A DNA stretch of 64,000 nt, from NCBI RefSeq assembly GCF_964204645.1, contig NC_134028.1, forward strand, positions 4,588,001 through 4,652,000. Direction: 5' to 3'. Below are positions 1 to 64,000 of the stretch, piece after piece. A program made the position numbers and the translations under genes. This stretch comes from Tubulanus polymorphus (Eukaryota > Animalia > Nemertea). Within the stretch, counting starts at the first letter, position 1; each line of letters begins with the position of its first letter. Below the pieces are notes generated by a model. The model searched no databases. It was not told where the DNA came from and was given only the letters and a program-made list of their open reading frames with translations.

Positions 1-473
1 AACTACACTACTTCAGCCTTTCGTGCAGCCTACCGGCTTGTTGGTTCCCTCATATCAAAATTGTACTTATAACGTATAATATTGCATGTAGACAGTGGTC
101 TATGCGGCGTCCCGGGTTCGAATCCTTGGTGATGAAATTTCTAAGGGTTGACTATTTTCAAATCGATACAAAATATGAGTTTAACTCTTTCGTGAGCGCT
201 GCGTACATTTTGTACGACAAAATGTTGTATCTTTACTGTACGTATAAAGTCTTGCCTCAAGGATGATGACTTAATTGACGAAAACGTCCCTTATGTTATT
301 ACAACTAGAACTGCACTTAAAGATGCCTGGCTACCGGCCAGCTCTCTTCACTTACAAATATCAAATAGTAACGTACATGTGAAGAGTTATGAAATATTAA
401 TAGTTCATAATGAGTCTCGTATTTCTAGTTATTGGATTACGAGTGTTATATTCACTACACATGCAGTATATAC

Positions 474-2032
474 CTTACTGAAATCATACGTAGGTATTTT
501 ATCTTGAAGTTCGGCTCCCCAGAATTTATGTTTTTGGCCATAAACTTCGTTTCTTTTTCTTCTAGCGGCGTCGGTGAAAGCTCTTTCGTGCAGCCATTCA
601 CTAGGATACGGACTTTCGTGACCGTCGGGCCAGGTCACCTTCAAACTGCCATCATCTATCACCTGCAATTAAACAATTTTGACATCAGGGCGGATCTAGG
701 AAAATTAGAAGGGGTCCAGAAGAAAAGGCACTTCTCGTATAGCAGCCATGTCAATTGCCACCGGCGGGTTCCATCTATCTAGGGTTAGGTATCATTGAAG
801 AAATAAACCCGAAGAGATCCTATTTCAAAGAGGATGAGGTGACAAATTTATGGGATGGTAAGGGTCCAGACTCCCGAGAACACCCCCATAATCTGCCCCT
901 GGAACCATGACACTGTGTAGCTGAATCTGTAGGTTAGGGTTTAGTTTTAGTTTTAGTCGCTTACCCCCGACGATTTGGTGAGAAACTATGCTTTCACGGG
1001 AGGTTGAAGCATCTTAGGTAATTTCTCTGTAATGTCTTGTATTATGGTAACATGCCTTGTTTTCGGGTATGACTGGTTTTTCTCACGATTTTGGTACATA
1101 CACTAATCACATACGCAAACACGCGTAATTATCATTTTGAAGGTTTCAGTTAATACGTGTGATTTTCCCCTACTAAATACATGCATAATTATATTGCCTA
1201 AGTGCGTAGTTTAGCTGATCATGTGCGAGGTCGCGATAAAATAAGGTAATAGTACATAATGATAACACAATCAACGACGATATAATATATAATATAATAC
1301 TATGCATCCGATAAACTCGGTATATGCATGGAAAATCACCACACAAGATTGTTCAGATTTCCTTATGAGCGATTTTCCATTTCTCTGTCGAACACAGAAC
1401 GATTCTCGACTCGACTCCAGCCAAGCCCTGGAGGCAGTTGTGGGCTTCCTTGATACACAAAATATTCAAGTGGTCACCTTTCTTCCTATCGTTTCTTATG
1501 TTAGTACATATTGACAAATCAGTCGATATATCTAAACTTATTTGTGCCTCTCATCCCTATGTATGTGATTGCTACAGTCTCTTCTTACCTGGACTTGTTT
1601 CGGTTCGATTTTCGGATCGAGATCCATCATCAGAACCTGTCTGGATTTCGTCGTCGGATGAAAACATTTCGAACATTGACAGTTATCTCTGAGCCATACG
1701 TACGGGTAACTTGTCACTGAATCATCATTCCACGTCACATCCACCCATCTCTTACCGACGTTCTTCTGCACGTCAGTTGCCCGTAACGGTTCAGCAGCGA
1801 GCTCCGGGTCATTCCTGGCTCGTGAATGCGTCAGACGCAATGATCCTCTCGGTTTCACTTCAGTTGATGATCGTAGAAAACCGTTTACGCAGCCAAGCGC
1901 TCGCGAACTGAGGGACGCAGGTTTCGCAGAACAGAAAGCCCGACTATGAAGCAGGGTGGGCCTCTCATAGCGGCAAATATTTGAACAAACACGAAATAGT
2001 AATTTCCGCGCAAAGAAATGCGAAGTACTCAT
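474..2032 (-). CDS. BBOX1: Gamma-butyrobetaine dioxygenase-like gene, 5' exons (continues off the left edge of the window)
   Basis: Exon ~1589-2032 encodes VDVTWNDDSVTSYPYVWLRDNCQCSKCFHPTTKSR, the GBBH N-terminal Zn-binding motif WLRDNCxCxxC. Exon ~474-663 encodes DGSLKVTWPDGHESPYPSEWLHERAF. GT-AG boundaries are visible. Orthology versus paralogy is not established. Confidence 0.8.
686..901. mobile_element. Small MITE with hAT-like termini, intronic
   Basis: Starts CAGGGCGGATCT and ends ATAATCTGCCCCTG (imperfect terminal inverted repeats); no coding capacity. Confidence 0.45.
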
Positions 2033-2359
2033 TTTTTAACGTATGCAATGACTCCTGTGCACCTGAGAGTCACGATTACGTCTTATCAATGTAGTTTTAT
2101 ATGTATGCACCAAACGCCGCTCGCAACCGAGTTTTCGAGACGGTGAACTCATAGAAACGAATGAAAAACTGAAATACCTATAAGAGCAGAGATATTGACT
2201 CTTACAGTGTATGCATGTGCGTTGTTTTTATTCTGGAACTGCTACGATTATAACGCACGATATAGGCGGCTCTCTTCTCTACTGCGCAAATGGGAAATCG
2301 TTGTTCATAGCAATCCACGCGATTCCACGTCCCGGGAAACCATTCGCTATTCATTTAAC

Positions 2360-2809
2360 TACTGTCGAACCTGGTTAGTACAGCTGTCCGTAGAAAAATG
2401 AAAAGTCATCGTACTAACCGACTTTCGTATATCAACCATTCAATAAAACCAATTTACGTAGTACCTTAACATAATAACATAACAGAAAACCCATAAGGAA
2501 GTTAATTTGGGTGTTGTCAGCACCACCACACAATAGATAGCTCTGACGACGCATAAATATTGCGGACGGGTTTAAAACTTTAAAAAAGTGGGAACTCATT
2601 AATTATGGACCATCGTACTACAAGCGAGTTTGTTTACTACAGAAATGAATGGGAGCTCGTAAATTTACATCGTACCGGGAATTTCGTACTGACGTGATCG
2701 TACTAAGCAAATATCTTTATCGGAAAATGTTATACGGCTAGCCGAGAATTCTTAAATTCAACGTATTACTGAGGTTTTCGTTGGAGCGCTAAAACGAAGT
2801 TCGACTGTA
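2360..2809. mobile_element. Tc1/mariner-like MITE
   Basis: TA-CTGTCGAAC ... GTTCGACTG-TA ends (one mismatch) with TA at both flanks, and internal repeated TCGTACTA motifs. Confidence 0.5.
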
Positions 2810-4616
2810 TGATCATCAAGGCTACTTTAGTTATCAAACAAAAGAGGCAATCAACGAAATGGAGGCAAAAATGATCAAATAATCACACTTAGAGATTAAT
2901 TTGAATTCACTCAATTAGGCTGAAGACGGTGGTAGTAGAACTTCAATTACCACGCGTACGCCTCACCCGAGTGAATTCAAATGAGTGAATTGAAAATCAA
3001 TGTAGAATTTTTGAAATTATCAAAATGAAACTTTTGGTCGGCTCTGCTGATTCTTCAGGATGCAACGTGAAAGAGCGACGTCATTCCGAGATGCGTGGTA
3101 GCGACGGGGCTGAAAGTGAGTGAATTGATCTTACACCGCGTGGGGCATAAATATGAATGATTAATGAATGAAAAAAATAATTCAATAAATAGCATTTCGT
3201 ATTCATCTAAGGCAAGTCGCATTCCAGACAGTTATTATGTTTGCGGTGGCAACGGCTCCGTAATAGGGCTACAGTTCCGACGCGCTGTTTCATTGCACCC
3301 ACTTTACCGCAAATTGTGTGCTATTTAACGACAAATTCTAACCCAAAAGTGTGAATAAATACAACCTGTTCCAATTACAGAGATGGAAAAAAATCGGGTG
3401 TTTATTTTTTTTTCATCTTTTCTTAGTGTTTCTCGCGTTTAATCATGTTGGTTTTATTGAATCATAGCGATGCTAGTGGTGCTAATACATGGGCTTGAGT
3501 GGAATCTGTTGATAGGTCGCAGGGGTGGATCGCCCTCTCCCCTCTTTCATTTGAGAATCAAATTAAGCAATAATGATTTTTCAAATTTTTATGAAACGCT
3601 TTCAGCTAAAACTGTTGTATTTCAATTCTTGGTTATATCATATAAACACTGAACTCCGGTGATGAAATTACGACAAAAAATATTACAATACGAATTGAAG
3701 ATATTTAGGAGGAATCATTTTTTCAATTCACTTTTTTCTAAATTCCAATAACAGTTAGTTGTAATTATTCAACAGGTATATAATAGTCACTAAATTGACA
3801 GGTTACTCGGGCATTTGCTCGGCCGAGCATAATGAGGACTCTACGTTCGACTGTGGCAATAGAGGGTTCCACTTGTGGCAAGCGAGGATGCAGCGAGGAT
3901 CCACCACGTTCGCTAGTGTGCACTCAGACATCAACCTCTGGATTCTTCTCATATTCGATTAAAGTCTATCCATAATTTCTCAAATTCTTTGAATGTGATC
4001 AGTAAAAACCACCTTAAATATGAACCTTCAGATCATCTGAGTTTATCAAAATAAGTGATTTGCCTAATTTCTGACGAGGGAGGTTAAAAATCTAGATGAA
4101 AGTTCATTGAAAATGAACTAGATTTTGACGGGGTTGTCGCACTGTTACACACGCCATCTAGCGGGATAGCTGGTGGCACGAAGTCCTCATTGGAGAAGGT
4201 CGAAGGAGATATGGTCGGCCGAGTGAGGGGTTGAATTCACCCGTCCACTCGGCCGAGCTAACAGTATAGTACTTTTACTCGGCAATCATTCAACCTCGCT
4301 TAAAGTTCAGAAGGTCAATACAAACATTTTCATAGAATCGAGTCTCATTTTTAATCCGAGGTTTTCATGGGGCATATTGTTTCTTGCGCCCTTCCACGTG
4401 ACTACGCCATTATAGTTGACAAACACAATAACTGATTCACATAACACACAACAAGTTTGTAAATCCCCTCATTATATCTTTTTTTATGCATGGCACGTCA
4501 GCGGCACTGATGATCGGTAAAAAAACTACAAATACCGCTACAAGACTCCACAGGGAGGACCTCTGCTCAATAACACATTGTTCCAAATATCATTGTCCTA
4601 TATATCATACGCATTG

Positions 4617-4662
4617 AGAACCTGACGATGATCTCTAGTGTGAGATCGAAACGTCGTGTTCT
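4617..4662 (+). ncRNA. Minimal type I hammerhead ribozyme motif
   Basis: AGAAC-CTGACGA-T-GATCTC(tagtgt)GAGATC-GAAA-CGTC-gt-GTTCT: core boxes CUGANGA and GAAA, 6-bp stem II, AGAAC/GTTCT stem I, palindromic ACGT in place of stem III. Confidence 0.75.
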
Positions 4663-4777
4663 TATATTTTAGATTGTTTCAATAAATAAATTCTCGATTT
4701 TAGATTTCTATTAATTTGTAAATAGTGGGTTTTCATCGTATCATCTGTTCACCACGTTTGAGTGTGGTTATAGTACC
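4617..4777 (+). mobile_element. 161-bp hammerhead-containing retroelement (solo Penelope pLTR / retrozyme-like) with a 13-bp TSD
   Basis: Direct repeat ATCATACGCATTG at 4604-4616 and 4778-4790; hammerhead core at the 5' end; AATAAA near 4681. Confidence 0.7.
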
Positions 4778-4907
4778 ATCATACGCATTGTTCACATGCG
4801 TCACAACGACCGTCAAAAGTGACTAGCCGCCAACCATTGACAGCCCGTATGACGTCATGCGCACAACCTATATAAACATGTCTCTAACAAACTATAGCTA
4901 TCATTCT

Positions 4908-4960
4908 GTTCTACCATGGACTCTAGAACGAGCGTTCGTTTCAAGAGTCCATGGTTCTAC
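4908..4960. repeat. 39-bp hairpin flanked by a 7-bp direct repeat (micro-MITE-like)
   Basis: GTTCTAC-[CATGGACTCT...AGAGTCCATG]-GTTCTAC. Confidence 0.5.
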
Positions 4961-5525
4961 TTAAATACGTGATTACAAATATATCGATTATAACAAATAT
5001 TCATTTCTAAAAAAAAGCACCGTGCATGATGATGTAATGGGTTTCATTCGGTTCATTCGTACTCGGAACTGAATCAGAATACTCATCCGATTTAAATCTC
5101 TTGAGATCAAGTTGAAATAAACATCAATTTATCAACTCTGAAAGGTTTTAGATGTTGTAACATCATATAAAGCAACAAACTACAAAATCAACTGTCATAT
5201 CATATTTCTAAGTAACTGCATTTCATAAATAATATTAAATATCACGTAATATCAAATAACTAACTCCACACACTTAAAAAGGTGAAACGGAACAGGATCC
5301 AGTTGCACAAAGAAAATCAGACTCTCTAGCGTTGAAACATTGAAATGAACTGATTTGAGCACGAAGAGTCTAACTAACATGCAGAACTGGATCCTGAACT
5401 GTGGAACTGTATCCACAACTCAATAAACAATTCCATTGCACACTTAAAGTGAAATTGAACAACGACTACGAATGGCTTAAAACTATGGCTCGGTGGGAGA
5501 CGCTACAAAAATAAATGTAGAATAA

Positions 5526-8500
5526 TCAGGATGTATTTTTACGTCGTTTGGATAGTGATGCCCTGTAATACACCGAGTCCCCAAGTCGACCCATGTACGA
5601 CGTCCAAGGCTGTTGATCATACGGTAAAAATGTCACATGTGAAATATTCATTTCATTCAAACTGCGATCGCCTGAATTCAGTACAGTCGTTTCATTGAGA
5701 AACACAAACTGAGGTTCCCTCAGTAATTCCTCCAGGTTCAGTTTCACGATCTTTAATTCGTAACGCATTTTCACGTAACTTCCTTGAGCATCGCGCAATT
5801 GACCATTCATTCCAAATATCACGATTAGGTCGAGTTTTCCATCACCATCAACATCTCCTATAGCACCTATAACATACCAGTACATACAAATATATACACA
5901 ATGAATCCCACTATGAGAATAAAATAGAGTCCAAACAAGTTTTCTTGAGCTAGTAGCCCTAGTTTGTATCATATCTTTTACTTTTCATTGTTATGGACTG
6001 TAGATAACGCAATATTGGGAATTCAGTATATCAGAAGATGTCTTAAAACACAAGTTACCGGTGGTTCGTTCCTCTGGTTTCAGGACAGCACAAAACGGTC
6101 CGTAGTTAAAGTTTTGAGCAGTTAAAGCCGGATTCAGATTTTCACCATTGAAACGAATTTCCTCATCCACCAGTGACATTCTGTCAGAATCAGTCAAATC
6201 TGTGAATATTAATAGTAAACATCAAATGAAAATCGTTCGGGCTTAAATCAGTATGAAAATGATATTCTACAAATGGCCTAATATTAGATCAAACTTCAGC
6301 ACTCAGTAATCAGTATTGAATTGTCGAACTGGGTTAATAAAACCTGCATCTAAGTTTGACTGTTTACTTACTGTAGTAAATTTTCTCAGCTGGCATTTCA
6401 AATACTTTCACCGGATTCAACTGAGTTGTTCTATCGAAGATGAAAACTTCAGAATAGAAAGATCTTAAACTGAGATCACATTCTTGCACTTCGTCCTCAA
6501 CATCTCCAGCATCGACTTCAATATCATCTCCATCTGAATGAATTGATATAAACGGAATAACAACAGACTGATGATAAGTGGAAATTCAACCTTTATTTAT
6601 AAGTTAGAATTCTGTATCCAATTCCACTTTGCGCATTCAATTTGATTTACGTACAAAGAATAAAGAACGGATTAAAAATCTTCGTTTATTGAGGGATGAT
6701 TAAAAAAATTCCACTATGAATCCCTAAAATAGCGAAAAAGGGTTTAGCTTACCATCATCCGTAGTACCATCAGCACCATCGGGAGACAGTTCATCAGTAT
6801 CTTCATGATTACTATTCCTGTCAATTTCAGCAGTTCTTTTATGAATCTGTATCGAAACATCATCAAATTCAGCTACACAAACTTTAGGGGTCAAAGAATT
6901 GAATATTTGGAACTGGAACTTACAACTCTCTGCGGATGAATTCCATGAACGACACCGGTTTCTTCGATTATCCACTCCTCGCGTCCTTGAGTCCGGAATA
7001 CGAACAAATCGCGTTTCGGCAAGGTCGTGCGGAGAATGAGATCGGAACTCATTTCGTACTGAGAAGAATTCATCATCCAAATTGCACGACCGTCGAAGCC
7101 ATCTATAATCATAGATGAGGAATATTGATATTTCGGCCACTTTCCCGGACTCCAGTGGACCATAAAATCAATAACATCATCATCAGAGAAATAGCCAGGA
7201 GCAGGAGAACTATAGAGATATAAATACATGGAAAAATATACTTAAAACACACATATTTCATACTAAGATGGCCATGTTGGATCACACTCAATATGGCCGT
7301 CATAAAATACACAGTTTTTTCACATACCTGTAAGACTCGTGACCCGGAAACTTTTTCATCCACATGATTTTCAAATCTCTTCCATTATAGAGTGCGAGAG
7401 TACCGTCATACGCCGACATCAGAATATCATCACAACCATCACTGTTCATATCTATTACAACTGGACTGACCATTACTCCTTTCGTTTCACTCCTTAAAAC
7501 ACATACATTCAAACCTGTTTATTCATAACTGAAGTGCTAAATCAAACGCTTTAGAGGATATTCACATCCCAGCATGTCATATTGGACATCAAGCACCGGC
7601 TAACAGGAGTTTAAGGACAGCCATTTGATGGAAATATGAGCAATACATGTTACATTCATGTATAGCCTCTATTAGGGGTCTTTGCATTTGTTAACATTAC
7701 ACCGTCGTTATCAACACCATGAGTGAATTCTCGATATTTCAGTATTTCATAACAACTGCAGCTGTCCTACAAGTTAATGAATCCATCTCAGATTTCCATG
7801 TCTTTCTACTTACCTATAAATTTCGATGATTCCTATATGATTCATTGGTTTATGATTCCAGGTATGGTACGCACCATGCGTACCATTCACAGTTTCATTG
7901 CGTTGTAAGTTCATTGCATAACGATAGAAATCTGGTACTGATATACCCATAAAACTACCTACAAATTTAAAATACATTTTTTTACTAACATATTCTATTC
8001 TATGATACGTTTAGTACTTTGTTGACATTTTAGCCAGAGGTAAGTTATAATATGCCATATAAAGCAAACAAGAAATTGTTGAGTCAAACATCATCTTAAT
8101 ATGCCTATATGAGTTAGACTAACTGGGCCATCGCAATAACAAGATTTCATCCTTTAAAAATAAGAATCTAGTTGCACAGTTGTTGATTAAGAAAGATTTG
8201 ACACTATTAAGTTTGAAATATTGGAAATAAACTAATCTTAGCTCTAGAATCAAATCTAACCAACAGCCGTGGAATTGAGACTAATAGATAATCATCACAT
8301 ACCGGATATAGTTTCACCTCCACTTCCAAATAATATATACTCAGATTGATCAGGATGAGTGAATAGAATAGGTGACATGTAAGTCTCACGACTTCCCGGC
8401 ATCTCTAGATATCTCCCAACAGGTCGACCATGAGCCCCATCTAACATTAACAACCGACCTGCGGTTCTATTATGTTCCTAGTACAGAAATATGATTCAGA

Positions 8501-10871
8501 GAGTCAGAAGAAGTTTCAATGAATAGCAAGAATTCAGGAATTGGAAAAGGTCCTAGCTACCTCAGGCGGAAGCCTAGGTTCCCCACCATGTGGTATAATG
8601 ATTTCTGGAACTCCATCCTCAGTGAAATCTTGCCTCAAAACTAAAGGGTTGTAAACATTCCACTGCATATTGACGATCTGAGGATTAATTCTCCAATAAA
8701 CAGAACCTAAAAACCGAAGATTGGCAATCTGTAAATGGCTACCTTTCCTCTAGTGACATCATCATCAGCATACAAACCGTTATATGGATTGAATGCCACG
8801 AATGTACCCAGACGACCAGCGCCGAGACAATCGAAGCGGCCATCTTTGTTGATATCGATGTTACAATTAATTTCGAATACTTCGTTATTCGTGTAAAAAC
8901 TCCATAAAATTTTGCTATCATTTCCTCTTAAAGCTAACAAGGTTCCTAAACAAGGCGGTTCCATTCCTGAAAGAGGTAAAATGATGAACTACTCTCGAAT
9001 GTACAATAATTTCAGGACTGATGATATAGTATTCATTAGAGGAGGATCCCAGGAGGTTTTCAAGGTTTCGGAAAAATGCAAGCTAATAAAGCTTATGGCT
9101 TTATCAATTATTCGACTCTCTAAAGTGCACAAGTACCTCGTTTATGACAGGTTTCATTGATAAGATCAGGTGTCAGTTCTCCTGTAACGTCTACTCCCGA
9201 TGCTAAACCCAGGATTACATCTAAAGCACCATCTTCATCAACATCAAACAACCGTATACAAGATTCTGTATCTACAATACACAGTTTGATATCTTTGATC
9301 ACCTTAAAATGTCACCGGTGAGTAGTAAATTTAGAATAGAAATAAAGTGAATTTTGTTGAAATGAGGTTCCAATGTAAATGCGTGATATTTAGCACAGTA
9401 GAGTTTGCATATGGATGCTGTTTTCTTCTATTACAAAAGAGCTGCAAGTGATTTAAGATGCACTTTTCAGATCTGTGGGAACTACATTTAGAGGTTATGT
9501 ACCAGTAACTTAACACATTAAGTAGAAACAAAATGATTCACACACAGCTAAAAGAACATTTCCAAACACAAGGAAAGGTTTTAGTTTTCATAGTTGATGC
9601 TCTACAAGTAGTTTATGAGAAATTAAGCAACCACAACTTCTAATATATCCAACACTTTCAACCAATTCCATGTTTCTCAATGTTGAATCATTTCACTGCC
9701 ACAGCTTCTTTTGAACAGTGAACGACAACATCAGAGAAATGAAATGAATTTTTTTGCGAGATGAAAGGTGAAATAAGGTCTACATGCTATGAAATTAGAC
9801 ATCAAGAATGTGCATTAAACTATTCTATCAGTGTTAGAGGACAGCGAGTCAGACAATCTTACCTCTTAAATTACTTTCTGAGACTTAGAAATTGAAGAAC
9901 AAAAAGCATAGCTTTATCATATGTTTATAAGTGGATAAAGCTTTGATGATAAACTGACTATTGGAAGAGTACATACCTGTGTGATTGAAATATTTAGTCC
10001 ATGGAGCTGTGCGACGAGACCTTCCAGTAGAATTCAATAGAGTTGAATTATTTTCAGCAGTAAAAAGTTTACCAGTAGGAGAGGATTGGTTACCAGTAGA
10101 AGTAGAGGATGGTTTACCAGTAGAATTAGAGGATGGTCTACCAGTAGAAGTAGAGGATGGTTTACCAGAAGAAGTAGATGGTTTACCAGTAGAAGTAGAT
10201 GGTTTACTAGTAGAATTAGAGGATGGTTTACCAGTAGAAGAAGAAGATGGTTTACTAGTGGAAATAGAGGATATGATTGGAGCAGCGATAGAATTCACAA
10301 TAGATGTAGAGGTAATGTCTTTCGAGTGGTCAGTAAAAAGTTCTTGAGAATCAGTAGTAGGTTTGTTAGCAGATATTTCACCATGATTGCGCGAAGTTGT
10401 CGACACCGGAGTGGTATCCAGGTTGTGCGATTGTTGCGTTACTAAGGAAGTATAAACATCCGTTGTAATGTTGAAACGTGACAGCAACAATGGAGTTGTA
10501 GAACGTGACGGTATCGAATAGAGAATAACACCGGTAAAAACTGCTCCGACGATTAAAACTAACGCGAAGACCGTTCTCTTAAAACATGTGCTACATGTTG
10601 CTGAACATGCGTCACATGTTCGTTTTGGCATCGGCCGTCTTAGATCTAAATCCTCAACATCTTTACTCAAGTTTTGCATGCTAATATTCTCAAACACAGA
10701 ACCATCGTTAATATCAATTTTAGTAAATCCGTTGTTTCGCCTCGAAGACGACTTCTTCGATTTGATTTTCGGTTTAACGTAAAGAAGGTTTTCATTGTCA
10801 TCTCCATCGCTTTTTTCATCATCATCATCACTATCTTCACTCAACTGATCTAATTTCGAATATCGAGCCAT
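5526..10871 (-). CDS. FAM234-family (FAM234B-like) type II membrane protein with FG-GAP-like beta-propeller repeats; multi-exon
   Basis: Acidic cytoplasmic N-terminus (MARYSKLDQLSEDSDDDDE), TM helix (VFALVLIVGAVFTGVILY) and Ser/Thr stalk. Later exons carry repeated DxDxDGxxD motifs (DVDEDGALDVI, DINKDGRFDC, DFTEDGVPEI, DMNSDGCDDI, DVDGDGKLDLI). C-terminus ...QPWTSYMGRLGDS. Confidence 0.75.
10060..10265 (-). repeat. Coding minisatellite encoding SSTSTGKP-like mucin-type repeats
   Basis: Repeated GGTTTACCAGTAGAAGTAGAGGAT-like units inside the FAM234 exon. Confidence 0.85.
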
Positions 10872-12246
10872 TCTCGTCTGGAAGAAAACACAACAAACAC
10901 CTAATTCAAATACAAACATGGTACAACTCTAATCATTGTTGAAAATAAATTCAAATTCCTTTTCCTATATCCAATCACAACAAATAAACAACTATTTCAC
11001 TACAGCAGACTACATTCTTGCCATGGAGCTGACTGCTTAGGATCCATCTTCACTCGGACTGCCTCGGAATTAACATACTGCCTTATAGAAAATTGATTGG
11101 TCCCATGAGATTGGTAGCATGTGCAGTCTACTGTAATACAGAAGTGTTTAGTTACAGGGAGGCCAGCAGTTCTCCGTTAGAGTACTATCCCAGAACCTTG
11201 TTGTCTGTTACTACCACAACCTTATACGTCCTACCTTCATACCCGCATCCTATCCCAAACCCTTATCCTTACTACAGCGATATTTACCTGGTCTCTAATG
11301 ATAACTTACAAGATGGACTGTGTTTGAGGTAATGAGAGCAAAGACAGCTGTATGCCTATATTAGTTATTATCTATCACGTACACTAAACATTAGACATCT
11401 GATTTCATTCCCACAATGATAATTCTGCCCTACACCGTGAAATAGAGAATTCTGCAGCCTATTTGTTTTTAACCTACTCTTTGATCTTTTTGATATCATA
11501 AAGTCTTTGAGGGTCAACTTGACCCTAAGGAGCCTTTGCATCAGGCAAGGATACCGGTCAAGGAAGTTAACATTATGCTTTCTATGTCATAATGACGTCA
11601 ATTGGATTCAATACAGTCCGGTTCAATACAATAACCATAGTGAAACTATTTGAATATTAACCATTTTCCTTTGAATGCAAAATATTGAGAAATTTAATAC
11701 ATGTAAAACATGAAAATACATTAGAGAAATGAATTTAGGATTCACCCAGTCCTGTATTGTGGATGTCTCCACAGTGATCTCCATCGCTCTATGATCCTAG
11801 CGTACCCACCCACCCAGACACGTTCATTCAAATTCGCGTGACTTTTGCCGACACAACTACTGTCCGCATTTTTGCCTGTGTTCAAACTGCCATATATCAG
11901 CAAATAAACAACCGATTTTGATAAATAAACTATCTACACTAGGCCTAAGCTTATGACGTCTTACGTTTGTTCATTATATCATTTTGACGATAAATCTGGT
12001 TTTGGTACAATTAAATTTAAGATACAAAAATGATGCGCTTTTTAGCGATGAGACACGCTCAAGTGTCTTGTTGTTAACGAACTACAGTGTTACAATGCCT
12101 AGTTTCAAAGTGAAAAAATGGTGTCAATTTTGCTATTTCTGTATTTATATTGCATCAAGCATGGACTATGATGAAGGTACCTCCGAATGAATATAATAAT
12201 AAGAAAACTGAATGTTTGAGGTTTGTAAAGAGAGTTTATTTTTCGA

Positions 12247-12688
12247 AGTGGATATTTAACCGTATACAGCAAAGTATTTACTTCCACTATTTTATAAAAG
12301 TTACAATGAAATCATTATATTGGGTTTAGGGTTAGGTTTGGATAGGGTTAGTGTCGAGAGGGTGAGAAGAGGGTCGAGAGGGTTCCGTTTTACCCCTAGG
12401 GATAGGATTAGGGTAAGGTGAGGTATTAAGATAGTTAAAACATTCAGTCAGTTTTCAGCGAGCTTGGTGGTCTAGTGGTATGACGCTGTGCTAGCAATTT
12501 ACTGGTCCGGGTTCGAGTCTTGCTCTATTTTCTCTAGGCCCTAACTCTGTTATCTCCACACTTTCCTTGAATTTTCTAAGTCGCGCACCTCTGTGCGCAT
12601 GCGCGACGTAAATCAGCCAATCAGCGACGATGTACGGTAAAATAGCGGAAATAAATACTCAGCCGTATACGGTAAAAAATATCCACTG
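12247..12688. mobile_element. Non-autonomous TIR element (~50-bp imperfect TIRs) containing a tRNA-like Pol III promoter
   Basis: AGTGGATATTTAACCGTATACAGCAAAGTATTTACTTCCACTATTTTA at left is the inverse of TAAAATAGCGGAAATAAATACTCAGCCGTATACGGTAAAAAATATCCACTG at right. Internally TGGTCTAGTGG (A box) and GGTTCGAGTC (B box) lie at ~12470-12520, with GGTTAG-type repeats. Confidence 0.6.
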
Positions 12689-13857
12689 CCTTTATTTTTC
12701 ACAATCGATTTAAATAGTGAAACTGAATTTCTGGTGGTTTAAAGTCACAGTGATTTAAGAGTATTGAGAAAATGTCGATCGTCTCTTAGTGTCTGTGGTA
12801 CAGACACTAAGGTTCTTGGTGAACTCAGGAGTTGTTTGAATTGATTGAGGAACTCTACTCAGTAAGTAAGTAGATACTAAAATCAATCAATTCCAACCAA
12901 AGCCCATAGCATACGGCTTATTACTACCATTAATATATACGCTATGAAACTGTAACTGTCAACGGATCTCTATAACTCGCGATTCCCGATCAAGCTCACC
13001 TGCTTATCTGACCAATAATCAAACCAAATCACCAAATCCTACTACCACAGCGATTCAAAAATTATTTTACAGGGCGCCGCCATTTTGAATATTTCGGTCA
13101 TGTGACTTTAATAAGGGCTATTCTGGTATACTATTCATATATTTTTGGACCGATTTTCACCGATTCTCGTTCAACTCGAAGTAGGGTCACTCCACGTTCA
13201 AACTGTATCGTTAAATAGAAAGCAAGTTTAGGTATATGCGATAGGTCAATTGACCTGTGTACGGCAGAAATTTGAAAATGAACATTTCATGATTCTCTGG
13301 TTGGTACAACAGAGTGAGTTACTTTGCTCCTCTACGATTGAGGAATGGCTCCGATAAATATTCAACCGCAGCATTCCCTCGCAGCTAATACCCAGGGTTG
13401 GGAGAAAGTCCATCGGCGCTATCACAAATACTTAATTAATGTTTGTAAGCGGCTTCGTGTGGAAGATGAGCTGCATTTCATAGATCTCATAGATCACCTA
13501 ATTCTACCTCTCTTCGAGATCTTGGCCAATTTCCCATACTCATTGAAATAATTTTATCTTCTTTGAAATAATTGGTTAAATTGCATGAAAAATTACCATT
13601 AGTACCATCCATGAAACATTACGAAACATGTCCGATTTACTTCGTCACTTGGGACGATGTTTCAGAGATACGGTACCCACAGAAATAAAACTCTGAAAAC
13701 ACTGATGCCGTTGTCGGAGCCATTTTTATTTCAATCATAAACGTAATCTTGACTAGAAAGTGAATATTGAATATTCATTTGGGATATTTTAGTCTAAGCA
13801 TATGCACATATGAGAATATGTTGAAACAAATTTCTGGGCTTCCAGGTTCGAAAAGAA

Positions 13858-16800
13858 TTAATTTCTCATACAAGCTGGAGATATGGAATCAGTTGTTGAA
13901 CGTGTGACGCGAGTCGAACCAGACTCATTCTTATCACATTGTTTCGTATTTGACGAGTAGGTAAGAAACTTCAGCTCAACGTGTGTGACTTGACTCAAAT
14001 CAACCGAGGAATCATCAGATATTTGTAGTGTCCAGGTTGTGAAGGGAGGTAAAGCAGATAGTTCGTCTTGGTTCTCATTATACATGCAGCCTAATTCCGT
14101 AATTTCATCTGCAAAATGATGAAAATAAAATAATTTAGGCTACAAGTAGGCTTCCTATGCGCAATACTTTGCGAAGACTTCCTGCTAAAAAAACCAAATA
14201 CATGTACCATTGTAAATTATGAAAGCGATATTCAAGAACGCAAAATACCTTAAAAGGCGCAACTTGCATGATTTTAATGTCTCGTGTCAGTCGGGTCCAG
14301 TTGCACAAAATATGTGTGATGTAAACCAGTGTATGAGATCTAATGACATTGGTATTTATCCAAACTTAAACGAGCCTTCGAGCCTAGATGTTTTATCAGT
14401 AATAATGATAATTACCTGTTGAAAGTATATATTTGTAGCCTATCGTTTTACCATCGCCGAAGAAACTATAAACCTTGCCGCGGTACCTGTCTGAGAATTC
14501 ACCAGCCCTCGACAGCAAAATACCTAATTCATCATCGGTCGATTTAGCTCCGTGAACGACGATTCTCATTTCAACGATGCGAATTCTTTCGTAATCTGCA
14601 AACGACGGCTCATCGATATCAATGACGAAATTTACGCTTCGATCCTTTTTCAAAAGCGTAATCGGGCATTCAGATTCGGTTAGCGCATCACCCGTGCAAT
14701 TTTCGTTATCCCTCAGATTCAAGTAGATATTCAACGGTTTGCTGCTGCATTTGAGGTCGGGTTCCAGCTTGAACAGAGTGGTCGCTTGGATTTTCGTTAG
14801 GACAGTCGACAGATCGTCTTTCAATAACGGTATGTTCTCTTTCGAACATTCGGTAAATTCGTTGTAGAATTTCGATTGGCAATACAAACGGATGACGTCA
14901 TGAACCAGTTCCCGATAATAAAACGACTGTCTATAAACTTTGCTCAGTAATTTCTTCGTCACCTCATTTTGTTTCAAGGATTTTTCATATTCTTTTTCCA
15001 GTTCAGATTTGTAAATCTCAGATAGTTGTAAACTTTGTCTTAAACGCGCAGCACTCTGCGCTTTGACGCCGATGTTGATGGCTTCTTTAGTCAAAGCTTC
15101 GCCCCAAACAGTCATCTCAATAAGCGAAGCCTTCACTGTGTCGATATAAGCTGCGAGAAGTGGGATAATCATCGCGTCCAGTCGCTGTTCTATCAATGTC
15201 TTCAAGGCTTGCCACTTTCCGATTTGTACTTTAAGTCGAGCTGTATCACTGACTGTACGCTTGTCGTAGATACTTTCTATTGTGTTGCCTTGGATTCCAG
15301 TTCTGTAACTATTACTGGCTTGAATCACGCGTTTTATTATCTCTTCCATTTGTAGGATATCTCTAACAACCTTAGCCAAATCCAGGTACCCGTTAACTAT
15401 AACCGCAGGTCCTTCAGCGTTTGCAAATATCCCGGAAATTACGCTCAAAATATCCAAATTATCCATATCAGCCATTTGAGTTCGAAGTCTCTTCATGTCT
15501 TCAGCGGATTTGTCTCGAGCCTTTTTAAACTCTAATTCTAACATACCTATAGTACTAGAAGCGACACTGAACGCGGTCTCCGCGTCTGTCTTCAGACTCT
15601 TTATGTGCTCCATCGGTTGTTGCATTTTGCTTATCGATAACTTAACTCGTGAAAGCGACTCAGCCGTATTTTGACCGCTACTTTCTAGATATTGTATGTT
15701 GTCGACGTGATCTCGAAGCATCGTCGCTAGTACCTTCGCGTATCCTTTGTAAGTTTCCATAGATAGCGGAGGTACGTTGCGTACATCAGAATTTTTGTGT
15801 AAAATCACATCCATCACATTCTGTCGCGCCAAATACGACATCTGCTGAAGATCGTCATCCTTCGGGTGCCCGGAGTTTCTCAGCGCTTCAGCAGATGCGA
15901 CCGCGGCGACCTCTTGTAGCAGATCGACGGCGATATCGATATTATCCTGGTCGCCATTTTCTATGAGACTCTTTGCGCAAAACAGGGCTGTTTGTAAGAA
16001 GTCGAGGCGCTGAACGGGAATTGCGAAACTTTCCTTCGAAGCGACCGTGCATTGAAACGGGGCTATTATTTCTGACGCGATAAGCAAAAACGAACCATCG
16101 TTATTCGTTTCGTCATTGTATGAAATTGCTACTCGAGTTTTTGATGCGTCGGATGTTCTGATGAATTGGGTCGTACACCCAAGCAATTCTATATTCGTCG
16201 ATGGCTTGAAGTTGAATTTCAAATACGAGCCTTCTTCCATGTAGAATGTCTTAGTGACGATTTTTAGACGGTATATTACGCTAGCCCCGCCGCTGAACGA
16301 AACGGAAAACGCGAAGATTCGCAACTCCTTCAGATCCGCCCGATCTTTGACTTCGGACAAAATCTCGTTCAAATCGACGTGAGTTTCGTAGATAGTGATG
16401 ATCCCATCTTCGTCGTCACGTCTCAGGAATTCGGGTGAACCGCATTGAGAATAACAGTTCCTACGCCCACAAGGTGCAACGTCAGTGGACTGCAGTTTAA
16501 TTTCTCTAAATTCTATCAAAGCGTTTATACTGAAACGAAGGGTTTAACAACTAATAAGTTCTCATTTCTACCTATGAGATGAATAAAGTAAATGAAGATA
16601 CTCATTCTTTCTTGTAACTGGTCACAGATACATATATGCTTAAAATCTGTTATTCAATTGGACACAAAAGTATTCCAAAACTGAATATTTTTACGAACCA
16701 GAGGGCTAGATTTTTATTAGCTCTGAGTCTATTATTGTATATCATTGTCAGACCCCTTTAAAAATAAGTTCAAGAAATCTTACTCTAATTCCAAGATAGG

Positions 16801-19800
16801 AGAAGTTGAAATTAGTCTGTAGTGGATCAAAGATGACGAGTCAAAATTACTACAAAATAGAAAAATATGATTTTGTCAATATAATTATTCTTATAATTAT
16901 TCTTATGTTTATAATCGTAATAACATTATAAACCATTTCAATGCAGTCATTCCGAAGGAAGTTGATTTTTTCAAATTAACCATCTACTCATTACACATAA
17001 ACGATTATACAATGATTACTCACATTTTTATTTTCTTTAGATGTTTAAGGTTACCAAACACATCCGGGGCTATAGTCACGATCTCTGAACTCGATAAATC
17101 TCTAAAATACAATACCATATATGGTGTGATACAAGTAAATTGATAAACATAACGTAATTATGGTTCACTCACAGCTCCTCCAAATTTTGTAGTCCATCAA
17201 AAAATCCCTTCGGTATATTGCTGATCTTAGCCATTTTTCTGGAATTGGAAATTGATAAAATGAAAACCCATTTTTTAAAACTAAACGGTTGAAAATGTTT
17301 TTAGATAATGATAATCAATAACGTACATTTTGGTGACGTATTTGGCACCTTCGAATAAATTAGTGGGAAGCCTCACCCCGGTAATATCAATCGCAGAAAA
17401 ATCGCTGAGAAAAAAGATACAGATGATTATTTTTTTCTGGAACTTTTCTACTCGACAGTGTAACCGCTAGAACCTTTACAACATTCCAGCCGAATTGAAA
17501 CTTCATTTTGCAACGTTCAAACTTGCCGAATGTCATGTACAGACACGCTATCTGAGACTGAGTTTTAAACAAAATAAACTCAGATTTCTATCTCATCAAA
17601 TGTAAGACTATAATTAATTTTGATTCATCTTGTGTTTATGATGTATTTTAATGGAGGCTCAGCTGTTTTGATAGATATACCTACATTTCTGTCTGGCCGG
17701 CTAATAGACTACTATAAATAGTACGCCACATTTCTGAAAAAAACACAAGAAAACAACCAGTCACTTTGTCCTGTATTGCAATGCTCTATATTACGATGTA
17801 CTGACCGGTCGGTTTTGGTCCTTGGCACGTTCGAATGTAAGTGTCACTTTTGGCATTGTTGTCCAAATCGGGCTGCACTGCGAATAGTGCGCACAGGCCT
17901 AACTTAGACGCGTAAAAAGTGCACTTGAAATCTCGAGCGTCGTAACATTTCGCTTGGCACAATTCGCGAGAAATGTTTAAATCCGACGGATAACTCTCAA
18001 TGGCTTTGAATCCAGGTGGCGCTATGACGTCCTTAATTCCGTAGAATTTATCTGAAATTCATATTAGATTATAATATTTTAACTCAAATGTCTCTTTGAC
18101 ACAGCGGGATGGTACTTTGACATAGTAATGATAGTATAACCCTCAATTCAACTTAAGAGTTTTGTTGAAATTGATCCCAAAGACCGGTTATTGATTGACC
18201 CGGGTTGGGCAACCCAATAGTTAACCCGATAGACGCCGTTCAGTCTATATAACATCTACTGGTTCACTTTTGGTTCATCATTTCATTGGATTAAGAACCC
18301 ATTTTACTCTTTACATGTGATTAACGCGGTACTCACCGTCTCCCTCTCTGATGTAAATTGAAGTTTCATTTTCGGAAGTTGGAAACATGCGTGATGTGAA
18401 GCATAGAAACGAATGCGGCTGATAATAAGCAGCGAAACAATATTTTGTACTCTCCATACAATAAGCCAAACATTCTTCAGCCGTTTGGAGTCCTTGCAGA
18501 TAGGTGATAACTGAATTCATAATCGTATTCGCCCTCTTCAGGAAACAACCATTGTATTCATCCGCCATGTTTGCTGAAACAAAATCACCGAGTTTAGAAT
18601 CAAGGAACTCGTTAGGACTATAACAGAGTCAGATCAGAAATCATCAACACCAGAGCTAAAACCCAACACAATCTCACAACAGCAGAACATACATTGCCAT
18701 AGTCGTGTTTGTGGCGGTCGTTTCTTGTGGCAAATTCTTTTATAAAGAGTCGCGTCTTCGACGGGAGAAGTCAACTCATCAAGCGGGAATCTATATATTT
18801 TACAGTCGTTATTTCCATTGAATTCGTAACCGACGCATCCATGTGTACTGTATTTTGAACAGATCTTCCGGCAACCCTCCGAACTAGCGACTTGATTTTC
18901 AATTTCTCCAGCTCCAGTGTAATCAGGCATTTCCTTATAATAATCTAAAGTTTTTGAAAAGATACTTCACGAAAAGAAATATTCTGTTAGGTGATATGTA
19001 TTGCATTAGGGTCTTTATTGTAATCATTGTATTGTTTATTTAGATATGTCTTTATCTTCTTTTCCAGTGCAGCCCCCTTGATTGGTTTAGCGAGACGCTA
19101 ATACATAACTGTTAGATCAATAAATCATTATGTACACTATATTACTCAGTTTTAATATGAAGTAAAAATTTATTTGTTGATGACCAATCAAAGACGAGCG
19201 CGCTTCCACTAAACAGATCGGATTCTTCCGATCAAGGACATTACTTACCACTTCCCAATTTCAAATTGAACTTGGATGTAGTCGCTGATTTTAGATGTAC
19301 AAATCCACAAGTTGGTACATTTCCATAAGTACCATTAGTAAACTGTACCCCGATGCAGTAATGGGGAACTTCGAGGCAGCGGAACAAACATTGGTCAAGA
19401 GTTAGATTTCTCAGCGTGTATACTATTTCTTCCGCTTTCGCCATTTGGTATCGGTTTTGTATGAAGCACCCGTGATAAAAATTATTAGGATGATCTTAAA
19501 ATATGGAATAGAATTTTTTTGAATTTTACCATGAACATTCTACCATCGTTCGTTCATTATTTGGATATAATTGGAATAATAATCATAAATACATACGTGG
19601 ATTCGGATTGACATAGCATCCGGCAATATTGACGCAATCTTCAACTTCAGTAGAATTACCCACACAGTCGGAACCGCCTCCACTTTCAGGGGGGTTGTCA
19701 CACTCTCTCCACCGCTCGCGTGTTCCTTGGCCGCATTTTTTAGAGCACTGTGACCATCCACCCCAAGAACTCCAGTAGCCGTCAACTTTAAGTTAAGCAA

Positions 19801-22800
19801 TAAAACAAAGTGGCGCTTTGATGAAACCCAAATATCAAGATCTTATTCAATTCCTGCGTTTGATTTTAGAACATTTTGTATTTCAAGAAAATGAATTGGA
19901 ATAACTATGATTGGTATGACGCTAGAGCAAAATCCGTTATTTTGCGAATAATAACCTAATTTCTATCCGAAATGCTTCTGATGTGTAATCTTTGTTTCAA
20001 TACCTGGACAATCTTTCAGCGTACATTCGACTTTATCCGACGCAGATCCTTCACATTGTTTACCTCGATGACGCGGTGTCGGGTTGTTACATATTCGGCT
20101 GCGAATCTGCGATCCCTTTCCGCAGCTTGCCGAACACGGAGTGTATTTCGCCCATTCGGCCCATCCTCCGTCAACTGAAGAATAAGACGAATTTTTGAGA
20201 CTTGCAGAAGTATTCTGAGCTTTCTAACGCGGTGCGGCGACCTGGTTTTTATCACCATTTTCATAGCATAGGAAAAAATGCCTGTAATATTTATGCTAGA
20301 ATAGGAGATCGTGATCATGCGAATGGTACCTATAAAACATTGGTAAAATCTAAACCTACCTGCACAGCCTAGAATCTCGGTACGTAGGCAGCCCAGGTGT
20401 TTACTAATTCCCAGCACATTCAGCCGTACATATTTTGCTTTCAACACCCGCGAGAAATATGACGTGACAAGTTTTGAATTTTCGCTGTTCCCAGGAAATA
20501 TCTGCAATGGTAACAGGAAATAGTGCTGTTTTTCTACGTCTCAAAAACTGGGAATTTAAAGCTCTCAACTATAAATCTGAAAGTCAGGGCCCAGTTTCGG
20601 TGGTGACATGGCTTAGATTTATGACCGGTAGTAATAGGGGTAATGGGCTTTCATACCAAAGGTCGAAAGGTCGAGCCCGAGAAATTTTCCAAAATGTTAA
20701 AATAACAACAATTTCTACTTGAATTAGTCGTGAAACTCATGAAAATGAAAAATAAATTCTCACACGCTCGAATTTATTTTCCATTTTCTACTCACTAGAA
20801 GAAAGTGTGAGTAAAGTGTGAGTGAAATAGTTTATATTTTAAACATATTTCGAGTAAAAATATTTGTATGAGTTAGATTTTTAAACATTAAAAGTGTGAG
20901 TAAAGTGTGAGTGAAATAATTCATATTTAAAACAGTGAATATTTATATTTGAATGAGTTTTAATAAAAATTTTGTTATAAAAATGAAGAAAGAAGAAGAA
21001 GAACCCAACTTTAAAATCGAAATCAATGAAACCAATAAATCATTTTCACAGTTTTACATTAAAAATTATATTTCAGCAACAAATTTAGTGTCCGCAAGAC
21101 ATTATAAAATCGATAATATTACTATGATTAATCAAATATTATCAAATGAAACATATTTACTTACTGAACTAGTAGATACTTTTGATACTGGCGTTAAAAA
21201 TCCTAAAATATTCAATACAGTTTTAAATTTTAAAGGAACTTTAGATGAAAACATAATTAATATTCTTAAAACTCCTTTCAATGAAAGAAATGATGATTTA
21301 ATACTTTCTAAAGATTACAATGATTTGATTAACTTAAGAATTGAAAAAAGACAATTATATTATTTCAATTTTGATAATAAACAAATTATCTATAATGAAA
21401 ATTCATCAAATATTGGAATTCAATGTGAATTAGATAATGAAAAATCATTTAAAGATATTGCAGTTCAATGTAAATTAGATGATGAATTTAGAAAATTCAA
21501 TCCTAATGAAAAAGTGCATTGTTATTGCGGAGGTAAATATTTAAAATCACATAAATCAAAGCATTATGAAACAATTAAACATAAAAACTGGCGTAAAGAG
21601 TAACAATTCTACATTATAATTATTGAATTGAGTTAAATGATTTAAATATCTAATAGACTGTTAAAATGATAAATATTTTGACAGTTGAAATGATAAATTG
21701 TTTGACAGTTAAAATGATAAATTGTTTGACAGTTGAAATGATAAATATTTTGATAGTTAAAATGATAAATTGTTTGACAGTTGAAATGATAAATATTTTG
21801 ACAGTTGAAATGATAAATTGTTTGACAGTTAAAATGATAAATTGTTTAACAGTTAAAATGATAAATTGTTTGACAGTTGAAATGATAAATTGTTCGACTG
21901 TTGAAATGATAAGACAGTTGAAATGATAAATTGTTTAACAGTTGAAATGTTAAATTGTTTGACAGTTGAAATGATAAATTGTTTGACAGTTGAAATGATA
22001 AATTGTTCGACTGTTGAAATGATAAATTGTTTGACAGTTGAAATGATAAGACAGTTGAAAAGATAAATTGTTTGACAGTTGAAATGATAAATTATTCGAC
22101 AGTTGAAATGTTAAATTGTTTGACAGTTGAAAAGATAAATTGTTTGACAGTTGAAATGATAAATTATTCGACAGTTGAAATGATAAATTGTTCGACTGTT
22201 GAAATGATAAATTGTTTGGCCGTAAATTTAATTGTTATTTGATTTAATCATTTAAAAGTTTAATATTTTTAAAATGATTATAAAATATTTAATTAAAAAC
22301 TAGCAAATATTTTATAAACTGTTTAATTTTTCTCTTAAATAAATGGATGGTTTCATTCCAACTGGGAAAAGTGATTTGAAACATTATTTAGTTGCTGGAG
22401 GTTTAATATTGGCGGCATTATACTTTTACTATGAAAATATTTCAAAAGATTTGATGAATGAAAATAATAAATTGAGTAAAAAATTAAAGAAGTTAAATGG
22501 AAACAATCACAGAAATAGAAAGAATAAAAAAGTTAATTTAGAAAATGATTTAGAGGATTAAAACAGCATCTTTTAATTTCATATATTTTGACTATAAAAA
22601 TGAGTGAAAATATATTAAACTTATTACATCTAATATATAAAAATCAACAGAATATTAAATCAATTATTATGCTTACAGGTTTATTTTCATTCTCAGTTTA
22701 TACTATAAAACAGTTGTTAGAATTCTATGATTGCTGTAAAATTAGATACACTGAATTAATAGAAAATATGAATTATATTTCAGATAGATTGAATAATATT

Positions 22801-25800
22801 AAATGCTGTGAAATTTGTAATAAAAGATATAAAAATTTAAAGAGTTTAAAAACTCATAAATATATTCATGAACTTGATGAAAAATTATATGAATCAAAAT
22901 AAGAAATCGACTGTTAAATTAGCTGAAAATATAAAATATATTAGTTGAATTTTAGTAATCCTAAAATAAACGTTAATAAAAAAAAGGGGGTTGAGGTATC
23001 AATGTATTAGATACCCATACTAATGGATGAGTGGATGAATTGGATGAATTGGATGAATTGGATGAGTGGATGAATGGATGAGTGTAATAATATATAATTT
23101 ACATATGTTTTTTATTTTTAAAACAGTAAGAGTTTGATTTGAAGTTATTTTATCAATTTTATACTATATTTAAATATTATTTTGATAATATATATATATA
23201 TATTGTGTTAAATTTAATAAAGAATGAAAATATTATATTTATACTCGTACTATTCTTCCAATTTATGTGTTAAAAAGTAAAATATATATATTATTATACT
23301 CATCCACTCTTCCACTCATCCAATTCTTCCAACTCTTCCAACTCATCCACTCATCCATCAATATACAGTGAATTCTACCCTATTAGATACCCTAATACCA
23401 TGTATTAAATATGTATTAAATACGTATTGATGGTATTAAATACGTATTAATGGTATTGAATACATATTATGCTTTATTTCTGAAAATGAAGTAACAGAAG
23501 TAATTTATGTTTTAATTCATTCAAGTATGATATTGTAAATTCTTTACATTTGACTAGGATAATACAAGAGTGATATTAGTTAGTTGGCTTATTCAATAAG
23601 AGAAACAATGAAATAATACAAGAGTGATACTAACAGTTAAAGTTATTGAATTTCTTGTTAAATCTATTTGAATTCTAGTCAATTCTTGTTAACCAATAGC
23701 GCGAATAGAAATCGAATAGATTTGAATAAAAAAACAATAAGTTACATCAGTTAGAACCTTTATTATTTTTTAATTACTTCTGAGACTACAATTTCCCTAT
23801 GAATATAAATTTATAAAATAAAATCCTAATTCAAAATATTATAGAATTCACTGTATATTGATGGATGAGTGGATGAGTTGGATGAATTGGATGAATTGGA
23901 AGAGTGGATGAATGGATGAGTGTAATAATATATAATTTATATATGTTTTTTATTTTTAAAACAGTAAGAGTATAAATTTAATAAAGAATATAAATATTAT
24001 ATTTATACTCATACTATTCTTCCAATTTATGTGTTAAAAAGTATAATATATATATTATTACACTCATCCATTCATCCACTCTTCCAATTCATCCAATTCA
24101 TCCAACTCATCCACTCATCCATCAATATACAGTGAATTCTATAATATTTTGAATTAGGATTTTATTTTATAAATTTATATTCATAGGGAAATTGTAGTCT
24201 CAGAAGTAATTAAAAAATAATAAAGGTTCTAACTGATGTAACTTATTGTTTTTTTATTCAAATCTATTCGATTTCTATTCGCGCTATTGGTTAACAAGAA
24301 TTGACTAGAATTCAAATAGATTTAACAAGAAATTCAATAACTTTAACTGTTAGTATCACTCTTGTATTATTTCATTGTTTCTCTTATTGAATAAGCCAAC
24401 TAACTAATATCACTCTTGTATTATCCTAGTCAAATGTAAAGAATTTACAATATCATACTTGAATGAATTAAAACATAAATTACTTCTGTTACTTCATTTT
24501 CAGAAATAAAGCATAATATGTATTCAATACCATTAATACGTATTTAATACCATCAATACGTATTTAATACATATTTAATACATGGTATTAGGGTATCTAA
24601 TAGGGTAGAATTCACTGTATATTGATGGATGAGTGGATGAGTTGGAAGAGTTGGAAGAATTGGATGAGTGGAAGAGTGGATGAGTATAATAATATATATA
24701 TTTTACTTTTTAACACATAAATTGGAAGAATAGTATGAGTATAAATATAATATTTTCATTCTTTATTAAATTTAACACAATATATATATATATATATTAT
24801 CAAAATAATATTTAAATATAGTATAAAATTGATAAAATAACTTCAAATCAAACTCTTACTGTTTTAAAAATAAAAAAACATATGTAAATTATATATTATT
24901 ACACTCATCCATTCATCCACTCATCCAATTCATCCAATTCATCCACTCATCCATTAGTATGGGTATCTAATACATTGATACCTCAACCCCCTTTTTTTTA
25001 TTAACTTTTATTTTAGGATTACTAAAATTCAACTAATATATTTTATATTTTCAGCTAATTTAACAGTCGATTTCTTATTTTGATTCATATAATTTTTCAT
25101 CAAGTTCATGAATATATTTATGAGTTTTTAAACTCTTTAAATTTTTATATCTTTTATTACAAATTTCACAGCATTTAATATTATTCAATCTATCTGAAAT
25201 ATAATTCATATTTTCTATTAATTCAGTGTATCTAATTTTACAGCAATCATAGAATTCTAACAACTGTTTTATAGTATAAACTGAGAATGAAAATAAACCT
25301 GTAAGCATAATAATTGATTTAATATTCTGTTGATTTTTATATATTAGATGTAATAAGTTTAATATATTTTCACTCATTTTTATAGTCAAAATATATGAAA
25401 TTAAAAGATGCTGTTTTAATCCTCTAAATCATTTTCTAAATTAACTTTTTTATTCTTTCTATTTCTGTGATTGTTTCCATTTAACTTCTTTAATTTTTTA
25501 CTCAATTTATTATTTTCATTCATCAAATCTTTTGAAATATTTTCATAGTAAAAGTATAATGCCGCCAATATTAAACCTCCAGCAACTAAATAATGTTTCA
25601 AATCACTTTTCCCAGTTGGAATGAAACCATCCATTTATTTAAGAGAAAAATTAAACAGTTTATAAAATATTTGCTAGTTTTTAATTAAATATTTTATAAT
25701 CATTTTAAAAATATTAAACTTTTAAATGATTAAATCAAATAAAAATTAAATTTACGGCCACACAATTTATCATTTCAACAGTCGAACAATTTATCATTTC

Positions 25801-28800
25801 AACTGTCGAATAATTTATCATTTCAACTGTCAAACAATTTATCTTTTCAACTGTCAAACAATTTAACATTTCAACTGTCGAATAATTTATCATTTCAACT
25901 GTCAAACAATTTATCTTTTCAACTGTCTTATCATTTCAACTGTCAAACAATTTATCATTTCAACAGTCGAACAATTTATCATTTCAACTGTCAAACAATT
26001 TATCATTTCAACTGTCAAACAATTTAACATTTCAACTGTTAAACAATTTATCATTTCAACTGTCTTATCATTTCAACAGTCGAACAATTTATCATTTCAA
26101 CTGTCAAACAATTTATCATTTTAACTGTCAAACAATTTATCATTTTAACTGTCAAACAATTTATCATTTCAACTGTCAAAATATTTATCATTTCAACTGT
26201 CAAACAATTTATCATTTTAACTATCAAAATATTTATCATTTCAACTGTCAAACAATTTATCATTTTAACTGTCAAACAATTTATCATTTTAACTGTCAAA
26301 CAATTTATCATTTCAACTGTCAAAATATTTATCATTTTAACAGTCTATTAGATATTTAAATCATTTAACTCAATTCAATAATTATAATGTAGAATTGTTA
26401 CTCTTTACGCCAGTTTTTATGTTTAATTGTTTCATAATGCTCTGATTTATGTGATTTTAAATATTTACCTCCGCAATAACAATGCACTTTTTCATTAGGA
26501 TTGAATTTTCTAAATTCATCATCTAATTTACATTGAACTGCAATATCTTTAAATGATTTTTCATTATCTAATTCACATTGAATTCCAATATTTGATGAAT
26601 TTTCATTATAGATAATTTGTTTATTATCAAAATTGAAATAATATAATTGTCTTTTTTCAATTCTTAAGTTAATCAAATCATTGTAATCTTTAGAAAGTAT
26701 TAAATCATCATTTCTTTCATTGAAAGGAGTTTTAAGAATATTAATTATGTTTTCATCTAAAGTTCCTTTAAAATTTAAAACTGTATTGAATATTTTAGGA
26801 TTTTTAACGCCAGTATCAAAAGTATCTACTAGTTCAGTAAGTAAATATGTTTCATTTGATAATATTTGATTAATCATAGTAATATTATCGATTTTATAAT
26901 GTCTTGCGGACACTAAATTTGTTGCTGAAATATAATTTTTAATGTAAAACTGTGAAAATGATTTATTGGTTTCATTGATTTCGATTTTAAAGTTGGGTTC
27001 TTCTTCTTCTTTCTTCATTTTTATAACAAAATTTTTATTAAAACTCATTCAAATATAAATATTCACTGTTTTAAATATGAATTATTTCACTCACACTTTA
27101 CTCACACTTTTAATGTTTAAAAATCTAACTCATACAAATATTTTTACTCGAAATATGTTTAAAATATAAACTATTTCACTCACACTTTACTCACACTTTC
27201 TTCTAGTGAGTAGAAAATGGAAAATAAATTCGAGCGTGTGAGAATTTATTTTTCATTTTCATGAGTTTCACGACTAATTCAAGTAGAAATTGTTGTTATT
27301 TTAACATTTTGGAAAATTTCTCGGGCTCGACCTTTCGACCTTTGGTATGAAAGCCCATTACCCCTATTACTACCGGTCTAAAATCGACTTAGTTATATAG
27401 CCAATCTAAGAACTAATGACTATCAAGAAACTTAAAACTTAGGTCCCAAGATCCAAAACAAGTTCTGGACTTAATTCCCGACTGAGCGACTTGGTCCAGA
27501 GGTTATTTTCACCAAGAAAATTATGATAAGTTGATAATGTGGCAGCCCTCTCATTTTGTTTAAGGCAAATTGAATTCGAGCAAGACCGCAACTCACATCA
27601 TTCCCGTCGGCGAGATAGACTTGAGACCACGTGTCTCGATTTTTACTGACGGTAATATTCAATTTCGTTACAAATTTGTAGCCGTTATCGGTATTAAAGC
27701 CTTGAATCTGGAGACCTGTAAGGAATGAGGAATCATATCACTACAGCTGCATAGAACAATACCAAGTAACATGAAAAAATGCTATGTTATTTTCGTCTTC
27801 CTCAGCAGGGCTTTCCAACATCTACTCCCTGGAAGTTATGCTTCCATAAAGTAGTCTTGTTATTTCATGAAGTCTAGCATCATATTCAAATAAAAATGTG
27901 TAAGAATATTCATGCAATTAAAGTTTAACCAATTTATGAATATAGCTATGCATGAATAAAAACAAAATTCTGCGATCACCTACCGAAAACCTTCTCCTCA
28001 TTAGGAAACTGTATTTCTAGAAACGATGGAAGTTGATCAGAGTTTACGCACCAAGCACCCGCGTTATTTCCAAGTCTAGCCTTATGTGGCATCGAATTGG
28101 AATCATAGTTATCTGCAGTGATTAGGATATCTTCAATTCTACCATCTTCTACACCGAGAGGTCGAGAACATTCTAAAGAAATAATGAGAGAAGATATAAC
28201 TGAACTGAAATAAATCGCCATCATCGCCAATAATTTCTTGATTAATGGGCACAGATAATAGTTTTTGCCAGTCACAGCAACGAATCGAGATGAACTTGCT
28301 CGATTTTAAGGTTTTTCACTTACCTGTGTTTGGAACTTTACAGACAAAAGAAAGATCCGCAAAACACGATGTCGCTACGTAACCTTGCGTCACACTAAAT
28401 TTGATGCAGTCGTTATCAGATGGGGTCGTAGTCAATTGTGTAGCTGGGTGACCGTCTGAATTGTACCATTTCCTAACACCTCTGTCATATCGAAATCCTC
28501 CAACGAATTGGGCACCTTCCATACTGAAAATATTCAACGACAAAACCGTTTCTATCATGTCTACTACACCATATGTTCATTCAGAGAGTCTTATCCAAGA
28601 AACACGTCCCGCAGACGCACAACTTAATCGTATCCACATTCATTTACCCCAGATTCTTAACAATTTTAGTGGAAACTACACGACTGAAGTTGGAACTCAT
28701 CGAGACCTGCTGGATTCAATTAAAATGACGTCAATCCTTCAGTTTAGAAAGATGAGAAGAAATAGTATAAGGAAAAAATTTTTTTTTACAAAATCCTATT

Positions 28801-31479
28801 TTTTGTCGTCCAGTAAAAGAAAAAAACACGTGAAAACGCGTAAAATGTTCGAAGGATTTTTATAATTTAACTTACACCTTTTCCGTAAACATGATGTCAA
28901 TCTCGTAGTTCGAATGGGGATAGAATATGTGCGAATACGTCGAATATTCTTGACATAACCTTTCAGCGTCCGGGAAATTATTTCTCGCTTTGTGGTGTCC
29001 ATAACACATTCCATTTTGAGTTAACCAATATCTATCTCTTCCACTATATGATTTGATGTACGTCAGAGCACTAGTATAAGCTGGGCATTCTGTGTTGAAG
29101 TAGTTAGAGATTCAAGATTAGTTTTCACGCACTTTGTTATATGCGTTCTCTGTATAGGTGACGATATGTTTGAAACAAACTACTACAGTAACTTAATGCG
29201 ATCAAACTACGAAAAGGAGAATTTTCATATCCACGAGATTCCTCCTAAATTGCTCTAAACTACCCAGAGATGCATTGTGTTAGTGGGCCGTGATGCAGCT
29301 GCGCCTGTAACGGGTAATGCAGCTGCAACGAGTAATACAGCTGCAACGGGATGATGCAGCTGTAACGGGTGATACTCACTGATTGGATCGACGCATGCGT
29401 AGACTACATGCGACTTTTCGTATTTGCAACGATGTTCGGTATAAACTTCAAAAGTTATTTTGCATTCATTTCTTGATTCACAAGTTTTTCTTGCTTTTTC
29501 CCACGTCTTGCTTGGATAGGTGTGGAACACATCCGGCCAAGCCTATTGTAAAAAATGAGACAAATGTATATTGTAGTGAAATGTATTGTCTAGCGATAAA
29601 CAACATATAGCTACCATTGCTTTCATATCACAATTATCAGGACTCGAGCTGGTCGGTTCGGCCAGCCACTGTATCATATCAATCTGTAAGTCATCCGGGC
29701 AGGAGAGGGTTAACTCGAAATTCGGTGAGGTCAACACTTCATACTTATCTGAAAGAATTGACAATTTGACAATTGAACCTATATTTCACTACCCGAGGCC
29801 ACTTTCACACACATATTCCCTGGTAATAAATTCCATATCCCAAATTGGATCACGGTGCCCCAGATAACGGACCAAATTATTGCATGTCTATAAGATCTAT
29901 GAAACATTTTAGGTTCATATCAATCTTTTTGACAATTCAATAAAGATATACATGTATTGACAAGCCGTATTTTAACCGTTTTATCAACGAATTAGAAAAT
30001 GATATCTCAAGCGTTACTAAGCTACGAATGAGAGATTCCAACAACAATGTTTAATTCATGACAATAACCTACCTAAACCTCTGACTGTGGATTAATTATT
30101 AGTAACATAATCATAAAACAATACTCACAATTTAAACGTTTTTCACAAATGTATTTGTATTTGTCAACACAGCTAACACTTTTATCTTTACTTGTCAAGC
30201 ATTTTCCCGCCGATTGAGCATGCTTGTTTAAAAAAAGAAGGTGTATTCCATTATCTCTGACTAAAAATTCAAATAGAAATGAAATGTTGCAATTGTGTAG
30301 AGAGGGGGTGGGAATTTTCAATGAATTTATACGTACTGAACTTTCTTTTATAATGAACACCAAACCAATATTCATCACCAGAATTTAATTGAGATTTTAT
30401 GAATTTTAATTCAGCCGGATTTTGTTCCGAAAACAACATTGCGCCGTTTCGCCAGCATTCTTTTCGGGCCCCATACCAACTGGCTTGTGCCTCCGAGATC
30501 TTATAGCAAATATCGTCACGATACTGTAGCCACCCATTGGGACACTCAGACACTAAATTTCCTGCAATGAAATAAATCGTACCGAGATGGGGTCCGAATT
30601 GTTGAATCTTTTCTCCCTGTTTTTTACAACTTAATTTTCTTTTTTCGTTCATATTTCTATGACCAATATACCAATCAAACCAGCTGATGATTACCTTTTC
30701 TTTAATATCGCTCATTTGAATATCAAATGTAACAATGCGCGCTGATAAGGATATTTAAACATTGATACTATACTGTATACTCTCGATAATTCTCTTCTCC
30801 TTCAATAGATCATAATTCTAACGGAATTTTAGTGACATTTTTGAACTTTTCAGGATCAATAGACTTCAAGATGTCGTTTTAATTGTTTTTACAATTCGGT
30901 TACGGTACCCAAAAACATGGGGTCTGGGAATTGTACCGGCTTCTTAGGCTAGGAGCGATTCATTCAAATTATACGAAATTTAGAGGCTACCGATACTATA
31001 TGAATGACGTGTTGATATTGACAAACATATGATCTTGATTTTCCAAATACTGAGTCATTAACTAAGGCAGCAAAATCAGTCACTGGCCAGTTCATGCTGG
31101 ATGGAAGATTGTTTATATGAACGGGAACCAAAATCTACTTCGATTGAAAAATTAATCTTTGAACAATGTGAATTCTCGACCATTGTCCAGATCCAATTCC
31201 AGAAAATCAAACCACCGTTTTGTTCCGGCAGGTGTGGATCGTTTGTAATAAACGTCAAATCAAATCGATCAAATACAGAAGAAAGTGAATCATCCCTATT
31301 TCAAGATCAAGATATATGTTCAAACAATTCTTTTTTAGGGCGACGGACCAGCTGCCACCACCTCGTCTTTCAGGACAGCTGCAAAAATAGTTTTCACTGA
31401 GTTTCTTACCTGCAACTAGTTGTATGTAAATGTTTAGAAAAGCCAGCAGAAACTTCACCCAATGTTCTTCATTCTCCAT
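13858..31479 (-). CDS. Secreted mosaic lectin/TSP1/PAN/LRR protein with a C-terminal putative toxin-like region, copy A (multi-exon; palindromic element in an intron)
   Basis: Signal-peptide exon [24 protein letters not shown] (31479-31410). CTL1 [16 protein letters not shown]...W..A...C (~30560-30130). SUEL-like lectin (~29750-29380). CTL2 (~29090-28325). F5/8 [12 protein letters not shown]...ARL...AWC...CLRTEILGC (~28170-20360). 2x TSP1 (DGGWGEW...CSASCG; ~20175-19610). PAN/Apple-like exons (~19495-17900). LRR-like mini-exons ([21 protein letters not shown]; ~17410-16785). Large exon ~16510-14415 and last exon ~14108-13858. The joining of exons into one gene is inferred from order, strand and splice sites. 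Confidence 0.75.
20953..21603 (+). CDS. 216-aa element-encoded protein with a C-terminal CxCG...H...KH zinc-finger-like motif (left arm)
   Basis: Intronless, ATG start, open for 651 bp in very AT-rich [26 protein letters not shown] resembles motifs I recall from Polinton and large dsDNA virus proteins; internal repeat [20 protein letters not shown]. Confidence 0.65.
   Translation: MSFNKNFVIKMKKEEEEPNFKIEINETNKSFSQFYIKNYISATNLVSARHYKIDNITMINQILSNETYLLTELVDTFDTGVKNPKIFNTVLNFKGTLDENIINILKTPFNERNDDLILSKDYNDLINLRIEKRQLYYFNFDNKQIIYNENSSNIGIQCELDNEKSFKDIAVQCKLDDEFRKFNPNEKVHCYCGGKYLKSHKSKHYETIKHKNWRKE
21655..22219 (+). repeat. 24-bp minisatellite (TTGACAGTTGAAATGATAAATTGT), left arm
   Basis: More than 20 tandem units with variants (TTCGAC, AATATT, truncated 16-bp units). 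Confidence 0.95.
22343..22561 (+). CDS. 72-aa single-TM protein with a basic coiled-coil tail (left arm)
   Basis: TAAATG start context; hydrophobic [16 protein letters not shown] followed by a K/N-rich tail. Confidence 0.55.
   Translation: MDGFIPTGKSDLKHYLVAGGLILAALYFYYENISKDLMNENNKLSKKLKKLNGNNHRNRKNKKVNLENDLED
22588..22902 (+). CDS. ~100-aa protein with a hydrophobic segment and a C2H2 zinc finger (left arm)
   Basis: [21 protein letters not shown] fits C-x2-C-x12-H-x3-H; hydrophobic [15 protein letters not shown]; probable ATG at 22600. Confidence 0.6.
   Translation: MTIKMSENILNLLHLIYKNQQNIKSIIMLTGLFSFSVYTIKQLLEFYDCCKIRYTELIENMNYISDRLNNIKCCEICNKRYKNLKSLKTHKYIHELDEKLYESK
23022..24956. repeat. 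Three nested hairpin modules built from (TGGATGAA/G)n ... (TCATCCA)n; the middle one is the palindrome apex
   Basis: Modules at ~23022-23380, ~23845-24140 and ~24608-24956. The apex spacer is an internally deleted version of the loop of the flanking modules; both share ATATGTTTTTTATTTTTAAAACAGTAAGAG and TACTATTCTTCCAATTTATGTGTTAAAAAGTA. Confidence 0.85.
25075..25389 (-). CDS. C2H2 zinc-finger small protein, right-arm copy
   Basis: Translation identical to 22588-22902. Confidence 0.6.
   Translation of the reverse strand: MTIKMSENILNLLHLIYKNQQNIKSIIMLTGLFSFSVYTIKQLLEFYDCCKIRYTELIENMNYISDRLNNIKCCEICNKRYKNLKSLKTHKYIHELDEKLYESK
25416..25634 (-). CDS. 72-aa single-TM protein, right-arm copy
   Basis: Translation identical to 22343-22561. 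Confidence 0.55.
   Translation of the reverse strand: MDGFIPTGKSDLKHYLVAGGLILAALYFYYENISKDLMNENNKLSKKLKKLNGNNHRNRKNKKVNLENDLED
25757..26348 (-). repeat. 24-bp minisatellite, right arm (one extra unit)
   Basis: Reverse complement of 21655-22219; the spanning ORF is 94 aa versus 86 aa, i.e. 24 bp longer. Confidence 0.95.
26398..27048 (-). CDS. 216-aa element-encoded protein, right-arm copy
   Basis: Same as 20953-21603 except K>E (KSHKSEHY). Confidence 0.65.
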   Translation of the reverse strand: MSFNKNFVIKMKKEEEEPNFKIEINETNKSFSQFYIKNYISATNLVSARHYKIDNITMINQILSNETYLLTELVDTFDTGVKNPKIFNTVLNFKGTLDENIINILKTPFNERNDDLILSKDYNDLINLRIEKRQLYYFNFDNKQIIYNENSSNIGIQCELDNEKSFKDIAVQCKLDDEFRKFNPNEKVHCYCGGKYLKSHKSEHYETIKHKNWRKE

Positions 31480-32339
31480 ATTATAAGTTGTCAATTTGTA
31501 GATGAATAATGAATGCGAAACTGCAAAATAAGTAAATGTTCTAAAGTTTTAATTCAAATCAAAATCTGGTAATTTTTACAGAATAATTTTGTTTTTGATA
31601 TCGATTCATTTTCAATTTTTCGTGATGAAAATCTAAAGAAGATATTTCTTAAAATCGTTTATCTCATTCAACAGAAGTGTTCACTCAAATAAAATCGAAC
31701 AACTGTTGAGTTATTAATTCATATTGATATTTCTTGAAATTCTGATCCCTGTTTTTTATCTCAGTCGAACTTTCACTAAAATATGTAAAATAAATGTAAT
31801 GATACTCCTTACCAGCGTGCGTTCCGCGACCTGTAAAATCATTCGTAGAAATGACGTTGAATGCACAAAACGTTCGCCAGATATTGAGATTGAAAATTGC
31901 TGAGCGTGCAAACATTAACTCTTGACTCGCAGCAATGTGTGTCAATTGCGCAGGTTTTTGGGAAATGTGAAAAGTATAATATACTGGTTGTGGTACACTG
32001 AGTTCGATTTTCTATCCAAAAATAATTCTATCTACCGATGAACGTAAATCAAACCCCGACAAACCACCCACATCGGTGCAGAATGATTTTGGCGAGGCAT
32101 AATATCGGGGGTATGTATGTATTTGTACATTGAGTAAACATGGCCGGGGGGTTGACTGTATTCTATTTTTGTGAACCACTGGTTCCACGTGTTAGGTTAC
32201 AGATTCTGAAACCGAGTTCTTCCCCTTTTAACCAAGTTCTACCCAACGAAGTTCCACTCGCAGATTGAACCCGATCCAAACCATCCAAGGTTTATCTTAG
32301 GAAGAGAGTTCAAGTATCCGAATAACCATAGAAGCGATA

Positions 32340-33345
32340 ACACTGAAAACCTCATTATCTAATGAGTAAAGACAGTTTATTGACACGAACGTTTTCGGGA
32401 TCATATCCCCTCATCAGGTGAAATACAAGTGAATCAAATGATTAAACTGCAGGTTTATATACAACATAAGTTACAAAATTACAAGTGCTAAATTCTAAGA
32501 CAAGTATTTAATTACAAACTAATTATTTGAATACATTTAGGATAGAGGATGAGCCGTTTTGGAATAATTGTTGATTTAAAGAGGGTCGTTGCGCTTTAAT
32601 AAACAGGGCCTCCCTAATTTTACAGTCGAGATCAGATGAACCTTGGTCTAGAATTTTGAATTTGTTTTCACTGAATTCCTGATCGTCCAATCGCAGAAGT
32701 CTTTGATCTGTGTTCTTTAATCCTGATGGCCAAATGTCGTTTAGTTTTCCCAATATAGGAAGTGTTTATATCACATAAACAATTAATTTTATATATGACT
32801 TTAGCCTTCAGCGATTTAGGGGTAGCACATTTCAAAGAGAAAAACTTCTTAATTTTGGTCGTAGTGAATGCGCATTTCGAGTTGATTTCAAAATTCCTTT
32901 TAAATAGATATTTTAATTTTGGGGCAAATAGGATTGACGGATTACCAATACACGGTAATGAAATGAATAGATCAATTCCATCTTCATCAACAGGTTTCGG
33001 TTTAGGTTCGGAGTTCTGTTTTGATTTCAAAAATCATCTATTGATACATTGATCGATGACATGAATGGGAAACGCATTAGATTTAAACAGATTTTTCAAG
33101 AAATTGGTTTCTTCTGAAAAGATGGTCCAGTCACTGCAAATATTGTAGACACGAAAAAGCATGGTATTGATGAGTCCTATTTTCCATTTGTACGGGCACA
33201 TGGCGTTGAAATTCAAAAGTAGGCCTGTGTTGGAAGCTTTCCTGTACACTCGAGATATAAAGTCACTACCGGTTTCTAACGGAATTTGTATTTCGGTATC
33301 GAGGAAAAGTAATAGATTAGGACCCAGTTCAAAAGTGAATTTTAG
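32340..33345 (-). mobile_element. 5'-truncated, frameshifted Penelope-like retroelement (RT C-terminus + GIY-YIG endonuclease + pLTR)
   Basis: LKFTFE..LLFLDTEI..VYRKASNTGLLLNF (RT thumb region), VIYKINCLCDINTSYIGKTKRHLAIRIKEH (GIY-YIG) and KIREALFIK...PSLN, spread over three frames; hammerhead and AATAAA downstream. Confidence 0.9.
32384..32420 (-). ncRNA. Minimal type I hammerhead ribozyme in the Penelope pLTR
   Basis: Minus strand reads CAC-CTGATGA-G-GGGA(tatga)TCCC-GAAA-ACGTTC-GTG, then TCAATAAA. Confidence 0.8.
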
Positions 33346-34368
33346 GCTGGTCGTAACCGACATAAGCAGGGAGCGGTTTAGGTTGTAGATTCTGAACCTA
33401 GTTTTACCCAACGGGCTCCACGCGTAGGCGCCGCAGATTGTACATTTGCTGAGTGAAATCAGATTATACTGATCAGATTATACTTATGAAAAGAGAGAAT
33501 GAACATCTGTACTTCTTCAACCCGCTGTTCAAATCAGCTGTCTGATACTTAGTTTTCAATTATCGACCTCACGCATGACGAAAGAGCCAAGAGACTGCAG
33601 CGGGAGAGGCTGGGAGAGGGAGAGTGAGAGGACGGGTGGAGAGGGAGAGGCCGGAAGAGGGAGGGAGTGTCCCACGGCGTCACAGTTGCTCCAGATTAGC
33701 CGGAGGCACCCCAAATCAAACCATAAAAATTTCACGGCAGCGCGGCGGATAGGTACGGTCTCGCTCCTGAGCAGCAACATCGCGGGCGGCAAAAACATTA
33801 AGCCTGGCTTATGTCGACGAGTGACGCGACGCCTACCGAATCCTACCGACGCAACTGAGGGCAACCGCGATCGCGGCCCAGCCTATGTCGTATGCGCTCC
33901 GATTCCCAGCAACTGAGGCCGACTAGCGGATATGACACCCCACCTAGTTGCTCCCTGCTTATGTCGGTTACGATTACTGATCTGGCAACTGCAACGGCTC
34001 AGATGGTCACGTGATAAGCATTTTCAGAATGAATTTAAATTATTCTTATTTCGTTTCTAGATATTCGGTCCAGTCATCTGCCGCGCTGAATGAAGGCTTG
34101 GTTTGCGTTTGAAAATTGAATTTGAAAGTTTGTGTCAAGATACGAATAACGTTAACTATCGGTCAAAATTTGCACTACGTAGGCCTATATTCGGTCTCTG
34201 ATTGGCTGTAATTCCTGCGCTCAGTTCCATCGCGTAACAAATGCGCTTATGTCGGTTGCGATCGAAAGCAACTGTCCGCCTACCGTAGGCCGGAGTACAA
34301 CATGGGCAACTAGCCGGAAATAGAGTGATGCGTACGCGGGCACAGGTCTACGTGCTATCGAACTACAC

Positions 34369-36406
34369 AACTTCAAAACATACAGAAACAAACTTAACTC
34401 AATCATTAGACTTTCCAAAAAACTTCACTACCAAAAATCCTTAAAAATGGCAAACGGCAACATAAAAGACACCTGGAAAATCCTGAGGGAAGTAATCGGG
34501 AAAACTAATAATAAACAAGACATTACACACTCATTCAAAATTAACAACATTAAGACTACCGACCCAATAAAAATTGCCAACTCTTTTAACAATCACTTCA
34601 ATCAAATTGGTGAACATCTAGCAAATGAACTTCCCTTGTCTCAAATGCCATCTCAACACTACCTGAACAATTTACCTAGATCCGACTCTAACTTCTTCCT
34701 CATGCCAGTGTGCGAAAAAGAAGTCATAGAAACTATAAATAATCTCAAAACAAAACACTCAAGTGGTCATGACAACATTTCCACATACACCCTACAGAGA
34801 ATCATCAACCACATATCATACCCTCTAACTTGCCTTTTAAATCAATCCTTCTAAATTCATTGACAAACACCTTTTTCCTAACCAATATGGTTTCCGACAC
34901 AGCCATTCAACCGAACATGCAATACTCGAACTCATAGACAGAATTTCTAACTCACTAAATAACCATGAAAGGACAATAGGCATTTTCCTGGACCTTTCGA
35001 AGGCTTTTGACACTCTTAACCACGATAAACTACTAGATAAACTTGAACATTACGGCATCCGAGGAATAGCAAGAGATTGGTTTTCCTCATATCTTTCTAA
35101 TCGTCAACAATACGTTTCGTACAAATCCTACAACACCTCTACACTATCCTCAAACATCGGTGTACCCCAGGGTTCCATCCTAGGTCCACTTCTCTTTCTA
35201 ATTTACATCAATGATATCTATGCCTCCACGGTAAACATGAAGTACATATTATTCGCTGACGATACAAATTGCATTGCTTCTCATACACACCTCAACACAC
35301 TCATACAGTATATTAATTATGACCTAAACATATTGAATGACTGGCTTATCGCTAATAAACTAACCCCTAATCTGAACAAAACTAAATATATCATATTTCA
35401 TAATTATCAGAGAAGACCATTCATAAACCACATACAACAAAGCAAAATAGGCAACTTTGAACTTGAAAGAGTAAAACAAATAGATTTCCTCGGCTTGACA
35501 ATACATGAAAATCTGAACTGGAAACACATATCGACAAAATACACAAGAAAATTTCACAAATTACTGGTATCATAAACAAAACTAAAAACATCCTAGACAC
35601 ACAAAATTTACTTTCTCTTTACTACACCTAGTCTATCCTCATTTGAACTATGGCTTGTTGGCTTGGGGCCACTCGCCTTATAATAAAAAATGCCTCCTAA
35701 TCCAAAAGAAGATTGTTCGAATAATCACCAACTCTAAGTACACTGCACACACAGACCCACCTTTTAAAAATCTTGAAATCCTCAAAATCAATGAAGTCCT
35801 CATCCTTAAAACTGCATTTTTTATTCAAAACGCCATCAAATCTTCACCTCATTACTTTTCTAATTACTTCACCGCGGAAAACTTATCTCCTTTAGTCAAC
35901 ATCAGAAAAAGCATATATTTAGACCACGCATATTCTTTATTTTCAAAACAAACACCGCCAACCCCGCATCAAAATTCACCTCAAAACATTCTTTCAAACA
36001 TCTGGCAAAAACTACCTTTTTCCAATGAAATCCTACAAACAAGCAAACAAAATTTAAAACGTAAACTCAGACCATATCTCACCTCCGCCTACAATGATAT
36101 CCATCAATGTAATAACCCTAATTGTTATAATTGCTCATTCTCCTGAACCCTCTAGCTTACTCATATAAACTCTCCTGAAATTATCAAAAATCATCAACTT
36201 TCATTTCCTTCCCCTTTATTTCTTCATTTCCCTTTCGTTTTTTTTTTCCCTGGGTGCTTGCGACAGCGGCCTAAAGGCTTTGCTTGGCCCACACTGAAAG
36301 CCACTGTTCTCTCTCGCTCTTTTTATAATTGTGCTTTGTTTAAAAAAATTGTAAATTTTATTGTTTGTTTTCTCTCAACCTGTGTACATAACTTGAACTT
36401 GAACTT
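34369..36406 (+). mobile_element. 5'-truncated, degenerate LINE (CR1/L2/Crack-Daphne-like RT)
   Basis: RT motifs QYGFR..HST, FLDLSKAFD, GVPQGSILGPLLF and FADDT; internal deletion/stop near 34854 and frameshifts; 3' (AACTTG)n tail; GAACTACAC direct repeat at 34360-34368 and 36407-36415. Confidence 0.9.
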
Positions 36407-37454
36407 GAACTACACTACAGTGACACAGTAATCTCGGCGGTGTTCAGCGATTCCAAGTGCATTTGTTTACAAATACAGCAGAGCATGCGCACTGCGAACA
36501 AAATGGTGGAAACTCTCTTGTGAAAAAAAAAACGATGGGTACTGATTATTTTGAACCGTGTATTCCCGTTACTCGATATTCCCGGAGGACTAGAAACAAA
36601 TGAATATTTTCCGCAAGAGAAATCAATTTTTGAACTGACATCTGTATTAGGCTATACCTGCCAATTCGATTTTTTTATGGCAGATCCGATTGATGAGTTC
36701 AACGCGTATTCCATTTTTTTCTCTTAGAAGGTAATTAAGAAATTCATTGTAATCTTCTCGTTTTCCTTTTATTTTCAAATGGAGCTAATTTCTAAATTAA
36801 CCACCAAGTCAAAATTCTTCAATCTTGCAAAAAATCCTCTCCGTTTCACCGACCTACGTATGTCACAGATTATGATTTCACAAAGAGGTTTATACCGTTA
36901 GAAAATTCTTGATACACTTAAGCTAAATCGAAATAGTAATCTTATTAGCGGACAGTGGTAAAGAAATTTTTCAAGTTTTTTTTTGTCGCAGAAAATTCAG
37001 AATTTCATTTGATCTGTTTCTAATAATTTTCTAATCTTATAAGCCCAAATTTCAGAAATGAATCAAACCTTAGTTACAGTTTCATCTTCTTTTCACCCAT
37101 CCTTTAAACTTTAGCATTAGTTTTCAATTTTCTAAGTTTCAACTAAGAATTGATTTAATATCTTCCTTTAATGCTTTGGGCCCAAATCTACAGTTCAATT
37201 TCTATATGAAATAAAGCTGATTTTCTGATTTTCTTTTCAGTTTCATTGACATCATTTAGCGTTTCTTACTAAGTCACTGACAATATTTTGAGTGTTTTCG
37301 TTACACTCCGTACGTGCTGAATGAGGTTGTTTTCGAATCGCTATGATTTCTATGAAAAATTCGATCAAACTGACGAGGCGTCCGTCACTTAGATTTCATC
37401 ATTTACATATTACCATGACAACTCCTAGTATGGTCACTCTGCAATCAAACTATA

Positions 37455-39520
37455 TGTAACCAGTAGTTACTATGTTTATTATAGCATCAGACCACAGGTT
37501 AGTAGCTCGAAGATGCGTAGGGCCGGACCCCAAAAATAGTACCTAGAGTGAAGAAGAGGTCCCCCATAAATGTTGCCATAATTTCTGCAAATGGGATAGG
37601 TAACGAATTGCGGTTATATGTATGAAATCCATCGATCCTGAGAGACAGATTTATGATGAAATAAGGGATTCCCTGGCCTTTTTCTGCTTGGAGTATGGGT
37701 ACCAAACACGGTGGGGGATTCCCTTAGATATTGGGCTCGGATGTACTGGCATACCTGTACTGGGATACCCCTCCTTTCTAAAGGTTTGATTATTTCAAAA
37801 GTTAGGTTGGGTATGTGGGGCGAAAACCACTTCAATGCGTAGCTAAGATGCTGGCCTATGAGCCATAAGCAGGATTTCCCCTGAATTTACGCGCTTATAT
37901 ATGAACTGAACTCTCGAATTTCTTGTTTTTACTATAGGCAAAAATACAAGTATTTTTGCTATAGGATATAGATTTTGGAATAGTGGTCTGAGCTCTGACT
38001 TAAGGGGTCACACAGTCAGGGTGTCTTAGAGTAGGTCTGCAACCGCAGTTTGCACTGAAGTTCCGGTAAACTTTCACCGAAAAGGAAATACTTGCAGGAC
38101 TCAGTGATCCATCATTTTCATGTGACACTTTCCTAGAAAATTCAAAATTTTACGTGGGCTGTATGGGGGTAAACTTGAGTGATCAGCAGTGAATTGGAAT
38201 TATTTAATCATTTCATTTAATTTTCGAGTTAAGTCTTTTGAGTTATTTCATGGGAATCTTTCTAAAATTCTAATTATAATTTATACCATAATTTTGAGCC
38301 ATTTTTCACTGCTGAGACATCTCAAATTAGGTTTTACTTATTATTTTGTGGTTAGTCATGTGACGTCCTGCAGGGGATCCCTGTAGGAGTGCATGGGCGC
38401 AACCAGGACTTGCTTTAGAGATTTTGAGAGAGAAGGATCTTAGCCAAAGACCTTCTGGAATCCCTTTCTATAATTTCCGTCTAAGTTCCACGACTTGTGG
38501 ACCGAACTGGACATTATAAATTTTCAAAATCATTACGCATAAGTTATTCTTTTACCGACGTGGTAATAGAACCTATTAGCTGAACGAAGAATACCTCGGA
38601 TTTGAGTCGACGAGTTAAGTAATCTGATCGAATGGTTACGGTTGATCGAATCGTGGATGTATTTTTGTACCAATATCAGATTCGAGTAGAACGTTCATCG
38701 GAAGGTGATTTATATCCATAGCGATCTGTAATGTTTGGAACGACATTTTCCTGGGGGTTGACTTAACACCCAGCGTATTTTAATCACATCGGATCACTTA
38801 TCTGTGGATTTTTGATAGCTGTACGGTTACCCGTCAGTAGTTACCAGACCCATGGTATACTTTTTTCCGTATTAGAACGGATCAAGTGCGACTGGAGAGC
38901 GGACTATTGCTAAATTAATGTTTCTTTCAATTCTCTGAGTTGGATCGCTTAGTTCGTGAACAATTACTGTTAGTGAGATTGCACCTTTTTACCGGTACTG
39001 GACTTTTTTGGCTTCGGGTGGGCTGCTGGAGTGGTGGTAAATTTTGCGTACGTTCGGAGCGGTGTTTTTGAACGTGTAAATTTGTTTAGTGTTTTATAAA
39101 AACTGACAAACTGACTGAGTCTCTGTGTTTCTGTGTTTTGTGTCCGCGTGTGTTTTGCGTCAAATGGAGCTAAATTTGGAGTCATCAATTTCGAACTATT
39201 TCGTCAGCGACTAGGAAGGTAGACAAAGAGATTCGCCATATGGTAGATTTTTATTTTTTTCTAATTCATGTCAAATTCTAAGATTTGAAGTAATTGATTT
39301 ATTTTGGTTATTTGAAGTATATAATTGAGTAATTTAAACTTAATTTTCTCTATTTGATAATTTGAATATTTTCTTTATTAATAATAAACTGTATATATAT
39401 TGTATATTCTATTCCAGTGTTGTGTTTTGTATTTTGTTGTCGGTAATGGGGATTTAGGAATTTAGATTTGGAGGACCCTACCACACGGTGGCCAATAACA
39501 TCTGGCAAGTGTGGGTTACA
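37455..39520 (+). mobile_element. Probable 2066-bp solo LTR (Gypsy-like)
   Basis: TGTAACC...GGTTACA termini; TATA on both sides (37451-37454 and 39521-39524); AATAAA near 39383. The paralogous locus at ~13170-13225 is contiguous across this site. Strand is inferred from the AATAAA only. Confidence 0.75.
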
Positions 39521-40351
39521 TATATAGTCAAATAAAAAGCACTTTTAGATACACGCTATAGGTCAAGTAAGCCTATACGGCAGAAATTTGACAATAAACA
39601 TTTCATGATTCCCTGGTTGGTACGACAGAGTGGGTTACTCCTCTACGATTGAGGCATAGCTCCGACAAATATATTCAAACCTCAGCATTCCCTCGCAGCC
39701 GATACCGAGGGTTGGAAGAAAAGCTCATCGGCGCTATCGCAAATACTTAATGTTTGTAAACATGGTTCATCAAGGCTTCCAAGTGCGGTAATACGTGTAA
39801 CTGTGTGGAAGATGAGCTGCGGCGCATTTCATCCTGACGTGTAATAAATTCGACAATTTCGGAACGGAATTGAATTTGGTAAATATTGGTGCGAATTATA
39901 TAAAAATAGGAATTTCTAATGAGTTGAGTAGTACATCGGAGTTGACCATTGGGGCAAGTATGGTTAAATCGGGGTTTGAATATTGTATTTGATTTGAAAT
40001 TACATGTATATGTGTACATTATGGTATTTATTTCCTACTCTTTTTTATATGCATGCACCAAGATATTTCTTAAAAAGTGATTTTGCCTACCATCCATGAA
40101 TCATTACGAAACACGTCCGATGTACTTCATCACTTCGGACGATGTTTCGGAGATACGATGCCCACAGAAATAAAACTCTGAAAACAGTGACTGATGTTGT
40201 TGTCAAAGCCATTTTTATTTCGATCATAAACGTAATAATATCTTGGCTAGAAATTGAATATTGAATATTCATCTGGAATATTTTAGTCTAAGCATATGCA
40301 CATATAAGAATATGTTGAAACAAATTTCTGGGCTTCTGGGTTCGAAAAGAA

Positions 40352-43300
40352 TTAATTTCTCATACAAGCTGGAGATATGGAATCAGTTGTTGAACGTGTG
40401 ACGCGAGTCGAACCAGACTCATTCTTATCACATTGTTTCGTATTTGACGAGTAGGTCAGAAACTTCAGCTCAACGTGTGTGACTTGACTCAAATCAACCG
40501 AGGAATCATCAGATATTTGTAGTGTCCAGGTTGTGAAGGGAGGTAAGGCAGAAAGTTCGTCTTGGTTCTCATTATACATGCAGCCTAATTCCGTAATTTC
40601 ACCTGCAAAATGATGAAAATAAAATAATATAGGCTACAATGTAGGCTTCCTATACGCAATACTTTGTGAAGACTTCCTGCTAAAAAAACCACAAATACAG
40701 GTACCATTGTAAATTATGAAAGCGATATTCGAGACGGCAAAATATCTTAAAAGGCGCAACTTGCATGATTTTAATGTCTCGTGTCAGTCGGGTCCAGTTG
40801 CACAAAATATGTGTGATGTAAACCAGTGTATGAGATCTAATGACATTGGTATTTATCCAAACTTAAACGAGCCTTCGAGCCTAGATGTTTTATCAGTAAT
40901 AATGATAATTACCTGTTGAAAGTATATATTTGTAGCCTATCGTTTTACCATCGCCGAAGAAACTATAAACCTTGCCGCGGTACCTGTCTGAGAATTCACC
41001 AGCCCTCGACAGCAAAATACCTAATTCATCATCGGTCGATTTAGCTCCGTGAACGACGATTCTCATTTCAACGATGCGAATTCTTTCGTAATCTGCAAAC
41101 GACGGCTCATCGATATCAATGACGAAATTTACGCTTCGATCCTTTTTCAAAAGCGTAATCGGGCATTCAGATTCGGTTAGCGCATCACCCGTGCAATTTT
41201 CGTTATCCCTCAGATTCAAGTAGATATTCAACGGTTTGCTGCTGCATTTGAGGTCGGGTTCCAGCTTGAACAGAGTGGCCGCTTGGATTTTCGTTAAGAC
41301 AGTCGACAGATCGTCTTTCAATAACGGTATGTTCTCTTTCGAACATTCGGTAAATTCGTTGTAGAATTTCGATTGGCAATACAAACGAATGACGCCATGA
41401 ACCAGTTCCCGATAATAAAACGACTGTCTATAAACTTTGCTCAGTAATTTCTTCGTCACCTTATTTTGTTTGAAGGATTTTTCATATTCTTCTTCCAGTT
41501 CAGATTTGTAAATCTCTGATAGTTGTAAACTTTGTCCAAGACGCGCAGCACTCTGCGCTTTGACGCCGATGTTGATGGCTTCTTTAGTCAGAGCTTCGCC
41601 CCAAACAGTCATCTCAATAAGCGAAGCCTTCGCTGTGTCGATATAAGCTGCGAGAAGTGGGATAATCATAGCGTCCAGTCGATGTTCTATCGTTGTCTTC
41701 AAGACTTGCCACTTTCCGATTTGTACTTTAAGTCGAGCTGTATCACTGACTGTACGCTTGTCATAGATACTTTCTATTGCGTTGCCTTGGATTCCAGTTT
41801 TGTAACTATTACTGGTTCGAATCACGCGTTTTATTATCTCTTCCATTTGTAGGATATCTCTAACAACCTTAGCCAAATCCAGGTACCCGTCAACTATAAC
41901 CGCAGGTCCATCAGCATTACCAAATATCCCAGAAATTACGCTCAAAATATCCAAATTATCCATATCAGCCATTTCAGCTCTAAGTCTCTTCATGTCTTCA
42001 GCGGATTTGTCTCGAGCCTTTTTAAACTCTAATTCTAACATACCTATAGTACTAGAAGCGACTCTGAACGCGGTCTCCGCGTCTGTCTTCAGACTCTTTA
42101 TGTGGTCCATTGGTTGCTGCATTTTGCTTATCGCTAACTTAACTCGTGAAAGCGACTCATCCGTATTTTGATCGCTTCTTTCTAGATATTGTATGTTGTC
42201 GACGTGATCTCGAAGCATCGTCGCTAGTACCTTCGCGTATCTTCTGTAAGTTTCCACAGATAGCGGAGGTACGTTGCGTACATCGGATTCTTTGTGTAAA
42301 ATCGCATCCATCACGTTCTGTCGCGCCAAATACGACATCTGCTGAAGTTCGTCATCCTTCGGGTGCCCGGAGTTTCTCAACGCTTCAGCAGATGCGACCG
42401 CGGCGACCTCTTGTAGCAAATCGACGCCGATATCGATATTATCCTGGTCGCCATTTTCTATGAGACTCTTTGCGCAAAACAGGGCTGTTTGTAAGAAGTC
42501 GAGGCGCTGAACGGGAATTGCGAAACTTTCCTTCGAAGCGACCGTGCATTGAAACGGAGCTATTATTTCCGACGCGACGAGTAGAAATGAACCATTATTA
42601 TTCTTTTCGTCATTGTATGAAATTGCTACCTGTGTTTTTGATGCGTCCGATGTTCTGATAAATTGGGTCGTACACCCGAGCAATTCTGTATTTGTCGATG
42701 GCTTGAAGTTGAATTTCAAATACGAACCTTCTTCCATGTAGAATGTCTTAGTGACGATTTTTAGACGGTATAATACATAAGCCCGGCCTCTGAACGAAAC
42801 GGAAAACGCGAAAATTCGCAACTCCTTCAGATCCGCCCGATCTTTGACTTCGGACAAAATCTCGTTCAAATCGACGTGAGTTTCGTAGATAGTGATGATC
42901 CCATCTTCGTCGTCACGTCTCAGGAATTCGGGTGAACCGCATTGAGAATAACAGTTCCTACGTCCACAAGGTGCAACGTCAGTGGACTGCTGCAGCTTAA
43001 TTTCTTTAAATTCTATCAGAGTGTTTATACTGAAACGGTTTTTAAGAGTAGACTAATAAGTTATACTCGTGACACCGTTTTTATTTCTATTTATGAGATC
43101 AAAGTAAATGAAGAGACTCTTTATTTCTTGTAACTGGTCAACGATATGCTTACGATCTATTTTTCAATTGGACCGAAAAGTATTAAAAACTGAGTATTTT
43201 TACGAACCAGAGGGCTAGATATTTTATTAACCCTGAGTCTATTGTATATCATTTTCAGACAGACCCCAAGTAAGTTAAAGAAATCTTACTCTAATTCCAA

Positions 43301-46300
43301 GATAGGAGAAGTTGAAATTAGTCTGTAGTGGATCAAAGATGACGAGTCAAAATTACTACAAAATAGAAAATTATCATTTTGTCAAATATCTCATTATAAT
43401 TATTTTAACATTTATAATCTTCATTACATTATAATTCATTTCAATGCTGTCATTCCGAAGGGAGTTTATATTTTCAAATTAATCCTCTACTTATTACACA
43501 TGGTTGTAAAAGATAACTCACATTTCTATTTTCTTTAGATGTTTAAGGTTACCAAACACATCCGGGGCTATAGTCACGATCTCTGAACTCGATAAATCTC
43601 TAAAATGCAATACCATATATGGTGTGATACAAGTAAATTGATAAACAGAAACTAATTATGGTTCACTCACAGCTCCTCCAAATTGTGTAGTCCGTCAAAA
43701 AATCCCTTCGGTATATTGCTGATCTTAGCCATTTTTCTGGAATTGGGAATTGATAAATGAAAACCTATTTTTCAAAACTAAACGGTTGGAAATGTTTTAG
43801 AATAATGATGATTCAATAACGTACACTTTGGTGACGTATTTGGCGCCTTCGAATAAATTATTGGGAAGTCTCACACCGGTAATATCAATCGCAGAAAAAT
43901 CGCTGAGAAAAAAAATACAGATGATTATTTATTTCTGGAATTCCTCTACTCGACAGCGTAACCCCTAGAACCTTTACAAAATTGCCGAATTGAAACTTCA
44001 TTTTGCAACGTTCAAACTTGCCAAATGCCTTCTAGACACGCTACCTGAGACTGAGTTTCAAACGAAATAAACACTGATTTTTATCTTATCAAATGTAAGA
44101 CTGTAATTTTGATTCATCTTGTGTTTATGATGTATTTTGATGGAGGCTCAGCTGTTTTGATAGATATACCTACATTTCTGTCTGGCCAGCTAATAGACTA
44201 CTATAAATAGTACGCCACATTTCTGAAAAAAAAAACACACGACAACAACCAATTACTTTGTCGATCCTGTATTTCAGTTTACCAATTGCTGTCTCTAAAT
44301 TGACTGTTTTTCATTTCGGTTAGGATCGCACCACAACTGTTTTATTTTAATTGTTTCTCTCTTAGTTTACTTGTCTTCATAATTGTTGGTTTATTCTTCA
44401 TTACGAGTTTCCCTCGATAAAACTGAACATAATGCTCTATATTACGATGTACTGACCGGTCGGTTTTGGTCCGTGGCACGTGCGAATGTAAGTGTCGCTT
44501 TGGACATTGTTGTCCAAATCGGGCTGCACTGCGAATAGTGCGCACAGGCCTAACTTAGACGCGTAAAACGTGCACTTGAAATCTCGAGCGTCGTAACATT
44601 TCGCTTGGCACAATTCGCGAGAAATGTTTAAATCCGACGGATAACTTTCAATCGATCTGAATCCAGGTGGAGGTATGACGTCCTCAATTCCGTAGAACTT
44701 ATCTGAAATTCATATTAGCTTTAACATCTTAATTCATATGTCTCCTTGACACAGCGGGAGGGATCTTTGTTGACCCGGATCCAATCTCAAAGTAATGTAA
44801 GCATAACCCTCGATTCAACTTAAGCGTTTTGTTGAAATTTATTCCAGAGACCTTCTATTGATTGAACTGGGATGGGCAACCCAATAGTTAACCCGATAGA
44901 CGCCGTTTATAGTCAATATATCAACTAACTACTGATTTACTTTTGGTTCATCATTTCATTTGATTAAGAGCCCATTCTACTCGCTACTGTGAGTTGATGC
45001 GGTACTCACCGTCTCCCTCTCTGATGTAAATTGAAGTTACATTTTCGGTTGATGGAAACATGCTTGATGTGAAGCATAGAAACGAATGCGGCTGATAATA
45101 AGCAGCGAAACAATATTTTGTACTCTCCATACAATAAGCCAAACATTCTTCAGCCGTTTGGAATCCTCTCAGATAGGTGATAACTGAAGTCATAATTTTA
45201 TTCGCTTTCTTCAGGAAACAACCAGTGTATTCATCCGCCATGTTTGCTGAAACAAAATCACCGAGTTTAGAATCAAGGAAATCGTTAGCACAGTCAGATC
45301 AGAAATCACCAACACCAGACCTAACACCCAACACAATCTCACAACAGCAGAACGACAAGCCATACTCACACTCGGAAGCAACAGGTATATCACCATCAAA
45401 CCAGCCGACAAAGGACTGTCATCATGAATCGAAGCGATAGCATCGACGAAGCACACCGCCAACTTAACAGCACCGATTTCTACCAAAAGTTCAACGAAAA
45501 CAGCACCGGCAAGTTCAAGAACTTAAAATTACCTCTACCCACCGGATTGAATCGTTATATTTTCGCTACAACCAGGATATTCCACCGCGCTCCCGCGGCT
45601 GATTAAGCCAAGGACAACGAAATACAAATACAAAATACAAATGGATATCAAATTGCTATACATACATTGCCATAGTTGTGCTTGTAGCGGTCGTTTCTTG
45701 TGGCAAACTCTTTTATAAAGAATCTTATCCTTAACGGGAGAAGTCAACTCCTCAAGCGGGAATCTATATATTTTGCAGTCGTTATTTCCATTGAATTCGT
45801 AACCGACGCATTCATGTTCACTGTATTTGGAACAGATCTTTTGGCAACCCTCCGAACTAGCGACTTGATTATCAACCTCTCCGGCTCCAGTGTAATCAGG
45901 CATTCCCTTATAATAACCTTAAGTTATCGAAAAGATGATGTATGAATAGAAATATTCTGTTAGGGAATATGTATTGCATTAGGGTCTTTATTGTAATCAT
46001 TGTACTGTCTATTTTTATATTTTTTCATGTTCTTTTCTAGTGCAACCCCTTGATTGGTTTAGCGACACAGGTTATCAAAATCGACGCTGATACATAACTG
46101 TTAGATCAATTAATCATCATTACATGCACGATATTACTCAGTTTTAATATGAAGTAAAAACTATTTGTTCATGACCAATCAGAGACGAGCGCGCGGCCAC
46201 TAAACAGATCGGATTTTTACGATCGAGGGCATTACTTACCATCTCCCAATTTCAAATGGAACTTGGATTTAGTCGCTGATTTTAGATGTACAAATCCACA

Positions 46301-49300
46301 AGTTGGTAAATTTCCATCAGTTCCATTAGTAAACTGTACCCCGATGCAGTAATGGGGAACTTCGAGGCAGCGGAACAAACATTGGTCAAGAGTTAGATTT
46401 CTCAGCGTGTATGATATTTCTTCCGTTTTCGCTATTTGGTATGGATTTTGTCTGAAGCACCCGTGAAAGTAATTATAAGGATGATCTAAAAATATGATAT
46501 AGAATTTAAAGAATTTTACCATGAACATTTAACCATCGTTCGTTCATTTTTTGCATATAATTGGAATAATAATCATTAATACATACGTGGCTTTGGATTA
46601 ACATAGCATCCGGCAATATTTACGCAATCTTCAACTTCAGTAGAATTACCCACACAGTCGGAACCGCCACCACTCTGAGGGGGGTTGTCACACTCTCTCG
46701 ACCGCTCGCGTGTTCCTTGGCCGCATTTTTTAGAGCACTGTGACCATCCACCCCAAGAACTCCAGAAGCCGTCAACTTTAAGTTAAGCAATAAAATAAAC
46801 AGTGGCGCTTTGATGAAATTTAAAATATATCAAGATCTTATTCAGTTCCTACGTTTGGTGTTAGAACATTTTGTATTTCAAGAAAATGAATTGGAATAAC
46901 TATGATTGGAATGACGCTTGATCGAAATCCGTTATTTTTTCGAATTTTGCGAATAATAACCTAATTTCTATCTGAAATGCTTCTGATGTGTAATCTTTGT
47001 TTCAATACCTGGACAATCTTTCAGCGTACATTCGACTTTATCCGACGCAGATCCTTCACATTGTTTACCGCGATGACGCGGTGTCGGGTTGTTACATATT
47101 CGACTGCGAATCTGCGATCCCTTTCCGCAGCTTGCCGAACACGGAGTGTATTTCGCCCATTCGCCCCATCCTCCGTCAACTGATAAATAAGATAAATTTG
47201 TGAGAACTGCAGAAGTATTCTGTGCTTTCTGAGGCGGTGCGAGCACCTGGTTTTCATAGCATAGGAAAATGCCTGTATGTATGCTAGAATATATTTGTGG
47301 AAAAAGAAAATCAAGACTATATGGTTCACGCGAATATCAAACATTGGTAAAATCTAAACCTACCTGCACAGCCTAGAATCTCGGTACGTAGGCAGCCCAG
47401 GTTGTTACTTATTCCCAGCACATTCAGCCGTATATATTGTGCTTTTAACACCCGCGAGAAATATGACGTAACAAGTTTTGAATTTTCGCTGTTCCCAGGA
47501 AATATCTGCAAAGTGAACAAAAAAGCGCTTTTTTCAAGTCTCAAAAAGCGAGAATTCAATAGCTCTCAAATATAGATCTGAAAGTCAGGGCCCAGTTTCG
47601 GCGTCGAAATGGCTTAGATTTATGACCAGTCTAAAATCTAATTAGTTCTAAAACCAATCTGAGAACTATTGACTGTCAAGAAGCTGTGTTAAAAGTCTCA
47701 AGATCTAAGGTGACTTCTGCAGTTAAGTCCCAGCACATGTAGGTTGGCCTGGAGGTGATTTTCACAAAGTTAATAGTATTGCAGCCCTATCATTTTGTTT
47801 ATGGTGGATTGAATTCGAGCAAGACCGCAACTCACATCATTACCGTCGGCGAGATAGACTTGATACCACGTGTCACGATCTTTACTGACAGTAATATTCA
47901 ATTTCGTTACAAATTTGTAGCCGTTATCGGTATCAAAACCTTGAATCTGGAGACCTGTAAGGAATGAGGAATCATGACATTACACATGCACAGAACAGTA
48001 ACAGGTACGTAACATGAAAAATTATTTTCGTCTTCCTCAGCAGCGCTTTCCAACATCTACTCCCTGGAAGTTATGCTTCCATAAAGTAGTCTTGTTATTT
48101 CATGAAGTCGAGCATCATATTCAAATAAAACTGTTTTAAGAATATTCATGCAATTTACCAGTTTAACCAATTTATGAATATAGCTATGCATGAATAAAAA
48201 CAAAATTCTGCGATCACCTACCGAAAACCTTCTCCTCATTAGGAAACTGTATTTCTAGAAACGATGGAAGTTGATCAGAGTTTACGCACCAAGCACCCGC
48301 GTTATTTTCAAGTCTAGCCTTATGTGGCATCGAATTGGAATCATAGTTATCTGCAGTGATTAGGATATCTTCAATTCTACCATCTTCTACACCAAGAGGT
48401 CGAGAACATTCTAAAGTCAATGAATAAAGAGAGAACTGAAATAAATCACCTTTATCATAAAACGATATACGCTATAACATCGTTTTCAGTTTTCAGTGAG
48501 TAAGTTTCCAAAGAAATAGTTGAACTGATATTTCTCATCAGATATTTCCAATCATTTGTTGTATGGAATCGACCTGAAACGGCATTCTATAAAAAAAAAA
48601 CTTAAAATGACGGGAAAATCAACTGTGACAATCGGGAGAAATTATGAATTAAGCTATATTCTTCCAAGACTATGTCAACGTGAAACATACATTTTCATAT
48701 CGCAACTAGTCATATCAACACGTCATCTTTCGATTAATGGGCACAGATTATTGTTTTTGCTTGTGACAGCAAAACATCGAGAGGAACTTGGTCGATTTTT
48801 TTAGGTCATACCTGTGTTAGGAACTTTACAGACAAAATAAAGATCCGCAAAACACGATGTCGCTACGTAATCTTGTGTCAAATAAAATTTGACGCAGTAG
48901 TCATCAGATGGAGTCATAGTCAATTGTGTAGCTGGGTGACCGACTAAATCATACCACTTCCTAGCATCTCTGTCATATCGAAATCCTCCAACAAAGTTTT
49001 TACCTATCATACTGAAAATAATCAATGACAAAGCCTTTTCTATGATGTCTACACCAGATGTTGATTCTAAGAGTCTAATCCGCAGACGCTAAACGTGTAT
49101 TACGTAATAGAGACAAAAATTCATCTGAATTCCGAGTAATCGCAAATTGATTGGATTGAAAACTACAAAAAAGCGTCCCCCGGGGACATAAGATTACTTG
49201 GACTTGTCGCATTTCACATTTGTATCCACTTATAATGACTTCAATCCTTGAGTTTAGAAAGATGAGAAGAAATAGAGAAATAAGGAAAAAGATATTTTTT

Positions 49301-51993
49301 TCACAAAATCCGATTTTTTGTCGTCCAGTAAAAGAAAAAACACGTGAAGATCTTAATAATTTAACTTACACCTTTTCTGTTAACATGATGTCAATCTCGT
49401 AGTTCGAATGGGGATAGAATATGTGCGAATACGTCGAATATTCTTGACATAACCTTTCAGCGTCCGGGAAATTATTTCTCGCTATGTGCTTTCCATAACA
49501 CATTCCTTTTTGAGTTAACCAATATCTATCTACTCTGCTATATCCTCCGTGGGACGACAGAGCACTAGTATAAGCTGGGCATTCTGTGTTGAAGTAGTTA
49601 GAGATTTAAGATTAGTTTCCACTCGCTTGGTTTAAAGGTAAATATGTAACTAAGAACTTGCGTTCTCTGTTAAGGTGACAGACAACAAAAACTGCTAGTA
49701 AACTGCGACCAATATATAAAAAAGAGAATTTTCATTTCCACGGGATTACCCCTAAAAAAAACTCTAACTACCCAGGGATACACGGTGTTAGTGGGGTGAT
49801 GCAGCTGCACCTGTAACGGTTGAGACAGCTGTAGATTATGCAGTTATAGCTGGCCGTGACGCAGCTGCACTGTAACAGACGTCATACGGCTGTAGCGGGT
49901 AATGCAGCTGCAGCGGGTGATAGAGCTGCAAAGAGGTGATGCACCTGTAACTGGTGATACTCACTGATTGGATCGACGCATGCGTAGACTACATGCGACT
50001 TTTCGTATTTGCAACGATGTTCGCTATAAACTTCAAAAGTTATTTTGCATTCATTTCTTGATTCACAAGTTTTTCTTGCTTTTTCCCACGTCTTGCTCGG
50101 AAATTTGTGGAACACTTCCGGCCAAGCCTATTGTAAAAAAATGAGACAAATGTGTATCGTAGTGAAATGTATTGTCTAGCGATAAACAACATATAGCTAC
50201 CATTGCTTTCATATAACAATTATCAGGACTCGAGCTGGTCGGTTCGGCCAGCCACTGTATCATATCAATCTGTAAGTCATCCGGGCAGGAGAGGGTTAAC
50301 TCGAAATTCGGTGAGGTCAACACTTCATACTTATCTGAAAGAATTGACAATTTGACAATTGAACCTATATTTCACTACCCGAGGCCACTTTCACACACAT
50401 ATTCCCTGGTTATAAATTCCATATCCCAATTTGGATCACGGTGCCCCAAATAACGGACCAAATTATTGCATGTCTATAAGATCTACGAAAACCAGAAGTT
50501 TAAGGATCATATCTATCTTTTTGACAATTCAAAATGAAGTTACACATTTATTGACAAGCTGTAATTTAACCGTTTCATTAGCGAATTAAAAAAAGATATC
50601 TTACGCGTTACCAAGCGATGAGAGATTCCAACAAAAACGTTTAATTCATGACAACAAACTTACCTAAACCTCTGACTGTGGATCAATTATTAGTAATATA
50701 ATTATAAAACAATGCTCACAATTTAAACGTTTTTCACAAATGTATTTGTATTTCTCATCACAGCTAACACTTTTATCTTTACTTGTCAAGCATTTTCCCT
50801 CCGATTCAGCATGCTTGTTTAAAAAACGAAGGTGTATTCCATTATCTCTGACTAAAATACAAATAGAAATGAAAATGTTAAAATTGTGTTGAGAGAGGGG
50901 GTGGGAGTTTTTGTTTCTGTACGTACTGTATCTTCTATTATAATGAAGACCAAACCAATATTCATCACCAGAATTTAATTGAGATTTCATGAATTTTAAT
51001 TCTGCCGCATTTTGTTCCGAAAACAACATTGCGCCGTTTCGCCAGCATTCTTTTCGGGCCACATACCAACTGGCTTGTGCCTCGGAGATCTTGTAGCAAA
51101 TATCGTCACGATACTGCAGCCACCCATCGGGACATGCAGATACTAGATTTCCTGCGATAAAACCGAGAAGGGTAAATTAATTAGGAAGGGGGTCCTAATT
51201 GTTGAATCTTGTGTCCCTATGTTTTAGCAATTTAATTTTTTCTGTTTTCGTTATATCTCTGGAACCAATACACAGATCAAACCAGCGGATAATAACCTTT
51301 TCTTTGATATCGCTCGTTTGAATATCAACCGTAACGATGCGCGCTGGTGAGTATATAAACATTGATACTATACCGTACTCTGGATAATTCAACTTTAATA
51401 AGTCTCGTCTCATTCAATAGATCATAATTCTAACGGATTTTAAGTGACATTTTTAACTTTTCAGGACCAATAGACATCAGTCATGTAATTTTTATTGTTT
51501 ATACAATTGTCAATTCAATTCATCTTTATCAGTTTCTGTTTCTATCTTCATCCATTCCAGGAGATATGCACAAAATAAGAAAGCGGGTGCCCAAAACATT
51601 GGGCCAGGGAACTGTAAAGGCTAGGCTAGGAATGCTTCATTCAAAATATACGAGGTTTAGATGCTACTGAGATGAGACGACGTGAACAACGTTTTGATAT
51701 TAACAATCATATGATCTTGAATTCTCAGTTTTTTTCCAAATAAACAGTCATTGAATTTAAGCCAGCTCAGAAGAAACGAACCAGCTGGTTCGTTTGTAAT
51801 AAACATCAAATCAATTCAAGATCAAGATCAAGATATACAATTCGATTGTTTGGGGCGGCTTGGGCCAGCTAGCACCACCGCATCCAGCAGAACAGCTGCA
51901 AAATTATTCACTGAGTTTCTTACCTGCAACTGGTTGTATGTAGATGGTTAGAAAAACAAGCAGAAACTTCAACCAATTTTCTACCGTCTCCAT
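40352..51993 (-). CDS. Secreted mosaic lectin/TSP1/PAN/LRR protein with a putative toxin-like region, copy B
   Basis: Signal exon [24 protein letters not shown] (51993-51924); same exon order as copy A. The large exon ~43030-40912 is open (one extra Gln relative to copy A), and the last-exon ORF translation is identical to copy A. Confidence 0.75.
45354..45641 (+). mobile_element. Penelope-like RT fragment inserted in an intron of copy B
   Basis: Translates as [20 protein letters not shown].. / [25 protein letters not shown] (IKPADKG motif region); ends in ACAAATACAAAATACAAAT; absent from the copy A intron at ~18685. Confidence 0.7.
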
Positions 51994-52875
51994 ATTAATA
52001 TCAATTTGTAGATGAATAATGAATGAGCTGCGAAAGTAAGTAAAATGTTCTAAACGTTTAACTTTAAATCAATCTTTTTGATATCGATTCATTTTCAATT
52101 TCTAGTTATAAAAATCTTAAGAAGATTTTTCGTAAAATCGTTCAAATAAATTCGAATAACTGTTGAGTGTTAATTGATATTAATATTTCTTGATATCTGA
52201 TCCTTGTTTAACATGTCAGGCGAACTTTCACTTAAACATGGATAAGATAAATGTAATGATAGTGCTTACCAGCGTGCGTTCCGCGACCTGTAAAATCATT
52301 CGTAGAAATGACGTTGAATGCGCAAATCGTTCGCCAGATATTGAGATTGAAAATTGCTGATCGTGTAAAAATAAACTCCTGCACATCGATTCCTGCACAG
52401 ATGTGTGTCAATTGGGCAGGTTTACTGTATTCTTTTTTTGTGAACCGCTGGTTCCACGTGTAAGTTGCAAGAGTTTTCCCAGGTTTGCTCGGTCGACTAT
52501 CGAACCGGCGGGGCAATCTAGATAGGCCAATGAAAACTCCGGTTTGCTGATCTACCCCTTTTTGCGGGGATCGCGGTATGATGTTTGATCGGACAGTTTC
52601 AACTGATGTTAATGGGTGTTTCAAGTGTTAAACGATGCTTATTACTTCATGAAGTATGGTGATTTCATACAAGATGCTAAAGGTTTAACGCGCAGGCTTC
52701 GTAGAAAGACCAGTGCGTGTGGCCTTTCCATATTGATTTCCCTTTCCGATTTGGTTTCGTCCATTGAGAGACTGCCTTTCCCAGTAAGGGCATGAATATG
52801 ACTTGTGCTCCATGGGCCTTCGTCGGTTATCTATGTTTCCTATGAGCTAGACCACAATGGTGACACCATGATGGT

Positions 52876-53260
52876 CAGAAATTGACCGATTGAGATATCC
52901 CCAGGTCTGAATGTTTGACTTCGAATATCGGAAATTTTTCAAGTCATGTTTGTTTCAAACTACCAAGGATTCATCATTGAAAATTCATAAACTGACCATC
53001 ACTGGCCAGCACTGACCAATCCATACTTCGAATATGAGAAAGATATACCGCGTTATGGTGTGAAACTAGAAGGGATTCGCCATTGAAAATTCATAAATTG
53101 ACCACTGACCACTACACTGACCAATTCAAACTTCTCGAATGTGAAAACGATATACCGGTGCTGCGTTGGGGGTGGAACTGGAAAATATTCGCAATTGAAA
53201 ATTTACGAATTGGCCATCACTGACCAGACCTCTGACCATTTCGAACTTCTCGAATATCGC
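52876..53260. repeat. Degenerate ~110-bp tandem repeat (3-4 units)
   Basis: Recurring ATTGAAAATTCATAA.TGACCA(TC)ACTG.CCA...CTGACCAAT...TCGAATAT. Confidence 0.7.
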
Positions 53261-54505
53261 GGTCGAATTCGAAAGGGCTTATAATAGAATTGACATGATA
53301 GAATTATGTTACCCCTAAAAACGGTGTTTGAACCACGCCAAATCACCAAATCACCGAATTCGCCGATCAAGACATAATAATAGCATAATCATTCGTTTTA
53401 GAAGGGAAGTTTCTCCCGGCTGGACTTTAGATGTTTTTTGCACCGTCGCCTATGGCCACACAAATATTCGTACACAGATAATATTAGTCCTAACGGGAAA
53501 CAGAATAACATAAAAACCGCGAACGATGAATTCGCCAGTGCTTTAGAACGCGCTGCGAGCGTGAACTTCTTATTAATAGCGGTGAAAATGTCCCGTCAGT
53601 AAATTCACTAATCGGTGTATCTAACTGAGAATTTCAAGTGAATTCGGTATTTCGGCAAAGTTCAAACACGCCGCAGCAGATTTCAGATATGTGCTCAGTG
53701 ACTGAGTGCAATCAGATAACTGAACGATCGCTTTTGAATACTTCACCATCAGAACTAAACATACTGTACGAGTCGTGTCGGCCGCGCAGCTGTGCTGGGA
53801 TCATTTTTTTCCAATTATCGACCGGCGCATGGGAGGGAGAACCAAGAGAGGGAGACGAGGGAGAGCCGGAGAGGGAGCAGAGGGACGTTGGAAGCAATTT
53901 TTCATTGCCGCGGCCAAATGCCGATTTTGGCCCAGGTTCTAAAAATTGCGCGGCGAATTTACTTAATTCAAGTTCTTCAAAAACGTGCCCGTGGTATTCA
54001 AAATTCGGTAAATAATGGCCCGCCGCGGCTCGCTGCAGTCGCTGCACTTCCAACGCCACTGGGGAGGAGAGGGAGAGGGAGGGAGAGGGAGAGCCAGGAG
54101 AGGAGAGCAGAGGAAGAGGGAGAGCCGGGAGACTCCAGAGGGAGAGGGATTCTGGACATACTCTGGCAAGGGAGTAGTAATAGTAAACCGGTGACTTATA
54201 GCGAATGACTTATGAACGAAAGACGATTGCCGGCTCAATACAGTACTAAATTGACTTGAATTGACAACAATTCTATACCGGTCGGCAAAGCTGTAATTAA
54301 GTGTCCATTTTAAGGAATACGTGCTAATTACTGTCTTTGATTTTTGAAGTGAACCACCTTATTTTTTACACGCACGAGTCTGCTCAGTGCCTACTGCTTC
54401 GTACTTGTGCATCAATTGGTCAAATAGACAGTTCCTTTCAAACTGTCTGTGACTGTGTGTGTCAGTGACAGTGTGTACAGAGGGTAGAGACTGTTTTATT
54501 AAAAG

Positions 54506-55357
54506 ATGTTTGCAGATCTAAATAACATTTTAAAGTGGCAGCCACAGAATGGTGATGGATTCGGTGAGGAAATTCTAGTTAAAGACGCTGATAGCTGTTG
54601 TCTTGTGGCGCATTTTCTCGCGTATTTCCTTCGTGGTTCGACGCCGGAGTGTGACGTTTGTCTCGTTTCCACGGTGCAGTCATTCGCGCATTACAACAAT
54701 GTAGTCGCTAAACTTGGGCTGAACCTAAAACAATCGCACGACGATGGGAAATTCATATTCATCAACGGTTTACGAGAGATTTCCGATCTGATAATTAAAA
54801 AATCGTGCATCGCGAACATCAAGGATTTTTACTTTTTTGTTAAATCGTCTGTTGCAAACGCATTTAAAGATGGCCGCCGCACCGTGCTCATTTTCGATGA
54901 TTTGACTTCGCTGATCTCAATCGGATATTCAGATATCGATGTAATCAATTTGACTTCATACGTACGGTCATTAGTAACCATGGACGATCGATGGAACAGT
55001 ATTATTTGGATGACGCAGTCGACTTCAGATTCCGAACGGAATCTCGATTCCGACTGGGATCGCCTACAAACATCTCTCTCCTACCGAGCGAACACAATTC
55101 TGGATGTCGAAAAGCTAAAAAGCGGTCGATGCAAAGAAGTTCATGGACTGGTAAGTGATCTGTTGATTCAGATTTATTTGAACTGACCTTGGACGTGATA
55201 TTTATTCATTTTCTTCCATTTTTGTTTTCAGATTATGATAAAGACTGGACTATGCAGTACTACTGGAATAAAGTCCTCCAGTGAAAAATTCCATTTTCGA
55301 ATCCAAGATAAAACTGTAAATTTCTTCCCTGTTGGTACGAGTTCGGCAGTTCTTTGA
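54506..55357 (+). CDS. ELP6: Elongator complex protein 6 (two exons: 54506-55150 and 55232-55357)
   Basis: Motifs VAHFLAYFLR, QSFAHYNNVVAKLGLNL, VLIFDDLTSL, LKSGRCKEVHG; GT-AG intron; exon 2 ends FHFRIQDKTVNFFPVGTSSAVL*. Confidence 0.9.
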
Positions 55358-56487
55358 TGAAATCAATTTATAAGTTACAAATAAAAATTACAAATTTCAA
55401 TTTGTGAAAAAAAAATCTTTTATTTGTTTCCAGAAATTGACTGGATACTCCTAGAGAATAAATAATTAGTTTAAACCCATACAAAATTTAAAATATTTAA
55501 AGAAATTTTATTAATCAAAATTTAAAATCAAAAGACACATCATTTCAAACTCTCATGGCTCTTGTGAGAGTTCAAACAAATAAAGCGTTTTATTTGTTTA
55601 TTTGTTGATAAAATCTAAATTTTCGTATGTGGGTTTTAATCTTGATTGTTTGAAGGAACATTAATACAGTGGTTGGTAATCGAAGTTTCAGCATTTCATT
55701 CTTGATAAAGAAATATCAATGAGCAAATCAAATCTTCCGTATACTGTCACCATCAACTTATTGATAATATTACAGTCAAAATCTTATTTTGAGATACCCA
55801 TTTTCTGGCTCCAGAGGCACCTGCCAAGCAAGAGCAAAGTAAACATGGATCGCAATAAGCTATTAATTACATAATTTAAATTATCGCAAATCCTTCAATG
55901 TCATTGACATAGATCAATGAGTTTTCCTCGACGGCCACTCCATAATTCTTACGAAAGATTAAGAATAAAACAGCCAAATACGGCATCAGTTTTAAAAATG
56001 GAATCAATTAATTTGTCCCTGATTGCGCTCCATACAATTCAATAGCCAGCCAATCAGGAAGCGATAGATGAAAGGAGTTGACAGTTCTATGTGTTGTGCA
56101 GTCACGAGAGGTTCCGCTACTTACCAGGACAGCTCACACCAGTCATTTATAACCCTATTCCTAGAATCCTAATAAACGAACCGGCGAAGACTCTAGGACG
56201 GTGAATTAATAAAAGAATTATGTTTTTTGTCAATTTCTAAAATAAGACCACACCTTAGAGTTCATTTGAAAAATTCTAGTGAATGTATCTGACAGCTCTC
56301 TGTATTCAACAACGTTCATTAATTCAGCCAAATAGTTACAGCCAGTTATAATTTTATATTGTCGGGTAGTAGCAGTATTTCTAGCTGTACTGTTAAGGTA
56401 TCCGGACCTCCAGTAGCATGTTCAATAAACCGTACAGTAAGCTGTAATCGTTTCTCGGGTTGGTAGACATTTTTGGCTTGTTTTAAA

Positions 56488-58999
56488 ATGGATGCTGCTG
56501 GAGGTGTGGGTTCTGTGGAGGGTGGCGCGTTCGGTGCCGGTAAAGCCGGAGCTCCGTTTGATCCGATGGCTTTTATTCGGAAGCCTCAAGTGATATTAAG
56601 AATCGTTAGTTGGGTGAGTAAATTCCCTTTTCTCTCTCGCCACACTCACTTCGTCCATGATGAATTTATTGATTTTTTTGCACTGTCAGTGTCTGTGTAT
56701 AACCATAAGTAGAATGTCGACGTTTAAAGTGTGTGAAGGAAGTGTATCTTAGATGAGAATGATATTACTGGCAGCCTTTTAATGAGGATATCAAGGGCAG
56801 GGCAAATTGTTAAATTGATTTAGGCCTATGCCTTGCAGTCAGCTTAAACCTGGTTCACCAGCGGCGTAGCTACCGGTGCGGTTGGTCCGACATGTGACGG
56901 ACCAATAATTACCAAGGTGGTTCTTCTAATTTGTTCTAATTTGAACAAAGCAGATGCAAATTTGATAAATTTGCATTGAAAAATTTGGAGGGGGGTTAGG
57001 TTAGGATTCGATTTTTCTCGACGGGCACAGTCCCGTGAACTGCATCGGGGCCAGAAATTATTTTCGCATTGCCTGATCGCGGCATTTCATCATATATCGC
57101 ATCTGGCAATCGAATGCGCGTGAGCAAGGTGAAGGTTGTTGTTTTCTAGGGATTCGAACCTAACTGATCTCACTTATGTATCTATGATTTGGATATTGTC
57201 GGAGCCATCCTTTTCATTGACTCCAGACATAAACAAACGATCGACCGCGCGTGGCAGCAGTCTAGTCTTATTTTGTCATTAGTCAATGCTGGAAAATGGG
57301 CCTCAGATGCCCAAAGAACCCCTTGAGATTTCAAAATGTTCTTGGGGGAGGACCTTCGGTGCTCGGGACTGCTGGCTATGCCATGTCAGACCAATAATTA
57401 TTTGGTTGCTACTCCCCTGTTCACTGGTGCAGTATTATTGTAAGCTTGGTTTACTGGGACTGAATCAGTTCCAGCAGCAGCAACAGTTGACGAAGGTGGT
57501 GTTTTGTATTTCAGTTATTTGCAATCGTAGTATTCGGATGTATCCGAGCTGGTTGTTGGAGTGAAGCTATTTGTTTGTATAATGGCGATTCTGATGCGTG
57601 TAACTATGGAACCGGTATCGGAGTTATCGCGTTCCTCGCCTGTTTAGGGTTCCTCGTCGTCGACGGTTTATTCGATAATATCAGCAGCGTACAGCACAGG
57701 AAGTACGCAGTGATCGCAGATCTTGCATTCTCCGGTTAGTATCCAGACAATCTTACGGCCCAAATCTCTTGATAAGTGTAAACTATTGCCATGTCAAGAC
57801 AGGTTAAGTGACAGTATTACGCTCTAGTCTGTCTTAGCAACAAGGGCAACCTCAATTGGAAGGCAGGGTCCCGACCCCCTAGACCACCCAAGATTACTAA
57901 AGTTTAAACTCCATAACAGTAAAGATAGGTTACTCAATTCACTCCCGCCCCCCGCATATATCTGACCGTGTGCTGTTTTTATTTAAGGTCTGTGGACATT
58001 CCTGTGGTTTGTTGGGTTCTGTTATTTAACAAACCGATGGTCAAATACTCTAGAAGCGATGGTATTAGCAACTAATAAGGGAAATAGCAATGCTCAAGCT
58101 GCAATTGCATTTTCCTTCTTTTCAATCGGAACATGGGTAAGTCGAATAACAGTTGCACTTAGTTGTGGAGCCTGGTCAGGCTGGCCACTGACCAGGAAAC
58201 ATTCAGAGGATCAGAAAAATCTAGAAAGAAAATCAGGGAATTTTACACAAAAAAAAACTGGAAAAATCAGACATTGTAATTAGTGCGTTATGAAAAGTGT
58301 GCAAGTTCGACCTAGACTTTATGTGTATTGATGGACAGGACTTGCCTTTTTCATATCTAGACTAAATTATAATAATGCTGGCTTGTTTTCACCAGGGAGG
58401 GGATCCTACTTCCCTGTTCACACTAATTATTCATGGTTGGTAACTAAAACCGTAAAGACTGGCTTTTCCGTGTTGCAAACGACTGTCATTTTACATGTTG
58501 TTCTGTCTGTTCAAAAACATTTGATATGAATGGGTGAAGGAGCAGTGAGCAGTGAGCAGTCACATGAAAGGCCAGATTAGATTTAGCCACACAGATTCTA
58601 TATCATTTGCTTTCTCCTTGATGACCTACGTTGCCTGTTTCTGGGGGTAACAGGTAAAATTCCCCTCGGTTGGCGATGTATAATTTAGTGGCCTGGAACA
58701 TTTATAATCTAGGTATGGAAAATGATATTGGCCAACCCGTGGGAACCCTGGTCCCTGTTAACGCTGTAGTTGCTGTATTTTGTGTGTATGTTGTATTTAA
58801 GGCTGGTTTGACGGTTCTGGCTGTGATGAGATATCGTCAAGGTTCAGCGGCCGCGTTCGCACCGAGCTTCGAATCGAATCAATCGCAGGCTCCGTATTCA
58901 TCTTACCCCGGCGGTCCGGAGAACGTCGACCCGTACCAAGCACCTCCATTCACCGGCGATAAGGGGCCAGCACCGGAATACCAACCACCGACTTACTGA
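56488..58999 (+). CDS. SYNGR: Synaptogyrin (MARVEL domain), four exons (~56488-56613, ~57514-57735, ~57988-58136, 58802-58999)
   Basis: GGAFGAGKAGAPFDPMAFIRKPQVILRIVSW; FAIVVFGCI..CLYNGDSDACNYGTGIGVIAFLAC; LWTFLWFVGFCYLTNRW; AQAAIAFSFFSIGTW; Pro/Tyr-rich tail ending EYQPPTY. Confidence 0.93.
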
Positions 59000-61464
59000 A
59001 ACGATCAATAGTTAAATGAACTAGTCACAGTAGAGAGAAACTGTGTGACTGATTATTCTCATTGACTGCACTCGTGTTTGATACCCGAACAAACATCAGT
59101 TTTATTAAAGCTCAATTTTCAACGTGAGATTCAAACCATACCAAACACATAAACCCTCGTCAATTCTTAACTTAACAAACTAGTATCGAACAAATGATTA
59201 TATGAATTAAGCCGATTTTTGAAACGTGTCAGTGGTGGACCCTGTAACTAGTAAAAAGGGATGTAACAAGGGCTTCCTTTGAGCAACTCAGAGTCAGTCG
59301 GTAATTACGAGTATTAAAAGCTTTGGCGGTTGAAATCGGTTGATGATTGATTCATATGAGATAGACATATGTCAATGAGATAGATGTATGTCAATGAGAT
59401 GATCTATGTTTCATTATATCATTTGGCTTCATTGTTTTAAGAGAGAGAAGATCAATTCTCGTATCACTGTTTGTCTGGTATCATTTATTGACTGAGGGAA
59501 GAAAACAAACAAATTCAGTAAGACGAGCTGATTCTTAATCTGTGCTAGAAGCATGCGAGTCAGGATCTGGTTCCTCCTTCTTGGTTATAAGTTAAACATC
59601 ACCAATGAACTAACTAACTATGAAGCAAAACCGCTTACAAAAACCCTGGAACCACATCCAGATTAAAGGCTAAATCAATATCTAAAACCAGCGTCATGAG
59701 ATAACCGTGGTCTACTCTTCACTCAGTAATTGATATCAGTTGAACGTGATGAATATACCATGTGCAAGTTTTTGCAGTATTTAACACATTTAGAGCAGAT
59801 TGTGACTATTATTGATAATTGATGTTAGGTTGAAAATAATTGGAAATAAACCGTAAATAGCTGGTTGTCAATAGGAATATAATATAAATATCGCAACAAA
59901 TAATCGTTTGTTTTTCTGGTAAATATTAAAAGTTATATGTGTATATAGTAATTATATACAGGGATTTGTAATGCTGATTTTTGCCTTTTTCCAAAGAACA
60001 TTTCCAGAAATTTTGCACATTTTGTTACACCCTTAATTTATAGCCTGCGCATTCTCCAATTGTGAGTTCATTTCGATTGAAATTTTTATCGTTGCAAATT
60101 TCTTTTCCCACATCTCGAGTTTTAGATTTAAGTTATTCAGGTTAACATTAGTCGCATGGGGCATTAGTAATGAATAATAGAGTTGATGACAAGTAGTGAA
60201 CATCATTGTTACGTGCGTGTTGTATTGAAATGGTTTATTGTCAGTTTGAAAGTATTTATAATTAGAGAGGGGTAAAGTTGTACAGGTTGTATTGATGTCA
60301 GTCACTGAGCTACTGTTTTAAATAGTTTTAATGTTAAGGGATACCAGTCAACTAGTTAACTGTCTGCACCCTGAACCCCCTTATACAGAAACCGATCATC
60401 AAGAGTTCACCAGCAGGTCTCCTCTCTGCTCTCTCTCGAGAGAGAGAGATTTCCATACATTTATCACTATGCATTGAAAATCAGGTTGTCTAGTCTTCAC
60501 CAATGGAAGCGTGATTGTTTGAAGGGGTGGGGCTTCAGTGAGGGGTTCAAGCAGCTGATTGTACTACACCCCCTTGAACAATCAGCTGCTTGTTTGAGGG
60601 GGTGCAGGGTTCAGCCAGCTGATTAATGCCTTCACTCATTTGATTGGAGCAAATGATGATTTTCACGCAATGAATTCCTTGTTGTCAATGCTCATCGCTC
60701 CAACATTTCACAGTAACTGTTGACAGTGTCCACTTGCCTGACCGACTACACACTATATACACTACTATATTGTCAAACATAGAATACGTATCTTCATTGG
60801 TAGAAACAAACGATATATTAAGGATTATGTATAAATGTGTAAAATATAATGTACATAGGTTAAAAACTACAAAAAAAGGTTAATAGACCGTAAAAAGAAG
60901 GGCCACCCGCATCAAAGAAAGACTAGAATTCTACCGTAGTTGAATTTCAGTGATTCTTTGTTTGTATATAGGGTATAACACTGGGCTCGAATAATTCATA
61001 AATATGGTATCTATTCATGTATGCATTCCAAACATGTAAAACAGTTGTTCATGTGTGTTACAATTATTATTGATATATATATAAAACTAGATCAGTAAAT
61101 CATCATCAGTGTGTCATAATCATATTTTTAATATATGTATAAATCCACATCAAATAGAAGGCGCCATATCATCCCGCCCTTAGTCTGACAAAACCCTCTC
61201 TCTCTCTCTATCCCAGTCTCTCCCTCTATCTCACTTGCTTCGTTTGTATAAAATGATTCCACTCTGATATTTGTAACATCCAAGGCTTTATAAAAATTAT
61301 GCTTTCATATAAGGACAAATTTTCTATTCACTCATAAAAAATGCTTCAATTTCATTGCAATTTGAAACTCAAAGAGGAAGAGTTATTCAACTGTCACATT
61401 GTAGAATGAACAGCTGTAAAAATGAACCTATATTAAAAGTGATTTGAACTGGGAGTTTCCCCTG

Positions 61465-61805
61465 GAGAAGCTACCAATAGCGGGTCATTCTGAAGAAGCT
61501 ACCGATAGTGGTATATTCTTCTGAAGAAGCTACCAATGGCAGTACATTCTGAAGAAGCTACCGATAGTGGTATATTCTGAGGAAGAAGCTACCAATGGCA
61601 GTACACTCTGAAGAAGCTACTGATAGTGGTATATTCTTCTGAAGAAGCTACCAATGGCAGAACATTCTGAAGAAGCTACCGATAGTGGTATATTCTGAGG
61701 AAGAAGCTACCAATGGCAGTACATTCTGAAGAAGCTGTTGATAGCAGCACACTGAAGAAGCTACCAATAGCGGTATATTCTGAAGAAGTTGCTGATAGCA
61801 GTATA
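61465..61805. repeat. ~28-31-bp minisatellite with alternating A/B units (CTGAAGAAGCTACCAATGGCAGTACATT / CTGAAGAAGCTACCGATAGTGGTATATT)
   Basis: About 11-12 tandem units with dimeric higher-order periodicity. Confidence 0.9.
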
Positions 61806-62913
61806 TCCCGGAGACTGCTCGTTTGCAGTGGATGATGAGTGATGTATCAAGTATTTGTAAAAGTTGTTGTATGTATTGATAGGCCTAATTGAGGCAATAA
61901 AATATAAACAGTTGAGACGATGCAATAGACTTCATTATTCACTAACTCTCACCAGTAGCAGTCGGATATTCGGACTGAGGAACGTGGTTTGCTTGCACTG
62001 CAGTACACTGGAAACACCCCTTAACCCACAGTTGAGGCCTAGAGGCCAGTTCCTTAGTCATGCAGGGTTTGTGGCAAGTCTATTAATTGCTACTATTTGG
62101 AAAAACCTCGTTAAGGAGTACTTTATGCAAAAATGATATTAAGTGCTGAAAAGTGTCACTTGCCCAATGCGCTCATTTTTGCAAAAAAAAATAACCGTCG
62201 CCCTCTCCATAATAAAATTACAAATACCCGGATACAAATTCGCCTTTTTCAAAATAAATATGCCTATATCATGGAAAAATTTGGCAGTTGGGTAGTTTCG
62301 GTGCTATTTTAAAAGTCGGAGAATTTTAATCGGTAAATAGTTTGCCCACTACGGCTATTCAACGTGTCTGGCAAGCGAGTATTATGTTAGTTCGCATTTT
62401 TCCCGCTATCGTTATACATAGGGGCAGCACTAGACAATCGAGATCGCTAATTTAACTGTGGCGGGCTAATATTATAGCAATCGTCAATTCCGCTTTCATG
62501 AAATCATTCTCTCAATTGATTAAAACGTTGGGGCCATTTTCTAAATCGAATTGATTCTCAATATGATTTGAGATATATTTTGATTTTGGTTAAAAGATAA
62601 GAATTAAATCACAGAGGGTCATTGAAACTAGTCGTTACAATAGAGTGCAATTCACAACTGATTCCGCACTAAATGTGCTTACTTTTGCATAAACCTTAAT
62701 TAATACTATGCTATGGCTTAGATTCAAGATCACCAAGTCCAATCATTAACGATCTCAGCCCACTTTAGGACACGTCATGGCTACAACCGGACAGGGGTAT
62801 ATTATATATTTAACTTCACTTGACCAACAATTTGGAGACTTTAGGATGTCGAGAGAAACCCCACAATAACGAAGCCAAGATTGAAAATCAGGCGTACTGA
62901 TGATTCAGTATGC

Positions 62914-62950
62914 CTGATGATGGCCAACAGTTGTTAGCCGAAACGTCACT
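62914..62950 (+). ncRNA. Hammerhead ribozyme-like motif within an inverted-repeat remnant
   Basis: CTGATGA-T-GGCCAAC(agtt)GTTAGCC-GAAA-CGTC; stem I is poorly formed; flanked by the inverted pair GAGAGAAACCCC..AACGAAGCCAAGATTGAAAA / TTTTCAATCTTGGCTTCGTTGGGATTTCTCTC. Confidence 0.55.
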
Positions 62951-64000
62951 CCTCAAATATAATCATTCTGATCTAGAATTTTTCAATCTTGGCTTCGTTG
63001 GGATTTCTCTCATAATCATTACACACAGATATTGTGTATCTTCTCGTCTTAACTTTAGGATGTGACCTTCTAAATAAGAGACAATCCTGTTATGTATTCC
63101 AAGAAACCAGTTCTGATCACTAAGTAGAACAATCGAACGACGAACACAGCTTTCTAGGCAGCGAATTGACAAAATTTTATTACATCATTTTTTCGACGGA
63201 TCACAGCAGATTCTCATTCATTGTGTGCATGAACTCGATTCAGGGTGATCACACAATCCGGGTGATCTGATCATTCATTTCATAGGATAAAATCTTTGTA
63301 ACAACAATAACATCAGACAGGAGACTGGTTTCAAATTGCCTTCACAACAAAATAAACAATTGTTTGTACAGAATTTAGACTTTAGAACAGAAATGAACAA
63401 TGGCAAAAAATACATCAGCATTTTAATAACTCTCCGGCCAGAGTAGTTACAGATGTCTTAGCTAGAAAAAATATCTTCTCGTCATTATCAAAGTTAAAAG
63501 ATGATGTACGTCAATGCCCTGTTCTAAAAGAGCTCAGGTCTCAGCTGAAAGAAAAAAGTAAACGGCCCATTGGTGGGCCTCAGAAATTCACGTTTCACCC
63601 TCTATGAAAATATCACATACCGCACTCACAAAGTTTGATATAATTTGTGGACTATTAATATTATGTAGGTGGGTGGGTGGGTGGTTGTCGAGTTCACCTG
63701 TAGAGCACTGTCCGCGAGAACAAAGAAATCGTCGAAACCTAAAATAAATAATTTCAATCTCTCTCAAAATGATATATAGACTAATTATATAATCCTCGAT
63801 TATATATATAAACAGAACTAAACTATAAGTGACCTGTCTAGACCACAGACTCCTTCCAAGACTACTGACTCCCCTCCTCAATCAACCATAAATCCGCTTA
63901 GACACACTCCCTCCTCGCTAAACTTTCTACACAAGTCTTTAGTATATTGTGCATGCCATTCTCATTTCAATATCTGCTACGTTGTAACCCAAAAATACAT

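Follow-up and report, generated by a model that had tools for sequence, protein, structure and literature searches.

Within the window, i.e., the 64,000-nucleotide stretch of the nemertean Tubulanus polymorphus analysed here (contig NC_134028.1, positions 4,588,001 to 4,652,000), an intron of a duplicated host gene carries a 6,742-bp insertion (20630-27371) that is likely a non-autonomous, palindromic derivative of a Polinton/Maverick element. The reading that we prefer, with a probability of about 0.65, is that it is a cleanly inserted, almost fully palindromic member of a large, gene-poor repeat family with Polinton/Maverick-type ends, that a full-length Polinton likely supplied in trans the polymerase that copied it and the integrase that inserted it, and that it likely became palindromic through fold-back copying at a small internal hairpin module.

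A preliminary description of this locus had proposed a palindromic mobile insertion with a preserved empty site, and the real insertion is borne out by its mirror arms, by the ACCGGT found at both flanks in the window sequence, and by a self-comparison of the window in which the DNA outside the element ends is not inverted (Table 1). The host gene is present twice (approximately 13.2-32.0 kb and 39.5-52.4 kb, in blocks that are 77-93% alike). The intron with the element, read on the minus strand from 27596 to 20502, measures 7,095 bp, and its paralogue (47835 to 47506) measures 330 bp and holds ACCAGT a single time, i.e., the empty site is indeed preserved. The element has a GC content of 22.8%, compared with 38.4% outside it. 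The 6-bp length of the target-site duplication comes from this one locus (20624-27377).

Table 1. Coordinates of the element, its parts, and its insertion site in the window.
Feature	Position	Strand	Remarks
Host intron with element	20502..27596	-	within discoidin-like (F5/8 type C) region of a multidomain gene
Target-site duplication, left copy ACCGGT	20624..20629	.	terminus set at 20630 by loose read ends
Left arm, 3,305 bp	20630..23934	+	
Terminal core, 47 bp, begins AGTAAT	20630..20676	+	raw-read loose ends and departures
ORF1, 216 aa, C-terminal CxCG..H..H zinc finger	20953..21603	+	
24-bp tandem array, ~24 units	21656..22218	+	
ORF2, 72 aa, hydrophobic stretch and basic tail	22343..22561	+	
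ORF3, 100 aa, hydrophobic stretch and C2H2-like finger	22600..22902	+	
Hairpin module H1, GGATGA-rich inverted arms, flanked by 5-bp TACCC repeats	23017..23375	+	
Segment B, AT-rich, non-coding, 11-bp/20-bp repeats	23376..23827	+	
Apex, hairpin module H2	23828..24155	.	core 23844-24139, spacer 23935-24048
Right arm, 3,323 bp, mirrors left arm	24049..27371	-	
Hairpin module H1, mirror copy	24608..24955	-	
ORF3, mirror copy	25075..25377	-	
ORF2, mirror copy	25416..25634	-	
24-bp array, mirror copy, longer by one unit	25762..26345	-	
ORF1, mirror copy, one residue different	26398..27048	-	
Target-site duplication, right copy	27372..27377	.	window self-comparison
Empty site, single ACCAGT	47625..47630	.	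inside the 330-bp paralogous intron 47506-47835

Aligned with each other, the two arms show 6 substitutions and 4 indels (of 24, 9, 1, and 2 bp), in agreement with the few SNPs and indels first reported, and they enclose a spacer that is 114 bp long when measured from the first mismatched pair (23935/24048) and 100 bp long when the last short pairing run is counted. Each arm contains three small ORFs, two of them with zinc fingers, and a hairpin module of ~330 bp occurs three times, once as the apex; both the ORFs and the module had been missed in the preliminary description. The 24-bp array comprises 17 unit variants which stand in identical order in both arms, and the arms are therefore recent copies of one template. 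No Rfam match was retrieved in 20600-24200.

The position of the terminus was set using raw reads, which come from another individual than the assembled genome. Loose ends, i.e., places where reads pass from the element into unrelated flanks, were found before 20630 in 1,446 reads and before 20629, one base further out, in 429 reads, with a flank agreement of 0.37; the latter amount to 23%, close to the 31% at which a T would occur by chance in host DNA. The end is thus fixed at AGT and the duplication is 6 bp long, so that a 4-bp CCGG duplication, which had been offered as a formal alternative and would need a TAGTA end, is rejected. The same precise end at many unrelated sites also confirms that this is a multicopy family, with roughly 100-250 elements sharing the terminus according to the raw reads. 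Most family reads are 90-95% alike, which argues for an old and diverse family. A further 1,298 raw reads depart from the window sequence behind 20676, and the 47-bp terminal core that precedes this point is common to further families; it is likely the origin and integrase site. As an exact 23-letter pattern, the terminus had no matches in viral or metagenome contigs, and the end of the hairpin module had none in viral contigs.

No integrase, pPolB, ATPase, or capsid gene had been recognised in the element at the outset, and this holds: no ORF of the element that has a start exceeds 216 aa, and the Pfam scan of three element ORFs yielded weak, sub-threshold C2H2 fingers and three DUF/RepL rows at chance level, with no match to the Polinton/Maverick core genes (pPolB, retroviral-like integrase, packaging ATPase, protease, and capsid). 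The ORF1 finger matches 13 proteins at E<=0.001 (best E 7.7e-08) over ~30-50 residues, and four of the seven of these that were scanned are GIY-YIG nucleases, a nuclease type that occurs in Polinton-like viruses (PMC5499653). A match this short, in proteins without a name, does not link ORF1 to Polintons. Conservation along an alignment of the ORF1 zinc finger was too low throughout to support a locus search; a word-indexed search with ORF1 recovered none of 136 candidates, phage records gave no match, the candidate stretches in viral contigs came to nothing (0 of 13 and 0 of 35), the Atlas matches all lay below recognition level, and the single-sequence fold was unusable (mean pLDDT 33.7). 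The homologue searches found no homologue of ORF2. For ORF3 there is one relative, 70% identical (P0019), and none of the 23 viral or 220 metagenome candidate stretches was a match. Indels within the arm ORFs preserve the frame in the raw reads. Among the best-supported variant rows (40 of 306 and 40 of 202), 11 ORF variants comprised 3 silent changes, 8 residue changes, and no stops, giving no clear signal of purifying selection.

The 6-bp target-site duplication (at one locus) and the terminal inverted repeats (TIRs) with 5'-AG...CT-3' ends are Polinton/Maverick features. The end AGTAAT has five of the six letters of (AGT)2, a motif of vertebrate Mavericks, and is one base off it; judging by its genes, the host is not a vertebrate. 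Names such as Polinton-1N1_DR denote non-autonomous families. In such families (for the name, see PMC9341505), Polinton ends occur without core genes and at high copy number, as here. Mavericks are described with 6-bp duplications and (AGT)2 or (AG)3 ends (PMC8097293), and Polinton/Maverick elements as a group (adintoviruses; PMC8097293, PMC6431247, PMC11296320) also have in common with the element an AGT-like start and AT-rich, intronless small ORFs. In contrast to the elements described in those sources, the present one measures 6.7 kb and not 13-25 kb, consists wholly of TIR, lacks the core genes, and ends in AGTAAT and not AGTAGT. Our literature searches found no element that is palindromic throughout and has a hairpin module at its apex. 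Work by Steinwaerder in 1999 reportedly concerns adenovirus vectors rearranged through inverted repeats. Such rearrangements (PMC2518115) and the snap-back defective genomes of AAV (PMC8235507) have one end twice, head to head, like the element, whose own dependence on a helper is presumed; as described, they are free, packaged products of the laboratory or of infection, whereas the element sits in the chromosome, is inherited, and comes from an old family.

At the apex, the two arms of module H2 are identical over the 74 positions compared, and each matches the left arm of H1, the module within the element arm, at all but 2 of 74; the two arms of H1 differ from each other at 7 of 74. Judged from these comparisons, the sequence of one module arm at the apex has replaced that of its partner, an outcome that either fold-back or recombination at this site would predict. 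The module is absent from the in-arm site (H1) in some copies (joint 23011-23376) and has a depth of ~1-4 copies in the raw-read run. Other copies have strand turns at other points: an opposite-strand joint at 20727/20730 has 132 reads, 80 starts, and contigs in all three contig runs, and one at 23745/23754 has 21 reads, 15 starts, and one contig, with the facing direction given for neither. Departures from the window sequence behind 23821 and 23775 were counted in 81 and 78 reads, respectively, of the raw-read run, which points to many relatives with other centres. Opposite-strand joints centred on an 11-bp hairpin at 20749-20780 (119, 85, and 71 reads) were set aside, as no run other than the raw-read run shows them and they may have arisen by fold-back during library preparation.

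In the mechanism that we propose, protein-primed, strand-displacing replication from the ends would expose a long single strand, which could fold at the ~100-bp inverted arms of the hairpin module; synthesis might then return along the same end and yield a product with that end twice. Since the palindromic molecule would retain both origins and both integration sites, a helper integrase would be able to integrate it, with its cuts staggered by 6 bp. Divergent inverted repeats are described as folding back within long single strands (PMC10164571), and internal inverted repeats as rearranging replicating adenovirus genomes (PMC2518115). The head-to-head snap-back dimer first suggested is upheld in part: the self-complementary duplicate of one end and the fold-back or recombination signature at the apex stand, but given the old, diverse family in the reads, the element seems to belong to a gene-poor lineage that was already established, more than to be a one-off snap-back.

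The apex signature fits an internal deletion equally well, since recombination between module arms predicts the same homogenised apex. Here, a Polinton parent with TIRs of at least 3.5 kb and a hairpin module in each would have lost its gene-bearing core by recombination between directly oriented module arms. Many relatives do run into other sequence behind 23775 and 23821, and butterfly polintons are described with gene-bearing TIRs of ~2 kb (bioRxiv 10.1101/2025.02.07.637071). We nevertheless regard this origin as improbable: the TIRs given for vertebrate Mavericks span 46-1,447 bp (PMC8097293), and the module, at its low depth and with its absence from some copies, is not a fixed part of the family arm. 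Still less credence is given to a cut-and-paste foldback element with a DDE transposase (Mutator, P/Galileo, or Ginger type), for which the 24-bp array would supply extra transposase-binding sites. The FB, Galileo, and Tetris foldbacks share with the element a plan in which very long modular TIRs contain a tandem array and surround a middle that is short and variable (PMC4079207), and the insertion site contains CCGG, the Ginger1 target (PMC2836005). However, the duplications described for these foldbacks, Tetris included, are 8-10 bp long (PMC4079207) and not 6 bp, and the present element has Polinton-type ends and arms with intronless ORFs in which raw-read indels preserve the frame. The Mutator/P version was rejected on the duplication length and the position of the end, and the Ginger1 version because the end lies at AGT, with no TGTNR end, and the duplication is not the 4 bp described for that group (PMC2836005).

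We would like to note that an assembly artefact, in which chimeric reads or the assembler produced the mirror image of an ordinary or one-armed insertion, is highly improbable, as the non-inverted flanks, put together with a single 6-mer, correspond exactly to the empty site of the paralogue, there are 10 differences between the arms, and a contig identical to the left flank enters the element and stops at 20652. If the right junction, with its 7 common flank letters, is present, a 31-letter graph must branch exactly at that position. In line with an artefact, no record spanning the whole element or the apex was found among the reads and contigs of the runs compared, two contig runs of the other sample hold no flank adjoining the insertion, and the right-arm base is favoured at two of the arm differences (11 of 12 and 16 of 20 reads).

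Polinton replication has so far been argued from gene content, and its mode is said to await an experimental study of the life cycle (PMC5499653). Palindromic derivatives are predicted by protein-primed strand-displacement replication and are not required by cut-and-paste, so the family would record the mode of replication in the genome. The family also maps likely cis signals, namely the 47-bp end common across families. If such palindromes recur across animals, they would form an under-described class of repeats, likely filed by annotation tools as unknown foldbacks.

A more far-reaching idea, which we consider unlikely, is that an animal Polinton virus has true satellites in these palindromes, which would be linear, self-complementary DNAs, repeatedly born at a dedicated turn-around module, and would replicate extrachromosomally on the helper polymerase, with read-through of their inward-facing genes giving a long hairpin RNA that could silence the helper. 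The sample of run X1 would then have been caught while they amplified ~100-fold. In run X4, molecule ends did not accumulate at the terminus. Run X1, whose library type is not on record, covers the exact arm sequence at ~100 times the depth of the flanking allele, an excess that would predict a free 6.7-kb linear DNA.

The host gene is present twice in the window, in blocks that are 77-93% alike, and once the element and one 6-mer are taken out, its flanks align to the paralogue. The duplicated 6-mer, the non-inverted outer flanks, and the uninterrupted paralogous intron claimed in the preliminary description were all found; the insertion lies in a minus-strand intron of 7,095 bp, the paralogous intron measures 330 bp, and the exon ends match. 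The two arms were likewise near-identical as claimed, with 6 substitutions and 4 indels (24, 9, 1, and 2 bp) between them, or about 0.2%, and the spacer, put at ~114 bp, is 114 bp when counted from the first mismatch pair. The GC content of the element is 22.8%, against 38.4% outside. In X1, one of three public contig runs (X1, X2, and X3) used alongside a run of raw Illumina reads (X4), the flank allele carrying the insertion (20129-20652) has a contig depth of ~18 and the paralogue 45.6, and the filled copy could be confined to a single chromosome.

Coordinates of the element, its parts, and ordinary host genes in the window
Feature	Position	Description
Element	20630-27371	6,742 bp, bounded by two ACCGGT copies
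Left arm	20630-23934	
Right arm	24049-27371	
Contents of each arm		Inward-pointing: ORF1 (216 aa), 24-bp array, ORF2 (72 aa), ORF3 (100 aa)
Hairpin module H1	23017-23375	Mirror copy in other arm
Hairpin module H2	23844-24139 (core)	Exact centre of element
Empty site	47625-47630	ACCAGT once in paralogue
Host gene	1538-2035	GBBH-like N-terminal domain
Host gene	5526-10928	FG-GAP protein with Ser/Thr-rich 24-bp repeat exon
Host gene	54503-55186	Elongator subunit ELP6

ACCGGT reads the same on both strands, so that a target-site duplication (TSD) of 6 bp cannot be told from one of 4, 2, or 0 bp on the window alone. The terminus was thus tested in the four public runs of the same species, which represent at most three samples from two studies. 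About 12 in 100 of X4 was read, yielding 7,968 reads on 19900-21640. Among the loose-end rows listed (24 of 400), unrelated sequence begins before 20630 in 1,446 reads and before 20629 in 429, with a flank agreement of only 0.37. If the end were TAG, nearly all reads would extend by T; only 23% do, close to the 31% that the host's base composition predicts. This places the end at AGT and makes the duplication at this locus 6 bp long, which disposes of the 4-bp CCGG duplication with TAG...CTA ends that had been offered as an alternative. A Ginger1 assignment was rejected, as PMC2836005 gives 4-bp CCGG and TGTNR ends for that group, and the 8-10-bp TSDs given for Tetris-type foldbacks (PMC4079207) do not fit either. 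Mavericks are described with 6-bp TSDs and (AGT)2 or (AG)3 ends (PMC8097293); the proposal of Polinton-type ends thus holds for the duplication and the AGT start, whereas the element's AGTAAT is one base off (AGT)2.

No polymerase, integrase, ATPase, or capsid protein was detected by Pfam among the element's ORFs, in line with the preliminary description, and the element stands outside the autonomous Polinton class. Searched against 1.84 billion representatives, ORF1 matches 13 proteins only, via the zinc finger at its C terminus (best E 7.7e-08); four of the seven matches scanned are GIY-YIG nucleases, and two of the ten clusters looked up are labelled, neither informatively. ORF3 has a single relative, 70% identical, on a 1-kb contig, and homologue searches retrieved no relative of ORF2. 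Among the indels listed (12 of 17 and 12 of 22), 18 fall in non-coding parts, two within ORFs have X4 read support and are 3 bp each, and two 1-bp deletions inside ORFs occur in the other sample's contigs only. Since the X4 indels in ORFs are of 3 bp and most others are non-coding, the reading frames seem to be maintained; 8 of the 11 substitutions listed in ORFs change a residue, which argues against strong selection. A 45-bp internal duplication in ORF1 (21392-21486) codes for a pair of short, similar motifs that end in QC and that we take to resemble dynein light-chain binding motifs.

A hairpin module of ~330 bp with GGATGA-rich inverted arms occurs once per arm (H1) and once at the apex (H2). 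Of 74 positions compared between the module's own arms, 7 differ in H1 and none in H2, and both H2 arms are closer to the left arm of H1 (2/74) than to its right (7/74). One apex module arm has thus been overwritten from the other, the outcome predicted for copying that reversed direction, or for recombination, within the module. In the 24-bp array, 17 unit variants follow an identical order in both arms, with one more unit in the right, which makes the arms recent copies of a single template. The hairpin module is an add-on, given that H1 is skipped (23011 joined to 23376) in 10 X4 reads with 7 starts and in one X1 contig, and that 81 reads depart from the window sequence behind 23821, just before H2. 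H1 is flanked by a 12-bp direct repeat (23005-23016, 23381-23392) and a 5-bp TACCC repeat, and its left end is missing 11 outer letters that are present at its right end and at both apex ends. Possibly the module is a small mobile unit in its own right.

In the reading that we favour (probability about 0.65), the palindrome arose through copying by a helper, a presumed full-length Polinton, followed by fold-back at the module. The Polinton polymerase, presumably supplied in trans, would copy family members starting at their ends; the single strand thereby displaced would fold at the inverted arms of the module, synthesis would return along the same end to give a product with two like ends, and the helper integrase would insert it. 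Replicating adenovirus vectors are rearranged by internal inverted repeats (PMC2518115), AAV forms helper-dependent snap-back genomes (PMC8235507), and in yeast divergent inverted repeats in long single strands fold back (PMC10164571). The main rival, deletion from a parent with terminal inverted repeats (TIRs) of 3.5 kb or more, appears unlikely: butterfly polintons carry gene-bearing TIRs of ~2 kb (bioRxiv 10.1101/2025.02.07.637071), but the vertebrate Maverick TIRs in PMC8097293 reach only 1,447 bp. That the palindrome is an assembly artefact is most improbable. Among the records listed for X1-X4 none spans the element or the apex, and the X1 contig that matches the left flank without a difference reaches 23 letters into the element, short of the 31 required to bridge a junction. 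Against this, the contig stops at 20652, exactly where a 31-letter graph would be predicted to branch if the right junction, with 7 common flank letters, were also present; the arms show ten differences, and the paralogue has a clean empty site.

Four X1 arm contigs that match the window with at most one difference reach depths of 1,559-2,061, which is 86-113 times the flank allele and 25-33 times the contig merging both paralogues, depth being no copy number; in X2 and X3 the arm/flank ratio is about 2. In X1 the rise extends to the family as a whole. An insertion burst, free replicating DNA, or library bias could each explain it; molecule ends do not accumulate at the terminus in X4, and real free amplification is doubtful.

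The element likely works as a dependent of Polintons. Names for non-autonomous Polintons are in use, such as Polinton-1N1_DR (PMC9341505) and Polinton-N1A_NV, which has a capsid gene in PMC11296320; general background is in PMC6431247, PMC8502044, PMC3185507, and PMC3597656. Searches of article texts, which took in few subscription journals, turned up no Polinton derivative described as palindromic throughout its length.

Other family copies turn at other points than the window copy. Among the joints listed (15 of 77 and 15 of 27), one joins opposite strands at 20727/20730 (132 reads, 80 starts, shorter side 56 letters; contigs in X1, X2, and X3) and would form a ~200-bp palindrome if the end is kept, and another lies at 23745/23754 (21 reads, 15 starts, one X2 contig); the facing direction is given for neither. 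Near the terminus, an 11-bp inverted repeat with a 10-base loop (20749-20780) is surrounded by strand changes in 119, 85, and 71 raw reads, in X4 only, which could be mini-elements, a longer-hairpin subfamily, or library fold-backs.

The depth of a single copy in X4 is poorly constrained (5-20 across flank bins, with the two paralogues overlapping); if 5-13 is assumed and reads at least 90% alike are counted, the junction reads imply about 200-510 ends, or roughly 100-250 elements, and there would be about 25-66 copies of ORF1, 5-28 of ORF2/3, 5-13 of the AT-rich non-coding arm segment at 23376-23827, and 1-4 of the hairpin module. Since 1,298 X4 reads depart from the window sequence behind 20676, further families have only the first 47 bp in common. 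Of the reads on 19900-21640, 5,314 of 7,968 show 90-95% likeness, which marks the family as old and diverse; in contrast, the window copy itself is young, as had been suggested.

The multidomain host gene forms a tandem minus-strand pair (13206-31957 and 39523-52423) with C-type lectin, TSP1, discoidin-like, and cysteine-rich exons. Each copy has a single exon of 715/719 aa (14396-16543 and 40893-43052) with no Pfam or solved-structure match, whose helical middle and beta-rich tail presumably recall pore-forming-toxin-like proteins. Between the copies (32668-36146) lies a broken reverse-transcriptase element with RVT_1 at 34841-35575; minus-strand fragments at 32668-33477, without a Pfam match, are ones we take to resemble a Penelope-type element. 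The window's spliced host genes, among them C-type lectin, TSP1, and ELP6, point to an animal as the host, and a 59-bp (28+31) tandem array of about 6 units occupies 61462-61806.
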